Shown one piece after another: positions 1-64,000 of a stretch of 64,000 nucleotides of DNA (positions are counted from its first letter, which is position 1; the number at the start of each line of letters is the position of its first letter). Both the position numbers and the translations under genes were made by a program. This DNA is from a virus (taxonomy: Duplodnaviria; Caudoviricetes), in IMG/VR virus record IMGVR_UViG_3300029705_000021. One strand, 5' to 3'. Below the pieces are notes generated by a model. That model ran no database searches and was not told the DNA's origin. It saw only the letters and a list, made by a program, of their open reading frames with translations.

Positions 1-71
1 CGAGTCGCACTCAAATTTTTTGTGTATTAGTTGCATACATTTTTAAAAATAGTAAGACAAGGAGAAAGACA

Positions 72-959
72 ATGAAATTAAAACTAAGTAAAACAATAAT
101 TGAAAACAGTCAATTAACTCATGATGCAATTATGGTTTACACAGGAATTGTTGCATCGTATCGAAATAATTGTAATGCAGTATTGACTAACAAAAATATG
201 ATAAATTATTATCTTACCCAAAATAGAAAAATGCCAAGACGTTTTGAAGAGAATTTAAGAAAAGGATTTCAAGAATTATTAGATAAAGAAATTGTTATAT
301 GTAAAGAAAAAATAGGAGTGGATTATTATTTTGATTTAAAAAATATTAAACTTAATGAAGTTGATAAATTTGTTTTTATTGATTTTGATGATATTCACAA
401 AATTATGGTATCTAACTCTTATAATAAGGGTGGTTTATTGAGATTATATATTTGTATATTAAGTACTTTTATTTCTAAAAATAAAATTAAAGATATTAGA
501 GAACCTGAGAAATTTAATAATATTTTAGGTATGATGTCACAAAAATATTTGTCAGAAATTACTGGTTTATCATCTCATTCTGTGGTTGAATATATTAAAA
601 CACTAGAACAGTTAGAATTAATATATGTTTCTAGATGCTCATTTATGTTTAAAGATGAAAAAGGGAATATAAAACAACATAATAATATTTATGGTAGATA
701 TTGTGACAGAGAACTTATTGATGAGTTTGCAAAGATTAGATATGACATGTATGACGATTTACATAAAGTTAAAAGTACTACTGCTACTAACAATGCTAGA
801 TCTCTAATGCAAAAGTATAATTGTTTACGTAATAACACTGAATATGACAAAGATACTGTTGATGCTATTTATAATTATATTTGTAGTTATAATGAGAAAT
901 ATCCTAAGAGAACCAAAGATATGAAACCATTTGAGAGGTATGGTTATAAAGTAGATTAA
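72..959 (+). CDS. Hypothetical protein with winged-HTH-like segment (regulator or replication protein)
   Basis: 295-aa ORF with AGGAG RBS; SQKYLSEITGLSSHSVVEYIKTLEQLELI resembles a wHTH. Confidence 0.5.
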   Translation: MKLKLSKTIIENSQLTHDAIMVYTGIVASYRNNCNAVLTNKNMINYYLTQNRKMPRRFEENLRKGFQELLDKEIVICKEKIGVDYYFDLKNIKLNEVDKFVFIDFDDIHKIMVSNSYNKGGLLRLYICILSTFISKNKIKDIREPEKFNNILGMMSQKYLSEITGLSSHSVVEYIKTLEQLELIYVSRCSFMFKDEKGNIKQHNNIYGRYCDRELIDEFAKIRYDMYDDLHKVKSTTATNNARSLMQKYNCLRNNTEYDKDTVDAIYNYICSYNEKYPKRTKDMKPFERYGYKVD

Positions 960-988
960 ATTAAACTAATTAATTTTAAAATTTATTG

Positions 989-1017
989 TTGACAAAGTTT
1001 GGAAGTTATGGTATAGT
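989..1017 (+). promoter_or_regulatory. SigA-type promoter upstream of the desulfurase/RNAP genes
   Basis: TTGACA-17 bp-TATAGT with TG extended -10; preceded by AAACTAATTAATTTT. Confidence 0.7.
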
Positions 1018-1063
1018 ATCCATAAGAAAAATAAAACTAGTTAAGAAAGGACTGAAAAAATAA

Positions 1064-2221
1064 ATGACATATTTGAATAGCTGCTCTACTACGCAGCCAA
1101 CACAAGAAGTAATTGATGATGTAAACTTCTATTTAAAACAAAATTGGAGTAATCCTTCAGATATTTCACAAAATGGCATTCATGCAAAAAGCGATATTAC
1201 ATATGCAAGAAATCAGATTGCTAAGTCTATTGGGGTTTCGGGTAATGAGATCTTCTTTACGTCTGGAGGATCGGAAAGTAACAATTGGGCATTAAAAGGT
1301 ATTTTAGATAGCCACCCTGAGATTGATACTATTATTACTTCTACTATTGAGCATCCTTCAGTTTATAAGACTTGCAAGTATTTAGAAACAAAAGGATATA
1401 CAGTACATTATCTTAAGGTTAATTGTTGGGGTCAAGTTGATATATATGAACTTGAACAATTGATTAGAGATTATAATATTAAAAATCCTTTAGTTTCGAT
1501 TATGTTTGCTAACAACGAAATTGGCAGTATAAACGATATTAAGAAGATTTCGAAACTTGTTCATGATATAGATGGGATTTTTCACTGTGATGCAGTACAA
1601 GCTTTTATGCATACACATATAAATGTTAAAAAGTTGGGAATAGATTTAATGAGTGCTAGTGGGCATAAAATAAATTGTCCAAAGGGAATAGGTTTTTTAT
1701 ATAAGAGAAAAGACTTAGATATTACTCCACTTATTCATGGTGGTAAACAGATGGATAATCTCAGAGGTGGTACAGAGAATGTTCCGTACATCTGTGCAAT
1801 GGGTAATCAAGTAGAAAGATTATCTGATGATTTAGATATATATCTTGAAAGAGCTGTAGATATTCATAATTACATAGTTCAAGAAGTTTACGAGAAATGT
1901 GGAGAATATTGTGATGTGTATTTAAATGGGCATCCTAAGAAAAGAATTGCTAATAATTTGAGTTTTACTTTTACTGGTATTAATGCAGAACAGCTTATTA
2001 CTCTTTTAGATTTGAAGGGTATACAAGTGAGTGCAGGATCAGCTTGTTGTTCTGGAGAACCAACTCCTAGTAGAGTAATAAAAGCAATTGGATTAAGTGA
2101 TGAAGAAGCTTTTAGTACCATTAGAGTTAGCTTCGATTATAATACTACTAGAGATATGGTCGATGAATTTGTGGATGCGTTGGTTGAGTGTTTGAGAAGT
2201 TTACAAATGTTTGTAGACTAA
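1064..2221 (+). CDS. iscS: PLP-dependent cysteine desulfurase (IscS/NifS family)
   Basis: FTSGGSESNN, IEHPSV, HCDAVQ, SGHK (PLP lysine), RGGTEN, SAGSAC (catalytic Cys). Confidence 0.92.
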   Translation: MTYLNSCSTTQPTQEVIDDVNFYLKQNWSNPSDISQNGIHAKSDITYARNQIAKSIGVSGNEIFFTSGGSESNNWALKGILDSHPEIDTIITSTIEHPSVYKTCKYLETKGYTVHYLKVNCWGQVDIYELEQLIRDYNIKNPLVSIMFANNEIGSINDIKKISKLVHDIDGIFHCDAVQAFMHTHINVKKLGIDLMSASGHKINCPKGIGFLYKRKDLDITPLIHGGKQMDNLRGGTENVPYICAMGNQVERLSDDLDIYLERAVDIHNYIVQEVYEKCGEYCDVYLNGHPKKRIANNLSFTFTGINAEQLITLLDLKGIQVSAGSACCSGEPTPSRVIKAIGLSDEEAFSTIRVSFDYNTTRDMVDEFVDALVECLRSLQMFVD

Positions 2222-2246
2222 TTAATTTTATAAAGGAGATGTAGAA

Positions 2247-2450
2247 ATGAATAAAGAAGAAATGATTGAATTAATTAAAGAATATTCACTTGATGATAAT
2301 GAAATGTGTATTGAAAACTGTAGTGATTGTGTTTGTTTAGAAGAATGTTATTCTAAGGCGATTGATAAATGCGATTCTGAATTTGCAAAATCAATTAATT
2401 ATGGAGGATACTCTTCTGAAGAAGAATTTTGGGAAATGTTAATGTCTTAG
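2247..2450 (+). CDS. Small acidic Cys-rich hypothetical protein
   Basis: 67-aa ORF, AAAGGAG RBS, CxxxCxxCxCxxxC cluster. Confidence 0.65.
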   Translation: MNKEEMIELIKEYSLDDNEMCIENCSDCVCLEECYSKAIDKCDSEFAKSINYGGYSSEEEFWEMLMS

Positions 2451-2461
2451 GTGGTGAATAA

Positions 2462-5095
2462 ATGAGTAAATATGGCTTAAAAATAAAGAATTTTCAAGCA
2501 GGTTCTTTATTTGGATATAATAATGGAACTAGAGATAGACTTGATAGTACCGATGCAATGCTTACTAATAGTTTGTTTAGTGATTTTATTATTCAAAACG
2601 GATTAAATGTTTGGAAAGGTGAATCTACCAGAGATATTATTTGCATAGAATTTGATTATGGTACTAGAGATTATCAAGGAGAACTCGATAATTTTAACAA
2701 TATAATTAAAAGTATAAATAAAGACGAAAAAATGTCTTTAGAAGAGAAAGAAGAACGAATTGAGAAAATTAATTTTTTGATAAATAGAGCAAACGAAAAT
2801 CAATGTAGATATATCAAAAAATCGGCACATGAATTAAGAGAACTGTTTTATACCGAAGGAGTAGATATTAATTATAAAACCTACAATAAAAAAGGCGAAG
2901 TTATTAAAGAAGATTTAATTCATTATAAAATGTTATATAGAACTCCAGGTAAAGCAAAAAAAGGTTCTTGTATGTTTATTAATGAACAATTATATGATAC
3001 TGCAAGAAATTTTCTTTATATGGGAATACAGTTGTCTGAAAAAAATGCGCCAATTGTTGAGATAGGTGCGTATTCTTCTCTTATTACTTCTACTATCGTT
3101 GGAAAAATACAAATTAGATCAGAGCAAATATTAGTAGTTAATGATGTAGATTCGTTTTATAAAACCAATATCATTAGTATTGAAACTGATGAAAGTAAGC
3201 GTTGTATTTCAAAACCAATTGATGATTATGAGTTAAAGAACACATTGTTTGATGGACAAGCTTTAATTGATACTTCTATCTTTCCAGAATGGGGTGATGG
3301 TTATGTTTTACTAAGACATCATATGTGTAAGATGGCTGCTTTTCATACAAATATAGAATTGTTTATGAGAGAGCACTTTAAAGAAAATTATGATACTGCA
3401 TATATTAATGATATGTGGGGCAATCTCGTTAAGGTTTCGGATATTAAATTAATTACAACGGATAATGCAATGAAATGGCTAAAATTTGATAAATCATTTG
3501 AATATTGGTCTGATTGGGTTAGACAAAATGATTGTATGTTTGGTGTTGTAAAAACTGCGCATCAGAGTAAACTTGGAGAAGTTCAACGTATGAGTTATCA
3601 AATGATTAATGCATTAGATATGGATATCATGCCTCAAGTTACACAATGTAGTATTGATTATATAAATGCATTAAAAACAAACGATGATGTATTTTTGAAT
3701 TATCTTAGAGACAACCAAAACTTTTCTAATGATTTTGAAGTACTAATTGCATTAGTTGAACAAGATAGAGAGTTTTTACGAAGTGAGTATTTTAGACATC
3801 GTAAAGAATATATCATTAAAGCTTATGTTATGAATTTTAAAAATGGAAAGATTATTCAAAACGCAGATAATCTCGTTATTGTTGGATCTCCATATGCAAT
3901 GTTATTACATTCAGTAGGTAAAGATCCTTTAAATGATGAAACTTTTAAAACAGAAGATGGGGCAATTCAATGTTTTACTCAAAGATTTAATGATGGGGAA
4001 TATCTTGCTGAATTTAGAAGTCCATTTAATTCTAAAAATAATATGGGATATTTACATAATGTATATAGTGATAAATTACAAACGTATTTTAATTTTGGAA
4101 AACAAATTATTGCAATTAATATGATAAATACGGATTTCCAAGACAGAAATAACGGATCAGACCAGGATAGCGACAGCCTGTATGTTACTAACCAAAAAGA
4201 GATTGTTGAGTATGCAAAATTTTGCTATTTAAACTATCCAACAATTGTTAATAATATTCCAAAAGAGAAAAATTCATATGATAATACATTATTAAATTTT
4301 GCAAACATAGATAATAATTTATCTGACGCTCAAGAAGCGATTGGTACATCGAGTAATTTGGCTCAAATTGATTTAACATATACTTATAATGCAAAAACAG
4401 ATGAAGATAAAAAGAAGTATGAAAAATATGTATGTATTTTATCAGTTTTAGCACAAGTGGCAATTGATAATGCAAAGCGCAGATTTGATATTGATCTTGT
4501 TAAAGAAATTGACTTGATAAAAAAAGATATGAATATCAAAGAAAATGGGTTTCCTGCATTTTGGGGAATTGTAAAAAAAGATTTTAATAAAAGAAGAATT
4601 AATAAAAACTTGATATGCCCTATGAATTATATATTTGATATTCAAATTGATAAGTATAAAAGCAAGGAATCTACTCTTCCTATGAGTGATTTTTTTGTAA
4701 ATTATCCGATGGAAGAACATAGACGTAAATCAAGAAAGGTTGAAGAATTAATTCAAAAATACTCTCTTGATTTATATACAAAATATCAGAAACCTAAAGA
4801 TTGTGGATATATGGATGACGAAGACGAAGAAGATTCTTATTTACTATTGCGTTCAGATTTTGACGATTTAATTAATGATATAAATCAAATATATATATCT
4901 AAAAATTATTTAGGTTTAATGTCTTGGTTAATTAATCGTGCTTTTCTTATTGGGGCTGGTGCAAGAAGAAATACAAAAGAAATACAATCAACATTAAATA
5001 ATAATAAATCTATTTTATTAAAAACTTTGTATACAATAAATCCTGACGCATTGTTAAAATGTTTTGCAAAAAATATAGAAAAAGTGGACACTTAA
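2462..5095 (+). CDS. Single-subunit two-barrel DNA-dependent RNA polymerase, YonO-like
   Basis: 877 aa; LFDGQ, FRSP and NGSDQDSD metal-binding loop, AIDNAK motif; sits upstream of HU and virion genes as yonO does in SPbeta. Confidence 0.8.
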   Translation: MSKYGLKIKNFQAGSLFGYNNGTRDRLDSTDAMLTNSLFSDFIIQNGLNVWKGESTRDIICIEFDYGTRDYQGELDNFNNIIKSINKDEKMSLEEKEERIEKINFLINRANENQCRYIKKSAHELRELFYTEGVDINYKTYNKKGEVIKEDLIHYKMLYRTPGKAKKGSCMFINEQLYDTARNFLYMGIQLSEKNAPIVEIGAYSSLITSTIVGKIQIRSEQILVVNDVDSFYKTNIISIETDESKRCISKPIDDYELKNTLFDGQALIDTSIFPEWGDGYVLLRHHMCKMAAFHTNIELFMREHFKENYDTAYINDMWGNLVKVSDIKLITTDNAMKWLKFDKSFEYWSDWVRQNDCMFGVVKTAHQSKLGEVQRMSYQMINALDMDIMPQVTQCSIDYINALKTNDDVFLNYLRDNQNFSNDFEVLIALVEQDREFLRSEYFRHRKEYIIKAYVMNFKNGKIIQNADNLVIVGSPYAMLLHSVGKDPLNDETFKTEDGAIQCFTQRFNDGEYLAEFRSPFNSKNNMGYLHNVYSDKLQTYFNFGKQIIAINMINTDFQDRNNGSDQDSDSLYVTNQKEIVEYAKFCYLNYPTIVNNIPKEKNSYDNTLLNFANIDNNLSDAQEAIGTSSNLAQIDLTYTYNAKTDEDKKKYEKYVCILSVLAQVAIDNAKRRFDIDLVKEIDLIKKDMNIKENGFPAFWGIVKKDFNKRRINKNLICPMNYIFDIQIDKYKSKESTLPMSDFFVNYPMEEHRRKSRKVEELIQKYSLDLYTKYQKPKDCGYMDDEDEEDSYLLLRSDFDDLINDINQIYISKNYLGLMSWLINRAFLIGAGARRNTKEIQSTLNNNKSILLKTLYTINPDALLKCFAKNIEKVDT

Positions 5096-5309
5096 TAATT
5101 TTAAACATTTAAAAACCCCAGTAAAACTAATTAAAATTACAGATTAGCTTAACCAAGTAAATGATAGAAAAGGCGTATTGTCTGAGTAATCAAACCGCTA
5201 ATACCGATTGCGGTATAAAAATATGGGAGTTAACTAAATAAATCCTTTTCGGTGGGCGGTAAAACCGACATATATGAAAAATTTAACTAATTAATTTTAG
5301 AATTTACTA

Positions 5310-5338
5310 TTGACAAATATTGTCAAATATGATAGTAT
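5310..5338 (+). promoter_or_regulatory. SigA-type promoter with a palindrome over the -35 box
   Basis: TTGACA-17 bp-TAGTAT with TG extension; TTGACAA-ATA-TTGTCAA inverted repeat. Confidence 0.7.
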
Positions 5339-5354
5339 AAAGGAGAATAAGGAT

Positions 5355-5702
5355 ATGAGAGAATTTAGAAACACTAAAGGATGGACAGAGCATTATAATT
5401 CTTTAGAAGAACTAAGAGCTGGATGGAATTTAAAGCCAGCATCAAAGAAAAGACCAAAAGATGAAAAGGCTTTGCAGGAAGCAAGAGAAAAGTTTTTAGG
5501 AACTTGCCCTTGTTGTAAAAATACGCTTTCGTATATCTATGGTTCAAGTTATAAGACTTGCAAGAATGCAGAATGTAAAGGTTTTAAGAAAGTTGAGAAA
5601 AACGAAGACGGAACTGAAAGAGTTTGTTACATTCCATATCTTTCAAAACCACTTGATAAACATGGTAAAGAAATTGCATTGAATTTATTTGATGAAGAAT
5701 AA
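5355..5702 (+). CDS. Zinc-ribbon hypothetical protein
   Basis: ATG at 5355 after AGGAG preferred over TTG 5310 (which is the -35 box); CPCC and CKNAEC motifs. Confidence 0.65.
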   Translation: MREFRNTKGWTEHYNSLEELRAGWNLKPASKKRPKDEKALQEAREKFLGTCPCCKNTLSYIYGSSYKTCKNAECKGFKKVEKNEDGTERVCYIPYLSKPLDKHGKEIALNLFDEE

Positions 5703-5815
5703 TTTTTTTAATGAAACTAATTAATTTTACATAATATAAATTATGGTTACTCCTCTTCGTCCTGAAGAGATAACAAATAAACAAAATATTTAATGAATAA
5801 AAGGAGAATTAAAAA

Positions 5816-6094
5816 ATGAACAAAGTAGAATTAATCGCAAAAATTGCAGAGGTAAACGAAACAACAAAGAAGGCAGCTGGCGAACAGTTAGATGCAATTG
5901 TTAGTGTAATCACAGAAGCTTTAGTAGATGGTGAAGAAGTTTCACTTACTGGATTTGGAAAGTTTAGTGTAGTAGAAAGAGCTGAACGTCAGGGTGTAAA
6001 TCCTGCCACATCTGAAAAGATTACAATTGCAGCTTCTAAAGCACCAAAGTTTAAAGCAAGCTCTACACTTAAGAATCTTGTAAATGGAAAGTAA
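5816..6094 (+). CDS. hup: Histone-like DNA-binding protein HU
   Basis: MNKVELIAKIAE, GFGKF, RQGVNPAT, PKFKAS signature. Confidence 0.95.
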   Translation: MNKVELIAKIAEVNETTKKAAGEQLDAIVSVITEALVDGEEVSLTGFGKFSVVERAERQGVNPATSEKITIAASKAPKFKASSTLKNLVNGK

Positions 6095-6259
6095 TTAAAT
6101 AAATTCGTGTGAACATTAAGTTGTTGTGCTGGTTCATTGCCAGCCACACAATTTAAGATGCAAGCAAATTGGGAGTAGCTACCCAATTTATGCGAGAACT
6201 ATCCCCTCGCTGCTTGCAACTTAGATATATAGGGATAGAGAAAGTTAGGGATAGAAAAA

Positions 6260-7267
6260 ATGGAAAAGAATAACAAAAGATACGATTATGAATATGTAAA
6301 ATCTAAATTTAAAAAAAAAGACTATACTCTTGTTTCAGAAGAGTATAAAAATAAAAATGAAAAACTAGATTATATTTGTAATAAACATAAAGAATTTGGA
6401 ATACAAAAGGTTAGTTTTGCATCACTGGAATTGAATAATTGTAATTGTAAAAAATGTATAAATGAAAATGCGGTAGGAAAACGTCATAATGTTCCAAAAC
6501 TAACAATTAAAAACTATGATGAATATTTTGAAAAATATAAAAACAAATTGTTTAATGAAGTTGGAGAAGAATATTCTTTGCAAAAAATAGATGTAAAAAA
6601 TAAGAAAACAATGTTATATTTAATACATAATAAATGCAATCAACCATATCCGATTGAACAATATAAATTTTTTAAAAGAAAATATAGATGCCAAAATCCA
6701 GATTGTAAGCATCAAAGAATATCTGACCGTTGTATGAAAACAACAGAACAATTCAAAAAAGAAGTGTTCGATTTGGTTAAAGACGAATATATTATTGAAG
6801 GAGAATATGTTGGTAAAGATAACAATATTCTTTTCAGACATATTACGTGTAACTGTACATTTGAAAAAACACCGCATAATTTTTTAGCAGGTCAGAGATG
6901 TCCTCATTGTATATTGCCAACTAAAGGAGAACAAAAAATTATTGATTATTTGGACAATAATAATATTAAATATACATTTCAGAAAACATATAATGATTTA
7001 AGAGGTATCAATGGTGGGTTATTGTCATATGACATATATTTAGATGATTATAATTGTTTAATTGAATACCAAGGTCATTTTCACGATGGTACTGCGTTTA
7101 AAGAATATGATGAAAAATTTGAACGTCAACAAGAACATGATAAACGAAAACGAGAATATGCAAAATTTCATGGAATAAATTTATTAGAAATTTGGTATTG
7201 GGATTTTGATAATATTGAAAATATATTAATAGACTACTTAAATTTACATAACGAAATTGCAAGCTAA
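6260..7267 (+). CDS. Free-standing putative homing endonuclease (Zn-ribbon repeats plus Vsr/DUF559-like nuclease domain)
   Basis: Repeated C/H zinc motifs, C-terminal KGEQKI...SYDIYL...IEYQGHFH...DKRKREYA...LLEIWYWD; paralogous to 51950..52858. Confidence 0.75.
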   Translation: MEKNNKRYDYEYVKSKFKKKDYTLVSEEYKNKNEKLDYICNKHKEFGIQKVSFASLELNNCNCKKCINENAVGKRHNVPKLTIKNYDEYFEKYKNKLFNEVGEEYSLQKIDVKNKKTMLYLIHNKCNQPYPIEQYKFFKRKYRCQNPDCKHQRISDRCMKTTEQFKKEVFDLVKDEYIIEGEYVGKDNNILFRHITCNCTFEKTPHNFLAGQRCPHCILPTKGEQKIIDYLDNNNIKYTFQKTYNDLRGINGGLLSYDIYLDDYNCLIEYQGHFHDGTAFKEYDEKFERQQEHDKRKREYAKFHGINLLEIWYWDFDNIENILIDYLNLHNEIAS

Positions 7268-7317
7268 AATAAAAAAACTAAATATTATACAAGTAGGGTG
7301 TTCTACCCTACTTCTAT

Positions 7318-7390
7318 GGGAACTTAGCTCAGTAGGCAGAGCGTTTGGCTGTTAACCAAAATGTCATATGTTCGATCCCTATAGTTCCCG
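7318..7390 (+). tRNA. tRNA-Asn(GTT)
   Basis: GGGAACT/AGTTCCC acceptor, TTTGG-CTGTTAA-CCAAA anticodon arm, TTCGA T-loop; one T-stem mismatch. Confidence 0.88.
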
Positions 7391-7415
7391 TTCCTTATTC
7401 TATGGTGGAATAAGA

Positions 7416-8039
7416 ATCCTATGATGTATACTGACTCAGATAAGTATATTAGGCTCTCTTCGGAATGACTGCATCCGTATCTGAAAACAAATCAGTAGTC
7501 AATACTCATCCATCCTAGTGTGGTATGAGCTGAGATTTTGTCAGATTGACATTTTCGTATTGTCTCCGAGAGTGACGGGACATTAATTTAGAATATCGCT
7601 CAATTGTAAGTTAAAAGAATAGGTCGAATATTCTTTCCTCTCAACTGTTGGTGCATTCCTAGGGAAGTAAGACTATCTATAGAAGTAGATTAAGCCAAAC
7701 ATACTGGTCACATGGGCAATGTTTGTACGAAAGAGGTTCTGGTGTTATAGACCACCCTAAAAAATGATTGGAACGTAGCCACGTTTGAATAATAGGCTAG
7801 TGAGTAGGGATGACCTCCGAAAGCGATTAATAAAAGAACCTAACACGCCTCTCGATGATGCGTACCACGTTAGGTCATTTGAAAAGAACCCTTAAGTGGG
7901 CAACTATGCTCTTTATGAGCCGTACATAAGTACATTACTAAGCATGAATGGAACAAATTCTCTATTCTAAACAACTGGTTGTGTACAGACCAATAAGAAG
8001 TTAGTTAGTGCTTTATACTTCTTATTAATTTTGTAGGAT
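7416..8039 (+). ncRNA. Large ornate ncRNA, probably ROOL family
   Basis: 624-nt ORF-free, GC-enriched segment between tRNAs; closed by ATCCTATGA/TTGTAGGAT; long-range TTTAGAATA(7587)/TATTCTAAA(7963); many local hairpins; size and tRNA/phage context fit ROOL. Confidence 0.72.
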
Positions 8040-8108
8040 CGCCTAACGCCATCTAGTTCGCCAAAGTGCAGGATAAGAAATTAGAAAATGTTAGGCTTAA
8101 AAATATAT

Positions 8109-8183
8109 AGCGGAGTAGAGCAGTTCGGTAGCTCGTCAGCCCCATAAGCTGAAGGTCGTGGGTTCAAATCCCACCTCTCGCAA
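8109..8183 (+). tRNA. tRNA-Met(CAT), initiator-like, atypical
   Basis: D arm GAGCAGTTCGGTAGCTC, TCAGC-CCCATAA-GCTGA, GTGGG-TTCAAAT-CCCAC; 1:72 mismatch, bulged acceptor stem, C33. Confidence 0.75.
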
Positions 8184-8186
8184 TCA

Positions 8187-8290
8187 TAGATAGTTACAGC
8201 AAATTTAAATCTTAACGAAGCTCCAGTAATTGCTTTTCGCAGGTTCGACTCCTGTGTGTAAAAGAGACGGTTCTCAAAACAACTATCTAG
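8187..8290 (+). ncRNA. Stem-closed ACAGCAA element 1 with internal T-arm
   Basis: TAGATAGTT-ACAGCAA...AACTATCTA-G; internal GCAGG-TTCGACT-CCTGT. Confidence 0.5.
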
Positions 8291-8297
8291 AATTTAT

Positions 8298-8370
8298 TGA
8301 GTAGTAGCTCAGTTGGGAGAGCACTAGTTTTGGGAACTAGGGGTCGTGAGTTCGAGTCTCACTTATTCAA
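8298..8370 (+). tRNA. tRNA-Pro(TGG)
   Basis: TGAGTAG/TTATTCA acceptor, CTAGT-TTTGGGA-ACTAG, GTGAG-TTCGAGT-CTCAC. Confidence 0.88.
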
Positions 8371-8374
8371 TTAT

Positions 8375-8446
8375 GGTGTCATTAGTTTAATGGTAAAACG
8401 TCAGAATGTGGGTCTGAAGTTAAAAGTTCGATTCTTTTATGATACC
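8375..8446 (+). tRNA. tRNA-His(GTG)
   Basis: 8-bp acceptor GGTGTCAT/ATGATACC (G-1:C73), TCAGA-ATGTGGG-TCTGA, AAAAG-TTCGATT-CTTTT. Confidence 0.88.
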
Positions 8447-8471
8447 CTTGGTTGCCTAATGCATAGCTATA

Positions 8472-8532
8472 GGCGTAATTCCTACCACTATCCTCTTACT
8501 GGCGAATTGCTGGGAGTGCGCACGAATAGAGG
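8472..8532 (+). ncRNA. HDV-like (theta-type) self-cleaving ribozyme, possibly degenerate
   Basis: P1 GTAATTC/GAATTGC, P2 CCACTA/TAGAGG, P3-L3 TCC-TCTTACT-GGC, GGG junction, short P4, C-GAA J4/2 in the correct order. Confidence 0.5.
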
Positions 8533-8546
8533 CAATGGTGTATTAT

Positions 8547-8619
8547 GCACTTGTGATGTAATTGGCTAACATACTGGTCTTCCAAATCGGTTATGTGGGA
8601 TCGTACCCCATCAAGTGCT
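8547..8619 (+). tRNA. tRNA-Gly(TCC)
   Basis: GCACTTG/CAAGTGC acceptor, CTGGT-CTTCCAA-ATCGG, GTGGG-ATCGTAC-CCCAT. Confidence 0.85.
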
Positions 8620-8622
8620 CTT

Positions 8623-8729
8623 AAGACACGAACAGCAAACTTATATGTTATATGATGAATAAAATTATAAAGAAATTACAGATTTAAGTATTTACTGATA
8701 GAAATTAACTATATCAATGTTGTGTCTTG
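8623..8729 (+). ncRNA. Stem-closed ACAGCAA element 2
   Basis: AAGACACGA-ACAGCAA...TTGTGTCTT-G with AT-rich interior. Confidence 0.45.
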
Positions 8730-8730
8730 T

Positions 8731-8842
8731 AAGGCGTGTTAACTGCAATATTTCAAATAGCAACAAGAAATTTTATTTAATTAATTATCTCCTATCTAAA
8801 ACTTTAAATTTTAAATATTCTATTTATTATAATTGCGCCTTG
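8731..8842 (+). ncRNA. Stem-closed ACTGCAA element 3
   Basis: AAGGCGT-GTTA-ACTGCAA...GCGCCTT-G with AT-rich interior; abuts element 2. Confidence 0.4.
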
Positions 8843-8848
8843 TTTTAT

Positions 8849-8921
8849 GGCTCTATAGGAGAATGGCTAATCCGTCTGACTGTCTATCAGAAGATTGTGG
8901 GTTCGAACCCCACTAGAGTCG
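8849..8921 (+). tRNA. tRNA-Asp(GTC)
   Basis: GGCTCTA/TAGAGTC acceptor, TCTGA-CTGTCTA-TCAGA, GTGGG-TTCGAAC-CCCAC. Confidence 0.9.
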
Positions 8922-8928
8922 TTTATTT

Positions 8929-9018
8929 GCCCATTTAATCCTAATTGGTAAGGAAGTGGTCTTGAAAACCACTAGTAATCGAGCAATCGGTGTCTCAGTT
9001 CGAGTCTGAGGGTGGGCG
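8929..9018 (+). tRNA. tRNA-Ser(TGA)
   Basis: GCCCATT/GGTGGGC acceptor, GTGGT-CTTGAAA-ACCAC, long variable arm, G73. Confidence 0.88.
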
Positions 9019-9026
9019 TTTATTAT

Positions 9027-9109
9027 TCGTAGGTAGCCCAGTGGCGAAGGCGGCGCACTGTAAATCTGTTACATAAGAAACATCGTAGGTTCGAGTCCTA
9101 CCCTGCGAA
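9027..9109 (+). tRNA. tRNA-Tyr(GTA), weak anticodon stem
   Basis: TCGTAGG/CCTGCGA acceptor, CTGTAAA loop, long variable region, GTAGG-TTCGAGT-CCTAC; anticodon stem GCGCA/TCTGT has a C-C mismatch. Confidence 0.78.
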
Positions 9110-9162
9110 CTATTAATCTCCTATTGTATTAGGAGAAATTTAAAATGAAAAGAGGAAAATAA

Positions 9163-9390
9163 ATGTTATTAATTTCAAAAGAGGTAGCACATAAGTTACA
9201 CGATGAATACGGAATTCGATGGAAAGATAATGGAATTTCAAAAAGTAGAACTAAACATCCCAAATATTATTTATGTGAATCTGAATGGAATCTGAAAAAA
9301 TTATTATCTATCACTCCAAATGAAAAAGCAGAACGACTGTTGAAAGAAATTAGAGATAGAAAAAAAGAAGAAAAAGAAAATACATACTAG
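9163..9390 (+). CDS. Hypothetical protein
   Basis: 75-aa ORF with GAGG RBS. Confidence 0.65.
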   Translation: MLLISKEVAHKLHDEYGIRWKDNGISKSRTKHPKYYLCESEWNLKKLLSITPNEKAERLLKEIRDRKKEEKENTY

Positions 9391-9411
9391 GATATTTGAT
9401 ACTAAAATAAT

Positions 9412-10866
9412 ATGAAAGGTGGAATACCTTTGGGAAAGAAAAAATTAAAAGAGATTAAAATCTCATTTGTAGATGAGCCAGCAGCTGAAGATGTGACTGG
9501 TTCATTTGTATTAGTAGAAACACCACATCATAAAATTGGATTAGATTGTGGTCTTAGTCAGTCAAACGATAAATATTTAGACTTTATGACAAATAATCGT
9601 AAGACTAAAGAGTTTAAACCGAAAGACTTAGATATTATATTCGTTAGCCATTTGCATGGAGATCATTGCTTGCTAGTACCAAAGTACTATAAAAATGGGT
9701 TTAGAGGTGCTACTGTTATATCTCAGGGAAGTAAAGATGTTTTTAAAGCAATGGCTGAAGATTCAGCTTTTATATCAGAAAGAGATATTTTAGTAATTAA
9801 TAATCAGCATAATAAAAATTATGATCCATTATATTCAATTGAAGATGTAAATCTAATGATGGAATATACTATTGAAAAGCCAGTTAATCAAAAAATTGTA
9901 ATTGACGAAGAATTGTCATTTGAATTCATCCCATCTGGTCATTTATTAGGTGGATGTCAAATAATTTTATATATTACTATTGATGGTTTAACAAAATCAA
10001 TTTTGTATACTGGAGATATTGGAAATAGAGAAATTCATAATTATTTTGTAGGTGAATATCAGCCTATAGATAGATTTGTTGACTTAGCAATTTGCGAAAC
10101 TACATATGGAGATAGACCAGATTTAAAAACTGGTATAAAGGAAAGAAATAATGATTTAGATAAATTAAAGTCTATTATTGACACACAAGTACATGAAATG
10201 AATGGTAGAGTTTTAATTCCGAGTTTTGCACAGAGCAGAGTTCAGCAATTAGCATTAATGATTTATCAATTATATAAAAATGAAGAATGGCAACCAAAAG
10301 TATATATTGACTCCCCTCTTGCTATTACTATTTTTAAAGAATATGAAAAGATTTTAGAGGGAGAAGAAAAAGAATTATTTGATGAACTATTAGCTTGGGA
10401 TAAATTAGTATTTGTAAAAGAGTCAGAATCAAGTAAAGAGTTAGTCGAATCAAAAGAAGCTTGTTGTGTAATTAGTACAGCAGGAATGTGTCAGGTCGGT
10501 AGGGTAAGACATCATTTAAAGTCTTTAGTATCAAATCCAAATGCAACTATATTGTTTGTTGGATTTTCTACGCCTGGTAGTTTGGCTACTTTGCTTAAAG
10601 ACAATAAGACAAAATCAATTATTATTGATACTAAAGAATATAAATGTAGATGTGCTTCTTACAGCTTAAAGTCTATGAGTGGACATATGCCTTTTGGGCA
10701 GATGTTACAAACATATTCAGATTTAAATTGTAATAAAATAGTTCTTCATCATGGAAGCACTGAAGCAAAAGAAACTTTTAGTAAAGCTTTAAAAAAAGAA
10801 TTAGAAAAGAAATGTAAATCAACTAGAGTTGTAATTGCTAATTCTAGTTTAAAATTTAATTTATAA
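9412..10866 (+). CDS. MBL-fold beta-CASP ribonuclease
   Basis: VTGS, LDCG, SHLHGDH, SGHLLG, YTGDIG, ETTYGDR, AGM, MSGH motifs; true start may be TTG 9430. Confidence 0.88.
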   Translation: MKGGIPLGKKKLKEIKISFVDEPAAEDVTGSFVLVETPHHKIGLDCGLSQSNDKYLDFMTNNRKTKEFKPKDLDIIFVSHLHGDHCLLVPKYYKNGFRGATVISQGSKDVFKAMAEDSAFISERDILVINNQHNKNYDPLYSIEDVNLMMEYTIEKPVNQKIVIDEELSFEFIPSGHLLGGCQIILYITIDGLTKSILYTGDIGNREIHNYFVGEYQPIDRFVDLAICETTYGDRPDLKTGIKERNNDLDKLKSIIDTQVHEMNGRVLIPSFAQSRVQQLALMIYQLYKNEEWQPKVYIDSPLAITIFKEYEKILEGEEKELFDELLAWDKLVFVKESESSKELVESKEACCVISTAGMCQVGRVRHHLKSLVSNPNATILFVGFSTPGSLATLLKDNKTKSIIIDTKEYKCRCASYSLKSMSGHMPFGQMLQTYSDLNCNKIVLHHGSTEAKETFSKALKKELEKKCKSTRVVIANSSLKFNL

Positions 10867-10916
10867 AAATATGAATTGGGTTATCCCAATTAGGAATTAA
10901 AAGGAGAAATAAAAGT

Positions 10917-11537
10917 ATGGCAGAATTAATGACATTACTAGGCGGTAATAATGATGATTTATATAATGAAATAATTAAGGAAAATCTAGAACAACGTATT
11001 TTAATTTTCAATGACGAAGTAAATGATATGGTTATCGAGAATTATATTATGTATATTTTAAAATGGAATAGAGAAGATCGTGACAGAAAAATCCCTGTCG
11101 ATTCAAGAAAAAAGATCTGGGTAATTTTAAACTCGCCAGGTGGAGATAAATTAGCAGGTATGATGTTTTTAGATGTCGTTAAACAGTCTATTACACCTAT
11201 TAACTGCTTAATTGTATCACTTGCTGCGTCAATGGCATCTTATATTCCAATGGTATGCAAAGAATCATATGCATTTGGTAATTCGGTTGTATGTTTGCAT
11301 GATGGTGAGGTCGGAGTTGTTCAAACAACCAGAAAAGCTAATGATACAATGAACTTTATTAAGGCTTGTGACGAAAAGCTTGATGATATTGTTTTAAATA
11401 ATACAAAAATTACAGAAGATTATTTGAATGAAATTGCAGATAGAGAATATTATATATTTGCTAAAGAAGCAAAAGAACTTGGTATTGTTGATTATATTGT
11501 TGGCGAAGACTGTACGATTGACGACATTTTAAACTAA
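10917..11537 (+). CDS. clpP: ClpP-like protease subunit
   Basis: LNSPGG, AASMAS (catalytic Ser), LHD (His), DREYYIFAKEAKELGIVD. Confidence 0.85.
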   Translation: MAELMTLLGGNNDDLYNEIIKENLEQRILIFNDEVNDMVIENYIMYILKWNREDRDRKIPVDSRKKIWVILNSPGGDKLAGMMFLDVVKQSITPINCLIVSLAASMASYIPMVCKESYAFGNSVVCLHDGEVGVVQTTRKANDTMNFIKACDEKLDDIVLNNTKITEDYLNEIADREYYIFAKEAKELGIVDYIVGEDCTIDDILN

Positions 11538-11575
11538 TCATAAATACATATAAGAATTTAAAGGAGTAAAAGGAA

Positions 11576-11821
11576 ATGGAAATTAAAAAGACAATTAAGT
11601 ATGACGGAAATTTAAAAAATGTAAGTATTAGAAATGGTGTACTTATTGATGAAGATGGAGTTCAAGTAGATTTAATGAAAACACTTGCCAATGTTTATGG
11701 AGATAAGACATTTAATATTTCTACAAATACTAAGACAGAGCAGCTTATTGATGCCGATGATTTTCATAATGGCAATGACAGTTATGAAGATGAGGATGAA
11801 GAAGATTCCGATGAAGAGTAA
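11576..11821 (+). CDS. Small protein with acidic tail (YonK-like position)
   Basis: 81-aa ORF with RBS, directly before the phosphoesterase as in SPbeta-like synteny. Confidence 0.55.
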   Translation: MEIKKTIKYDGNLKNVSIRNGVLIDEDGVQVDLMKTLANVYGDKTFNISTNTKTEQLIDADDFHNGNDSYEDEDEEDSDEE

Positions 11822-11936
11822 ACACTACTCTTCTATTTTTGTTTAGTGGGCAAAAGGCGGTGCGAGTGTTAATGCTCGTATCGTCTTTTGTAATATAAAG
11901 ATTTTGACAGGATAAAAAGGAGAATAAAAGATATAT

Positions 11937-13151
11937 ATGGATTTCAAGAAAAAACCAGAAGAAAACTATCAACAGTACATATGGAGAATGGATGAATTAG
12001 TTCGATCTGGCAAATATCAGAATTGGAAGGAAATTACTCCGTTTGTAAATAAAGAACTGTTTGAAGAAGACGAGTCTCAATATCGTGATGAGTCTGCGTA
12101 TCGTAAGGCAGTTAAATATGCTAGAGATTTTTATGAAGCAGGTGTATTTGGAGTAAATGAAGATGAATATTTGAAAAAAATACAACTTCAAAGAGATGAA
12201 TTATACAAAGTTAAAAGACAAGTAATGGATCAGAGACGTGAATATAATAAAATATTAACATCTGATTCAAGAGCAGATCATTTAATGGAATGTATGATTG
12301 AGTGTGCAAATAAGATGAATGAAAATCATCCTTTATTATTTGCTTCTGAACCATTTAAGGACACAAATCCAAACAAAGAAGCAATACTCTTTTTCTCAGA
12401 CTGGCATTACGGTATGGTTACAGATAATCTTTGGAATAAATATAATACAGAAATTTGTAAACAACGAGTATCAAAGCTTATTGCGAAAACTAAGGAGTAT
12501 TTAAAATTAAATCATATTAGCAAATTACATATTGTAACTTTGGGTGATGCTGCGCATGGGTCAATTCATGTTAGTTGTAGAGTAACTTCGGAAGAAGATA
12601 CTTGTGATCAAATTATGCATGTTGCAGAAATTATGGCACAAGCAGTTGAAGAACTTTCTTTAGTAGTGGATAATGTAAAATTCTACTCTTGCTATGGCAA
12701 TCATTTAAGAACTATTCAAGAAAAGAATGATTCAGTTCATAGTGACAACATGGAGAAGATGATTCCATGGTGGATGAAACAAAGATTGGCAAAGAATTTA
12801 AAAGTAGAAATTATTGAATCTGAGTTTAAGGAATTTACAAAATTAAATGTATTGGGTTATAACATTTGTTGTGTCCATGGAGATTTAGATAGTATTAAAA
12901 ATATTGGTGTTACGGTAAACACTTTATTTAATCGTTTATATGGAGAAACAATTGACTATACAGTGTCAGGCGACAAACATCATCTCGAAGAATTTGAGCA
13001 ATTTGACATTGAAAGTATTATAATTAGATCTTTGTGCGGAACTGATGAATATGCAAACAATAAGCGTTTGTATTCGAAAGCAGGACAAACATTAATGATC
13101 TTTAATTCGGAAGATGGACGTGAAGCAACATATAATATTCCATTAAAATAA
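11937..13151 (+). CDS. Calcineurin-like metallophosphoesterase (YonJ-like)
   Basis: SDWHYG, LGD, GNH, VHGD, GDKHH metal-binding motifs. Confidence 0.85.
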   Translation: MDFKKKPEENYQQYIWRMDELVRSGKYQNWKEITPFVNKELFEEDESQYRDESAYRKAVKYARDFYEAGVFGVNEDEYLKKIQLQRDELYKVKRQVMDQRREYNKILTSDSRADHLMECMIECANKMNENHPLLFASEPFKDTNPNKEAILFFSDWHYGMVTDNLWNKYNTEICKQRVSKLIAKTKEYLKLNHISKLHIVTLGDAAHGSIHVSCRVTSEEDTCDQIMHVAEIMAQAVEELSLVVDNVKFYSCYGNHLRTIQEKNDSVHSDNMEKMIPWWMKQRLAKNLKVEIIESEFKEFTKLNVLGYNICCVHGDLDSIKNIGVTVNTLFNRLYGETIDYTVSGDKHHLEEFEQFDIESIIIRSLCGTDEYANNKRLYSKAGQTLMIFNSEDGREATYNIPLK

Positions 13152-13189
13152 ATTAATTAAATTAAATAACAATTGAAAACTATAGATAT

Positions 13190-13318
13190 AAGTTTTGTAA
13201 GTGGTGACAGCTGGTCGCTCTCGCTACGGATTTTTAAAGTATCTAATAGATTAAGTGGCAATGACCGAACCCACGTTAGGCTGACGACTGCCATGAAAAG
13301 TGTCGAGAGGTTAAACTT
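13190..13318 (+). ncRNA. Compact pseudoknotted ncRNA candidate (raiA-motif-like architecture)
   Basis: AAGTTT/AAACTT, CTCTCG/CGAGAG and TGGCA/TGCCA stems plus crossing GTGG/CCAC and GGTC/GACC pairings; followed by a terminator. Confidence 0.55.
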
Positions 13319-13358
13319 GGAGAGTTAAGTGGAGACTCTACTTCTCTCCTATTATTTT
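13319..13358 (+). terminator. Intrinsic terminator
   Basis: GGAGAG..AAGTGGA/TCTACTT-CTCTCC hairpin then TATTATTTT. Confidence 0.6.
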
Positions 13359-13406
13359 GGAAAAGATTATAATAAATTTATTTTTTATTAAAAAGGAGAA
13401 AGCTTT

Positions 13407-13940
13407 ATGTTTATGAGAGGTGGATATTTAGCTGTTATGCAACCAAATCATCATTTGGCTTGTAGTGAAGGATGGGTATATGTACATAGATTAAAAGCTG
13501 AAGAAAAATTAGGAAGACCATTATCTGATACGGAATGTGTACACCACATAGATGGAAATAAACTAAATAATAATATAAACAATTTAATGGTATTTAAAAC
13601 AATAGCAGATCATTCGGCTTATCATATGGGTGCAGATATTAGAATGGAAGGTGATGTATATGTAGCATTACCAAATAAAAATAATATTTGTCCTATTTGT
13701 GAAAAATATAAAGATAATGCTGCAAAATTATGTGTAGAATGTTACAAAAAAGAAAGAAAATTAGGAATACCATCTAGAGATAAATTAAAAGAATTGATAT
13801 ATGAATATTCTTTTATTTATATAGGTCAATTATATGGTTTGTCAGATAATGCAGTTCGCAAATGGTGTAAGCAATATAATTTACCATATCAAAAAAATAA
13901 AATAAAAAAATATACAGAACAAGAATGGGTAGATATATAA
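13407..13940 (+). CDS. HNH homing endonuclease with C-terminal HTH
   Basis: VYVHRL...VHHIDGNKLNNNINNL; CxxC-CxxC; IGQLYGLSDNAVRKW. Confidence 0.88.
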   Translation: MFMRGGYLAVMQPNHHLACSEGWVYVHRLKAEEKLGRPLSDTECVHHIDGNKLNNNINNLMVFKTIADHSAYHMGADIRMEGDVYVALPNKNNICPICEKYKDNAAKLCVECYKKERKLGIPSRDKLKELIYEYSFIYIGQLYGLSDNAVRKWCKQYNLPYQKNKIKKYTEQEWVDI

Positions 13941-13970
13941 ATAATTATATATTGGAATGTTAAAAACATT

Positions 13971-13995
13971 ATAGGTTCAAATCTTATTGCCCAAT
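13971..13995 (+). pseudogene. tRNA 3' fragment (T-arm plus acceptor strand)
   Basis: ATAGG-TTCAAAT-CTTAT-TGCCCAA with no matching 5' half nearby. Confidence 0.5.
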
Positions 13996-14043
13996 TATTA
14001 TGAGAAAACGGATAAAAATCAAAATAGAAAGGTGGTAAAAGAG

Positions 14044-14502
14044 ATGAATATAACAACAACAAATGAAATTACAAATGGAGTATTTTCTACAGTTATAACT
14101 GTTGCAAGTTTTGGAGCAGATACTCTTTCAAGTGAAGAAGAATTAAATCTTTTAAATAATTATTCTTGTAAACTTCGTTATAAAGATTTAGATTTTTCTG
14201 GAAAGTTTAAAGTAGTGGATGGAGAATTAACTATAACAGAGGATGAAGATGGTGCATTAGTGGAACTTGCTGTATCAGATATAGCTATTCCAGTAAATAA
14301 AAACTTCAAAGCAGAATATAAAATTGCTTTAAATAAGATACAGGATAATGAAATTGGGGAGGTTTTCACAACAAAAGAAATGGTTTGTGAAGCAAAATGT
14401 AAATTATTTGCATCTGTGGTTAAAGAAGGATTAAGAGTTATTCTTGAAGATATTAGAAGTAAATCAACAAGTTTTGAAGGAACTACTGAAGAAATGATTT
14501 AA
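14044..14502 (+). CDS. Hypothetical protein
   Basis: ATG 14044 after AAAGGTGG preferred over TTG 13987. Confidence 0.65.
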   Translation: MNITTTNEITNGVFSTVITVASFGADTLSSEEELNLLNNYSCKLRYKDLDFSGKFKVVDGELTITEDEDGALVELAVSDIAIPVNKNFKAEYKIALNKIQDNEIGEVFTTKEMVCEAKCKLFASVVKEGLRVILEDIRSKSTSFEGTTEEMI

Positions 14503-14513
14503 ATGTATATAAG

Positions 14514-14667
14514 TTAAATTATAGTTTGCTTATGATTTTTATAGTTTGAGCACATAGGTATGTGCTCAAACTTGTATATATTGTTTAATTTGAGTGCTTA
14601 GGTATGTACAGAATCGTGCATATTCCTAAGTACTCAACAGTTATTTATTATTTAAACTATAATTTAA
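14514..14667. repeat. IR-bounded cassette 1 with three 20-bp palindromic sites
   Basis: 14-bp perfect IR TTAAATTATAGTTT/AAACTATAATTTAA; sites at 14548, 14592, 14616 (reverse). Confidence 0.8.
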
Positions 14668-14679
14668 TAGTTTTGCTTA

Positions 14680-14708
14680 TTGACATATTTTTACATTTAA
14701 TATATATT
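14680..14708 (+). promoter_or_regulatory. SigA-type promoter of the recombinase
   Basis: TTGACA-17 bp-TATATT; half-site TAGTGCTTAAG immediately downstream. Confidence 0.65.
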
Positions 14709-14752
14709 ATTAGTGCTTAAGATTAACTAATATTATAAAGAGAGGTAAGAAT

Positions 14753-15796
14753 ATGAGTAAGAAGAATGAATTAATTAATATAATTTTACATAGTGCAATG
14801 AGAAGTTTTGATAAAGATGCAATTGTGGAATTAAAAAAGATACTTAGAATTTCTCTTTATGATTATTCGGTAGAAAAAATAGGGACAACAGATATTGCTA
14901 TTGGAAATTACGAAACCACTCAAGGATTATTGGAATATTTTACTGTATGTAAATTAAGCTCTGGTAGATCGCATAAAACAATTAGACAGTATATACTCGT
15001 GGCGAACCAGTTGTGCGGTTTGGTACACAAGAATTTGGGTGATATAACGAGCGAAGATGTAATTTATTTCTTAGCGAAATACCCTACTACGAAATCTCCA
15101 CATGTAAGTCAGTGTACTATGGATTCAAAGAGAAGATACTTGTCTTCTATCTTTGGTTTGTTAAAGAAACACAAAAAGATTTCAGAGAATCCGATGGATA
15201 TGGTTGAGAGTTTGAAATATCCCTATAAGGTAAAAGAACAATTTACTGATCAAGAAATACATAAATTATATGAAAGCATTAACGATTGCAAAAATGATAT
15301 TATTAAACATAGAAATAATGCCATACTTAGTTTATGTCTTGATACTGGTTGTCGTGTTTCAGAATTAACTAATATTAGTATCAGAGATTGTAATTTTCAG
15401 AGCAATGAGGTTAAAGTGCAAGGAAAAGGCAATAAGGAAAGAATTGTATTTTTCTCTAAATCAACAAAAGATAAAATTATTGACTATTTAAAACTTAGAA
15501 ATATTCAGAACTATAATACTAATATTCCATTGTTTATGGATATCTGCAATAAGAACAGACTTAAAGCTTCGGGTGTCAGAAGTATGCTTAAAAGAATTGG
15601 TTTAGCGAGTGGAGTAAACAATGTTCACCCACATAGACTGAGACGTACTTGCGCAACAAGCCTTGTTGTAAAAGGTATACCGATTGATACAGTTGCTAGA
15701 TACTTAGGTCATGCTAATTTAGATATCGTGCAGAAATACGTCTGTAATTCGAATGAAAGAATGAAAAATGAGTTACAAAGAGTTGGTATAGGTTAA
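14753..15796 (+). CDS. Tyrosine recombinase/integrase (XerC/D-like)
   Basis: TGCRVSEL (R), GKGNKER (K), HPHRLRRT (HxxR), LGH, KY catalytic set; N-terminal SAM-like domain. Confidence 0.93.
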   Translation: MSKKNELINIILHSAMRSFDKDAIVELKKILRISLYDYSVEKIGTTDIAIGNYETTQGLLEYFTVCKLSSGRSHKTIRQYILVANQLCGLVHKNLGDITSEDVIYFLAKYPTTKSPHVSQCTMDSKRRYLSSIFGLLKKHKKISENPMDMVESLKYPYKVKEQFTDQEIHKLYESINDCKNDIIKHRNNAILSLCLDTGCRVSELTNISIRDCNFQSNEVKVQGKGNKERIVFFSKSTKDKIIDYLKLRNIQNYNTNIPLFMDICNKNRLKASGVRSMLKRIGLASGVNNVHPHRLRRTCATSLVVKGIPIDTVARYLGHANLDIVQKYVCNSNERMKNELQRVGIG

Positions 15797-15821
15797 CTAA
15801 ACTAACTAATTTTTGATATAT

Positions 15822-15995
15822 TAAACTCGAATATACTTAATAATTTTTATTGCGTACATAAGTATATACATAAAAAATTGTGTACTTAAGGATGTACACA
15901 AGTATTGAGTGCTTAGGTAAACACTCTATATTGTGTGCTTAGGAATGCTGCCAAACATTTATAGTACGATATTTTATTAATTAAATTCGAGTTTA
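15822..15995. repeat. IR-bounded cassette 2 with four 20-bp palindromic sites
   Basis: 11-bp perfect IR TAAACTCGAAT/ATTCGAGTTTA; sites at 15852, 15880, 15907, 15933. Confidence 0.78.
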
Positions 15996-16010
15996 GTAAA
16001 CGAATCTGTT

Positions 16011-16043
16011 AACCAACTTCTTTTGTGTAGAGTTGGTTTTATT
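16011..16043 (+). terminator. Intrinsic terminator-like hairpin
   Basis: AACCAACT/AGTTGGTT stem followed by TTATT. Confidence 0.5.
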
Positions 16044-16084
16044 ATAAAAATCAACTAAATAAAAAAAGAAAGTGAGGTAGAGCA

Positions 16085-16735
16085 ATGTATACAATTTTAG
16101 TTAAAGATACTAATGAATTATCTATAACAGTAAAAGAACGAATTATGCAAAGAAGTAAACTTATTGATAATTTGCATTTTTTAGTTAGCCCTTTATATAA
16201 GGACGAAATTGATATGACTGGCTTTACGGTAATGATGGAATATATATTACCTATAAGTAAAAAATATCGTAGTGAAATATTAACATTATCTGAAGAGTTA
16301 TATAAAGAAAAATTAGAATATAAACTTCCTTTTGATACAAAACTTACAGAAGAAGCTGGAAGTATTGAAGTACAATTATCTTTTATTAAATTAGATTTAG
16401 ACGAAGAGGGTAATAGTGTTCAATATGTTAGAAAGACAAGCCCTGCGACTATTACAATTGTACCAATTAGTGCATGGAGTGATATTATTCCTGATGAGGT
16501 ATTAAGTCCTATTGATGCTAAAATGTTAGAGATACAAGGTCAAATTAAAGCATTAGAAGAATTATCTAATATAACTGCTACTACAAAGGCAGATAATATT
16601 GTCCTTGATGAAGGAACTCATGAATTGTATTTGACATCTAATGGAGAAGCGATTGGAAATAAAATTGATATGGATACACTTGGTGAAGCAATTGTAGAAA
16701 ATACTGAAAATGGTCTTGTTCAAATGATAATATAG
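16085..16735 (+). CDS. Baseplate-upper (BppU-like) domain protein
   Basis: Beta-rich N-terminus ending KLTEEAGSIEVQLSF, then coiled coil; GAGG RBS. Confidence 0.5.
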   Translation: MYTILVKDTNELSITVKERIMQRSKLIDNLHFLVSPLYKDEIDMTGFTVMMEYILPISKKYRSEILTLSEELYKEKLEYKLPFDTKLTEEAGSIEVQLSFIKLDLDEEGNSVQYVRKTSPATITIVPISAWSDIIPDEVLSPIDAKMLEIQGQIKALEELSNITATTKADNIVLDEGTHELYLTSNGEAIGNKIDMDTLGEAIVENTENGLVQMII

Positions 16736-16745
16736 GGAGGTAATT

Positions 16746-17582
16746 ATGTCACAAAATAGAGCGAAATTTGGTTATCTTTCTTATGATGATATGCTGCAAA
16801 AAATTACTGATGGCGTATTAGACCAACATGACATAGTATTTACTAAAGATACAAAAGAAACATATATTATTTCTCCCGATGCTGAACCTATAGCTTTAAA
16901 AAGTAAAGTTTATGTATATAATTCTATGACAGAAGCAATTAGAGAAATTAATAGAAATACTGATACTTATATTGGTCAAATTGTTAGTATTTTAGACGGA
17001 GATACATATCGAGGTTATATTGTTAATCAAAATACAAAATATAGAACTACTTCTTATACAGTAAGTCCTTTAACAGATACTTCTTCTATTGATTATAATA
17101 CATTGGGTAATAAACCAATTATAAATCTTATTGGTACTTTAGATGAACCAATAACTTTATCAGAGTTATCTAATGGTACATATTCTATTATTGGTCAATA
17201 CAAAGTTAAGGATTCTGAAGAAACAATATATCTTAATGCTTCTCCGACAGTGGTTATTATAGAAAAAGATAACAATAAAACATTTATAAAAAAAATTTCA
17301 TCGTCAGAAATTATAGATTATGTAATAACTGATGATATTGTTGAGAAAAAAGCATATGCAACAGATAAATTTCTTGAAGAATATGGATATGCTACTACTT
17401 CTTATGTTGATAATAAAATTGCAGTTCTTGATTTTATTACCAAAGATGAAGTGTCTATATATGTAGACAATTTAGTAAATGAAATACTTGATAATATATT
17501 GGATTCTAAAATTGATAAAAAGATTGACGAAAAAATTCAGCCTGTTGGGGAAGAATATGTTGTTAGTCTTTTTTCTTTATAG
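16746..17582 (+). CDS. Putative virion accessory/fibre-associated protein
   Basis: 278 aa; YIGQIVSI, DYNTLGNKPII and YATTSYVDNKI motifs typical of phage fibre proteins. Confidence 0.5.
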   Translation: MSQNRAKFGYLSYDDMLQKITDGVLDQHDIVFTKDTKETYIISPDAEPIALKSKVYVYNSMTEAIREINRNTDTYIGQIVSILDGDTYRGYIVNQNTKYRTTSYTVSPLTDTSSIDYNTLGNKPIINLIGTLDEPITLSELSNGTYSIIGQYKVKDSEETIYLNASPTVVIIEKDNNKTFIKKISSSEIIDYVITDDIVEKKAYATDKFLEEYGYATTSYVDNKIAVLDFITKDEVSIYVDNLVNEILDNILDSKIDKKIDEKIQPVGEEYVVSLFSL

Positions 17583-17656
17583 AAAATATATGATACATAG
17601 TTAAAAACACCAAATTATGGTGTTTAAAAATAAAAAAAAGAAAGGAATATATAATT

Positions 17657-18907
17657 ATGGCAAAATTAAAAGTTTTTACATTGGATAACCTTACTCTCTA
17701 TGATGGATTGATTAAAGGTTATGTTGACAAAGCTGCTGCTGCAGTTGATGCAAAGTCAATAAAGACTGTTGCAATTACAGGTAACACACTTAATTTTTAT
17801 AATGTTTCAGAACCTGTAGGTGAAACTGCTCCTGTTTATTCTATTGAACTTCCACAGACAGATTTAACAGACGTTCTTACAAGACTTTCTGCTCTTGAAG
17901 ATGGTAAGGCTGATAAGACTGAAGTTTACACAAAAGGTGAAGTTTACACAAAAGGTGAAGTTGATGCTGCTATTCAGGATGCTGAATATGATGATACTCA
18001 GATTAAGGCTGATATTAAAGCAAATGCTGACGCTATTACAGCAATTAACGCTGCTGATACAGGTATTCTTGCTCAGGCAAAGACTTATGCTGATGGCAAA
18101 GATGACGCTATCGCAGCTGCTAAGAAGGCTGGAGATGACGCTCAGGCTGACGTAGATGCTCTTGAAGCAAAGATTGGTACTGTTGAAGACGGAAAAACTG
18201 TAATGGGTATTATTGCAGACATTCAGGCTAATGCTTACGATGATACTCAGGTTAAAGCTGATATTAAGAAAAATGCTGATGATATTGCTGCTATTAATAA
18301 TGCAGACACAGGTATTTTAGCTCAGTCTAAAGGATACACAGATACAACTGTGGCACAGGCAGTAAAGACTGTTAAAGAAAGTCTTGCTTCTGCTCTTACA
18401 TATAAAGGTCAGAAGGCTACTGAAGATGAACTTCCAACAGAAGGTAATGTATGTGGTGATGTATGGAATGTAACTACAACAGATAAGGGTACTTCTGCTG
18501 AATTCGTATGGGTAGTTGATAATGCTGAAACTGGAGCAGGTCATTGGGAAGAATTAGGTACAGCTCTTGATCTTTCTGCTTATGCTGAAAAGACACAGGT
18601 TGCTACTGATATTGCTACAGCTAAGGGCGAAGCTGTTTCTGAAGCTAAAGCATACGCTGATGGATTGGCTTCGAATTATGACGCTGCAGGTGCTGCTAGT
18701 GATGCACTTACAGAAGCTAAAGCATACACAGATACAGAAGTTGCAAAGGCAAATGATGCAGTAACTGCTCTTACAAATGGTCAGGTTAAGACAAATACTG
18801 ATGCTATCGCTAAGAATGCACAGGATATCGCTGGTTTACAGTCAACTCTTGGCGAAGGTGTTGAAGCTATTACAGAAGCTGAAATTAACGCTTTATTTAA
18901 TGCTTAA
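17657..18907 (+). CDS. Fibre-like coiled-coil virion protein
   Basis: Ala/Asp-rich AKxYAD/YDDTQ repeats, YKG...GDVWNV...WEELG domain, strongly biased codon usage, tandem EVYTKG. Confidence 0.65.
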   Translation: MAKLKVFTLDNLTLYDGLIKGYVDKAAAAVDAKSIKTVAITGNTLNFYNVSEPVGETAPVYSIELPQTDLTDVLTRLSALEDGKADKTEVYTKGEVYTKGEVDAAIQDAEYDDTQIKADIKANADAITAINAADTGILAQAKTYADGKDDAIAAAKKAGDDAQADVDALEAKIGTVEDGKTVMGIIADIQANAYDDTQVKADIKKNADDIAAINNADTGILAQSKGYTDTTVAQAVKTVKESLASALTYKGQKATEDELPTEGNVCGDVWNVTTTDKGTSAEFVWVVDNAETGAGHWEELGTALDLSAYAEKTQVATDIATAKGEAVSEAKAYADGLASNYDAAGAASDALTEAKAYTDTEVAKANDAVTALTNGQVKTNTDAIAKNAQDIAGLQSTLGEGVEAITEAEINALFNA

Positions 18908-18933
18908 TTAAAATAAAATTGAATACATGATTG

Positions 18934-18970
18934 CAAAGAGCCTTGTGAAATATCAAGGCTCTTTGTATTA
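18934..18970 (+). terminator. Intrinsic terminator
   Basis: CAAAGAGCCTTG/CAAGGCTCTTTG 12-bp stem after the fibre gene. Confidence 0.7.
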
Positions 18971-18981
18971 ATATTGGTTGA

Positions 18982-19136
18982 TAAATAAATGTTTAGTGAT
19001 CTTATGTATTTACCTAAGCACTCTTAAAACAGGTATTTTTTTATATTTATATTTTTGATTATGTGCTTACCTAAGCCCACAATCCTTTTAAAATACAATA
19101 AAATTTTAATTTATAAATTCACTAAACATTTATTTA
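18982..19136. repeat. IR-bounded cassette 3 with two 20-bp palindromic sites
   Basis: 18-bp perfect IR TAAATAAATGTTTAGTGA/TCACTAAACATTTATTTA; reverse-oriented sites at 19004 and 19061. Confidence 0.82.
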
Positions 19137-19151
19137 ACTAATTAAATTTAT

Positions 19152-19224
19152 GCCTCGATGGCTCAATTGGCAGAGCAGCTGATTTGTAATCAGCAGGTTA
19201 TCGGTTCAAGTCCGATTCGAGGCT
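19152..19224 (+). tRNA. tRNA-Thr(TGT)
   Basis: GCCTCGA/TCGAGGC acceptor, GCTGA-TTTGTAA-TCAGC, ATCGG-TTCAAGT-CCGAT. Confidence 0.95.
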
Positions 19225-19300
19225 TATGAAGAAGAGTTGGTTGTATGGCTACTCTTCTATTTTATTGGAATAAATTATGATTAAAAGGAGGAGTTGTTAG

Positions 19301-20605
19301 ATGGCAACTGTAAAAAAAATGAGTACGGATGTCAAAATGACTCCTGCTCAAATGAAAAAAGAAATAGAAAAATTAAAAGAAGAAAATGAAAAGCTTAGAA
19401 ATAGTTCTCGTTGTCTTATATGTGACACATTAAAAAAAAAGGACGATTTTTATGTTAGTACAGACCCAATGAATAAAGCAGGGCATACTCAAATATGTAA
19501 AACTTGTGCTCGTAAATTGGCATTGAGAACAGATAAAAATGGCAATGAACATGAATGTAATATGGATTCAATTTGTTTAAGCCTTAAATACATGAATAAA
19601 CCATTTTTAAATGATTTATGGGATTCTAGTATACAAGAATCAGAAAATTTAGTAGCAGGAAAAGTAAAACATAGTCCAGCAACCGCTTATTTTAAGAATG
19701 TCGCAATGGGACAATATAATGGTCTTACCTATTTTGACAGTGACATGTTCAAAGAAAAAGTTGTTTATGAAGATGAAAAAACACCTCAAATGATTGTCGA
19801 AGAACATGCAGGTCAAGATACTTATGATGATTTTATTAAGAATAAAAAAGATGTTATTAGATTATTAAGTTATGACCCATTTGAACAAGAAGCTGTAAGT
19901 GATCAACCATTTTTATATTCTCAGTTAATAGGATTACTTGATGCTGGTGGAGATGAGAATGATGATATGATGAGAAATGCTTCTTGTATTTCAATTGTAA
20001 GAAGTTTCTTGCAATCTTCTAAGATAGATAATGCCATAGCAAATCTTATGGCAGATATTAAAAATATAGATAAAAATTCTGCTACTATTAAATCACTTCA
20101 AGATAGCAAATCAAAAATTACAAGTACTATTACGAATTTGGCAGCAGAAAGTTGTATTTCATTGAAAAATAATAAAAATGCTAAGAAAGGTGAAAATACT
20201 TGGACTGGTAAAATTAAAAAGATTAAAGATTTAAATCTTAGAGATGGACAAGTTAATGGATTTGATATAGCAACTTGCAAGGGTATGCAACAAGTACAGG
20301 AAATCAGTGATGCTTCTATTATGAAGCAGTTGGCACTTGATGAATCAGATTGGTCAGATATGGTTGCAGAAATGAGAAAAGATAATCAAGCTTTAAGAAA
20401 AGAAAGAGATTCTTATAAAGAAATTAATAGAATTCTTTTACAAGAGAATTTAGATCTTAAGGATTATTTTGAAGATAATAATATAAATCCAGATATTGAA
20501 TATAGAAATTTAAAAGAATTGTACTCTATATTTGCGAGTGACGATGAAATAGAAACAACTGTTGAGGAGGTAGATGAAGATGAATCAGATACTACTTCCG
20601 TATAA
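19301..20605 (+). CDS. Putative terminase small subunit / packaging-associated Zn-finger protein
   Basis: CxxC...CxxC N-terminus; overlaps the terminase large subunit start. Confidence 0.55.
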   Translation: MATVKKMSTDVKMTPAQMKKEIEKLKEENEKLRNSSRCLICDTLKKKDDFYVSTDPMNKAGHTQICKTCARKLALRTDKNGNEHECNMDSICLSLKYMNKPFLNDLWDSSIQESENLVAGKVKHSPATAYFKNVAMGQYNGLTYFDSDMFKEKVVYEDEKTPQMIVEEHAGQDTYDDFIKNKKDVIRLLSYDPFEQEAVSDQPFLYSQLIGLLDAGGDENDDMMRNASCISIVRSFLQSSKIDNAIANLMADIKNIDKNSATIKSLQDSKSKITSTITNLAAESCISLKNNKNAKKGENTWTGKIKKIKDLNLRDGQVNGFDIATCKGMQQVQEISDASIMKQLALDESDWSDMVAEMRKDNQALRKERDSYKEINRILLQENLDLKDYFEDNNINPDIEYRNLKELYSIFASDDEIETTVEEVDEDESDTTSV

Positions 20606-22896
20606 TAATTATCAATTAGATTATGATAAAGATTTCTATCAAGACTATGGTATTTTTGTAAAACCAATTAATTATCCATTATCCAGTAGAAAAATAGAAG
20701 CTTTATTGGAGATTGCAAATATGCAAAAGTATTTTCAATGTAACCCTGTTAAAATGATAGACATTATGTTCAACATAGAACTTCTTGATAGCCAAGCACT
20801 TGCAGTACAAAAAACATGGATTTGTCCTAATGCACTTTTGGTGTGTACTCGTGGTTGGGGTAAATCTACTGTTATTGATTTATCTCTCATGGCAAAAGGA
20901 ATGTGCTTCGCAAATTATTGGAGCTATATAGCAAGTGGTTCTGGTTCTCAGGCTGAACAAACTTTTACTACGTTAGAAAGACTTGCTAATGATAATATTG
21001 ATACATTTTCAGGGTCTACTGGAATTGTGTTCAAAAACGAAGTAGAAATTAAAAACGCTGCAGGTGATGGATTTAGTCATAGCAGTAATGGATTTAACTA
21101 TTCTTTATATAATGGTTCAATGACACAAACATTAAATTCAAATATAGACGCTAAAAGAGGTGAACGATTGCCTCACTAATTAGAAATAATTAGAGAAAAA
21201 TAAGTGCGAAAGAAAACTGGAAGACTGAAATGTTAATCAGAATGGAAGGCTAAATGCAAAAGTTTAGTCACATGCAGAGCATAGAGTTTGAAACTAATTA
21301 ATATTAGAATATAATAACTCCACGAGTTCGCACCATCTAAACGTAAAGTCGTAGATGAAAAGGTATGCCGAGCTTATAGGAATAAAACTATAAGAACTAT
21401 AAGATAAAAAACTTGTAGGATAACAATTGTATCGTGGTAGCGTAGTTTTTGATGAAAGTGGTTTCTTATCAGAAGAAATGATGAACGTATATAGTGCGTT
21501 TGCTGTAGTTAATAGAGATTTGAAAACTGGTAAAGATGCAAGTGGAAAATCAATTGATCCAATTAGACAAAGATGTTTCCCACCTGACATGCCATATCAG
21601 AAAATATATATCAGTTCTGCTTCTAGTACTGATACAAAATTCTTTGCATTATATAAAGATTTTGCAAAGAAACAAATTATGGGAGACCCAGATTATTGTG
21701 TTTTACATATTGATTGCGAGTTGGCATTTAAACCAACAATGCATGGAGAATTAATTACTCCTCTTCTCTCTCGTTCTACTGTTCAATCTGAAATGAGAAC
21801 AAATCCTGAAAAGGCAAGACGAGAATATTATTGTCAATTTACTACTGAAGCAGGTGAAAATGCAATTATTAAAAGAGGTGTTATTACTAGAAATGAAGAA
21901 ATTAGAAAACCACTTCTTTATAATGATACTGGTGATAAGAAATTTGTTATATGTTATGACCCAGCTAGAAGCCGAGACAATAGTGTTATTTTGGTTGGTG
22001 AAATATATGATCACGAAGAAGTTGATGGTTCTATTGATAAAAGAATGAGACTTGTAAACTGTATTAACTTGATTGACGTTGGTAAAAAGATTAAATCTCC
22101 TATGCAAACACCTGATCAGATTGAATATCTTAAAAAAGTTATTCTTGATTATAATGGTGGTGCTGATGCTTATGAAAACATTGTTGGAATATATATTGAT
22201 GCTGGTTCTGGTGGTGGAGGCGTTAACATTGCAGACTATTTAATGCAAGATTGGGTAGATAAAGCAGGAATTAAACATAGAGGTTTAATTGACAAAGAAT
22301 ATTCTGCTGAATATGTTAAAAAGTTTCCTAATGCAGTTGACAAAGTTAGGTTAATATCTCCTTCAGGCTATAAATCAGAAATGTACGAAGCAATGATAGA
22401 ATTAATGAATCAAGATAAAATTAGCTTTACAGCGCAATATGACAGAAAAGGTATCTTAACTGTATTTGATGTTGATGAAGAAAAGTTGGCAAAAGAGAAA
22501 GAAAAGATTATAAATAAATTAAAGAAACAGAAACTTTCTAATGAAGAGTTTAGTAATAAACTTGACGAAGAGTTAAAGCAAGTTCAATCTGTAAAAACTA
22601 AAACAATTAAACTTGATTGGCAAGATGAAATTGCTTTAGTTAATATGGACGCATTAAAAGAAGAGCTTGTCAATATGGTTCGTAAAAAGAGAGAATCTGG
22701 AAAAGACTCTTTCGAATTGACTGCAGAAAAAGCAAATAAAATGCATGATGATAGAGCTTATACTTGTTGTTTAGCTTCATATGCTCTTATGTGTGAAAGA
22801 AGAAAGAATATTACTTCTAGAAAGAGAAAACCTACAACAACCAACCTAGCAGATCTCTTACCAATCAAAACACCAAAGAGATCTTCTTACTTTTAA
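20574..22896 (+). CDS. terL: Terminase large subunit, spliced join(20574..21161,21430..22896), 684 aa
   Basis: Walker A RGWGKS in exon 1; splice restores KRG-YRGSVVFDES (Walker B); nuclease motifs YDPARSRD, IDAGSGGG, HDDR. Confidence 0.9.
21162..21429 (+). ncRNA. ORF-less group I intron in terL
   Basis: P1 GAGGT/GCCTC with U-G at 5' site; P7 GCATA/TATGC; terminal G; P10 ACGAT/ATCGT; excision restores frame. Confidence 0.9.
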
Positions 22897-23030
22897 ATTT
22901 TAAACTAAATAAAAATATATTTTCTCAATATAACATATATCATAAATAATATAGTTTGTCAAGATAAAATTTTAAAAAATAAATATAAATAAAAAATACT
23001 AAAAAAAAATAAATAAAGGGAGGTGTACCG

Positions 23031-24599
23031 ATGGGAAGACCAAAGGGCAGTAAAAATAAACCAAAGGTGACAGAAAGTGCACCTTCTACAACAGTAACAA
23101 TGGGAACAAATATACCTGCAACAAAAACTAAACGTACTGTTGCGGAAATGAAGGAATGGTATGAAAAGAATACTGAAAATACACAAGAAGCATTTAAGAA
23201 AATTAGGGATGTAACAAAAACTGGTCGCCAGACAACTTTAAATTCTTATAGTAAAGATAATGTAATTTCATATTTGCAAAACATTTCTTCTAATGAGAAC
23301 AACTTAAGAAATTTGTCTCGTTATTTGTTTTATAGATCACAGGTGTATTTTAGATTAGTTATGTATAATGCCACAATGTTTGATTTAAATGCACGTACTG
23401 TAATCCCACAATATGATCCAATAAAAACAAATAATCCAAATAAAATATTAAAATCATATTATGAAACTTTACAATGGTTAGATAGAATGAATTTACAACA
23501 CGAATTTTTATCAGTTTTAGTTAATAATTTTATAGAGGATGTTTTCTATGGTTGTTGTTGGATTGATGAAACTGGAATATTTATATTGCAGTTACCACCA
23601 GAGTATTGTAAAATTAACGGAAAATTTTTCACAGGAGATTTTCATTACGAAGTGGACATGTCATATTATAAGAAATATGAATATTTAATTGAATATTTAG
23701 GCGAACCTTTCTCTTCTATGTATTCGGCTTACGGTGGAGACAACGCAAAAAGATGGCAACCAATGCCAGATGAATACACCTTATGTACGAAGTATAGATT
23801 AGAATCTTGGGAAACAGTATGTCCACCTTATTCTGGCTTATTTCTTGATTTGATCGGACTTCTCAATTTATCTGATGTTCAGGCAGTTGCAGATGAACAG
23901 CAGATTTATAAGCTTATTACTGCTACTATTCCATTGTTAGATAATTCGGATGTGCCAGATGATTGGGCGGTAGATGTTAATACAGCATTAGAATATTATA
24001 GAAAGTTGGACGCTGCTTTGCCTCCATATATAGGTAGTATCATTACTCCTATTCCATTGGATACAATATCGTTTTCTGATGATCAAGCTACTGATACAAC
24101 TAAAGTTCAAAAAGCCACAAAAGAAGTTTTAAATACATCTGGTGGAGCACAGATTTTGAACTCTAGTACAATTTCAGGAGCAGAAGCTTTTAAAGCTGCT
24201 ACTCGTGCAGATACGGAATTAGCAATTTCTAGTTTGTTGGGACAAATTAGTGGTTGGACAAATCGTATGTTATCTTATTTAGTATCTGATCCTGCAAAAG
24301 TTAAGTTTTTCGAAGTATCTTCTTATACTAAAGATGCTTTCAAAGAATCTTTGCAAAAAGATTTGAATTATGGATTTGTTAGTGCTTTAGCAATTAATTC
24401 GTTAAACGGATTTAGTGAATTAGATACATTGGCATTGAACTATTTGGAAAGAGATGTTTTACAACTTCATGACAAGTTTGTTCCTTATAAAACAGCATCT
24501 ACACAATCTGGAGATGGTGAAGGTGGAGCACCAGAGAAATCTGACACGGAAATTTCGGATGAGGGTAGTGAAACAAAGGATCAGGAGAAAAATCAGTAA
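23031..24599 (+). CDS. Portal protein
   Basis: 522 aa directly after terminase; acidic GGAPEKSD tail typical of portals. Confidence 0.75.
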   Translation: MGRPKGSKNKPKVTESAPSTTVTMGTNIPATKTKRTVAEMKEWYEKNTENTQEAFKKIRDVTKTGRQTTLNSYSKDNVISYLQNISSNENNLRNLSRYLFYRSQVYFRLVMYNATMFDLNARTVIPQYDPIKTNNPNKILKSYYETLQWLDRMNLQHEFLSVLVNNFIEDVFYGCCWIDETGIFILQLPPEYCKINGKFFTGDFHYEVDMSYYKKYEYLIEYLGEPFSSMYSAYGGDNAKRWQPMPDEYTLCTKYRLESWETVCPPYSGLFLDLIGLLNLSDVQAVADEQQIYKLITATIPLLDNSDVPDDWAVDVNTALEYYRKLDAALPPYIGSIITPIPLDTISFSDDQATDTTKVQKATKEVLNTSGGAQILNSSTISGAEAFKAATRADTELAISSLLGQISGWTNRMLSYLVSDPAKVKFFEVSSYTKDAFKESLQKDLNYGFVSALAINSLNGFSELDTLALNYLERDVLQLHDKFVPYKTASTQSGDGEGGAPEKSDTEISDEGSETKDQEKNQ

Positions 24600-24613
24600 A
24601 GGAAGAAAAGGAT

Positions 24614-24808
24614 ATGAAGAATAGAAATGATAATACTAAAGCTATGTTTATCAAAACTCAAGATTTAGATACGTCTGAAAGTTTAAAACAAGCTGGCTTT
24701 GAATTAGTTGATTATACAAATGAAACATGGACGTTTGTAAATAATCCGAAGTGTCCATTAACATTTGATAATAATAAAGTAGCATATTCAAATATGCTAT
24801 TCTTTTAA
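24614..24808 (+). CDS. Hypothetical protein
   Basis: 64-aa ORF with RBS. Confidence 0.6.
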   Translation: MKNRNDNTKAMFIKTQDLDTSESLKQAGFELVDYTNETWTFVNNPKCPLTFDNNKVAYSNMLFF

Positions 24809-24884
24809 GACTCCTTTTGAGAGTCTTTTTCTATGTTTAAAAAATAGACTAATAAGATTTAAAGAAAGGAGGAAACGTTGGAAA

Positions 24885-26711
24885 ATGGCAAATAAAACAA
24901 TGAAAAAAATTCTAACTATTGAAGATTTAGTACAATTTTGTCAAACACAAAATTTTCATAAATTTAGTTCTGCTGAAACAGGATATCAGTTATCTGTACA
25001 AGTTCCAGCAATAGCTACATATAAAAAGAAAGAAGAAACTGAAGATAATACTCTTCTATTTTGTAAGGTTAAATTGTTTCATATTGGACGTAATAGAAAT
25101 GGGTCAAGTGTAACAAAAGAAGCTGCAGAAAAAGCTTTATCAACTATTGCTTATAAACCTTTGCTTGCAAACTTCTGTGAAATTGATGGTGTAAAAGACT
25201 TTACAAGTCATGATATGAATATTTTAGAAGATGGATCTATTGAGTATATTGAAAGACAGATTGGTACTTTTACAGCAGATAAGCCTTATATAGAATACGA
25301 TGAAGAAAATGACAAAGATTTTATCTATGCTTATGTTGCTATTCCTCGTGAATATAGCGATGCTAGTGAGATCATAGAGCGCAAAGAAGGAACTAAAGTT
25401 TCGGTTGAGCTTATAATCAATGCTATGTCGTACAATGCAAGTGAACGTGTGCTTGAATTAGAAGATATTATTGTTCAAGGAGCGACTTGCTTGGGATTGA
25501 ATCCAGAAACTGGGGAAGAAGTTGGTGAAGGCATGAAAGGTGCTAGACTGGATATAGTAGATTTTAGTGTTGAAAATAATTCTGTGCATTTTGATGCTAA
25601 TGAAGAATTATTAAATGAAATTAAGAAGTTGAATGAGAATTTATCTCATATCAATATAAATTCAAAACTTGAAGAAGGGAGGAACGAAACGGTGAACAAA
25701 TTTGAAGAATTACTTGAAAAATACGGTAAGACTGTAGAAGATATTACATTTGAATATGAGAATCTTTCTGATGAAGAACTTGAAGCAAAATTTGCTGAAG
25801 AGTTTGAAGAAGAGAACACCGATGGAGAAGGTGAAGCAGATCCAGAGCCTACTTCTGAAGGTGATGAAGGAGAAAATAATTCTGACGACAATGACGACAA
25901 TGATAATGATGAAGATGGAGAAGTAGTTGTTGAAGATAATAGTGGTGAAGAAAACACAGAAGATAACAATGAATCTGATACAAATTCAGAACCAGAATCA
26001 GAATCAGAACCAGAAATTGAACCTGAAACAGAGCCTGTTGTTGTAACTGAGTCTGTAAAACCTGAAAAGTATTCAATTGCTTTATCTGACGGTACAGTTA
26101 AAGAATTTGCTTTAACTCTTGATGAAATTAACAATGCTTTATATATGTTAGTAAATCAGACATATGGTGAAACAGATGATGCATGGTATAGTGTACAAGT
26201 TTATGAAGATGGTTCTCTCATTATGATTGATTGGTGGAATAATAAGGCATTTAGACAGTCTTATAAGAGAGATGAAGAAAACTTCTCACTTGTTGGAGAC
26301 AGAGTTGAAGTTAATCAAGTATGGGTTACAGCTGAGGAAGAAGCAGCTCTTAATGAGATGAAGTCTAACTATGCGTCTTTAGTACAGTTCAAAGAAGATA
26401 CAGAAAATGCACAAATTCATACACAGAGAGAAGAAATTCTTTATAATGAAAAGTATTCTGTTCTTGCTGAAAAGGATGAAAATAATGAATACAAAAATGA
26501 AGCTTATGCAAAATTAGTATCTGAAATGGATAATTACTCTCTCGTTGATTTAGAGAAAGAATTGAAATCTGTATTTGCAGATTATATTACAAATGGCGGT
26601 CAGTTTGCTTATGTTGGCGAACCAGAAGCTAAACCTGTAGTAAATAAGAAGTTATTTGCTACTCCTACTAGTGAAAAACCTAGTAGATATGGTAACTTAT
26701 TTAATAAATAA
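24885..26711 (+). CDS. Prohead protease/scaffold fusion
   Basis: HIGRNRNGS and KVSVEL protease-like motifs, long acidic linker, helical C-terminus; between portal and capsid. Confidence 0.7.
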   Translation: MANKTMKKILTIEDLVQFCQTQNFHKFSSAETGYQLSVQVPAIATYKKKEETEDNTLLFCKVKLFHIGRNRNGSSVTKEAAEKALSTIAYKPLLANFCEIDGVKDFTSHDMNILEDGSIEYIERQIGTFTADKPYIEYDEENDKDFIYAYVAIPREYSDASEIIERKEGTKVSVELIINAMSYNASERVLELEDIIVQGATCLGLNPETGEEVGEGMKGARLDIVDFSVENNSVHFDANEELLNEIKKLNENLSHININSKLEEGRNETVNKFEELLEKYGKTVEDITFEYENLSDEELEAKFAEEFEEENTDGEGEADPEPTSEGDEGENNSDDNDDNDNDEDGEVVVEDNSGEENTEDNNESDTNSEPESESEPEIEPETEPVVVTESVKPEKYSIALSDGTVKEFALTLDEINNALYMLVNQTYGETDDAWYSVQVYEDGSLIMIDWWNNKAFRQSYKRDEENFSLVGDRVEVNQVWVTAEEEAALNEMKSNYASLVQFKEDTENAQIHTQREEILYNEKYSVLAEKDENNEYKNEAYAKLVSEMDNYSLVDLEKELKSVFADYITNGGQFAYVGEPEAKPVVNKKLFATPTSEKPSRYGNLFNK

Positions 26712-26794
26712 GAAACTAAATAAAAAAATATAAACACATTTTAAACAAATGGACTATATAAATAGTCTTGAAACATTTTAAGGAGGAAAAAGAA

Positions 26795-27262
26795 ATGGCA
26801 ATTAAATTTGAAATTGAAAAACATGCTTATTGTTTCCCTACTAAAGTTTTAGCAGGAAATGGTGGCGCACATATCTTAAACATTGAATTAACAGCAGACG
26901 CAGATAATGGTTCTATCGTTGGTGTTGGGGAATATAAGTCTTTTGACAACTACGTTGAAGCAGAAGCACCAGCAGAATATTCTGCAAAAATCGTTGACAA
27001 AGCAGCAGATGGAAACTTCTATGTAGAAGTAGTAGAACCAGCTAATGCAGTTCTTGTATGTGAAGTAGTTAATAATCCTTACACAAATTATGACTCTAGA
27101 TTTAAGTCAGATAAGAACTTCTATAATGCAGCTGGCGATGTAGTACGTGGATACTGTCTTGTTAAACATGACGTTTATGAATTAAGCGCAGAAGGTTTTG
27201 AAGGTACACCTGAAGTTGGTAAGACAGTAACAATCACAGGAAGAAAGCACGTAGTTGCGTAA
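26795..27262 (+). CDS. Capsid decoration/minor head protein
   Basis: ATG after AGGAGG; position between scaffold and capsid; high-expression codon bias. Confidence 0.6.
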   Translation: MAIKFEIEKHAYCFPTKVLAGNGGAHILNIELTADADNGSIVGVGEYKSFDNYVEAEAPAEYSAKIVDKAADGNFYVEVVEPANAVLVCEVVNNPYTNYDSRFKSDKNFYNAAGDVVRGYCLVKHDVYELSAEGFEGTPEVGKTVTITGRKHVVA

Positions 27263-27285
27263 TATAAGGAAGGAGGAACAATACA

Positions 27286-28395
27286 ATGGGAAAAATGCAT
27301 TTTAATAGTAGAGTAATCGGTGTTTTCTCAGAAATGGGAACATCTTATGATGAAGTTAAAAATCTTATGTTTGACCTTTATAAAGGTGAATTAAGCGAAG
27401 GTATTACAAAAGCTGAAGCTGAAAATAAAATTAGAGAGGTTTCTTTAAAAATCTTTGGATTAACAAAAGATTCTTCTAAGAGAGACCGTAAGAGAGCATA
27501 TGAAGAATATGGTCGTCAGTTCTTTGATGTAATCGAAGAAATTACTGACTTTACAGTATCTACAGGATTAAAAGAAAATGAATGGTTTACTACACTTGTA
27601 AACTATAAGAATCTTGCAGATGGTGATGAAAACTTATTCTACAACGAACATGAAGAAGTAATTCTTTCTGTTGCAAGAATGGGTAAGAGACACCATGATA
27701 CAATGTTACAGAGATTACCAGAAGGTTCAACATATTCTGTTGAAACAGACCTTTATGGTGCTGCTGTAGGTGCTGATATTGATAGATATTTAATTGGACA
27801 GGAAGATTGGACAAAGCTTATTGATGCTATCACAAAAGCATTTGTTGTTATGACACAGGATTTGATCTTTACAGAAATTCTTGCAGCTCCAGCAAAGCTT
27901 CCAGTTCAGACAGGTTTTGTTGAAACAGGTGCTTTATCTGATGCAACAAGAAAGAAATTCAACAAGGTTCTTCAGAACGTATCTGTAGCAAATGATAATG
28001 CAGATGTAGTTATTATGGGTACTATGGTAGGTCTTCAGGAACTTGAAAATCTTATTAATGTAGATTGGATTTCTGATGGTCAGAAAGCTGACAAGGCATC
28101 AATGGGTAGACTTGGTAACTATGGTCGTTACCAGCTTGTTGAAATCCCACAGAGATTTGCAAAGAACGATGTAACTAGAGATGTATATGATGATAATACT
28201 CTTTGGATCTTTGCTTCTGGAGATAACAAGCTTGTTGATATGATTGACGTAGGTGAAACTCTTATTGATGAAATCACAGATCGTGGAGAAGCTAATGGTA
28301 GAATTGATGATATCATGAAATATGAAGTTCAGAGAGAACTTGGTGTAGCTACTCGTCTTGGAAAATTCTTCGGTAAGTGGACAATTACTGCGTAA
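27286..28395 (+). CDS. Major capsid protein
   Basis: 369 aa, position, strong RBS, high-expression codon bias, hairpin downstream. Confidence 0.75.
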   Translation: MGKMHFNSRVIGVFSEMGTSYDEVKNLMFDLYKGELSEGITKAEAENKIREVSLKIFGLTKDSSKRDRKRAYEEYGRQFFDVIEEITDFTVSTGLKENEWFTTLVNYKNLADGDENLFYNEHEEVILSVARMGKRHHDTMLQRLPEGSTYSVETDLYGAAVGADIDRYLIGQEDWTKLIDAITKAFVVMTQDLIFTEILAAPAKLPVQTGFVETGALSDATRKKFNKVLQNVSVANDNADVVIMGTMVGLQELENLINVDWISDGQKADKASMGRLGNYGRYQLVEIPQRFAKNDVTRDVYDDNTLWIFASGDNKLVDMIDVGETLIDEITDRGEANGRIDDIMKYEVQRELGVATRLGKFFGKWTITA

Positions 28396-28474
28396 TTAAA
28401 CTAATTAATATTACATATAGTAAATTAAAGGAGAGTGCTAATGCGCTCTCCTGTTGATTAAAAGGAGAAAAGAT

Positions 28475-29155
28475 ATGGCAACAACTACAAAAAAAACAAC
28501 TACAAAAAAAACTACAGTAAAAGCAAATGAAGATGTTAAAAATACTGCTGTTATAGAAAAAGAAGTGGAAACTACAACAAAAGTTGTAGAAGAAGCTGTA
28601 AAAGAAACTGTCGCAGAAGTCGTAAAGGAAGTTATGAAAGAAGTTGTAAAAGAAAAAATCGAAGAAGAAAAACCAGTAATTGTAGAAGCAAAGAAAACAT
28701 TTACTGATTCAGATTATGTTTTATGTCGTTCTGTATGTTCAGGCGGTCTAAATATTGTTTCACAGTCTGGAAATTTATACGAATTTAAAGATTATGGTTC
28801 AGAATGCGAAATTAATTATAGAGACTTGGTAACTTTAATCAGAAGGGGTTCTGATCATGTTTTCTTACCTAGATTTGTCATTTTAGATGAAGATTTCTTA
28901 GAAGATTTTCCAACTATTCAGAAAGTGTATGGAGAAATGTATACAAAGGATGATTTAGTAGAGATTCTTGACCTTCCAATTGCTAGAATGAAGATTGAAA
29001 TTGAGAAATTACCAGAATCTACTAAGAATAGTATGCGTAATTTAATTGCAACACAGATTGCAAACGGACGACTTGATAGTATTGCAAAAGTTAGAGCATT
29101 AACAGAGATTTTTAATTCTGATTTTAATTTACTTAGTGATTTGTTTGTTAAATAG
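28475..29155 (+). CDS. Hypothetical head-module protein
   Basis: ATG after AAAGGAG; low-complexity K/T/E/V N-terminus. Confidence 0.6.
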   Translation: MATTTKKTTTKKTTVKANEDVKNTAVIEKEVETTTKVVEEAVKETVAEVVKEVMKEVVKEKIEEEKPVIVEAKKTFTDSDYVLCRSVCSGGLNIVSQSGNLYEFKDYGSECEINYRDLVTLIRRGSDHVFLPRFVILDEDFLEDFPTIQKVYGEMYTKDDLVEILDLPIARMKIEIEKLPESTKNSMRNLIATQIANGRLDSIAKVRALTEIFNSDFNLLSDLFVK

Positions 29156-29170
29156 TTCGGAGGTGTTTAA

Positions 29171-29617
29171 ATGACCTACGAAGAAATATTTTCACAGTTT
29201 TATCTCAAAGAAATTGACCCAAGCTTATTTAAGCTATCTAAAGAAGATGCTTATGAAAAGATGAAAGGGTGGTTACAGATGGTAGCTGCTGATCCTCGTG
29301 TTCGTAAGTGTTTTTCTACATTAACTCTTAATGATGATATAGAAGAATTAGATTTTGCATTAAATCATTCTGTAGATGAAGATTCTGATAAATATTTTGT
29401 AAAAGAAGTATTTGCACAAGGTATGGTAATTTGTTGGATGCGTCCACAAATAGAAAGAAATATCAACTTAGCAGTTGTTATTGGTGGTAAGGAAGAAAAG
29501 TCAATGTTAAATAATTATAAACCTAATATTGCTAGACTTGAAACTCTTGAAAAGAATTTAAAGAAGTTTATTAGAGATTATGGTTATTTAAATAATGATT
29601 ATATAGGTGAATCGTAA
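29171..29617 (+). CDS. Putative head-tail adaptor
   Basis: 148 aa helical protein after capsid genes; synteny only. Confidence 0.5.
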   Translation: MTYEEIFSQFYLKEIDPSLFKLSKEDAYEKMKGWLQMVAADPRVRKCFSTLTLNDDIEELDFALNHSVDEDSDKYFVKEVFAQGMVICWMRPQIERNINLAVVIGGKEEKSMLNNYKPNIARLETLEKNLKKFIRDYGYLNNDYIGES

Positions 29618-29946
29618 TGAAACACTTATATGGAGAATTTACTAAAGAACAAATTGTGCAAACTAAAAAATCATTAAGAAGTTCTATTTTCTTTTTATTA
29701 CTTTGTGTAGATAGAAAAACTGCATCGGAGTATGAAGATATAGATGTAAATAAAAGTTTTAATGGACTGTTATTAAGAATTGGTGGATTAAATGAGTTAC
29801 TTATGAATCAGCCAGAATTGGTAACAGTTTTAAGTTTACTTCAGGCTGCAAAGATTGAATATAACAATCCTGAATTTAATTTTCATACTTATAGGAAACT
29901 AATTTTAGATGCAGGAGCTGAGGTAGATAAATTAGAGGAGGTGTAA
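29617..29946 (+). CDS. Hypothetical protein
   Basis: Translationally coupled (TAATG) 109-aa ORF. Confidence 0.65.
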   Translation: MKHLYGEFTKEQIVQTKKSLRSSIFFLLLCVDRKTASEYEDIDVNKSFNGLLLRIGGLNELLMNQPELVTVLSLLQAAKIEYNNPEFNFHTYRKLILDAGAEVDKLEEV

Positions 29947-29947
29947 T

Positions 29948-31171
29948 ATGCTCTCCTTTGAAGACATGCAAAAATTATGTACAAATGTTGGTAGTCATGG
30001 TCAGCAGTTGAAGGCAATGGCTGATGATGTTATGCAACAGACATGGGATAACGATATCCAAAGCAAATTGTGTTACATATACGATTACTATCATGATGAT
30101 CAATTTGATGAAGGTTTAAATGGATATAATCCTGCTTTATCAAAATCTAAAATACCAGTAAAATTAAAATTTATTGTAAAGGCATATAAGTCTGCAGCAA
30201 AAGATGATCCAGAATACCATATTCAGTTTGAACCAGATGTTTGGAATTCAATGAGTTGTAAACCTCAATGGTTCGTAGATGGATATCAGAAGTTAGGCGT
30301 AGAATTCCCTGTAGGGTTGTACGTGGATGTGCCTGATGATAGAGGAGTATATCAAAAGTGGTTTATTTTCTATAAAGAAGAAGCAAATCAGTTTGTTAAA
30401 TGCGGTATTATGAAATGTAACTATTTATTTATGTGGATTAAGGATGACGGTATACATAGATATAAACGTAAGATGTGGGGAGTTGACCGTTCACAGAACA
30501 GTTATACCTCTGGACGATGGAGGGGAGATAAAATTACAATCTTAGATAATCAGGATAAATTTTGGCTTCCATGGAATCCAATTTCTGCAGAGATTAGACA
30601 TGATCAAAGGTTGTTCCTTTCAATGATTCAAGATGAACCATATGCTTATGCAATATCTAAAATTAATAACGCTTCTCCAAAAGGAGTTATTGAATATACT
30701 GTAGTTCAAGACGAATTTGATCAAAATAAAGATTATGTAGATAACGATCCAAATAGTCTTACTTATGGAGAAATGTATGCAGACTACTACTCTTCTACTA
30801 TTGTTCCAGAAGAGGTTATATCTGATATGAAAGTAATTACAAACATACTTTCTATTGAGGCAAAAACTTATAGTGTTAGAATTAATGGTGGCTCTAAAGT
30901 AGTATATGCTAAGATTTTAGATAATGATGGTAATGATGTAACTAATAATTATAGTAGTGATGATTTTATTTGGGATATTTCATTTAAAGATAATGAATTT
31001 GCAAAAGATAATTTAATTGTTATTGATGGATCTTATAGTTTAAAAGATGGTAATCAATATAAATGCAAGTTTAAATTTAAAGGTGATGAAACTTATCTCA
31101 ACAAAAGAATTACGGTAACTTTAAAAATTAATGAATTATCTGCTACTGCAGATTTAGATATAGTTTCATAG
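29948..31171 (+). CDS. Putative head-closure/neck protein with Ig-like C-terminus
   Basis: 407 aa, beta-rich C-terminus; synteny. Confidence 0.5.
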   Translation: MLSFEDMQKLCTNVGSHGQQLKAMADDVMQQTWDNDIQSKLCYIYDYYHDDQFDEGLNGYNPALSKSKIPVKLKFIVKAYKSAAKDDPEYHIQFEPDVWNSMSCKPQWFVDGYQKLGVEFPVGLYVDVPDDRGVYQKWFIFYKEEANQFVKCGIMKCNYLFMWIKDDGIHRYKRKMWGVDRSQNSYTSGRWRGDKITILDNQDKFWLPWNPISAEIRHDQRLFLSMIQDEPYAYAISKINNASPKGVIEYTVVQDEFDQNKDYVDNDPNSLTYGEMYADYYSSTIVPEEVISDMKVITNILSIEAKTYSVRINGGSKVVYAKILDNDGNDVTNNYSSDDFIWDISFKDNEFAKDNLIVIDGSYSLKDGNQYKCKFKFKGDETYLNKRITVTLKINELSATADLDIVS

Positions 31172-31182
31172 GAGGTGTTGTT

Positions 31183-31731
31183 ATGATTGATAAAGATATT
31201 AAGGAAATTATCCAGTATAAGAAACAAAAAGGAAATGACAACATCCAATATAAAGAAATTATAAAAGATAAACTAATTAATAATTCAAAAATAATTCGTT
31301 CTTTAAATAATCAAGATTTAGATCCAGATTGTCCAGATGATTATTATGGAGAAAATATACTCCCTTACTATTTGCTAGTAAATGTTCAAGAAAATGTAAA
31401 AAATTATATTTGTTTTGAAACATCATTTGATGAAGTTGCTAGATATAATAAAATTATGAAGCTAGGACAAGTTATCTTTTATATTGTATGTAATAATAAA
31501 AATATATTAGATAAAGAAACTGGTATTGCTCGTCATGATTTATTGGCTGCTTTAATAACTGATGAATTTGATTGGAGTAATTTATTTGGTACGCAGGTGC
31601 ATTTGGTATCTGATAGACCTATGGCTGTTGATGCACAGTATGTTGGCAGAACTCTTATATTCGAACAAACTACTACAAATTCTATAGTAAAAGATGGAAA
31701 GGTTTATAATAATGGAAAGCAAATTACCTGA
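31183..31731 (+). CDS. Putative tail terminator/completion protein
   Basis: 182 aa; RHDLLAALI motif; position before tail tube. Confidence 0.45.
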   Translation: MIDKDIKEIIQYKKQKGNDNIQYKEIIKDKLINNSKIIRSLNNQDLDPDCPDDYYGENILPYYLLVNVQENVKNYICFETSFDEVARYNKIMKLGQVIFYIVCNNKNILDKETGIARHDLLAALITDEFDWSNLFGTQVHLVSDRPMAVDAQYVGRTLIFEQTTTNSIVKDGKVYNNGKQIT

Positions 31732-32524
31732 CGTAGACTTGTCTAACTTTATAGAAGTAGATAAATTACAATTATATTTTGGTGATGATATTATTATTAA
31801 TGACAATATTACATTACATCAGCCAAAAGTTGGAGAAATAGTAGAGTTTGGAGAGAGACATTTTTATTCTGTATTATCGGCATTAACGTGTATCCCTTCA
31901 GATATGAAATCAGAATTATGGGATATGAATAAAACTGATTGGCAAACAGTTGATGATTTTGAGTTATTTATAATGCTAACAAGGAGTTTTACATCGAAAG
32001 ATACTAAATTATTTTTAGGTGATATTGATTTATCTCAAATGATACCATGTGTTAATAAAGAAAACAATCAATTATGTTTGTATGATAAGGATTCTGATAT
32101 TCTTATTGACAAGGCTCTTTATATACAGATAGTAACATATATAAGAGAAATGTTTAATATACATCCAAAGATTGAAAAGGCAAAAAACAAAAGAACATTT
32201 AATGTTCTTATTGAAGATGATAGATTTAGAAAATCTTTAAATAGAAAAGAAAAATATACATCTAATCTTATGCCTTTAATATCTAGCATGTTAAATCATC
32301 CAGGATTTAAATATAAAAAAGACGAATTAAGAAATGTAGGTATTGTTGAATTTATGGATTCAGTACAAAGAATATCTACAATAGTGTCTACTACTGCTTT
32401 ACTTCAAGGTATGTATAGTGGAATGGTTGACACATCTAAAATACCTAAAGATCAATTTAATTGGTTAAGAGATTTAAGTAATGAAGGAAAAGAACACAAA
32501 GGTGTTATGAACATTAAGCAATAA
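31712..32524 (+). CDS. Hypothetical tail-module protein
   Basis: ORF 31694..32524, second ATG chosen; ends GMYSGMVD. Confidence 0.55.
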   Translation: MESKLPDVDLSNFIEVDKLQLYFGDDIIINDNITLHQPKVGEIVEFGERHFYSVLSALTCIPSDMKSELWDMNKTDWQTVDDFELFIMLTRSFTSKDTKLFLGDIDLSQMIPCVNKENNQLCLYDKDSDILIDKALYIQIVTYIREMFNIHPKIEKAKNKRTFNVLIEDDRFRKSLNRKEKYTSNLMPLISSMLNHPGFKYKKDELRNVGIVEFMDSVQRISTIVSTTALLQGMYSGMVDTSKIPKDQFNWLRDLSNEGKEHKGVMNIKQ

Positions 32525-32592
32525 TCTTGAAACTAATTAATTTTATATTTTATATAAGATATAAACATAATAATTTATAGGAGGAAAAAATA

Positions 32593-33372
32593 ATGATTAA
32601 GAATTTTATCGTAGACAGAGTTGTACGTGGTAATATGTATGACAATAAGACTGGTGAGCTTTTATGGAGCTTGAATCAGATTCAGAGTCCTTCATTAACA
32701 ATGGAGGCTGAAACAGTAGATGCAGTAGATGCACTTGGTACACCTATCATGTCATTTGATAGATCAAAGAGCTGTACTCTTTCTGCAGAAAATGCTATTT
32801 TTGACTTAAGCTTACTTGCAGAGCAGGTTGGTACAGAAGCAAAGACAGAAGAAAGAGATGTTCCTGTATTTGAATCTCATAATGTTGAAGGTACAACAAT
32901 TACATTAGGTCATACACCAAAGACAGAAACAACAGATGAAGGTGAAGTTAGTACAGTAAAATACATTTATGTATTAAACAGTGATGGTTCTTTAGGAACA
33001 CAGTATACTGTAGGTGCAGCTGCTTCTACTTCTGCATTTGCAATTGAAGGAAATGTAATCACATTACCAACAAGCGTTAAAGAAGGTCGTATTTTTGTTT
33101 CATATGATTATGTAGGAACAGCTACATATGTAATGAACTCTGCTAATAACTTCCCTAAAGCTGGTAAGTTTGTTATGGAAGTTCTTGGACGTGACGTTTG
33201 TGACTCTACAACAGAGATTTATGCAATGTTGGTATTACCATCAGCTAAGTTATCTGCAGCTACAGATGTTGCTTTCGAAACAGAAATGACACAGGGATTT
33301 GAGTTGATTGCTCAGCAGAACTACTGTTCAGATACAAACGAACTCTTTACATTAATCATTCCAGAAGACTAA
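32593..33372 (+). CDS. Major tail tube protein
   Basis: 259 aa, strong RBS, high-expression codon bias, strong hairpin downstream. Confidence 0.65.
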   Translation: MIKNFIVDRVVRGNMYDNKTGELLWSLNQIQSPSLTMEAETVDAVDALGTPIMSFDRSKSCTLSAENAIFDLSLLAEQVGTEAKTEERDVPVFESHNVEGTTITLGHTPKTETTDEGEVSTVKYIYVLNSDGSLGTQYTVGAAASTSAFAIEGNVITLPTSVKEGRIFVSYDYVGTATYVMNSANNFPKAGKFVMEVLGRDVCDSTTEIYAMLVLPSAKLSAATDVAFETEMTQGFELIAQQNYCSDTNELFTLIIPED

Positions 33373-33386
33373 GAATAATTAAATTA

Positions 33387-33436
33387 TACATTAGGCTTGT
33401 AGGCGAGAGCCTACGAGTCTAATGTAATTAATTTAT
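33387..33436 (+). terminator. Long GNRA-capped hairpin / terminator
   Basis: TACATTAGGCTTGTAGGC-GAGA-GCCTACGAGTCTAATGTA. Confidence 0.65.
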
Positions 33437-33451
33437 TGGACAAGGAGGAAT

Positions 33452-33916
33452 ATGATGTATAGAAGAAATGAAAAAGAAAATGCTTCTTGCGTTATATGTG
33501 ATAATAAATATTACTTATGTATTGCATGTGAAAGAAATAAATCGAATTGGAAACCATGGAAAATAATTACTGATACAGAAAATTGTTTTAAGATTTATGA
33601 TGTATTAAATAAATATAATTTTAATAAAATTTCTAAAGAAGAAGCAAAAGAAAAATTAGGAACATTTGATTTAAGTGGTTTAAGCACTTTTAAAGAATCT
33701 GTTAAAAAGCAGATTGAAGAAATTTTAGAAATGACTAATAATGTTGAGACAGTTGAATCTATTGAAACAACTGTTGTTGATATTGTTGAAAAAACTCCAG
33801 TAGAAGAAGTTATTATTGAGACTAACGAAACTGCTGAAGAAATTATTGAAGAAAATAACATTGAAGTTGTAGAGAAGAAATTCAGAAAAAGAACTTCAAA
33901 GAAAAATGAAGAATAA
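33452..33916 (+). CDS. Hypothetical Zn-finger protein with acidic tail
   Basis: CxxC-x5-CxxC; E-rich C-terminus. Confidence 0.65.
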   Translation: MMYRRNEKENASCVICDNKYYLCIACERNKSNWKPWKIITDTENCFKIYDVLNKYNFNKISKEEAKEKLGTFDLSGLSTFKESVKKQIEEILEMTNNVETVESIETTVVDIVEKTPVEEVIIETNETAEEIIEENNIEVVEKKFRKRTSKKNEE

Positions 33917-34044
33917 TATAGTGGATGGTATTTTTTATAAAGAAGAAAATAATATGTAAGGGGTGATACTATTCATGAAAGAATGTGTCACCCCATTTTT
34001 TACGTTTTACATAAATATTAATTATGAGTAAAAGGAGAAAATAT

Positions 34045-34293
34045 ATGAAGAAAGTTAAAAGTAAAGTGACTGGAAAAGAATATGATCCAGCCTATGGTGT
34101 AGTATATGTTAGCTTGTTAAATCAGTATGTAAAATATATGGCTAATGGTGCAGCTGATTATTTAGTAGATATTTATTATGATAAAAGTAAAGATGTAGAT
34201 TATAGGGAACGTATGGTATATGTGTTTGAAAAGAATGATTTTACAGCAGATTTAAAACGCAGATGGGATAATCATACATTAAGAGCTGAATAA
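34045..34293 (+). CDS. Hypothetical protein
   Basis: ATG 34045 after AAAGGAG. Confidence 0.6.
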   Translation: MKKVKSKVTGKEYDPAYGVVYVSLLNQYVKYMANGAADYLVDIYYDKSKDVDYRERMVYVFEKNDFTADLKRRWDNHTLRAE

Positions 34294-34329
34294 ACTAAAT
34301 ATATTTAAATGATTAAAAGGAAATAAAAA

Positions 34330-34761
34330 ATGATAGATAAAAGAACAGGGAAAGATTTAAAAGACTATCCAATTTTAGAAGAGCCAAGGTTGTATATCTA
34401 CATAATGAGGAATATTGCTGGGAAAGTAAAAATAGGTAAAACCAAGAATGTTCAACAAAGATATCAATCTTTATGTGGAAGCAATAGTGCTGGTGATTGT
34501 ATTATAGATGTTTTAGTTTCACCTTCTACATATTTATATACATTAGAAAATATTATGCATGATAAATTTAATAAATACAGAATTCCAAATACAGAATGGT
34601 TTTATGACAAGAATGATTCTTCAGGAGAAGATCTGTTCATGTCTGCGTGTGACAAATTAAAACTACTCTTCTCTTCTGCTGAGTACAAAAGATGTAATGA
34701 GATAAGAAAAAAGTATTATGAAAGTATACATAATAAAATGTATAAGGTAGGTGATTTTTAA
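34330..34761 (+). CDS. T5orf172/GIY-YIG-like nuclease domain protein
   Basis: YIYIM...VKIGKTKNVQQR...LENIMH...EWF. Confidence 0.8.
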   Translation: MIDKRTGKDLKDYPILEEPRLYIYIMRNIAGKVKIGKTKNVQQRYQSLCGSNSAGDCIIDVLVSPSTYLYTLENIMHDKFNKYRIPNTEWFYDKNDSSGEDLFMSACDKLKLLFSSAEYKRCNEIRKKYYESIHNKMYKVGDF

Positions 34762-35270
34762 TGACAACTAAAGAATTAGAAGATTTATTATATAAAACAT
34801 TATGGAGAAAAGGTTGGTATGGAGTATACGAATGTGCCATTCCAAAATGTCTTTGTAGAAAAGTACATCGTGAACGTGTAGATATGCTTACATATGAAAC
34901 AACTGGAATTTGGAGGGCGTATGAGCTAAAAATCTCTAAAGCTGATCTTCACAGCAATGCTGCTCTCTCATGGATAGGTCATTACAATTATTTAGTTTGT
35001 ACAGAAGATTTGATAGAAGAAGCAAAAAAGATGTTGCCTAAAGATATAGGTATATATGCAGCTTATGAAAGAGGAAGTAAAAAATGGATTGATTTAGTAA
35101 GGAATCCAAGAAAAAGAGACTTGTTGTGTAAGCACGAAGATATGCAATTTGCAATGCTTCAGGCTTTAAGTCGTGAGTATAAGAAATATAGAAAACTTAA
35201 AGAACAAGAAGAAAAGAAAGTAGCTAAAACTACTAAATCTTCTACAAAGAAAACAACTAAAAAGAAGTAA
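34761..35270 (+). CDS. PD-(D/E)xK nuclease-like protein (MmcB-like)
   Basis: YE...RVD...YELKISKADL...HYNYLV. Confidence 0.6.
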   Translation: MTTKELEDLLYKTLWRKGWYGVYECAIPKCLCRKVHRERVDMLTYETTGIWRAYELKISKADLHSNAALSWIGHYNYLVCTEDLIEEAKKMLPKDIGIYAAYERGSKKWIDLVRNPRKRDLLCKHEDMQFAMLQALSREYKKYRKLKEQEEKKVAKTTKSSTKKTTKKK

Positions 35271-35300
35271 ACTAATTAATAATATAAGGAGTAAAAGGAT

Positions 35301-35759
35301 ATGAGTTGTATTGAAGAAAATGGAATCATAAAATTAACACTTGATCAAGCAGTGTTGGATAAATATAACAGATATTATTTTTTAGAACATCCAAAAGCGA
35401 AGAAAGTTCCAATAGAACATCCGTATCACCCATCAATAAATACATGGATCATACTTCCACGTATTCAAATGAATGCATTAAAACAAAAATGGAAAGATTT
35501 TGTTAAATTTTGGATGAAGTTAGAGAGATTAGAAAACAGACAGTTAGACGATTTTGATATTGTTTTAACTGTCTATTTTAATACAAAAAGAAGACACGAT
35601 ACTGACAATCAAGTACCGAAGTTTATTTTAGATGGCTTTACAGAATCTGGTTTTATAGTAGATGACGATGAAAAGCATTTACACTCTCTCACTCTTAAAA
35701 CAGGATATGATAAAGAAAATCCAAGAACAGAGATTGAGATTATAATACATAATAACTAA
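35301..35759 (+). CDS. rusA: RusA-like Holliday junction resolvase
   Basis: PSIN, RRHDTDN..K.ILDG, DDD, PRTEIEI. Confidence 0.75.
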   Translation: MSCIEENGIIKLTLDQAVLDKYNRYYFLEHPKAKKVPIEHPYHPSINTWIILPRIQMNALKQKWKDFVKFWMKLERLENRQLDDFDIVLTVYFNTKRRHDTDNQVPKFILDGFTESGFIVDDDEKHLHSLTLKTGYDKENPRTEIEIIIHNN

Positions 35760-35784
35760 TTAAAATTAAGGAAGGAAGCAAAAA

Positions 35785-35973
35785 ATGTACGATTGGGAAC
35801 TTCAAAATTATTTAAATGAGCGTAATAATGTTTTATCAAGTACAGATTATATTTATGTATGTAATACATGTCCGCAATTAGACCACATTAAATATAATGC
35901 ATTTGAGAATTATTTTGAAGCTTGGAGTGATTGTAATTATTTTAAGTTTAAGGTTTATCCAGAAACTAATTAA
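35785..35973 (+). CDS. Hypothetical protein
   Basis: 62-aa ORF with RBS. Confidence 0.6.
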   Translation: MYDWELQNYLNERNNVLSSTDYIYVCNTCPQLDHIKYNAFENYFEAWSDCNYFKFKVYPETN

Positions 35974-36006
35974 TTTATTAAGTTATTGAATGAAAGGAAA
36001 AAAGAT

Positions 36007-36621
36007 ATGAGTGAAAATAAAGAAAAGACAATGACTGTAAGAGAATTTGTAAATAAATATAATTCATTACAAAGTGATGCGACAAAAGAAGCATTAATAA
36101 ATAGTGTTATTAAAAGACATTATGCTCCTATTCTTGAAAAGAAAGCTGTATTAGAAACAGCATTTGAAAGAAGTATACAAGAGAAAGATGGAATAAAATA
36201 TGTAGATTCTGTTTTATCACAAATTGGATTATTTTGTTCTATATTAACTCTTTATACAACATTGGATTACAAGCATAATAAAGATGATGGAGATAATGGT
36301 TCTATATTTGAAGATTATGATTTATTAATGGAAAATGGAGTTTATCCAATTATTATGTATAAGATTGGGGAACAAGATATAAAAGAGCTACTAAAGGTTT
36401 ATTCTTCTGTTGAAGGTACATTTGTAAATCAACAAACTTTTGAAGCTTATTTAGCAAAACAAGTAACAAGATTTGGAGAATTATTTGGAGCACTTGCAGG
36501 GTCAGGATTGGAATCATTGTCAAAAGTGTTAGAAGATGAAGAAAAGATGGAACAGGCAATTGGTAAATTACCAAAGCTTGATAATATAGAAAGTATATTA
36601 AAATTATTAAGTAATAAATAA
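36007..36621 (+). CDS. Putative tail assembly chaperone
   Basis: ATG after AAAGGA; helical protein upstream of tape measure; synteny only. Confidence 0.45.
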   Translation: MSENKEKTMTVREFVNKYNSLQSDATKEALINSVIKRHYAPILEKKAVLETAFERSIQEKDGIKYVDSVLSQIGLFCSILTLYTTLDYKHNKDDGDNGSIFEDYDLLMENGVYPIIMYKIGEQDIKELLKVYSSVEGTFVNQQTFEAYLAKQVTRFGELFGALAGSGLESLSKVLEDEEKMEQAIGKLPKLDNIESILKLLSNK

Positions 36622-36719
36622 ACGCTACGACCTATATGTGTCACAGCGTATAGGTAGATTTTTTAAATAAAAATTAGAAAGAAAAATTAAAATATTTAGA
36701 AAGGTAGGTTGATTGTTTT

Positions 36720-37265
36720 ATGTCTTTAAATTATAGAGAAATATTAGAAAATGAGAAACAACGAATATTAAAACAAATAAAATCTGATATTACCGATGCG
36801 GTTAAAAAAGCAGACTTATTAACTATTAAAGAATTAAAGGATGAAGCCAGCAAGATGTATGATAAGTTAATAACTGATTATTATAAATATGAAACAGAGA
36901 AGTATATAAGACATGGACAATCAAAACCTGGTACTGGTACTGGTGAAAACTTATATCGTGCAAATAATATACATATACAAGGCAGAGAATTAATTTTAGG
37001 TACTAATTATAAACTTATGGAATCAGGGTATGATCGTCATGGTAGAGATAAGGTTCTCGAAATGGTTAAATCTGGTCAAAGATTTGCAGGAAGAAGACAT
37101 GCTCCTGTACCTTGGAGTGGAGATTTTGCAGGGAATTATATAACATTAAAGGATACATATATAAACGAAGCATTTGAAGAATTTGAAGATAGATTTGTAG
37201 AAATGTATGATAAAATATTTGACGAAAAAATGGGTCAATTAGCAGGAAAGTATGAGTTTTACTAA
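36720..37265 (+). CDS. Hypothetical tail-module protein
   Basis: 181-aa ORF immediately before tape measure. Confidence 0.6.
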   Translation: MSLNYREILENEKQRILKQIKSDITDAVKKADLLTIKELKDEASKMYDKLITDYYKYETEKYIRHGQSKPGTGTGENLYRANNIHIQGRELILGTNYKLMESGYDRHGRDKVLEMVKSGQRFAGRRHAPVPWSGDFAGNYITLKDTYINEAFEEFEDRFVEMYDKIFDEKMGQLAGKYEFY

Positions 37266-37283
37266 AAGGAGGTATGATATATT

Positions 37284-40200
37284 ATGAGCGAAAAAAGACT
37301 TTCGGGCGATATAGATAAAAAGTTAGACCAATATTTAAGTGCTGCTATGGAGAAAGCAGAGAAAAAATTTGGCGAATTTGCAACAAATTTATTAAGTCAA
37401 GAACAACAAATAGAAAAAACTATGGAAACAGTTGCAAAGAAAAACACAACAGCGACAAAAAAACTTGGGCAGTCGATTGCTAAAGATGGTGAAGAACTTG
37501 AAAAGATGATTGATAAAGCTTTTTCTGGACTTAATGAAAAAATGTCGGGGAAACTAAGCGTGTTTGGCAATAAAGAATACAGTAAACAAGAAAAAGTACT
37601 AGATGAAAGAGCAGAACGTTTAAAGAAGACTATTAAAAACCACATTAAATCAATTCAAGAAGTTTATGATTCTGCAAAAAAATTTAATGTAAATGATACG
37701 TTTAATGATTTAGAATCTAGTAAATGGTTAAGAGGATTTTTACCTGACAGTAAGGAAATTACTCAGTCAACAAAAGAAATTGTAAATGCATTAAAAAATC
37801 AAGGTTTGGAAGTTGAAAAGGAATTAAAAGATCAAATAAAGCATAGGCAAAAGTTATTTCTTGGATATTCTCAAATGAAAGAAAATATTGATTTAAGTAA
37901 AATCACAAATAAAGATTCATTAGAGCAGTACAAAAAAATGTATAAGGCAGCAGCTTATTTAAGCCATATTGAAGATGAGTTAAGAGGTAAAATAAGAGAG
38001 AGAGCCAAAATTTATGATAAAGAAATTGAAATTCCTTTTAAAGGAACTTTTAAAATGAAAGAATTAGATACTATTGTTGAAAATATTAAAGGTAAAGTTA
38101 AAAATTTAACTTCTGAAACAGAATTACAAAATTTATTTGGAGATGATGTGTTTCAGTTACTTGAAGATAGACAGGCTTTAGCAGACAAAGCTATCAAATC
38201 GCAAGGTAAAGAAACTATTGAAATTGCCAAGAAGACAATAACTGTCATCAAAGAAGAGAAAGATGAAATGCTTGCATTACATAAAGCAATTGACACAACA
38301 AGCAAGTCTCTTGACAAGATGGGGAAAGTAAGCAGTAATTTTAGAAGAAAGTGGAATACTTTAAGTACGACAGATGGTAAATTAAATGGTGCTGCATCGA
38401 AAGCGGATTTCGCACTTAATATGGCAAATATTTTACAAAATGGCGACATATCTAGTTTAAAATATAAAGATGAAACTGATAAAGATTTCGAGACAAGACG
38501 TAAGATTGTTATGGAAAAATACAATCAGATTTTAGAGGAATATAGTGATGTAAAAAATGCAGTAGAAGCTATAATGAGTGGCAAAGCTATTTCAGTACCA
38601 AAGGAAATTTCCAACCCAGTAGTTGTAGATAGTGATGAGTTTGAAAAGATTAAAGAAAAAGCAGACAAAGCTAATGGTTCAGTTAATAATCTTAAAACAA
38701 ACTTAAAAGAACTTGCTGACCAACAACGTAATGAGGGTAACGTTAATGATTTTGATGGAAAAGATTGGAAATATTCTAAAGATAGTATTGAAAGATATGC
38801 TGAAGGTATCAAAAATCTTAAAGAACAAATAAGTCAAACAACTGATGCAAAATTACTTGATGATTTAAATAGGGAGTTAGAAGATGCAAAGATAAGTTTT
38901 ATAGCATTATATGACACTGTAAACGATTACTTTGATGGGAAACTAAATAAAAATAGAAGTATTAAAGCAGAGATTAGAAATCTATACTCTTCTCTTATTG
39001 GTGAAGAGGCACAGTTTGATACTCATTTTAGTGAAAGGGTTACACCTTCTGTTTCGACTCCACAGCCTAATCCTACTCAAATAGTTGATAAGACTGAAAG
39101 ATTAAAAGAACTTGTAAATAAAACAACTATTAATTTTGAGGAATTAAAAGAAATTCTTTCTTCTTTGCCAGATGATAAAATAAAATCTATAGCAACAGCT
39201 CTCGAAATGGCAATGAAGGTTGACGTTGATGCATGGAAAATGTTTGTTGAAAAATCAGAAATGGGAAAATATTTTACATTTGAAGGGACTAGAAGCGGGG
39301 CAAAGTTTTTCTTGAATAATGACGGAGAATTTACAAGAAAACCAAATAAAAACAAAGTAAGTTTTACTGAAGATAGAAAATATCTCGGAAAAGATATTGA
39401 ATATAATGATAGCAGAATAGCTAGTCTTATATTTGATTTAAGAAATAATCTTATGAAAGCTTCTACTAATTCTACTTCTCTTCCATCATCTGGTACTTCA
39501 CAAGAGATAGAAAATCAAAACCAATTACAAAAAGAACTTGAAGATTCAATAAAGCTAGTCGAAGGATTAGAAAGATCTCTAAATCTTATTGTTAATGGAA
39601 CAAATGAAAATAGTTCTTCTGATTTTTTAAAAGCTCAAATTGAATCATTAAAGTCGTTTGAAGAAAATTTAATTAATGTAGAAGAAAGGATTAAGTCTTT
39701 AAATTTAGATAATTCTCTTAAATCTGGTGTTTTAGGTAATATTTCAGAATTAAAGTCAAACTTTGCTACTAATATTGAAACGCTGAATGATTGGATGAAT
39801 AAAGCGATTGCGCCTTCTACTCCTACAAATTTACATACGGAAGCACTGTCTGTTGAAGAATTAACAGAAGCATATTTAGAATTGTGCGAAGTACAAGAAA
39901 AAATTAATATTTTACGTGAAAGATACCCTAGAGAAGATGTTGAATGGTACGAAGGTAATGTTATAAAAAAAGATGATTTTACACAAAAAGGCAGTCTTGC
40001 TTCTGTTCTTAAAAATTATTTAAAAAATGATCAAGTGAAGGAAATTCTACGAGATGCAAACGATAATATTAAAGAATTAAATCAAATTATTGAAGAGTAT
40101 GAACGTGCTTATCATGCAAATTTTTGGAGTGAATATTTTAACGATAAATCTTTTGAAGATAGGCTTAAATTTTTAGAAGATATTGCTATTGGTAAGAAAC

Positions 40201-43200
40201 AGGGTAATCAAAATTATAAAGAATTGCAAAGTGTAGATTATTTTGGGTATATTGAAGCAGAATTATTAGATGGAACTATAAAACGATTGACTTCTGTAGA
40301 TTTTGATATTGGAGATATTTTTCAAACTTACGAAAGCAATTTAAAAGGAAATATAAGTAGTTTGAAATATGTTTTAGAAAGTAATATAGAGGATCTTCGA
40401 TATACAGTAGAATACAAACTTGCAGATTTTGGTAATAATATTGGATACGTACTTGATGACGTGCAGGATATTATTAACGACAAATTGTTGACATTATTTA
40501 AAACAGATATTGGTTTAAAAGTATTTGAGAATCTTGATTATAAAGGTGGATATGCTGTTCCTATTGATGATTTTGTTGAAGGAATGGACTATTATGGTCT
40601 TATAGAACAAGCAGAAGAAACATGGAGACAAACTGAAGAATTTAAAACATACTATGAAAAATATAAATCATTAATTAATGAAATATATGATTGGAATGAT
40701 CAAAATGTTATTGCAGACAAAGACACATGGAAGCCAGTTTTAAAGAACACTGATAATTTAGAAGAATCTATTGCCGTAATGAAAAGTTATCAAGAACAAT
40801 TACGTGAATTAATTAACAATAATACAATGCATCGTGTATTGTATTATGAAGAAAGTAGTAATATTACTAAAGATTTTACGTATCTTGACGAATTAATTGA
40901 AAGAACCAAGACTCTTCAAGAACAGATGAAAGTTGAACCTCCTTCTCTTTCACTCACAGAAGAATCTTCAGGACAGAAAGCAGTTAAACTTTTTGACGAA
41001 TATGGTCAAAAGATAAAAGAAGTTAATGCGGAATTGTTAAAAGGTACAAAATTAATTGAAGAACAAAATCAAGGCATTATTAAACTATATCATAATTCTA
41101 ATGAAATATTTGAATCATTTTCATTGTCTAATGCAGGAAAAAATCAAGGTCTTAGTCAAGGCATGGGAACTTATTTGGCAACTAATCCTAGAGATTATAA
41201 TGATGCAGCATATGGCATATTCCAAACAGAATGGTACGCAAAAGTAACAAAGCCATTAATTAAAAATGTAATCAGTCGTATGGGCGGTGAACTATTTAAA
41301 GCTTTTTCTGAAGATGAAATAATTAAAATTTTCAAGGAATATTATGGCACAGAACACCCTGGAAATGAAGATTACTTAAGAGAAAAATTTTCAAGAAGTG
41401 TTAGTATAAATGATGGATTAGAAGTAGCAGCAAAACAAAAAGGGCAGACTATGAATGATGTCTTACAGTTTCTTGGATATGATTCTATTATTGATGGAAC
41501 TCAAGTAATTATATTTGATCCAAAAAATGTTGTAAGAGCTAATGATATAATAAAATCTTTAGATGGCGTTGAATTGTCATTAGATGAAGCAACACAAAAA
41601 TCTAATGAATTAAAAAATGTTACTTCCCAAATTATTGAAAAGTATGATGAATTAAACAATCATAAGCTCGATGAAAATTCTCAAAAGAAAGATTTTGAAC
41701 AGCATATTTCAATGTTAAAAGAAATCATTCCATTAATGGAAGAATATTCTACTTTAACGAATGGAAGAAATAGATTATCTTATACTGATAGTAATAATAA
41801 ACGTAATAATGTTCGTTTAGATGACTTGCAAAATTCCATAGGAAATTTTGAACAAGTTATGAATAATAGATTTCCAGAAATTGAACAAACTGCACACGAA
41901 ACAGAACGACTCGCTCAAAAAGAACAAAAAGCTTCGGAAGAAGCACAAAACTTTGCAAAAACTATAGCTGAAAGTTTTGGTGTAAAAAGTAAATCTGTTA
42001 TTGAAAGATTAGGATTTGAGATAGATGATGTTTTAGCTAAGTTAAGAGAAGCTAATTCTGCTGGTATGTCTGGAGATGAATTTGATATATTTATGAGTAC
42101 ACCTCCTAATTATCATAGCATTCTTGATATTTTAGCTGAAGATGCAAATGTTGCAAAAACTGCCATTGGTAGTGCATATGATGAATACGATAAGTTAAGA
42201 GAGTATGTAAGTAACTCTAAGATTCATAATAGTCCTATTTTTGCATCGGAGCTTGGAGATGATTATCATAAGATAAGAAATGTCATAGGTTCTACTGTTC
42301 TAGTAAATAAAGGTGGTACAGATATAGTTACATATCTAGAAGAATTAAACAGTGCGCTTGGACATACTATTGATATTACTGGTATAGCTCAAAATGATCT
42401 TAGGCAATTATATGAAGTATTAAATAATGGTAAACAAGAGAGATTATCATTTATATCTGATACATTGGCTGCAGATGGTTCATTAGAATACATACAATCT
42501 ATTATTGAAGCTAATAATCAAGAAGCTGAATCAAATGAAAGAGTAATTGAAAGCGAGCAGAAAAAGAGAAAACTTAGGATTGCTAATAAGGATTGGTTAG
42601 AGAAGCATCCTAAAATCAAAAACCCAATTCAAGGGAAAGCCGACTCTTCATCTTCTGCTACTGTTACTATTGTAGAGAAAGAACAAGAACAAGCTAAAGC
42701 AGTTGAAGAGACTACACATGCTATTGAAACTCAAACGGAAGCTATTGAAAATAATACTAAAGCTAAAGAAAAGAATAATAAGAGTAAATCTAAAGGTTAT
42801 GATTTCCTTGAAAACTCTACTTTTGCTTCAGAAGATGTTATAAATAAGCTTCAGGAAGTTATTAATAATTCAGAAAATATTCCAAAAGATAATGCAAAAA
42901 TATCTGTAACTTCTAGTGCAGATGGTACTATTACTGGTGGATCAATAACTTATGTAGACGATGCATTAAAAAGAACAGTTACCGAAGTTTATTCGTTAAA
43001 GAAGTTAACTGATGAAATGGCAGTAGCAACTGATGATGTAATGGAAGCCGAGCAAGCTCTTGTTTTATTGTATACAAAAGCAACCGATGATGGAATTGCT
43101 AGAGCTAAACAGGAAGAAAAAGCCAGAGAAAAAGAGAAAAAAGATTTAGATGAAATTTATGCAAAGCAACTTAAATATCAAGGTGAAATTGATAGAGTAA

Positions 43201-46200
43201 AAAGAGAAGCTTTAGAACATGCAACTAGACCTATTAGAACAGAGGGTAGAATTGGTGAAGTTAATACTGCGCATAGCAACGTTACTAATAAAATAAACGA
43301 ATATTTGGGTGATGGTGTTGTTTCTGTTTCTAAAGCAGCAATTGCAGAAATTGAAACAGCAATAAATGATTATAAAGCATTGGTAAATAGACTTCAATCT
43401 AAAGATAATGTTCCAACTATGGCTACTACTGACTTTGAAAATAAAAAAGCTCAATCTATTGCAGATATCGAAGGGTTAATTGCAGATTTAAAAAAGGCTG
43501 GAGATTATACTTCTGATTTACAAAAGAAGGCTGAAGACTTATGGATTAAGTTAAATGAAGTGGGTAGTGGTGATGAGTTATTACCACTTGCCAAATCAAT
43601 AGGTACAATATCTAGAGAGTTTAATTCTTTGAAAAAGTATCATGATTTAGCAATTCAGAAACAAAAAGAGATTCAGAGTCAATATGATCAGAGTATACAA
43701 ATTATTAAACAACTTGAAGTAGAAACTGATAAATTAAATAATATGATGGCTTCTGATCTTGGTAAAGGTAAAAAGTCTAATCAAATTGAAGATCAGTTAA
43801 ATAAAACGGTTGAAGCTGCCAATAATGCTAAAAAGGCTATCGAAGATGTTGACCAAATGTTTGCACAAGGTAAAATTAACAAAGGACAACAACGTGAGGC
43901 TGGAAATGCATATAGAGAAGCAAGACAAGGTTCTACTGCATCTCAAGCTAGATACGAAGATGCAAAGGCTTCTGAAGAAAAGGCTCAAGCTGCAAAAAAT
44001 GAAAAAGCGGCAGTTGATAACCTTAAGGAATCTTTAAAGAATTTAATATCTGCTTACACTCAGCTAACATCTGTAAGTGTTAAACCTGGCGAGAATTCTT
44101 TTGCAAACGCTCTTGAACAAGTTAATAGAGCTAGAACTAATTTTGCAAATATGTATGCATCAGCACAAAATGCAGGCGTTAATGACGACCAGTTATTAGA
44201 TATTCAGCAAAATTCTATAGTAGAACTTACTGAAAGAGTTAGCCAAGCAGGTGCAAAAGCATTTGATTCTTATATCAATAAAATCGAAGAAACAAAAAGT
44301 AAGTTAAAGTCTTTAGGACAGCTATCTCCTGACGCACTTAAAGAATTTAATGAATTAATTCAAAGATTGTATAATGCTAATTTTAATAAAGATTTAAGCA
44401 GCTTTGATGGTATTCAAAAATATATTCAAGATATAGCTAAGTATAGTTCTATTGTTGATGAAGAAGTACAAAGAATATCTCAAGGATCTAAAATTGGTTC
44501 TTTTGAAGCCCAAATAGCAGAATTTGATCAAATGAATGTAAAATCTGTTAGATTCATTTCTTTACTTACACAAGTTAAACAAAGATTAAAAGAATTTAAT
44601 GATTTTAAAGCGCAAACAAGTGATAAGCAGTTAATCTCAGATAGAGAATTCCAATTAATCAAGCAATTAAGTCCTATGATTAATGACCTTTATAAAGAGG
44701 CACAAGGTAAAGGAACACTTATTCCTGAAACAATAGGACAAGTAACTAATGTCCAGCAGCTTGAAGAAGCAATGCAAAATTACGCTAAAACCCTTGGTTA
44801 TACAAGGCGAGTTGGTAAAACGGTGGCACAAGAAAATGGTCAACTTACTATAAGCTTTAAAAATGGTGAAGGTCAAATATTAAAAATGACTGGTAGTGTT
44901 GATGCCCTTAATAAAGGACTACGACAAACTTCTGTAGTTTCAAATCAAGCAGTTGGATTTATTACTAATCTTAAAGCTTCATTTAAACAAATGATTGGAT
45001 ATTTTACTAGATATTATACTGGTTATATGTTAATAACTAGAGTTATTAGTTATTTTAAAGAAGGTATTTCAATTGTAAAAGAATTTGATGCTGCCATGAC
45101 AGAACTCCAAAAGGTATCTAATGATAGTGCTGAAGCATTAAAGAAATTTGAAAAACAATCATTTGAGATTGCAGAAACTATTGGTAGTACTGGCAAAGAA
45201 ATCGTTAATTCTGCAGCTGATTGGGAAAAACTTGGTTATGCTATTGAAGATGCAAGCGAATTAGCAAGAAATGCTGCGTTATATTCTAACGTTGGCGATA
45301 TGGATATTGATACTGCTACAGAGCATATGGTATCAACATTAAAAGCTTTTGAAGAATTTGATGCACAGAGTTCTCAGCTCATTGTAGACAAGTTTAACGA
45401 GATAGGAAATAACTATGCGATCACTTCTGAGGGAATAGGTGCAGCTCTTGAAAGATCAGCATCTACATTAGTAGCCGCAAACAATGATTTAGATCAAGCG
45501 ATTGCATTAATTACAGCAGGTAATATTATTACACAAGACCCAGAAAGCGTAGGTAATGCTATAAAAGTTGTTTCTATGCGTTTAAGAGGCGCAAAAGCCG
45601 AGCTTGAAAAAACAGGTGAAGAAACAGAAGGTTTAATAACATCAACATCAAAATTACAAGAAAAGATTATGGCTTTAACAGGTGTTGATATCATGATTGA
45701 TGATTCAACATTTAAAAGTACATATGAAATTTTATTAGAAATTTCTAAAGTATGGGATGAACTTAGTGACGTAAATAGAGCCAGTGTACTTGAAGTAATA
45801 GCAGGTAAAACACGTGGATCTGTAGTTGCAGGTCTTCTTCAACAAGGAGATACATTAGAAAGTGTATATCAAGATTCTCAAAAAGCAGAGGGTTCAGCAT
45901 TAGAAGAAAATGAGAGATATCTTGAATCTATTCAAGGTCATTTAGATAAACTTAGTAATCAATGGCAGAAAATATGGACATCCGAAGTAACCAGAGAAAC
46001 AATGAACTGGTTTGTTGACAAACTTACAGGGCTTCTTAAAATTGTTGAAAAGCTTGGATTAGGATTGTCAACCGTAATTGGCGCAGGTACAATAATAGGT
46101 GGAAAAGCGTTAATAAAAACAATTTCAAGTAGCGGTGGTAGGGTTAAACAAAATAAATATATAAAAGTCAACCCTCGAATCAAATATGCCACCGAGCAAG

Positions 46201-49200
46201 TTAGCTGAAAGGTGAACGAGTTATAATTTAGTGCGTATAAGAATATCAATACTTAGTCAGATTTGGTATAGTTGACGTTGTATATGTAAAGATACATATA
46301 GTGCATAAAAATATACAGATCATATGGAATATACGGAGTACCGAAGAAGTATGCTAAGGAGTGTGCGTAAAAGTACATACAGAAGTATATAATAAATAAT
46401 ATATGAAAGAATAAGTATATAATGTAAACGACAACAAATGCTTGACTAGAAAAATATAAGGAAACGTAAGAAACGTAGAGAAAAAGCAAGAAACAATAAT
46501 AAAGCAAAAATAGTTTGTGAAGATAATTGTTTATGTATCAAATGTGATTAAGTGTAGGCATCGAAAAATGTTAATACACAATTACAAGAAGTATAAAATA
46601 TATTATATAAACATATGAAATATGGAAATAAAATGTGTATTGACTAAAATCGGTGTTGCTATCCTTATGCGCATTAGAGAATAACAAGGCTTGCTGTAGC
46701 TAAACAGCAGAGAATGGAGTAAGTGGTAATGCACTACTCTCCTATTATTAATTATAGGACGTGGAGCGTCTAAAAGGAATAAATTACTAAGCTTATGCAG
46801 GGATGTATAAGTGGCAAATGCGAAAGTATGAGGTAAAGTAAAAAGTTTTATTTTAAGAGACGTAATGCGCAAGAGACAGCTCTAGAACAGAGCTACCTTC
46901 ACAGAGTGTAAGGGCTGTGTGGATAGATAATGTTACTCTTCTATTCATAAAAGTGCACTCGAAACTGACATCAGGCATAGATGTAATTAATAGTGTTGAG
47001 ATACATAACACTTTATGCTATTAGGGCACACAAGCCAGTGTGTAAATGTATCATGGCTAAAAGTGATTAAAAATAAAAATACATAAATAAATATAAAATA
47101 AATAAATATAAAATAAATATATAAAATAAATATATAAATAAATATATATTTATAACCTAGAAGAGAATAAGATAAAATAATTAACTTAAAAAGTTTAGAT
47201 ATAATAGATAATAAATATTTAAATATAGATATAAGTTAATCCTGTATCTTAGAAAAACAATACTACTCTTCTACTGGTTTTAAATATATAAAGTTCGTTA
47301 TAACAATGTAAGTTATATAAATTATAAAGTGTTGTTTTTCTAAGGTATAGGATTAAAATGTTATATATTATATTTGAAAATTATCAAATTTATTAAAATT
47401 TATTATATATAGAAAAAATAAAAGATTAAAAATTAATTATTTTATCAAACGAAAGTTTGATATCAAATATAATAAAAAATGGTTTTACATCTACATCATC
47501 TCAAACAGAAGCAGACACTGCGGCTACTGTAATGAACACAAAGGTGACGTATGAAAATGATATTGCTAGAAAACAAAAAGCCGCTACTATGGCTCGTGAA
47601 GCAGAGATGAATAGGTTAAATACTCAAAGTACAATACAGTTATCTCAAGCACAAAAAGAAGAAGCGGCTGCAAGTGCGGCTGCAAAAGCTGCAAATGAAG
47701 TTCAAACTAATTCAGAAGCAGAACAATTAATGGTCAAAGCTGGGCTTATAACCGCAGAAGAAATGGAGACGGGTGCAACTGTCCAAGCATCTTTAGCTGA
47801 TATACAGCTTGCTATAAATTCTAAAGCAGTGACTTTGGAAGAAGCTAAACAAATAGCTATTACCCTAGGACTTGATGCTGCTCAATTAAAAGCTGCAGGA
47901 TCAGCAACATTATTAAGCAAAGCATTAAATTTTATAAAAGCTCATCCAATTATTGTAGGCATTACTGCCATAATTGCTGTTGTTACTATTGCTCGAAAAG
48001 CTTATGATACATGGGGTAATAGTGCTGAAAAAACAACTAAGGCAGTTAAAGATTTAATGTCTGAATATGAACATGCTATCAATACAGCAAATGCCAATGC
48101 GAATAGAGTCGAAGAATTAGCGGAAGATTATGAAAAACTTTCTGAAGGTGTAAATGCATTAGGAGAAAATGTATCTTTAACTAATGAAGAATATGATAAA
48201 TATAATTCAATAGTGAATGAAATTGCAGAAATGTTCCCTACAATGGTTAAAGGATATACAGATGAGGGTAATGCGATTCTAAAACTTAAAGGAAATGTTG
48301 ATACTCTAAGAAATGCTTATACAGAAGCTCAAGAAGAGGCTTATAATTTACTTATCGCAACAGGTCAAGATGGTAATGGAAATGATATCTTGAAAGATGC
48401 TAACAATGTCATTAATGAAAAATACGTGGATGATTATACACAGGGAAATAAATCAGTTCTAATGCATATTGACGAAATGCAAGATATATTATTAGACGAT
48501 AATTATAAAGAAATTTTAATGAAAAAAACGGGATTAAATACTTCATTTGATCCTAGTGATGATGATGCAGAGTTTAGAAAATGGTTTACTTACTTAACTG
48601 GAATTTCTACAGACGGAAGAGCTTATATTGAAAATATTTCCAAAGAACAAGTTGAAGAAATTTTAAAGCAATTAAAAATACAAAAACAAACTTTAAATGC
48701 AGAGGTTGACTCAGTTGTTGATAATGTAGAAACTTTAGCCAACGCATATCTTATGAATAATGAAGATTATTCAAAATTAGATGATGAGCAAGTTAAAAAT
48801 GTGGCATCAATACTAGTAAATAATCTTAATACAGACATTGTTTCCGAGTTTGGAACAAATAGAGAAAATGTTGGAAAATATGTTAATAATATAATTGAAG
48901 ATTTGAATAATGATAAAGTAAAAACCGCCATTAATAAATTATTTGAACCAAATCTAGATGATATGCCTGTAAACGAAGCATCTAATATTATAACTCAATA
49001 TATTGAAGAAATAGTAAAGGCAACAGGTAGGACAGAAGTTGAACTCTTAGAATTATTTGGATTGGAAGATTATGTTAAATTCTCAAATAATTATAATGAA
49101 GTTTTAAGAAATGCGGCAAATCAAGCGCAAGGATATAATTATAATGATGCATATGCAAAAATGGAAGAATTTGCATTTAAATATTCTATTAATACTCAAG

Positions 49201-52200
49201 ACGAGCTTGTACTTTTTAATGACTTTTTAGAACAAACACATTACGACATTGAAAAAGCTTTTAAATTATATCAAGATCATTTGGTGGCAAATTATGAAAC
49301 AGAGTATGAAAGAATTGAAAATATTTGGAATAATGATTTTAAAGAAGAAACAAGAGAAGAATTATTAGATCTTGCGAAATCTGGAGAACTTACAGAAAAA
49401 ACTTTAAAATCAACTGAAGATTATAAAAAACTACTTAGCCAGACTGGATTAACAGCAGAGCAAGTCAAGGATAAAATTCTTGATTTATTAAGTGCCACAG
49501 AAAAGTTAGCAATGGCAGATACTAGTACAGAATCTTTAACTAGTGCTTATGAAGAGTTTTTAGGAAAAGGTTTTGTTACTGCTTCTACTCTTACATCAAT
49601 GCCAGAAACATTTAAAGAATTAGATGGTTTTAACTTGTTTGAGTCAATTGTAGGCGATCCGACTAGTGGTACTGATGGTACTGACGCAATTCAAAAAGCT
49701 TTTAATGATATATTAACTGAATGGTATATTGCAAATGAAGTAATGAAAGGCATTACAGAAGATACAAAAGAAACATATATAGCCAATATGGAAGATATGT
49801 ATATTGCGAATGCTGAAGAAGTTGCTAATAGTGTTTTAGAAAATAATGATTTGCTTAAATCTGCAGAAGACGAATATTTAAGGATTTTAAATTTTGACGG
49901 AAAAACATATGAAGAGTATGTTACAGAAAAAGGTAAAATTGATGAAGAATATTATAAATATATAGGAACTTCAAATGCATTATTATATTCAAAATTAGGT
50001 GAAGCGTATCAAGACGATCTAGAAAATTATTATATAGCATTAAATAATAAAAATAAATTAGAAAAAGCTTATGATAAAGTTCAAGAAAACAGAATTAAAA
50101 ATAATTCTTTAAAGACGATGGCTTTAGGTGTTGCTTTTACTCAATCAAATAGCGCAAAAAATGAAAATGATATAATGGATCTTATTGAATCTGAATATCA
50201 AAAAGCTCTAGAAGAATGGGAGCAAGCAAAAAAGATACTTGATGATGATTTAAATCTTATTACAACCAATTTTGACTTTAATTTTGATAAATTAAATGCA
50301 GATTCTTCATCTTTACAGATATTTGACTGGATTGAAACAAAGATCAAGCGTATTCAAGATGCTATTTCAAGTCTCGGTAGAACAATCAGTGCCACATATA
50401 AGTCATGGTCAACAAGAAATAATGCGATTGCTCAAGAAACTAACAAATTATTGGAAGAGCAAAATTATCAAAATCAGGCAGCTCAGAAGTATTTAAACAA
50501 AGCAAACGCTGTAGGTTTAGACCCTACTACTGCTAGTTTAGTTCGTGATGGTGCTATTCAAATTGACGAAATTACAGATGAAACCAAAAAAAAGCAGATT
50601 TCTCAATATCAAGAATGGTATGAAAAACATCTTGAAGCAAAAGAACGTGCAGAAGAAATCAATAGTGAAATTGTAGATAACTACATTGAATCATTTGATT
50701 TAGTTGCTTCTGAATATGATGCAAAAATTGGAGCGATTGAAAATCGTACAAGTATGCTTGATGCTTTAATCAGTAATCAAGAAGCAAAAGGACATATTGT
50801 AAGTCAATTGTTTTATAAAGAACTTCAAGATGAAGAATATGAGAAGAAGCTTAAGCTTGAAGCAGAACTTTTAGATCTTCAGGAAAAACTTTCTGATGCA
50901 ATGAATGCTAAAGGCAAAGATCGAGTTTTAGAATATTCAGAAACATGGTATGAAATGACTGGTGCTATAGATGATGTTCGTGAATCAATTATTGCAGCAA
51001 ATACTCAACTTATCGAATATGATAAGAATATACGTCAGCTTGATTGGGATGCATTTGATATGCAACAAGACCATATATCTAAGCTTACAGAAGAGACAGA
51101 GTTTTTAATGGGCTTAATGGAAGATGAAAAACTGTTTGATGAAGATACAGGTATAACTGAGCATGGAAAAGCTACAATGGGCTTACATGCAGTAAATTAT
51201 AATACTTATTTGGCACAAGCTGAAGATTACGCTAAAGAGTTGAAGGAAATTAATAAAGATTTAGCGAAAGATCCATATAATACAGAATTAATTGAAAGAC
51301 GTGAAGAATTATTAGGATTACAACGTGATATGATTTCTGCAGCGCAAGATGAAATACAAGCTATTAAAGATTTACAATCTGAAGCTTATGATAATTTACT
51401 TGAGAGATTGCAAGAAGTAATTGATAAGAGAAAAGAGGCTTTAAATGCCGAGAAAGATTAAAAAACTTATGTTAATCAGTATAAGTTTTTAGTCCGTTAT
51501 ATTTCGAAAGAATATAATGTATTGTTTTGAATTGCTGGGAAACCTTAAAGCTTTACACCACAATAATGGAGAAATCACATTATGAAGGTTTGAAAACGTA
51601 AAGATATATAGGTAATCAGCAGCGAAGCTTCTAAGTAAACTAATTAATTTTACAATTTACTATTGACAAATATTGTCATTTATTGTAAAATAAGTTTATA
51701 TGAAGAACGTTCAACGACCATTGCCTGAAATGGCATTAGGGAGAAGTCTCCCGAAGTGGAACACACCTAAGTAACTAATGAAAGTTATATGGTGAATGAT
51801 ATGGTCTGCACTTTAGTGAAAGCTAAAGAAAATTTACTTAAAGAAACTTTAAGTAAAATCTATAGGGTTTAACGAACCTTTGTAAATAAAAATTGTTTAA
51901 ACTAATTAAAAATATATATTAATAAAACATACAAATTAGGAGGTGAATTATGAAAAAGAAAACACATGAAGAATATGTGGTTGAGTTGGCTGTTAAAAAT
52001 CCTAATGTTGAAGTAGTTGAAGAATATATAGATTCAAGAACAAAAATATTGCATAGATGCTTAATTCATAATATTTATTGGAGTGCAATACCTTGTAATG
52101 TACTTAAAGGGTGTGGTTGTTCTAAGTGTGGAAAAGATAAAATAAGTAATGAACTTGTTAAAACACACAGTGAATATGTTAATGAATTAAGAATTATTAA

Positions 52201-53807
52201 TCCTAATATTATTGCTTTAGAACGATATATAAATATGAAAACATCAATATTACATAAATGTCTTATTCATGATGTTGAATGGAATACTACACCTGATGTT
52301 GTTATGCAGGGATGTGGTTGCAAAAAATGTAAAAGTGAAAAGTTAAGGAATCAACATCTTAAAAATAATGAACAATATTTAAAAGATTTAAAAAAGGTAA
52401 ATCTAAATATTGCTGTTTTAGATAATTATATTGATTCAAAAACTCCAATTTTACATAAATGTTTAGTAGATGAACATGAATGGTATAGTACTCCAACAAA
52501 TATATTATCTGGATACGGATGTCCAAAATGTAATGAAAGTAAAGGAGAGAAACAAATTCGTTTGTGGCTTAACAGTCATAATGTCAAATATGAATCACAA
52601 AAAATATTTGATGATTGTCGTGATATTAAACCTCTTCCATTTGATTTTTATTTATTAGAATATAATTTATGTATTGAATATGATGGAATACAACATTTTG
52701 AACCAATAAAACGTTTTGGAGGACAAGAATATTTTGAATATACAGTTCAGCATGACAACATAAAAAATGAATATTGTAAAAATAATGGTATATCACTTCT
52801 TCGTATACCTTATTTTAAAAATGTAGAAGAAGAATTAAACAATTTTTTATTTATTTAATATAGTAACATTATGGTTATACGATTATGAGCGTACAATCTC
52901 AGAAAAGACTAAAAATATTGCATCTATCCAAAAGCAATTAGCAGCATATGAAGGAGATAATTCAGAGGAAACTAAGGCTAAGATACAGCAATTACGCTTA
53001 GAACTTGAAAATGCTGAGGCAGACTTGGAAGAGACAGAATATGAACGCTATTTACAAGATCAAAATGAGATGCTTGATAAATTGTATGAAGATGCAGAAA
53101 ACTGGTTAAACCAAAGATTAGATAATCTTGACGGATTATTGCTTGATATTATTAAAGCTACTAATGAAAATAGTGCAGATATAGCAAAAACATTGGGTAC
53201 AATAGCCGAGAAGTTTGGTTATGATATTTCTGATGATTTAGAAGATATATTTAAAAATAAAGGAGATGCAGTAAGTTATTATGACGATGGATTTACTGAC
53301 AATCAAGCAAATACTTTAGGTGTTATTGAAGAGATTAGAGATTTTGTCAAAGCTATGGTTGCTAATAGTAATTCTGAAGCAGGAGTAAATCTTAGAGCTA
53401 ATAATTTTGCTACAGGTAGTTCATATATCTCAAGAAGACAGTTAGCATGGACACAAGAAGACGGTCAAGAGTTAATTTATCGTTCAAGTGACGGAGCGAT
53501 ATTAACACCATTAGGAAAAGGTGATATGGTATTTACATCAGATATGTCAAGGATATTATGGGAGATTGCTCAAAATCCAAGTTTACTTGATGGAATTACT
53601 ACAACTGCCACAGCTATTCCAAGAGGTATTATTAATAATGGTTCTAATAATATTCAGAATGATGTTACAATAAGTGTATCATTACCTGGTGTAACTAATT
53701 ATGAAGAATTTAGAGACAAGATTATTGTAGACAAGAAGATTGAAAAATCTTTTAAAACTATGCTTGATCCATTAAACAATAATAGCTTAAATAAATTTAG
53801 ATATTAA
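37284..53807 (+). CDS. Giant tape measure protein, spliced join(37284..46139,~47460..51458,52875..53807), about 4,600 aa
   Basis: TMP core EFDAAMTELQKVS...DKFNEIGNNYAITS from ~45070; three coiled-coil ORFs separated by two group I intron-like inserts; C-terminal FATG...EDGQE motif; start of exon 2 uncertain. Confidence 0.8.
46140..47459 (+). ncRNA. Divergent ORF-less group I intron in tape measure gene (3' end tentative)
   Basis: P1 CGGTGGT/GCCACCG with U-G at codon boundary; P4 TGCGCATT/AATGCGCA; P7 C-A-GAGTGTA/TGCACTC-G; P8 GTGGATAG/CTATTCAT. Confidence 0.65.
47085..47150. repeat. AT-only tandem repeat (AAATAAATATAT-like units)
   Basis: About five degenerate copies within the intron 3' insertion. 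Confidence 0.6.
51663..51691 (+). promoter_or_regulatory. Intron-internal SigA-type promoter for the endonuclease
   Basis: TTGACA-17 bp-TAAAAT; upstream block nearly identical to 5285..5325. Confidence 0.65.
51950..52858 (+). CDS. Intron-encoded homing endonuclease (three Zn-ribbon repeats plus Vsr/DUF559-like domain)
   Basis: 3x ILHxCLxH...GxGCxKC repeats; SKGE, LPFDFYL, IEYDGIQH, LLRIPY. Confidence 0.85.
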   Translation: MKKKTHEEYVVELAVKNPNVEVVEEYIDSRTKILHRCLIHNIYWSAIPCNVLKGCGCSKCGKDKISNELVKTHSEYVNELRIINPNIIALERYINMKTSILHKCLIHDVEWNTTPDVVMQGCGCKKCKSEKLRNQHLKNNEQYLKDLKKVNLNIAVLDNYIDSKTPILHKCLVDEHEWYSTPTNILSGYGCPKCNESKGEKQIRLWLNSHNVKYESQKIFDDCRDIKPLPFDFYLLEYNLCIEYDGIQHFEPIKRFGGQEYFEYTVQHDNIKNEYCKNNGISLLRIPYFKNVEEELNNFLFI

Positions 53808-53837
53808 ATTTATATACTAAATTTAGATTACAAATAA

Positions 53838-53871
53838 AGAAGAGTTAGGGCTTATGCTCTACTCTTCTTTC
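53838..53871 (+). terminator. Intrinsic terminator after tape measure
   Basis: GAAGAGT-TAGGGC/GCTCTA-CTCTTC then TTT. Confidence 0.55.
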
Positions 53872-53898
53872 ATATATGTAGATATGAGGTAAGGCAAA

Positions 53899-54204
53899 AT
53901 GAATAAAGATAAAAAGATACAAATACAAGAAAAAATAATTAAAGACTTACGAGAAGAAAATAGCAAGTTAGAAAACGAGTTAAAATCATGTAGACGTGAA
54001 AATGATAGATGTAAGGAATTAATTGATGTATTAGAAAATAAAAAAACTGAATATGAGAAACTTATTGAAGATTTAAAAAGTATTCAGGTAGATTATAGAG
54101 AAAAGATAAAAGAACTTAGTGATATTAAGAAGCAGTATTCTAAGGAAATGAAATCTGTAATCAAAGATATTAAGAGTTCTGCAAAAGATGTAATTAAGGC
54201 ATAG
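53899..54204 (+). CDS. Coiled-coil hypothetical protein
   Basis: 101-aa heptad-rich ORF with RBS. Confidence 0.65.
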   Translation: MNKDKKIQIQEKIIKDLREENSKLENELKSCRRENDRCKELIDVLENKKTEYEKLIEDLKSIQVDYREKIKELSDIKKQYSKEMKSVIKDIKSSAKDVIKA

Positions 54205-54247
54205 AACTTTTAATATGGTTAGAAATGAAAGATGAATAAAGAAAGAG

Positions 54248-55108
54248 GTGAGAAAGGTGTATTGTAAAGATTTTGAATATGATGGTCAGAGATTGTCTGA
54301 TTTTGGAGGAGTTGTATGTCATATTACAGAAGACGGAGGCGTTTCGGCAATAAATATCGGGAGTCAGATAACATTTAATACGTTACCGATGACAGGATTA
54401 AATAAATTTAAATTAATGTCAACACAATATAGTGAAGCATATACTACCACTTTCGAAGTTTGTAAATTAAATTGTAGAGATTTAGAGGATAATTTCTTTA
54501 CTCAGGAAGAAATATCTTATTTTATGAGATGGTTAAATAAAAAAAGATTTAAAAAATTTAAAATGATTTATGAAGATGGAGAATTAGCTAAAGTATATTA
54601 TAAAGCATCGTTTAATGTTAATCCTATTACATATTATGGAGATATCATTGGATTACAGTTAACATTACAGACAGATGCTCCATTTGCATATTATGATGAA
54701 ATTGAGCATGTAATGGAATTTACTGAAGAGAATTTAGATCATTCATTCTTTGATACATCAGATGAAATTGGATATATATACCCTTCTTCTATGATTATAG
54801 AAATATTAGGCGATGGAGATTTTGAAATGGTTAATTCTCAAGAAGAAAATCGAATCACATCTATAAAGAATTGTGTAAATGGAGAAATTATTACCTTAAT
54901 TGAAAATAAGACTATTTCTTCATCTGAAGTTCATAATGGATTATATAATGATTTTAATTATATATTTCCTAGAATAAGTAATGAGAATGAAGATATATAT
55001 AAAATCGGTTGTGCTATTGATAATATGGAAAATATTTTTACAGTTAATATGCCATGTAAAATTACTTTTGTCTACTCTCCTATTTGTAAAATGGGTATTG
55101 TTGTATAG
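54248..55108 (+). CDS. Distal tail (Dit-like) protein
   Basis: DFEYDGQRLSDFG start, RWL, DAPFAY motifs; follows tape measure. Confidence 0.7.
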   Translation: MRKVYCKDFEYDGQRLSDFGGVVCHITEDGGVSAINIGSQITFNTLPMTGLNKFKLMSTQYSEAYTTTFEVCKLNCRDLEDNFFTQEEISYFMRWLNKKRFKKFKMIYEDGELAKVYYKASFNVNPITYYGDIIGLQLTLQTDAPFAYYDEIEHVMEFTEENLDHSFFDTSDEIGYIYPSSMIIEILGDGDFEMVNSQEENRITSIKNCVNGEIITLIENKTISSSEVHNGLYNDFNYIFPRISNENEDIYKIGCAIDNMENIFTVNMPCKITFVYSPICKMGIVV

Positions 55109-55119
55109 GAGGTTAAGTT

Positions 55120-58100
55120 ATGGGATTTAATGCAAATGTATTAAAATTTGATAAGAATAATAATGTGGAAGATTTTACATTCATATTATCTACAAAGAGC
55201 TATAAGCATATAGGAAAACTTAACAATATTAAAAGAGATACTATTCATTTTAAGAATAATTTAAATAGTGCAAAAGAAATATCTTTTGAAATATATAAGG
55301 AAATTGACGGACAAGTTGAGAGACATTGGGACAAAATTGTAGATTTAAAATCTGTATATGTTAAGGAAGTAGGGGAATATTTTCAAATAAAAGTCACTTA
55401 TGATGATAAACTTGATGAAGTCAAAACGATCACTGGTACTTCTTTATGTGAAGCTGAATTAAGTCAGACTAATATTCATGAGACAGAAATAAATACAGAC
55501 GCTGATATTGCAAGAGATGATTATGTAATAACAACTTTTTATAATGAAGATAATCCTAAAGCTAGTTTGCTACATAGAGTATTAAGCAAAGTACCACATT
55601 ATACTATTAGGTATGTAGATGATAGTTTAAAGAAATTGCAACGAAGCTTTAGTATTAATGGCACTTCTGTTTATGATTTTTTAACTGGAGAATGTGCAGA
55701 GCAGTTCAATTGCTTATTTGTATTTTATAGCATGGATCGAAGTATTGCAGTTTATGATTTATATACTGTATGTAATGAATGTGGTTATAGAGGTTATTAT
55801 AATGATATATGTCCTGAATGTGGAAGTAATTTTCTAAATTATTTTGGAGAAGATACTTCTATTTTTGTGAATAAAGAAAATTTGACAGAAAATGTACAAT
55901 TAGATATTGATGTAGATTCTATCAAGAATTGTTTTAGATTATCTGCTGGTGATGATATGATGACCGCAACTATTGTTGATTTAAATCAAAATGGTACACC
56001 TTACATGTATTATATATCAGAAGAACAGAAAGCAGATATGTCTGCTGAATTAGTTAAAAAGATTAATGATTATGATGAGGAATATGCGAGTTATTCTGAA
56101 GAATATCAACAGTTACTTCAAGATATTTGGGATGTAACAGATGATATTTTATATTATGAATCTGGAATGATGCCAGGAGATAGTTCTGATAGTGAAGATA
56201 GTGAAAATGCAGGAAACGATCAAAACAATACAGAATCTATGGCTGAACAAGAAGCTGCAAAATTAACTATTGAAAACTTATCTCCTCTTGGATTAACAAG
56301 TGTTACAGAATCTACTTCTGTATCTACTGTAAATAGCGCACTTGAAAGTTATGCAAGAGTTTTTGTAAAGACTGGTTATGTAAAAGTCAAAGTATCAGAA
56401 AGTAAATTTACATATAGTGGTAAAAATTCTGAAGGTTTTGGATATGGTAAATGGGTTGGAAAATTTAAGGTTACTAATTATAGTGACGAAGAAGATGTAG
56501 CTTACTCTTCTGCTCTTATCATTGATGTGCATGAAAATAATGAAGAGTTTATTAAGCAAAAAGTAATGAAGGATATTGCTATTAATGAAGATGAATATTC
56601 AGTATTTGATGTTTTGGAAATTGATAATTTAGATTTATTTCAAGATGCATTAACGAAATATTGTATGAGTAGATTAGATTCATTTAAAGATGCTATAAAT
56701 ACTGCTTTAGAATGTCTTATGGCAGAAGGTCAAGGTACTGAAGACGCAGAATTATATGAATCAATTTATGTGCCTTATTATGAGAAACTTAAATTATGTG
56801 AGGCAGAAATTGATGTAAGAAAGGCACAAATTGATGAATTAAAGGTAAAGGAATCAACTTTAAATGCTAGAAAATCAGAAATACATAAAGCATTAAACTT
56901 TGAGAATTATCTTGGAGAAGAATTATATAATGAGTTCTGTGCATATAGACGTGAAAGTGAATATAGTAACACAAATTATGTTTCTGATGGTATGAACAAT
57001 ACTCAAATCATTGAACATGCAAGAGACTTCTTAGAAACAGCAAAAAAAGAATTGATTAAATCTGCGACCAGACAGAAAAGTATTTCTACAAATTTATATA
57101 ATCTTCTTGCGATGGAAGAATTTAAGCCTCTTGTAGAAAAATTCGCATTAGGTAATTTTATTCGTGTTCAAGCAGGGAATGATATATATAGATTAAGATT
57201 AGTTAGTTATGAGATTAATTTTTCAGATCTTAACACTATAGCTGTAGAATTTAGTGATATGACTCAAACAGCTGATGGAATGAATGATGTTACAAATATT
57301 CTTAAATCAGCACAGTCTATGTCAAGTTCATATTCATATGTTTCAAAACAAGCTGAAAAAGGTGAAATAGCCAATACTGCTTTTGAGGATATGTATAAGG
57401 AAGGTATAAATAGTGCTCTTTATCAAATAAAAAATAATGTTAATGAAGAGGTTATTATTGATAAAGGTGGTATTCTTGGACGAGCATGGGATGATATTTT
57501 AAATGATTATAGTCCTGAACAAGTAAGAATTACGCATAATATTTTAGCTTTTACTAATGATGGGTGGAGAAGTGTTGAGACGGCATTAGGTAAACATGGA
57601 TATTATAAATTTGTAAATGGCAAATTAGTAAGAAGTCTTGCGTATGGACTTACTGCAAATTTTATAACAGCTGGATATATTAATGGTTCACAGATAATAG
57701 GTGGAGAAATATATTCTCATAATTACACCTCTACTTCTGGAACTTATATGGATTTAAATAATGGAGATTTTTCATTAGCAGGTGGAAATATTAAATATGA
57801 TTCAGAGACTAATGATCTAACCTTAAAAGGTGTAACAATTGAATGGACTACTACTAATTCTCCTGAAATAACAGATATTAGTGGATTAAAAGAGTATTTA
57901 ATGCAATTAGATGGAAGAATTCAAACTTATAGCCAAGATACTGATCCAAGTGTAAATTGGACTGATGAAGAAAAGAGTGTGCATATAGGAGACCTTTGGT
58001 TTGACACAGAGAATAATTTAACAAAAAGATGGAATGGTTCTTCTTGGGATACAATTACAGATAGTGAATTAAAAGAGTTAGCTCAGAGTAAAGCACAGAT

Positions 58101-60615
58101 ATTTACTGCTACTCCTACTGTTCCTTATTATGTAGGAGATTTGTGGGTTCAAGGTTCTGATGGGGATATTTTAAATTGTATTGTTACAAGAACAAGTGGA
58201 TCATATACTGCAAGTGATTGGGAAAAATCAAGTAAATATACAGATGATAGTGCTCTACAAAATTTTATCAGTGGAGAATATTCTGATGACTTAAAAAATA
58301 TTAGTACACAGATTGATGGTAAAGCTCGTGCATGGTATCAGGATACTGACCCAAGTTTAACTTGGGATAAAAACGAAGACCACGAGGGTGATTTATGGTA
58401 TGATACTGATGCTGATTCTCAAGTTACTTTTATTTATAATAATGGCGCATGGAGAGCTACGTCTGTACCTAAAGAAATATTTGATACAATTGATGGAATT
58501 GCTTCTATTTATGTAACATTACCTTCCAATCCACAGATAGGAGATTTATTAATCCCTACAAGTGATATAGGCACAACTTATAAAGCTGGAAAAGTTTATA
58601 AATATAATGGAACTACATGGGTAGAAATAGCTTATACAGATGATACTCTTGCACAAGAAGCGTTAGATGCTGCAAGACAAGGTATTGAGGATGCAGCTAA
58701 TGGTATTAGTTTAGCAAATAAGGCTCAAATTTCTGCTGACAATGCGCAGACATCTGCGAATAACGCACAGACTCGTGCAGAAAATGCAGAAACAAATGCT
58801 AAAGAATATGCCGATGCTCAAGATAAAACTTTGTCTGAAACTCTTACTGAAAATTATAAAAAATATGCTGATACACAAGATAAATCATTATCAGAAGCTC
58901 TCACTGAAGCCTATACTAAATATACAGATAGTGAAATTAGTGAATTTGATAAGCAGGTAGCTAATTACTTTGGTTTAGGTGGAGGAACAATAATTGGAGA
59001 GAATTATGTTATATCTCCTATTATTGAAGGTGGTTATCTTAATATAACTAATACAGACAATAATAGTCGTGTAATAATTGACCCTAATAATCTAACAGGA
59101 AATGGTTATGTATTCCAAGTACATAATGGTTCTGAGGTTAGTGTAGGTATTAAGTCAGATGGCACTACTAACATCAATGGTCATATTTATGCAAAATCAT
59201 TGACTCTTGGTGATGGTGTTGCAATATCTTCAAGTAATATATCAGGATTAGCTCCCGTAGCTAAAAGTGGTAGTTATTTTGATTTAAGTGGTACTCCTAC
59301 TATTCCAACTTCTGTGTCAGACTTAGGCTTAGATGCTTCCACTATTCTTTATAAGGGTGATATTACACAGACCTCAAAAACAGATTCTAATGGTAATCAA
59401 TATGTTGAAACTTCAGTGCCTTTATCAGACGGAACAAACATTACTTATTCTACTTATAATGCAGAAGATTATATTGTTTTTGGTAGGAGTAAAGGTACAA
59501 ATAGTGAAGGTAATAATTATGTTTGTGTTAGTACAGATGGATTGCTTACAGCAAGAAATGCACTAATATATGGTACAGTATATGCTACTGATGGTGAGTT
59601 TAGTGGAAAGGTCACTGCAAAAGAAGGTAGTATTACTGGCAATCTAAATCTTGGTGGTTCGTTAACAAATACTGCAAATGGATATACAGTAACTTTAAGA
59701 GGTGTTCAATCTAATGCTGCTCACGGAATATTTTATATCTATGATACTTCTAAGGCTAATACTGATAATACAGCTTATCCATTCAGAGTAAATGGTGATG
59801 GTAGTTTTTCTGCAACTAAAGCCACATTATCAGGTGGAACAATAGGTGATTGGACTATAGCTTCTACATATATTGGTGCTTCAAAAGATGGAGTTGGAAG
59901 TATATATTTAGCAAGTCCTAGTGATAATTCAGATTATTGGATTAGAACACATAACGCTGCTGGCGGTGGAGGAACGAGAACATTTTCAGTATCTAAGACT
60001 GGCAAGTTATATGCAACAGGTGTAGATATTAGTGGTACTATAACAGCAGAATATGGTTCGATTGGTGGTATATCCATCGGCACACAAGGTCTTTCTTATT
60101 CTGGTGCATCTGCTGGCGATGGATTTGCTCTTTGGAGAAATGGTATACATTCACATAATAATAGTTATATCATTTTTCATGCAGGTGGTAATAACTCTAA
60201 TATTGGTGGTGCTCCATTTAGAGTTTATCAAAATGGAAATCTTGTTGCGAACAATATCACTTCTTCTTCTGCTACTATAACAGGTGGTAGTTTTAAAGTT
60301 GCAGGTAGTAGTTCATCTGATACAAGAGTTCAAGTAAGTTATAATAATCAATATTTTGCTAGTTTAGCATCATATGGTTTGTATTTTACTAGTAATAATG
60401 GACAAGGTTGTGATGCTTCTCTAAGTAGAAATGGCTTAGTTGTAAAAGACACAACTATAGATGCAAATGGTAATATAATTGCAGGGAAAGTTGCTATATA
60501 TCCTAATGGAGTAAGTACAACAGGTGGAACTTGTTATATTATAGTTGGTTATGGTAATTCAACATTCGCAGGATGTACTATAAGTGGTTGGAAGACAGGA
60601 TTAAGTCTTACATAA
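55120..60615 (+). CDS. Tail tip/spike (Tal-like) protein with fibre extension
   Basis: 1831 aa after Dit; repeated GDLW(F/V/Y) modules, Gly-rich beta C-terminus. Confidence 0.75.
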   Translation: MGFNANVLKFDKNNNVEDFTFILSTKSYKHIGKLNNIKRDTIHFKNNLNSAKEISFEIYKEIDGQVERHWDKIVDLKSVYVKEVGEYFQIKVTYDDKLDEVKTITGTSLCEAELSQTNIHETEINTDADIARDDYVITTFYNEDNPKASLLHRVLSKVPHYTIRYVDDSLKKLQRSFSINGTSVYDFLTGECAEQFNCLFVFYSMDRSIAVYDLYTVCNECGYRGYYNDICPECGSNFLNYFGEDTSIFVNKENLTENVQLDIDVDSIKNCFRLSAGDDMMTATIVDLNQNGTPYMYYISEEQKADMSAELVKKINDYDEEYASYSEEYQQLLQDIWDVTDDILYYESGMMPGDSSDSEDSENAGNDQNNTESMAEQEAAKLTIENLSPLGLTSVTESTSVSTVNSALESYARVFVKTGYVKVKVSESKFTYSGKNSEGFGYGKWVGKFKVTNYSDEEDVAYSSALIIDVHENNEEFIKQKVMKDIAINEDEYSVFDVLEIDNLDLFQDALTKYCMSRLDSFKDAINTALECLMAEGQGTEDAELYESIYVPYYEKLKLCEAEIDVRKAQIDELKVKESTLNARKSEIHKALNFENYLGEELYNEFCAYRRESEYSNTNYVSDGMNNTQIIEHARDFLETAKKELIKSATRQKSISTNLYNLLAMEEFKPLVEKFALGNFIRVQAGNDIYRLRLVSYEINFSDLNTIAVEFSDMTQTADGMNDVTNILKSAQSMSSSYSYVSKQAEKGEIANTAFEDMYKEGINSALYQIKNNVNEEVIIDKGGILGRAWDDILNDYSPEQVRITHNILAFTNDGWRSVETALGKHGYYKFVNGKLVRSLAYGLTANFITAGYINGSQIIGGEIYSHNYTSTSGTYMDLNNGDFSLAGGNIKYDSETNDLTLKGVTIEWTTTNSPEITDISGLKEYLMQLDGRIQTYSQDTDPSVNWTDEEKSVHIGDLWFDTENNLTKRWNGSSWDTITDSELKELAQSKAQIFTATPTVPYYVGDLWVQGSDGDILNCIVTRTSGSYTASDWEKSSKYTDDSALQNFISGEYSDDLKNISTQIDGKARAWYQDTDPSLTWDKNEDHEGDLWYDTDADSQVTFIYNNGAWRATSVPKEIFDTIDGIASIYVTLPSNPQIGDLLIPTSDIGTTYKAGKVYKYNGTTWVEIAYTDDTLAQEALDAARQGIEDAANGISLANKAQISADNAQTSANNAQTRAENAETNAKEYADAQDKTLSETLTENYKKYADTQDKSLSEALTEAYTKYTDSEISEFDKQVANYFGLGGGTIIGENYVISPIIEGGYLNITNTDNNSRVIIDPNNLTGNGYVFQVHNGSEVSVGIKSDGTTNINGHIYAKSLTLGDGVAISSSNISGLAPVAKSGSYFDLSGTPTIPTSVSDLGLDASTILYKGDITQTSKTDSNGNQYVETSVPLSDGTNITYSTYNAEDYIVFGRSKGTNSEGNNYVCVSTDGLLTARNALIYGTVYATDGEFSGKVTAKEGSITGNLNLGGSLTNTANGYTVTLRGVQSNAAHGIFYIYDTSKANTDNTAYPFRVNGDGSFSATKATLSGGTIGDWTIASTYIGASKDGVGSIYLASPSDNSDYWIRTHNAAGGGGTRTFSVSKTGKLYATGVDISGTITAEYGSIGGISIGTQGLSYSGASAGDGFALWRNGIHSHNNSYIIFHAGGNNSNIGGAPFRVYQNGNLVANNITSSSATITGGSFKVAGSSSSDTRVQVSYNNQYFASLASYGLYFTSNNGQGCDASLSRNGLVVKDTTIDANGNIIAGKVAIYPNGVSTTGGTCYIIVGYGNSTFAGCTISGWKTGLSLT

Positions 60616-60649
60616 TAATTACACGATGTAAAAGGAGTTAAAGGAAAAA

Positions 60650-60895
60650 ATGGAAAACACAACAAATAAAATAAACAAACCTATATCAATGGTTTTAGAA
60701 GAATCAAAGCAGATAATAGTTAATGCTATAAACAGTGTTAACTTATCTCCTATTTTCTTAGAACCAATTTTAAAGGAATTATATAATGAAGTATATCAAC
60801 AGAAAACTATTCAGTATGAACGTGAAAAGGCTGAATATGAAAAAATGTTGATGGAACAACAGAATAAACAGAATGAAGAGCTTGCTGAAAAGTAG
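60650..60895 (+). CDS. Hypothetical helical protein
   Basis: 81-aa ORF with RBS. Confidence 0.65.
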   Translation: MENTTNKINKPISMVLEESKQIIVNAINSVNLSPIFLEPILKELYNEVYQQKTIQYEREKAEYEKMLMEQQNKQNEELAEK

Positions 60896-60925
60896 GCTCT
60901 TTGTTATTTAAAGAAAGGAGACGTT

Positions 60926-61402
60926 ATGGGATTAGAAACAATCACAAAACATATCATCCTTGATATATCAGTAAATAAATATGTTTCTGTTTTAGTAAAG
61001 CAATATGATATTAATGTTCGTGAAATTATCGCAAAGATAACAGATAATGGTAAGCCTTATCCTATTGATAGTACAATCGAGCCTCGAATTAAATGCTTAA
61101 AAGAAGATAAAAAGAAAGTGTTTAATGATTGTGTTGTGCTTGACAATGGAGATATTAAGATTGATGTCACTGAACAAATGACAATTTGTGATGGTATCCA
61201 TGAATGTGAGTTAGTTTTGTTTGATATACAACAGCAAAGTGTGTTACATACAATGAATTTCTACATTCATGTTAGAAAAGCTCCATATTCGGATAGTGAT
61301 ATTGCGTCTGAAAATGAATTTATAGCTTTAGAAAATGCTTTACTAAAAATAGATGGTATAAAACGAATAACAGAAAGTGAGATTGACGCTTTGTTTAGTT
61401 AA
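60926..61402 (+). CDS. BppU-family baseplate upper protein
   Basis: VKQYDINVR..ITDNGKPY...GIHECEL N-domain; ends ITESEIDALF. Confidence 0.75.
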   Translation: MGLETITKHIILDISVNKYVSVLVKQYDINVREIIAKITDNGKPYPIDSTIEPRIKCLKEDKKKVFNDCVVLDNGDIKIDVTEQMTICDGIHECELVLFDIQQQSVLHTMNFYIHVRKAPYSDSDIASENEFIALENALLKIDGIKRITESEIDALFS

Positions 61403-61452
61403 TCTCACTTTTATTAATTTACAAAAACAATATTTAAAGGAGGAATTTAATA

Positions 61453-64000
61453 ATGGCAATTGAGAATGCTTTAGATTATGAAGGACTCAAATATTATGAC
61501 GGAAAATCAAAAGAACATATAAGTGATTCTATAACAGAATCCAATGCTTTTGATATTGCTTCAGGAGATTCTATATTTCTAAATAACAATAATGTTGATA
61601 GTGCATTGATTGATTTTAAGGGTTATGGTAGAAGTGAACAAGCAAACTATAGTGGAAAGAATTTGTTTGGTGGTTTGGAGTTTGCTAATGCTTTGGTTAA
61701 TAGTGGTGCTACAGCAACAATAGATACTACTAATAAGAAGGTAACATTAACAGCAAGCACTGATACAGCAAGCAAAGTATTTTATGATACATTTAATGAA
61801 AATACACAATACACATTTTTCTTAAAGGGTATTGGTAATACTTCGGGTAGTGGACATATAACAAATCTTAGAGTATGTTATACTGATGATACTAACGTAT
61901 TACTTAATTTTGCGAATGATGGAAGTCAAACGTTATTTGTAACAGATAGTAGTAAGAGTGTTAAGAGTTTAGTAGGTGTAAACAATGTTGGTATTGCAAC
62001 TTTTGAATATGAATACTTCGGTATACAAGAAGGTATATGTACCCTTGAAGATTTTGAACCATATGTAGGTGTACATTCTAGTCCTAGTCCAGATTACCCA
62101 CAAGATATTAAGTCTGTAGGCGATATGGGTTGGTTTGATGGAGAGTTGTTGCAGGGATATCGTGCAAAAGGAACTCTTACTTCAGTAACTAATCACGTTT
62201 GTAGCAAAAATTTTGTGCCTTGTAAAGAGGGAGATAACATTAAACTTGCTTATGAAGAAAATGTATCTCAGTTAGCTATATTTTTTTATGATGAAAATAT
62301 GGTATATATAAGTTCGTCATACAATACAAATCAAAGCGAATATGAAGTTATAGCACCGACTAATGCTTGTTACTTTGATTGGTTTATTAACAAGGGAAGT
62401 ATCACACCGAGCAACACAAAGAAGATAGTTGTAACGATAAATGGTACTTATGCTATTAAAATGAAGAGTACTGGAAAGAATTTGTTATCATCTGATAATA
62501 TAATTACATATATAAATGCTAATGTTAATAATGGTGTAGTAACACAAAGTTCTGCAGATACTGCAACATCAGTAGTGTTTAAATTACAGACTACTAAAAA
62601 TGATTCATATAATGGTGAAATATCATCTAATCTTACAGTAACTTCAACAGGTAGATATTCTAAAAAATTCACTAAGACTAAAGATTTTAATGGATTTAGA
62701 TTTGGTTTAAATGGTACTGATACAGATACATTGGTAAAATTTGGAGTTGAACATTTAATAGATGATAAAGAATATGTATTATCATTTGAAGTTACAAACA
62801 TAACACAGGGTAGTATTTCTTGGAAGAATATGCAACTTGAAATTGGTTCAGAAGCGACTGATTATGAATCTTATAAGGAAAACATTGAGTACATTCCAAT
62901 TAATGAACCTTTAAGAAGTATTAATAATGTTAGAGATGAAATAGTTTGTGTAGATAATGTTTATGGTGTTTTGAGAAAAAGTGGTTGTACACATGTTACT
63001 TCTGTTGCCAGCAAATACAATACAACTGCAACGAATTATTTCTATTATATAGAAACAATTAGTAATTTAAATTTGAAAACTATTGTACAATGTAATAATC
63101 TTATTAAAAATAATTATAGTCAGGTAAATGGTAAAGCAATAAGAAATGTTGGTTTAAGTATTTATCGAGGAAAACTTGGAATAAATGTTGGTTATTACTT
63201 ATCAGCAAATAACATTGATACAATGAATACATGGTTGGCTGAAAATCCTACATATATGTATTATCAATTAACAGAAACAGTATTTGAACCATTTGAAAAC
63301 CAAACAATATTTAATAACATTTTAGCTTACAATCCTACTCTTATCTCTGCAACAGATGATATGGAGATGGAAATCAAGTACTTTACTAATTCCGTTGATG
63401 GTCAATTAGCATATGAAGCAATTAATAAAGTTAAGAATGATTTAAATGAAGAAATTTTGAGTCTAGATGGAGATATTACTACTATAAATGATAATATTAC
63501 TAGAATAGATGGAGATATTACTACTATAAATGATAATATTACTAGAATAGATGAAGATATTACTACTTTAGATAAAAAAGTTGTTCTTAATAATACAGAA
63601 TTAAATGATACAATTAATAGTATGAATTTAAGTGATAAATCAGAAGGAAATAGTATACTTTTAACAAATAGTATTGATAGTGAAGTAATAGACTTTAAAG
63701 CTTATGGTAGAAGTGAACAAGTAAACTATACTGGTAAACATTTGTTAAAATCAACATTAACAACTACTACAAGTAATGGTGTAACTTGTACTGATAATGG
63801 TGATGGTACTTATGCGTTGAATGGTACACCAAGTGAAGATACTATTTTTAATGTATATGCAGACACCGATTTAATAAATTTATTAAATAATTATAATGGA
63901 CAAACATTAAATATAATTGGTGGTACATCAAGTTCTATAGCAGTTTGTATTTATATTAAGAGTGAAAGTACTGAATTTGAAAATACATCTCTTGACAGAA
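61453..64000 (+). CDS. Tail fibre / receptor-binding protein, 3' truncated by window (absent from ORF track)
   Basis: ATG after GGAGG, no stop noticed to window end; GKNL modules, PSPDYPQ, MQLEIGSEATDYE motifs; duplicated YGRSEQxNY(S/T)GK. Confidence 0.78.
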   Translation, partial: MAIENALDYEGLKYYDGKSKEHISDSITESNAFDIASGDSIFLNNNNVDSALIDFKGYGRSEQANYSGKNLFGGLEFANALVNSGATATIDTTNKKVTLTASTDTASKVFYDTFNENTQYTFFLKGIGNTSGSGHITNLRVCYTDDTNVLLNFANDGSQTLFVTDSSKSVKSLVGVNNVGIATFEYEYFGIQEGICTLEDFEPYVGVHSSPSPDYPQDIKSVGDMGWFDGELLQGYRAKGTLTSVTNHVCSKNFVPCKEGDNIKLAYEENVSQLAIFFYDENMVYISSSYNTNQSEYEVIAPTNACYFDWFINKGSITPSNTKKIVVTINGTYAIKMKSTGKNLLSSDNIITYINANVNNGVVTQSSADTATSVVFKLQTTKNDSYNGEISSNLTVTSTGRYSKKFTKTKDFNGFRFGLNGTDTDTLVKFGVEHLIDDKEYVLSFEVTNITQGSISWKNMQLEIGSEATDYESYKENIEYIPINEPLRSINNVRDEIVCVDNVYGVLRKSGCTHVTSVASKYNTTATNYFYYIETISNLNLKTIVQCNNLIKNNYSQVNGKAIRNVGLSIYRGKLGINVGYYLSANNIDTMNTWLAENPTYMYYQLTETVFEPFENQTIFNNILAYNPTLISATDDMEMEIKYFTNSVDGQLAYEAINKVKNDLNEEILSLDGDITTINDNITRIDGDITTINDNITRIDEDITTLDKKVVLNNTELNDTINSMNLSDKSEGNSILLTNSIDSEVIDFKAYGRSEQVNYTGKHLLKSTLTTTTSNGVTCTDNGDGTYALNGTPSEDTIFNVYADTDLINLLNNYNGQTLNIIGGTSSSIAVCIYIKSESTEFENTSLDR
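63466..63567 (+). repeat. 42-bp in-frame tandem repeat (DGDITTINDNITRI) x2.4
   Basis: Two exact copies plus a partial third; two heptads per unit. Confidence 0.85.

Follow-up and report, generated by a model that had tools for sequence, protein, structure and literature searches.

An array of keyed cassettes around a recombinase gene

Are the short non-coding segments that surround a tyrosine recombinase gene in this gut phage separate DNA switches, and if they flip, what does flipping do? The locus lies in a window of 64,000 nucleotides, the whole stretch of viral DNA that was analysed. Cassette 1 (family A; 14514..14667) has crossover sites at 14515-14528 and 14653-14666 with the spacer TTATAG, and its inner arm is imperfect on one side (TTTG). 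Cassette 2 (family B; 15822..15995) begins 26 bp past the recombinase stop and is bounded by sites at 15822-15835 and 15982-15995 with the spacer CTCGAA. Cassette 3 (family E; 18982..19136) has sites at 18982-18995 and 19123-19136 with the spacer TAAATG. No strand is assigned to any of the three. A first-pass annotation had described segments of 154, 174 and 155 bp closed by perfect inverted repeats of 14, 11 and 18 bp, and on re-check these lengths, coordinates and repeats were exact. Its further claims, that all six ends fit TAAA-N6-TTTA with at most one mismatch and that the 6-bp spacers within each cassette are reverse complements, were reproduced.

Matched TAAA-N6-TTTA pairs in the window are cassettes 1-3 only, and the same holds for the 161.7-kb genome if the arms together may carry a single mismatch at most; the genome has one further pair, of 265 bp with two mismatches. 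The annotation had proposed a check of chance frequency, and 100 local dinucleotide shuffles gave no matched pair. Nor did the loci of more distant recombinases, 149 kb in all, contain one. Perfect inverted repeats of at least 11 bp at comparable spacing are common on their own, with 25 in the genome. The signal is the common arm-spacer-arm grammar, not the inverted repeat alone. All six crossover sites are intergenic, and none lies inside a gene as in a shufflon that swaps coding C-termini.

The recombinase (14753..15796, + strand, 347 aa) folds like XerA and has an additional helical N-terminus. Its catalytic residues R201, K225, H294, R297, H320 and Y329, the R-K-H-R-H-Y set expected of an inverton enzyme, are intact and are invariant in 72 sequences. 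A putative sigmaA-type promoter for the recombinase gene, TTGACA-17-TATATT (14680..14708, + strand; 11/12 matches), sits just outside cassette 1, and homologues show a similar TTGACA. The neighbouring recombinase most likely flips the cassettes; we infer this assignment, because two more intact-looking tyrosine recombinases are encoded elsewhere in the genome. Among GenBank phages nothing exceeded about 36% identity. No close relative of the locus was found among viral contigs, and a motif scan of these gave three matches, all unrelated.

Natural inversion of the cassettes

Comparison of independent assemblies of the same phage showed cassettes 2 and 3 in both orientations: the flipped forms are exact reverse complements, and their flanks are unchanged. 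Cassette 2 is exactly inverted in L007 and L008 and in the reference orientation in L004 and L006. Cassette 3 is inverted in L031, L051 and L052 and in the reference orientation in L047. The orientation combinations of the two differ between assemblies. Cassette 1 has a single orientation in the window and six same-phage loci; its orthologue in a relative shows an exact flip (L034/L035). Inverted bounding sites, both orientations and precise ends were all found in assemblies, for cassette 1 only in that relative. Contig ends fall exactly at crossover sites in L011, L018, L037, L039, L041 and L044. In the assembly comparison both orientations are about equally frequent, so no orientation looks strongly selected. 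At the level of assemblies, the cassettes are separately flipping invertible DNA segments. This bears out the original reading of independent inversion, with cassettes 2 and 3 inverting in varying combinations and the keying found throughout the clade.

Conservation across the recombinase clade

Homologues were analysed at their recombinase loci. In one recombinase clade (100/100; 54-100% identity), each of the 12 members examined has cassettes beside it, and none of 14 loci outside the clade has any; this is the co-occurrence that the annotation had proposed to look for. Each clade locus has 1-5 cassettes of 143-192 bp, and a held-out locus (L053) had four, all at the expected places. The 24 distinct spacers include no palindrome, and comparison of 56 spacer pairs within loci gave no identical one; a shufflon would have a common crossover sequence. 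The order and structure of families A-E are retained even where enzyme identity falls to 54%. Two loci with an identical recombinase (L013 and L014) still differ in cassette number, and paralogous cassettes exist. Cassette lengths show a periodicity of about 10 bp (R 0.78; R 0.66 on distinct lengths), and the internal palindromes are helically phased to the crossover sites at about 11 bp (R 0.68); the sequences used in both periodicity tests are related, so their significance is overstated.

The palindromes are 24 bp long, occur in 2-4 copies per cassette and are almost absent elsewhere. Cassette 1 has three (14545..14638, no strand; starts 14545, 14589 and 14613), with the consensus TTGWGTRCW-T-N4-A-WGYACWCAA. 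Cassette 2 has four (15849..15955, no strand; starts 15849, 15877, 15904 and 15930), the last of which continues into a one-way element (ATGCCGCCAAACAT-like) that is conserved in 12 of 13 family B copies. Cassette 3 has two, starting at 19001 and 19058. Wherever the flanks of a palindrome cluster are complete, the cluster lies inside a matched pair.

Genes and signals around the array

A hairpin followed by a T-run (16011..16043, + strand), read by eye and not called by the scan, is a possible terminator 3' of cassette 2. Three passenger genes follow (16085..18907, + strand; 216, 278 and 416 aa) and are missing between the cassettes in most relatives. Their earlier label as fibre genes stands as a lead only, with Atlas feature scores of about 0.9 and TM values below 0.5 to named families; the products are possibly fibre-like. 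A terminator-like hairpin (18932..18967, + strand) precedes cassette 3. Abutting cassette 3 is a copy of ACTAATTAA[AT]TTTA (19137..19150, + strand), a strand-oriented intergenic motif found genome-wide in 29 copies at no more than one mismatch. The tRNA-Thr(TGT) gene (19152..19224, + strand) comes next, as it does after the array in most relatives. Downstream is a packaging block (19301..24599, + strand) with a YonG-like gene (PF27269), terminase large-subunit pieces and the portal gene. A search of the cassette families for sigmaA promoters or intrinsic terminators that depend on orientation gave none that is conserved in any family, and C/G skew in the cassettes was not conserved either.

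The idea that the array marks a packaging start is unsupported; the pac site of SPbeta lies between yonR and yonP, away from yonG. Assignment of an 877-aa ORF as a YonO-type polymerase is likewise unsupported, as it has no DxDGD motif and no PDB match. Assignment of the region to a late operon therefore comes from SPbeta synteny only (PMC5467207).

Proposed mechanism and alternatives

The recombinase would very probably bind the TAAA/TTTA arms, pair the inverted sites of one cassette and exchange strands across the 6-bp spacer. Exchange would require spacer identity, so each cassette would flip only in place, and with keys that differ the enzyme would be unable to delete its own gene or those nearby. 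A loop of 130-180 bp would need help, and the phased palindromes probably bind a bending or wrapping protein. Orientation might then, on an even balance, tune transcription after initiation or exert its effect by where the bound protein sits. The target of cassettes 1 and 2 would be the recombinase itself, and that of the last cassette the tRNA-Thr/YonG/terminase block, which would allow 2^n expression states, a form of bet-hedging. Taken whole, this model of a multi-bit invertible switch array with regulatory output is tentative, with a little under an even chance of being right. For the output, post-initiation tuning of recombinase and packaging gene transcription is the best guess, offered with similar reserve. 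A bolder form, on the unlikely side, is a DNA register of n bits that occurs in nature: as many as five orthogonally keyed switches without cargo, placed in series in the late region, would be randomised by one recombinase and read combinatorially by the phage, to spread recombinase and packaging expression, or induction timing, across a clonal population.

The inversion could instead be real and its orientation without output; the cassettes would then be binding platforms, acting as sink or scaffold for a protein of the phage or its host, and flipping would be a by-product. The 105 palindrome units, in 36 cassettes, are essentially confined to cassettes. Their central 6-mers face either way among orthologues, they show no G-U strand bias (85 vs 81), and the orientations appear unselected, all of which suits such a platform. 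The conserved matched spacer pairs, the intact arms and the phasing to crossover sites are left unexplained, and this reading is unlikely.

More doubtful is the view that the module is selfish or vestigial: a shufflon recombinase would have been stripped of its cargo and would persist with empty cassettes that multiply by tandem duplication and re-keying. The existence of a related shufflon, the variable cassette number and the paralogous cassettes agree with it. However, the loci without a given cassette have no lone crossover site in their linkers (few comparisons) and no empty target site of the kind expected of a mobile element, hence no sign of excision or insertion; the long-kept family order and the confinement of complete palindrome clusters to matched pairs also count against it.

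Still less probable is a main reaction between genomes, with the keyed sites serving cassette exchange or dimer resolution in a plasmid-like prophage and inversion secondary. The genes between cassettes do vary (an HNH/NUMOD gene, the fibre-like block, small ORFs), and a tubulin/FtsZ-family gene together with the lack of any large serine recombinase found in the genome suggests a plasmid prophage. Yet single sites would be enough for such a reaction, no exchange breakpoint was found at a site, and the other tyrosine recombinases could resolve dimers.

The annotation's own alternative, attC-like folded single-strand substrates or structured RNAs, is very improbable. The cassettes fold well as single strands (z -1.8 to -7.9), pairing between palindrome arms somewhat exceeds that expected of independent halves (586 vs 521), and family B has one conserved hairpin. 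But the attC cores RYYYAAC and GTTRRRY are absent at the element ends, the enzyme is no IntI (56 bits against a cut-off of 265 for TIGR02249), Rfam gave no match, the palindromes lack G-U bias, and the observed products are inversions. A library fold-back or assembly artefact is scarcely credible: hybrid junctions in L009 (cassette 2) and in L049 and L050 (cassette 3) occur and contigs such as L009 look like fold-back chimeras, but at least seven contigs from separate assemblies carry fully assembled two-junction inversions, and comparable control inverted repeats in the same contigs were never inverted.

Comparison with known systems

RecV of C. difficile is one tyrosine recombinase serving several short non-coding switches (Cdi1-6, flagellar, cwpV) (PMC5903667, PMC5386303), as proposed here. 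Its flagellar switch, 154 bp and promoterless, and fimE/fimS, where the switch affects the mRNA of its recombinase gene, provide precedent for the proposed model (PMC5386303). The RecV switches are chromosomal and scattered, with inverted repeats described as unrelated except in Cdi2/Cdi5, whereas the phage array is clustered round its enzyme and has common arms, spacer-only differences, variable number and a repeated internal palindrome. E. coli fimS is likewise a short non-coding invertible element directly 3' of a recombinase gene. It contains accessory-protein sites. Unlike the array, fimS is a single, promoter-carrying switch, and FimB/FimE have no core-binding domain; the phage recombinase scores far under the cut-off of FimB/FimE invertase models.

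The Rin shufflon of Bifidobacterium prophages has a phage-encoded XerD-like tyrosine invertase by several crossover sites (PMC6109161). P0133 has a related recombinase (about 43% identity), an identical TAAA arm and one common spacer, and shuffles gene ends among slots; there a site inside a gene swaps coding C-termini. Both resemble the array in a phage tyrosine invertase adjoining several sites. Both use one common crossover sequence to swap coding C-termini, whereas the array has a separate key for every pair and carries no coding cargo, and its segments keep their slots. Thus, where the key is shared, segments are shuffled; where keys are separate, they flip in place.

Bacteroides Mpi is one enzyme for at least 13 invertible regions (PMC5903667). 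The array is like it in having, most likely, one enzyme for several such regions. Mpi is a serine recombinase with dispersed sites and promoters within. Engineered heterospecific lox arrays (Brainbow type) combine one enzyme, common arms and mutually incompatible spacers. They are synthetic whereas the phage array is natural, and no natural clustered counterpart was found in the literature searched. MrpR/SPBRE of SPbeta pairs a tyrosine-recombinase fold with a repeated DNA element in an SPbeta-like phage (PMC10516654), a likeness to the array. MrpR has lost catalytic residues and binds sites genome-wide, whereas the phage recombinase keeps all six and its palindrome is confined to cassettes. 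No published description of the keyed-cassette architecture was found in literature that was thin in subscription papers.

Significance

The phage inversion systems described are mostly tail-fibre coding-end swaps, and viral invertons in metagenomes are barely characterised (PMC13501310). The array represents a system of non-coding switches, each with its own key, that is conserved in phages and shows evidence of natural flipping, and the related single-key shufflon alongside makes a natural comparison of how spacer identity determines outcome. The compact recombinase, with 24 natural spacers, may invert segments down to 143 bp. It provides work on DNA memory or barcoding with a toolkit that can be tested, and studies of very short loops with a model of how tyrosine recombinases close them.

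The cassette array and its sites

The three non-coding segments at 14514-14667, 15822-15995 and 18982-19136 of the window (cassettes 1, 2 and 3) were re-measured, and their lengths (154, 174 and 155 bp) and perfect inverted repeats agree exactly with the first-pass annotation. Bare 11-bp inverted repeats are frequent at cassette-like spacing, 25 in the genome, so the evidential weight rests on the common site grammar, TAAA-N6-TTTA, in which the arms enclose a 6-bp spacer or "key". The three matched pairs are the only ones in the window and 100 local shuffles produced none. A scan of the whole 161,663-bp virus record found one further, weaker pair with two mismatches.

Orientation was compared among other assemblies encoding identical proteins; all inversion evidence is at the assembly level. 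Loci L004 and L006 carry cassette 2 in its reference orientation; in L007 and L008 it is exactly reverse-complemented, with zero other mismatches. Its crossover was narrowed to the 11-bp repeat spanning the spacer. For cassette 3, L047 shows the reference orientation and L031, L051 and L052 an exact inversion. In sample 3300018494 cassettes 1 and 2 are reference and cassette 3 is inverted, whereas all three are reference in the window; the orientation states are thus not locked together. Hybrid contigs (L009, L049, L050) link a junction of one orientation to a junction of the other, which a sample containing both would be expected to give, and a site forms the exact start or end of several homologue contigs. 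Cassettes 2 and 3 invert precisely and independently. This supports the proposal of independent micro-invertons; cassette 1 has a single orientation in 6/6 loci, and inversion was seen only in its orthologue, exactly inverted between L034 and L035. Among relatives, L042 and L043 differ by inversion of one cassette with its neighbors unchanged, and the 145 available bases of the L054 cassette are the reverse complement of L053.

Recombinase clade and genome context

The array surrounds a 347-aa XerA-like tyrosine recombinase (14753..15796, plus strand) whose six catalytic residues are invariant across 72 sequences. Cassettes co-occur with homologous recombinases: they lie beside 12/12 variants examined with flanks (54-100% identity), with 36 distinct cassettes plus four in the held-out L053, and none were found in 14 loci outside the clade (149 kb). 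The 11 variants placed in the tree (L019 was dropped) form one clade with support 100/100. Separate keying of the cassettes also holds across the clade: none of 24 spacers is palindromic or repeated within a locus, and of 56 within-locus spacer pairs none is identical and 54 have at least two differing positions.

Each locus has 1-5 cassettes, which sort into ordered families. The upstream family ends 74-97 bp ahead of the recombinase start codon, the next usually starts 24-36 bp past the stop and may be followed by as many as three others; beyond the array there is a tRNA, most often for Thr. The paralogous cassettes suggest an origin by tandem duplication and later re-keying. The P0006 recombinase lineage (L036, L037, L034) has only the upstream cassette, with none downstream of the recombinase within the examined DNA. 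[quoted passage not shown]

Several genes of the phage are SPbeta-like: downstream of the array come a YonG-like gene, terminase and portal, and relatives have YonJ-like and HU genes upstream. A tubulin/FtsZ-family gene (PF00091; 154004-155062 of the whole genome, G000:C1) and the absence of a large serine recombinase from the genome suggest a plasmid-like prophage of TubZ type. Two further tyrosine recombinases, apparently intact, map far from the array (G000:C1 11613-12617 and 156226-157263, minus strand); no keyed cassettes were found beside either. The terminase large subunit is apparently split (201 + 489 aa, window 20574-22896) and is a single ORF of 586-684 aa in relatives; an intron is possible.

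Other features were recorded. The motif ACTAATTAA[AT]TTTA has 29 copies genome-wide (in the window at 965, 2217, 5126, 5286, 5716, 19137, 21293, 28400, 32532, 35755 and 51639), mostly intergenic, oriented with genes and often near sigmaA-type promoters. It also occurs in related phages and is a candidate SPBRE-like operator or phage promoter. Arms of 29 bp, 90% complementary, at 47236-47356 stand amid several nested inverted repeats of an AT-rich intergenic stretch (47093-47479) and are not of the TAAA-N6-TTTA type. An Rfam abiF RNA match inside the tRNA cluster (7839-7875) scores barely over the gathering threshold.

A related single-key shufflon

The related recombinase P0133 (43% identity) belongs to a 174-member cluster, that of P0112; in the tree it falls outside the keyed clade, though not firmly as its sister. 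Its loci have seven sites, every one TAAA-CTCTGG, and in four genomes 0.35-1.1-kb segments have changed slot and orientation around the gene, on both sides of it (L055-L058, about 2800-8500). The first site is inside a tail-region ORF and yields three C-termini, with forms of 320, 188 or 183 aa. This array is a shufflon of the Rin kind (PMC6109161). P0133 ties this group of enzymes to the TAAA arm, and comparison with the keyed arrays fits a rule in which a common key leads to shuffling and private keys to in-place flipping.

Palindromes inside the cassettes

The palindrome TTGWGTRCW-T-N4-A-WGYACWCAA occurs 2-4 times in each cassette, and 36 cassettes together have 105 units. Across the genome, the eight best matches are all inside the three cassettes, and hits in homologue loci are confined to cassettes. 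Measured from the centre of the crossover, the outermost unit lies at ~25, 35, 46 or 58 bp, and cassettes group at lengths of about 143, 152, 161, 172, 183 and 192 bp, statistics whose significance is overstated because they rest on related sequences. From this phasing, the palindromes probably organise a short loop. The central 6-mer points in either direction among orthologues and G-U strand bias is absent, which makes an RNA motif less likely than a double-stranded site bound by a dimeric protein. In alignments A3-A5 the central 6 bp of a palindrome in one phage can be the exact reverse complement of its orthologue in another (TAGGTA/TACCTA, TAAGTA/TACTTA), apparently micro-inversions of hairpin loops. 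Family B cassettes keep a one-way element.

Mechanism and function

Tyrosine-recombinase chemistry and co-occurrence make it very probable that the adjacent enzyme inverts the cassettes, with spacer identity confining exchange to the sites of one cassette. No conserved orientation-dependent promoter or terminator was found in any cassette family, and a sigmaA-type promoter match for the recombinase lies immediately outside cassette 1. The C. difficile flagellar switch, 154 bp and promoterless, and fimS, which influences fimE mRNA (PMC5386303), show that invertible segments can act post-initiation. On these grounds the best overall explanation, tentatively and at somewhat under even confidence, is that orientation would tune transcription both of the recombinase and of the tRNA/packaging block downstream.

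The cassettes might instead be a protein sink with flipping incidental, which we consider unlikely; a selfish or vestigial module is somewhat less likely still, and a main role in exchange between genomes slightly less again. The attC-like substrates or structured RNAs raised by the first-pass annotation are very improbable, as the palindromes' two-way centres and lack of strand bias oppose an RNA reading. An assembly or library artefact is scarcely credible, since three control inverted repeats in the same contigs were never seen to invert.

There is precedent for a single enzyme acting on several small switches (RecV, Mpi; PMC5903667) and for phage tyrosine invertases (Rin; PMC6109161). A literature search found no account of a clustered array, variable in length, of cassettes that lack cargo, share their arms, have spacers of their own and contain phased internal sites. 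By membership criteria the array falls outside the shufflon, integron and MrpR classes; it is a new form of invertible switch. Should its cassette states be read combinatorially, which is doubtful, the system would be categorically new.
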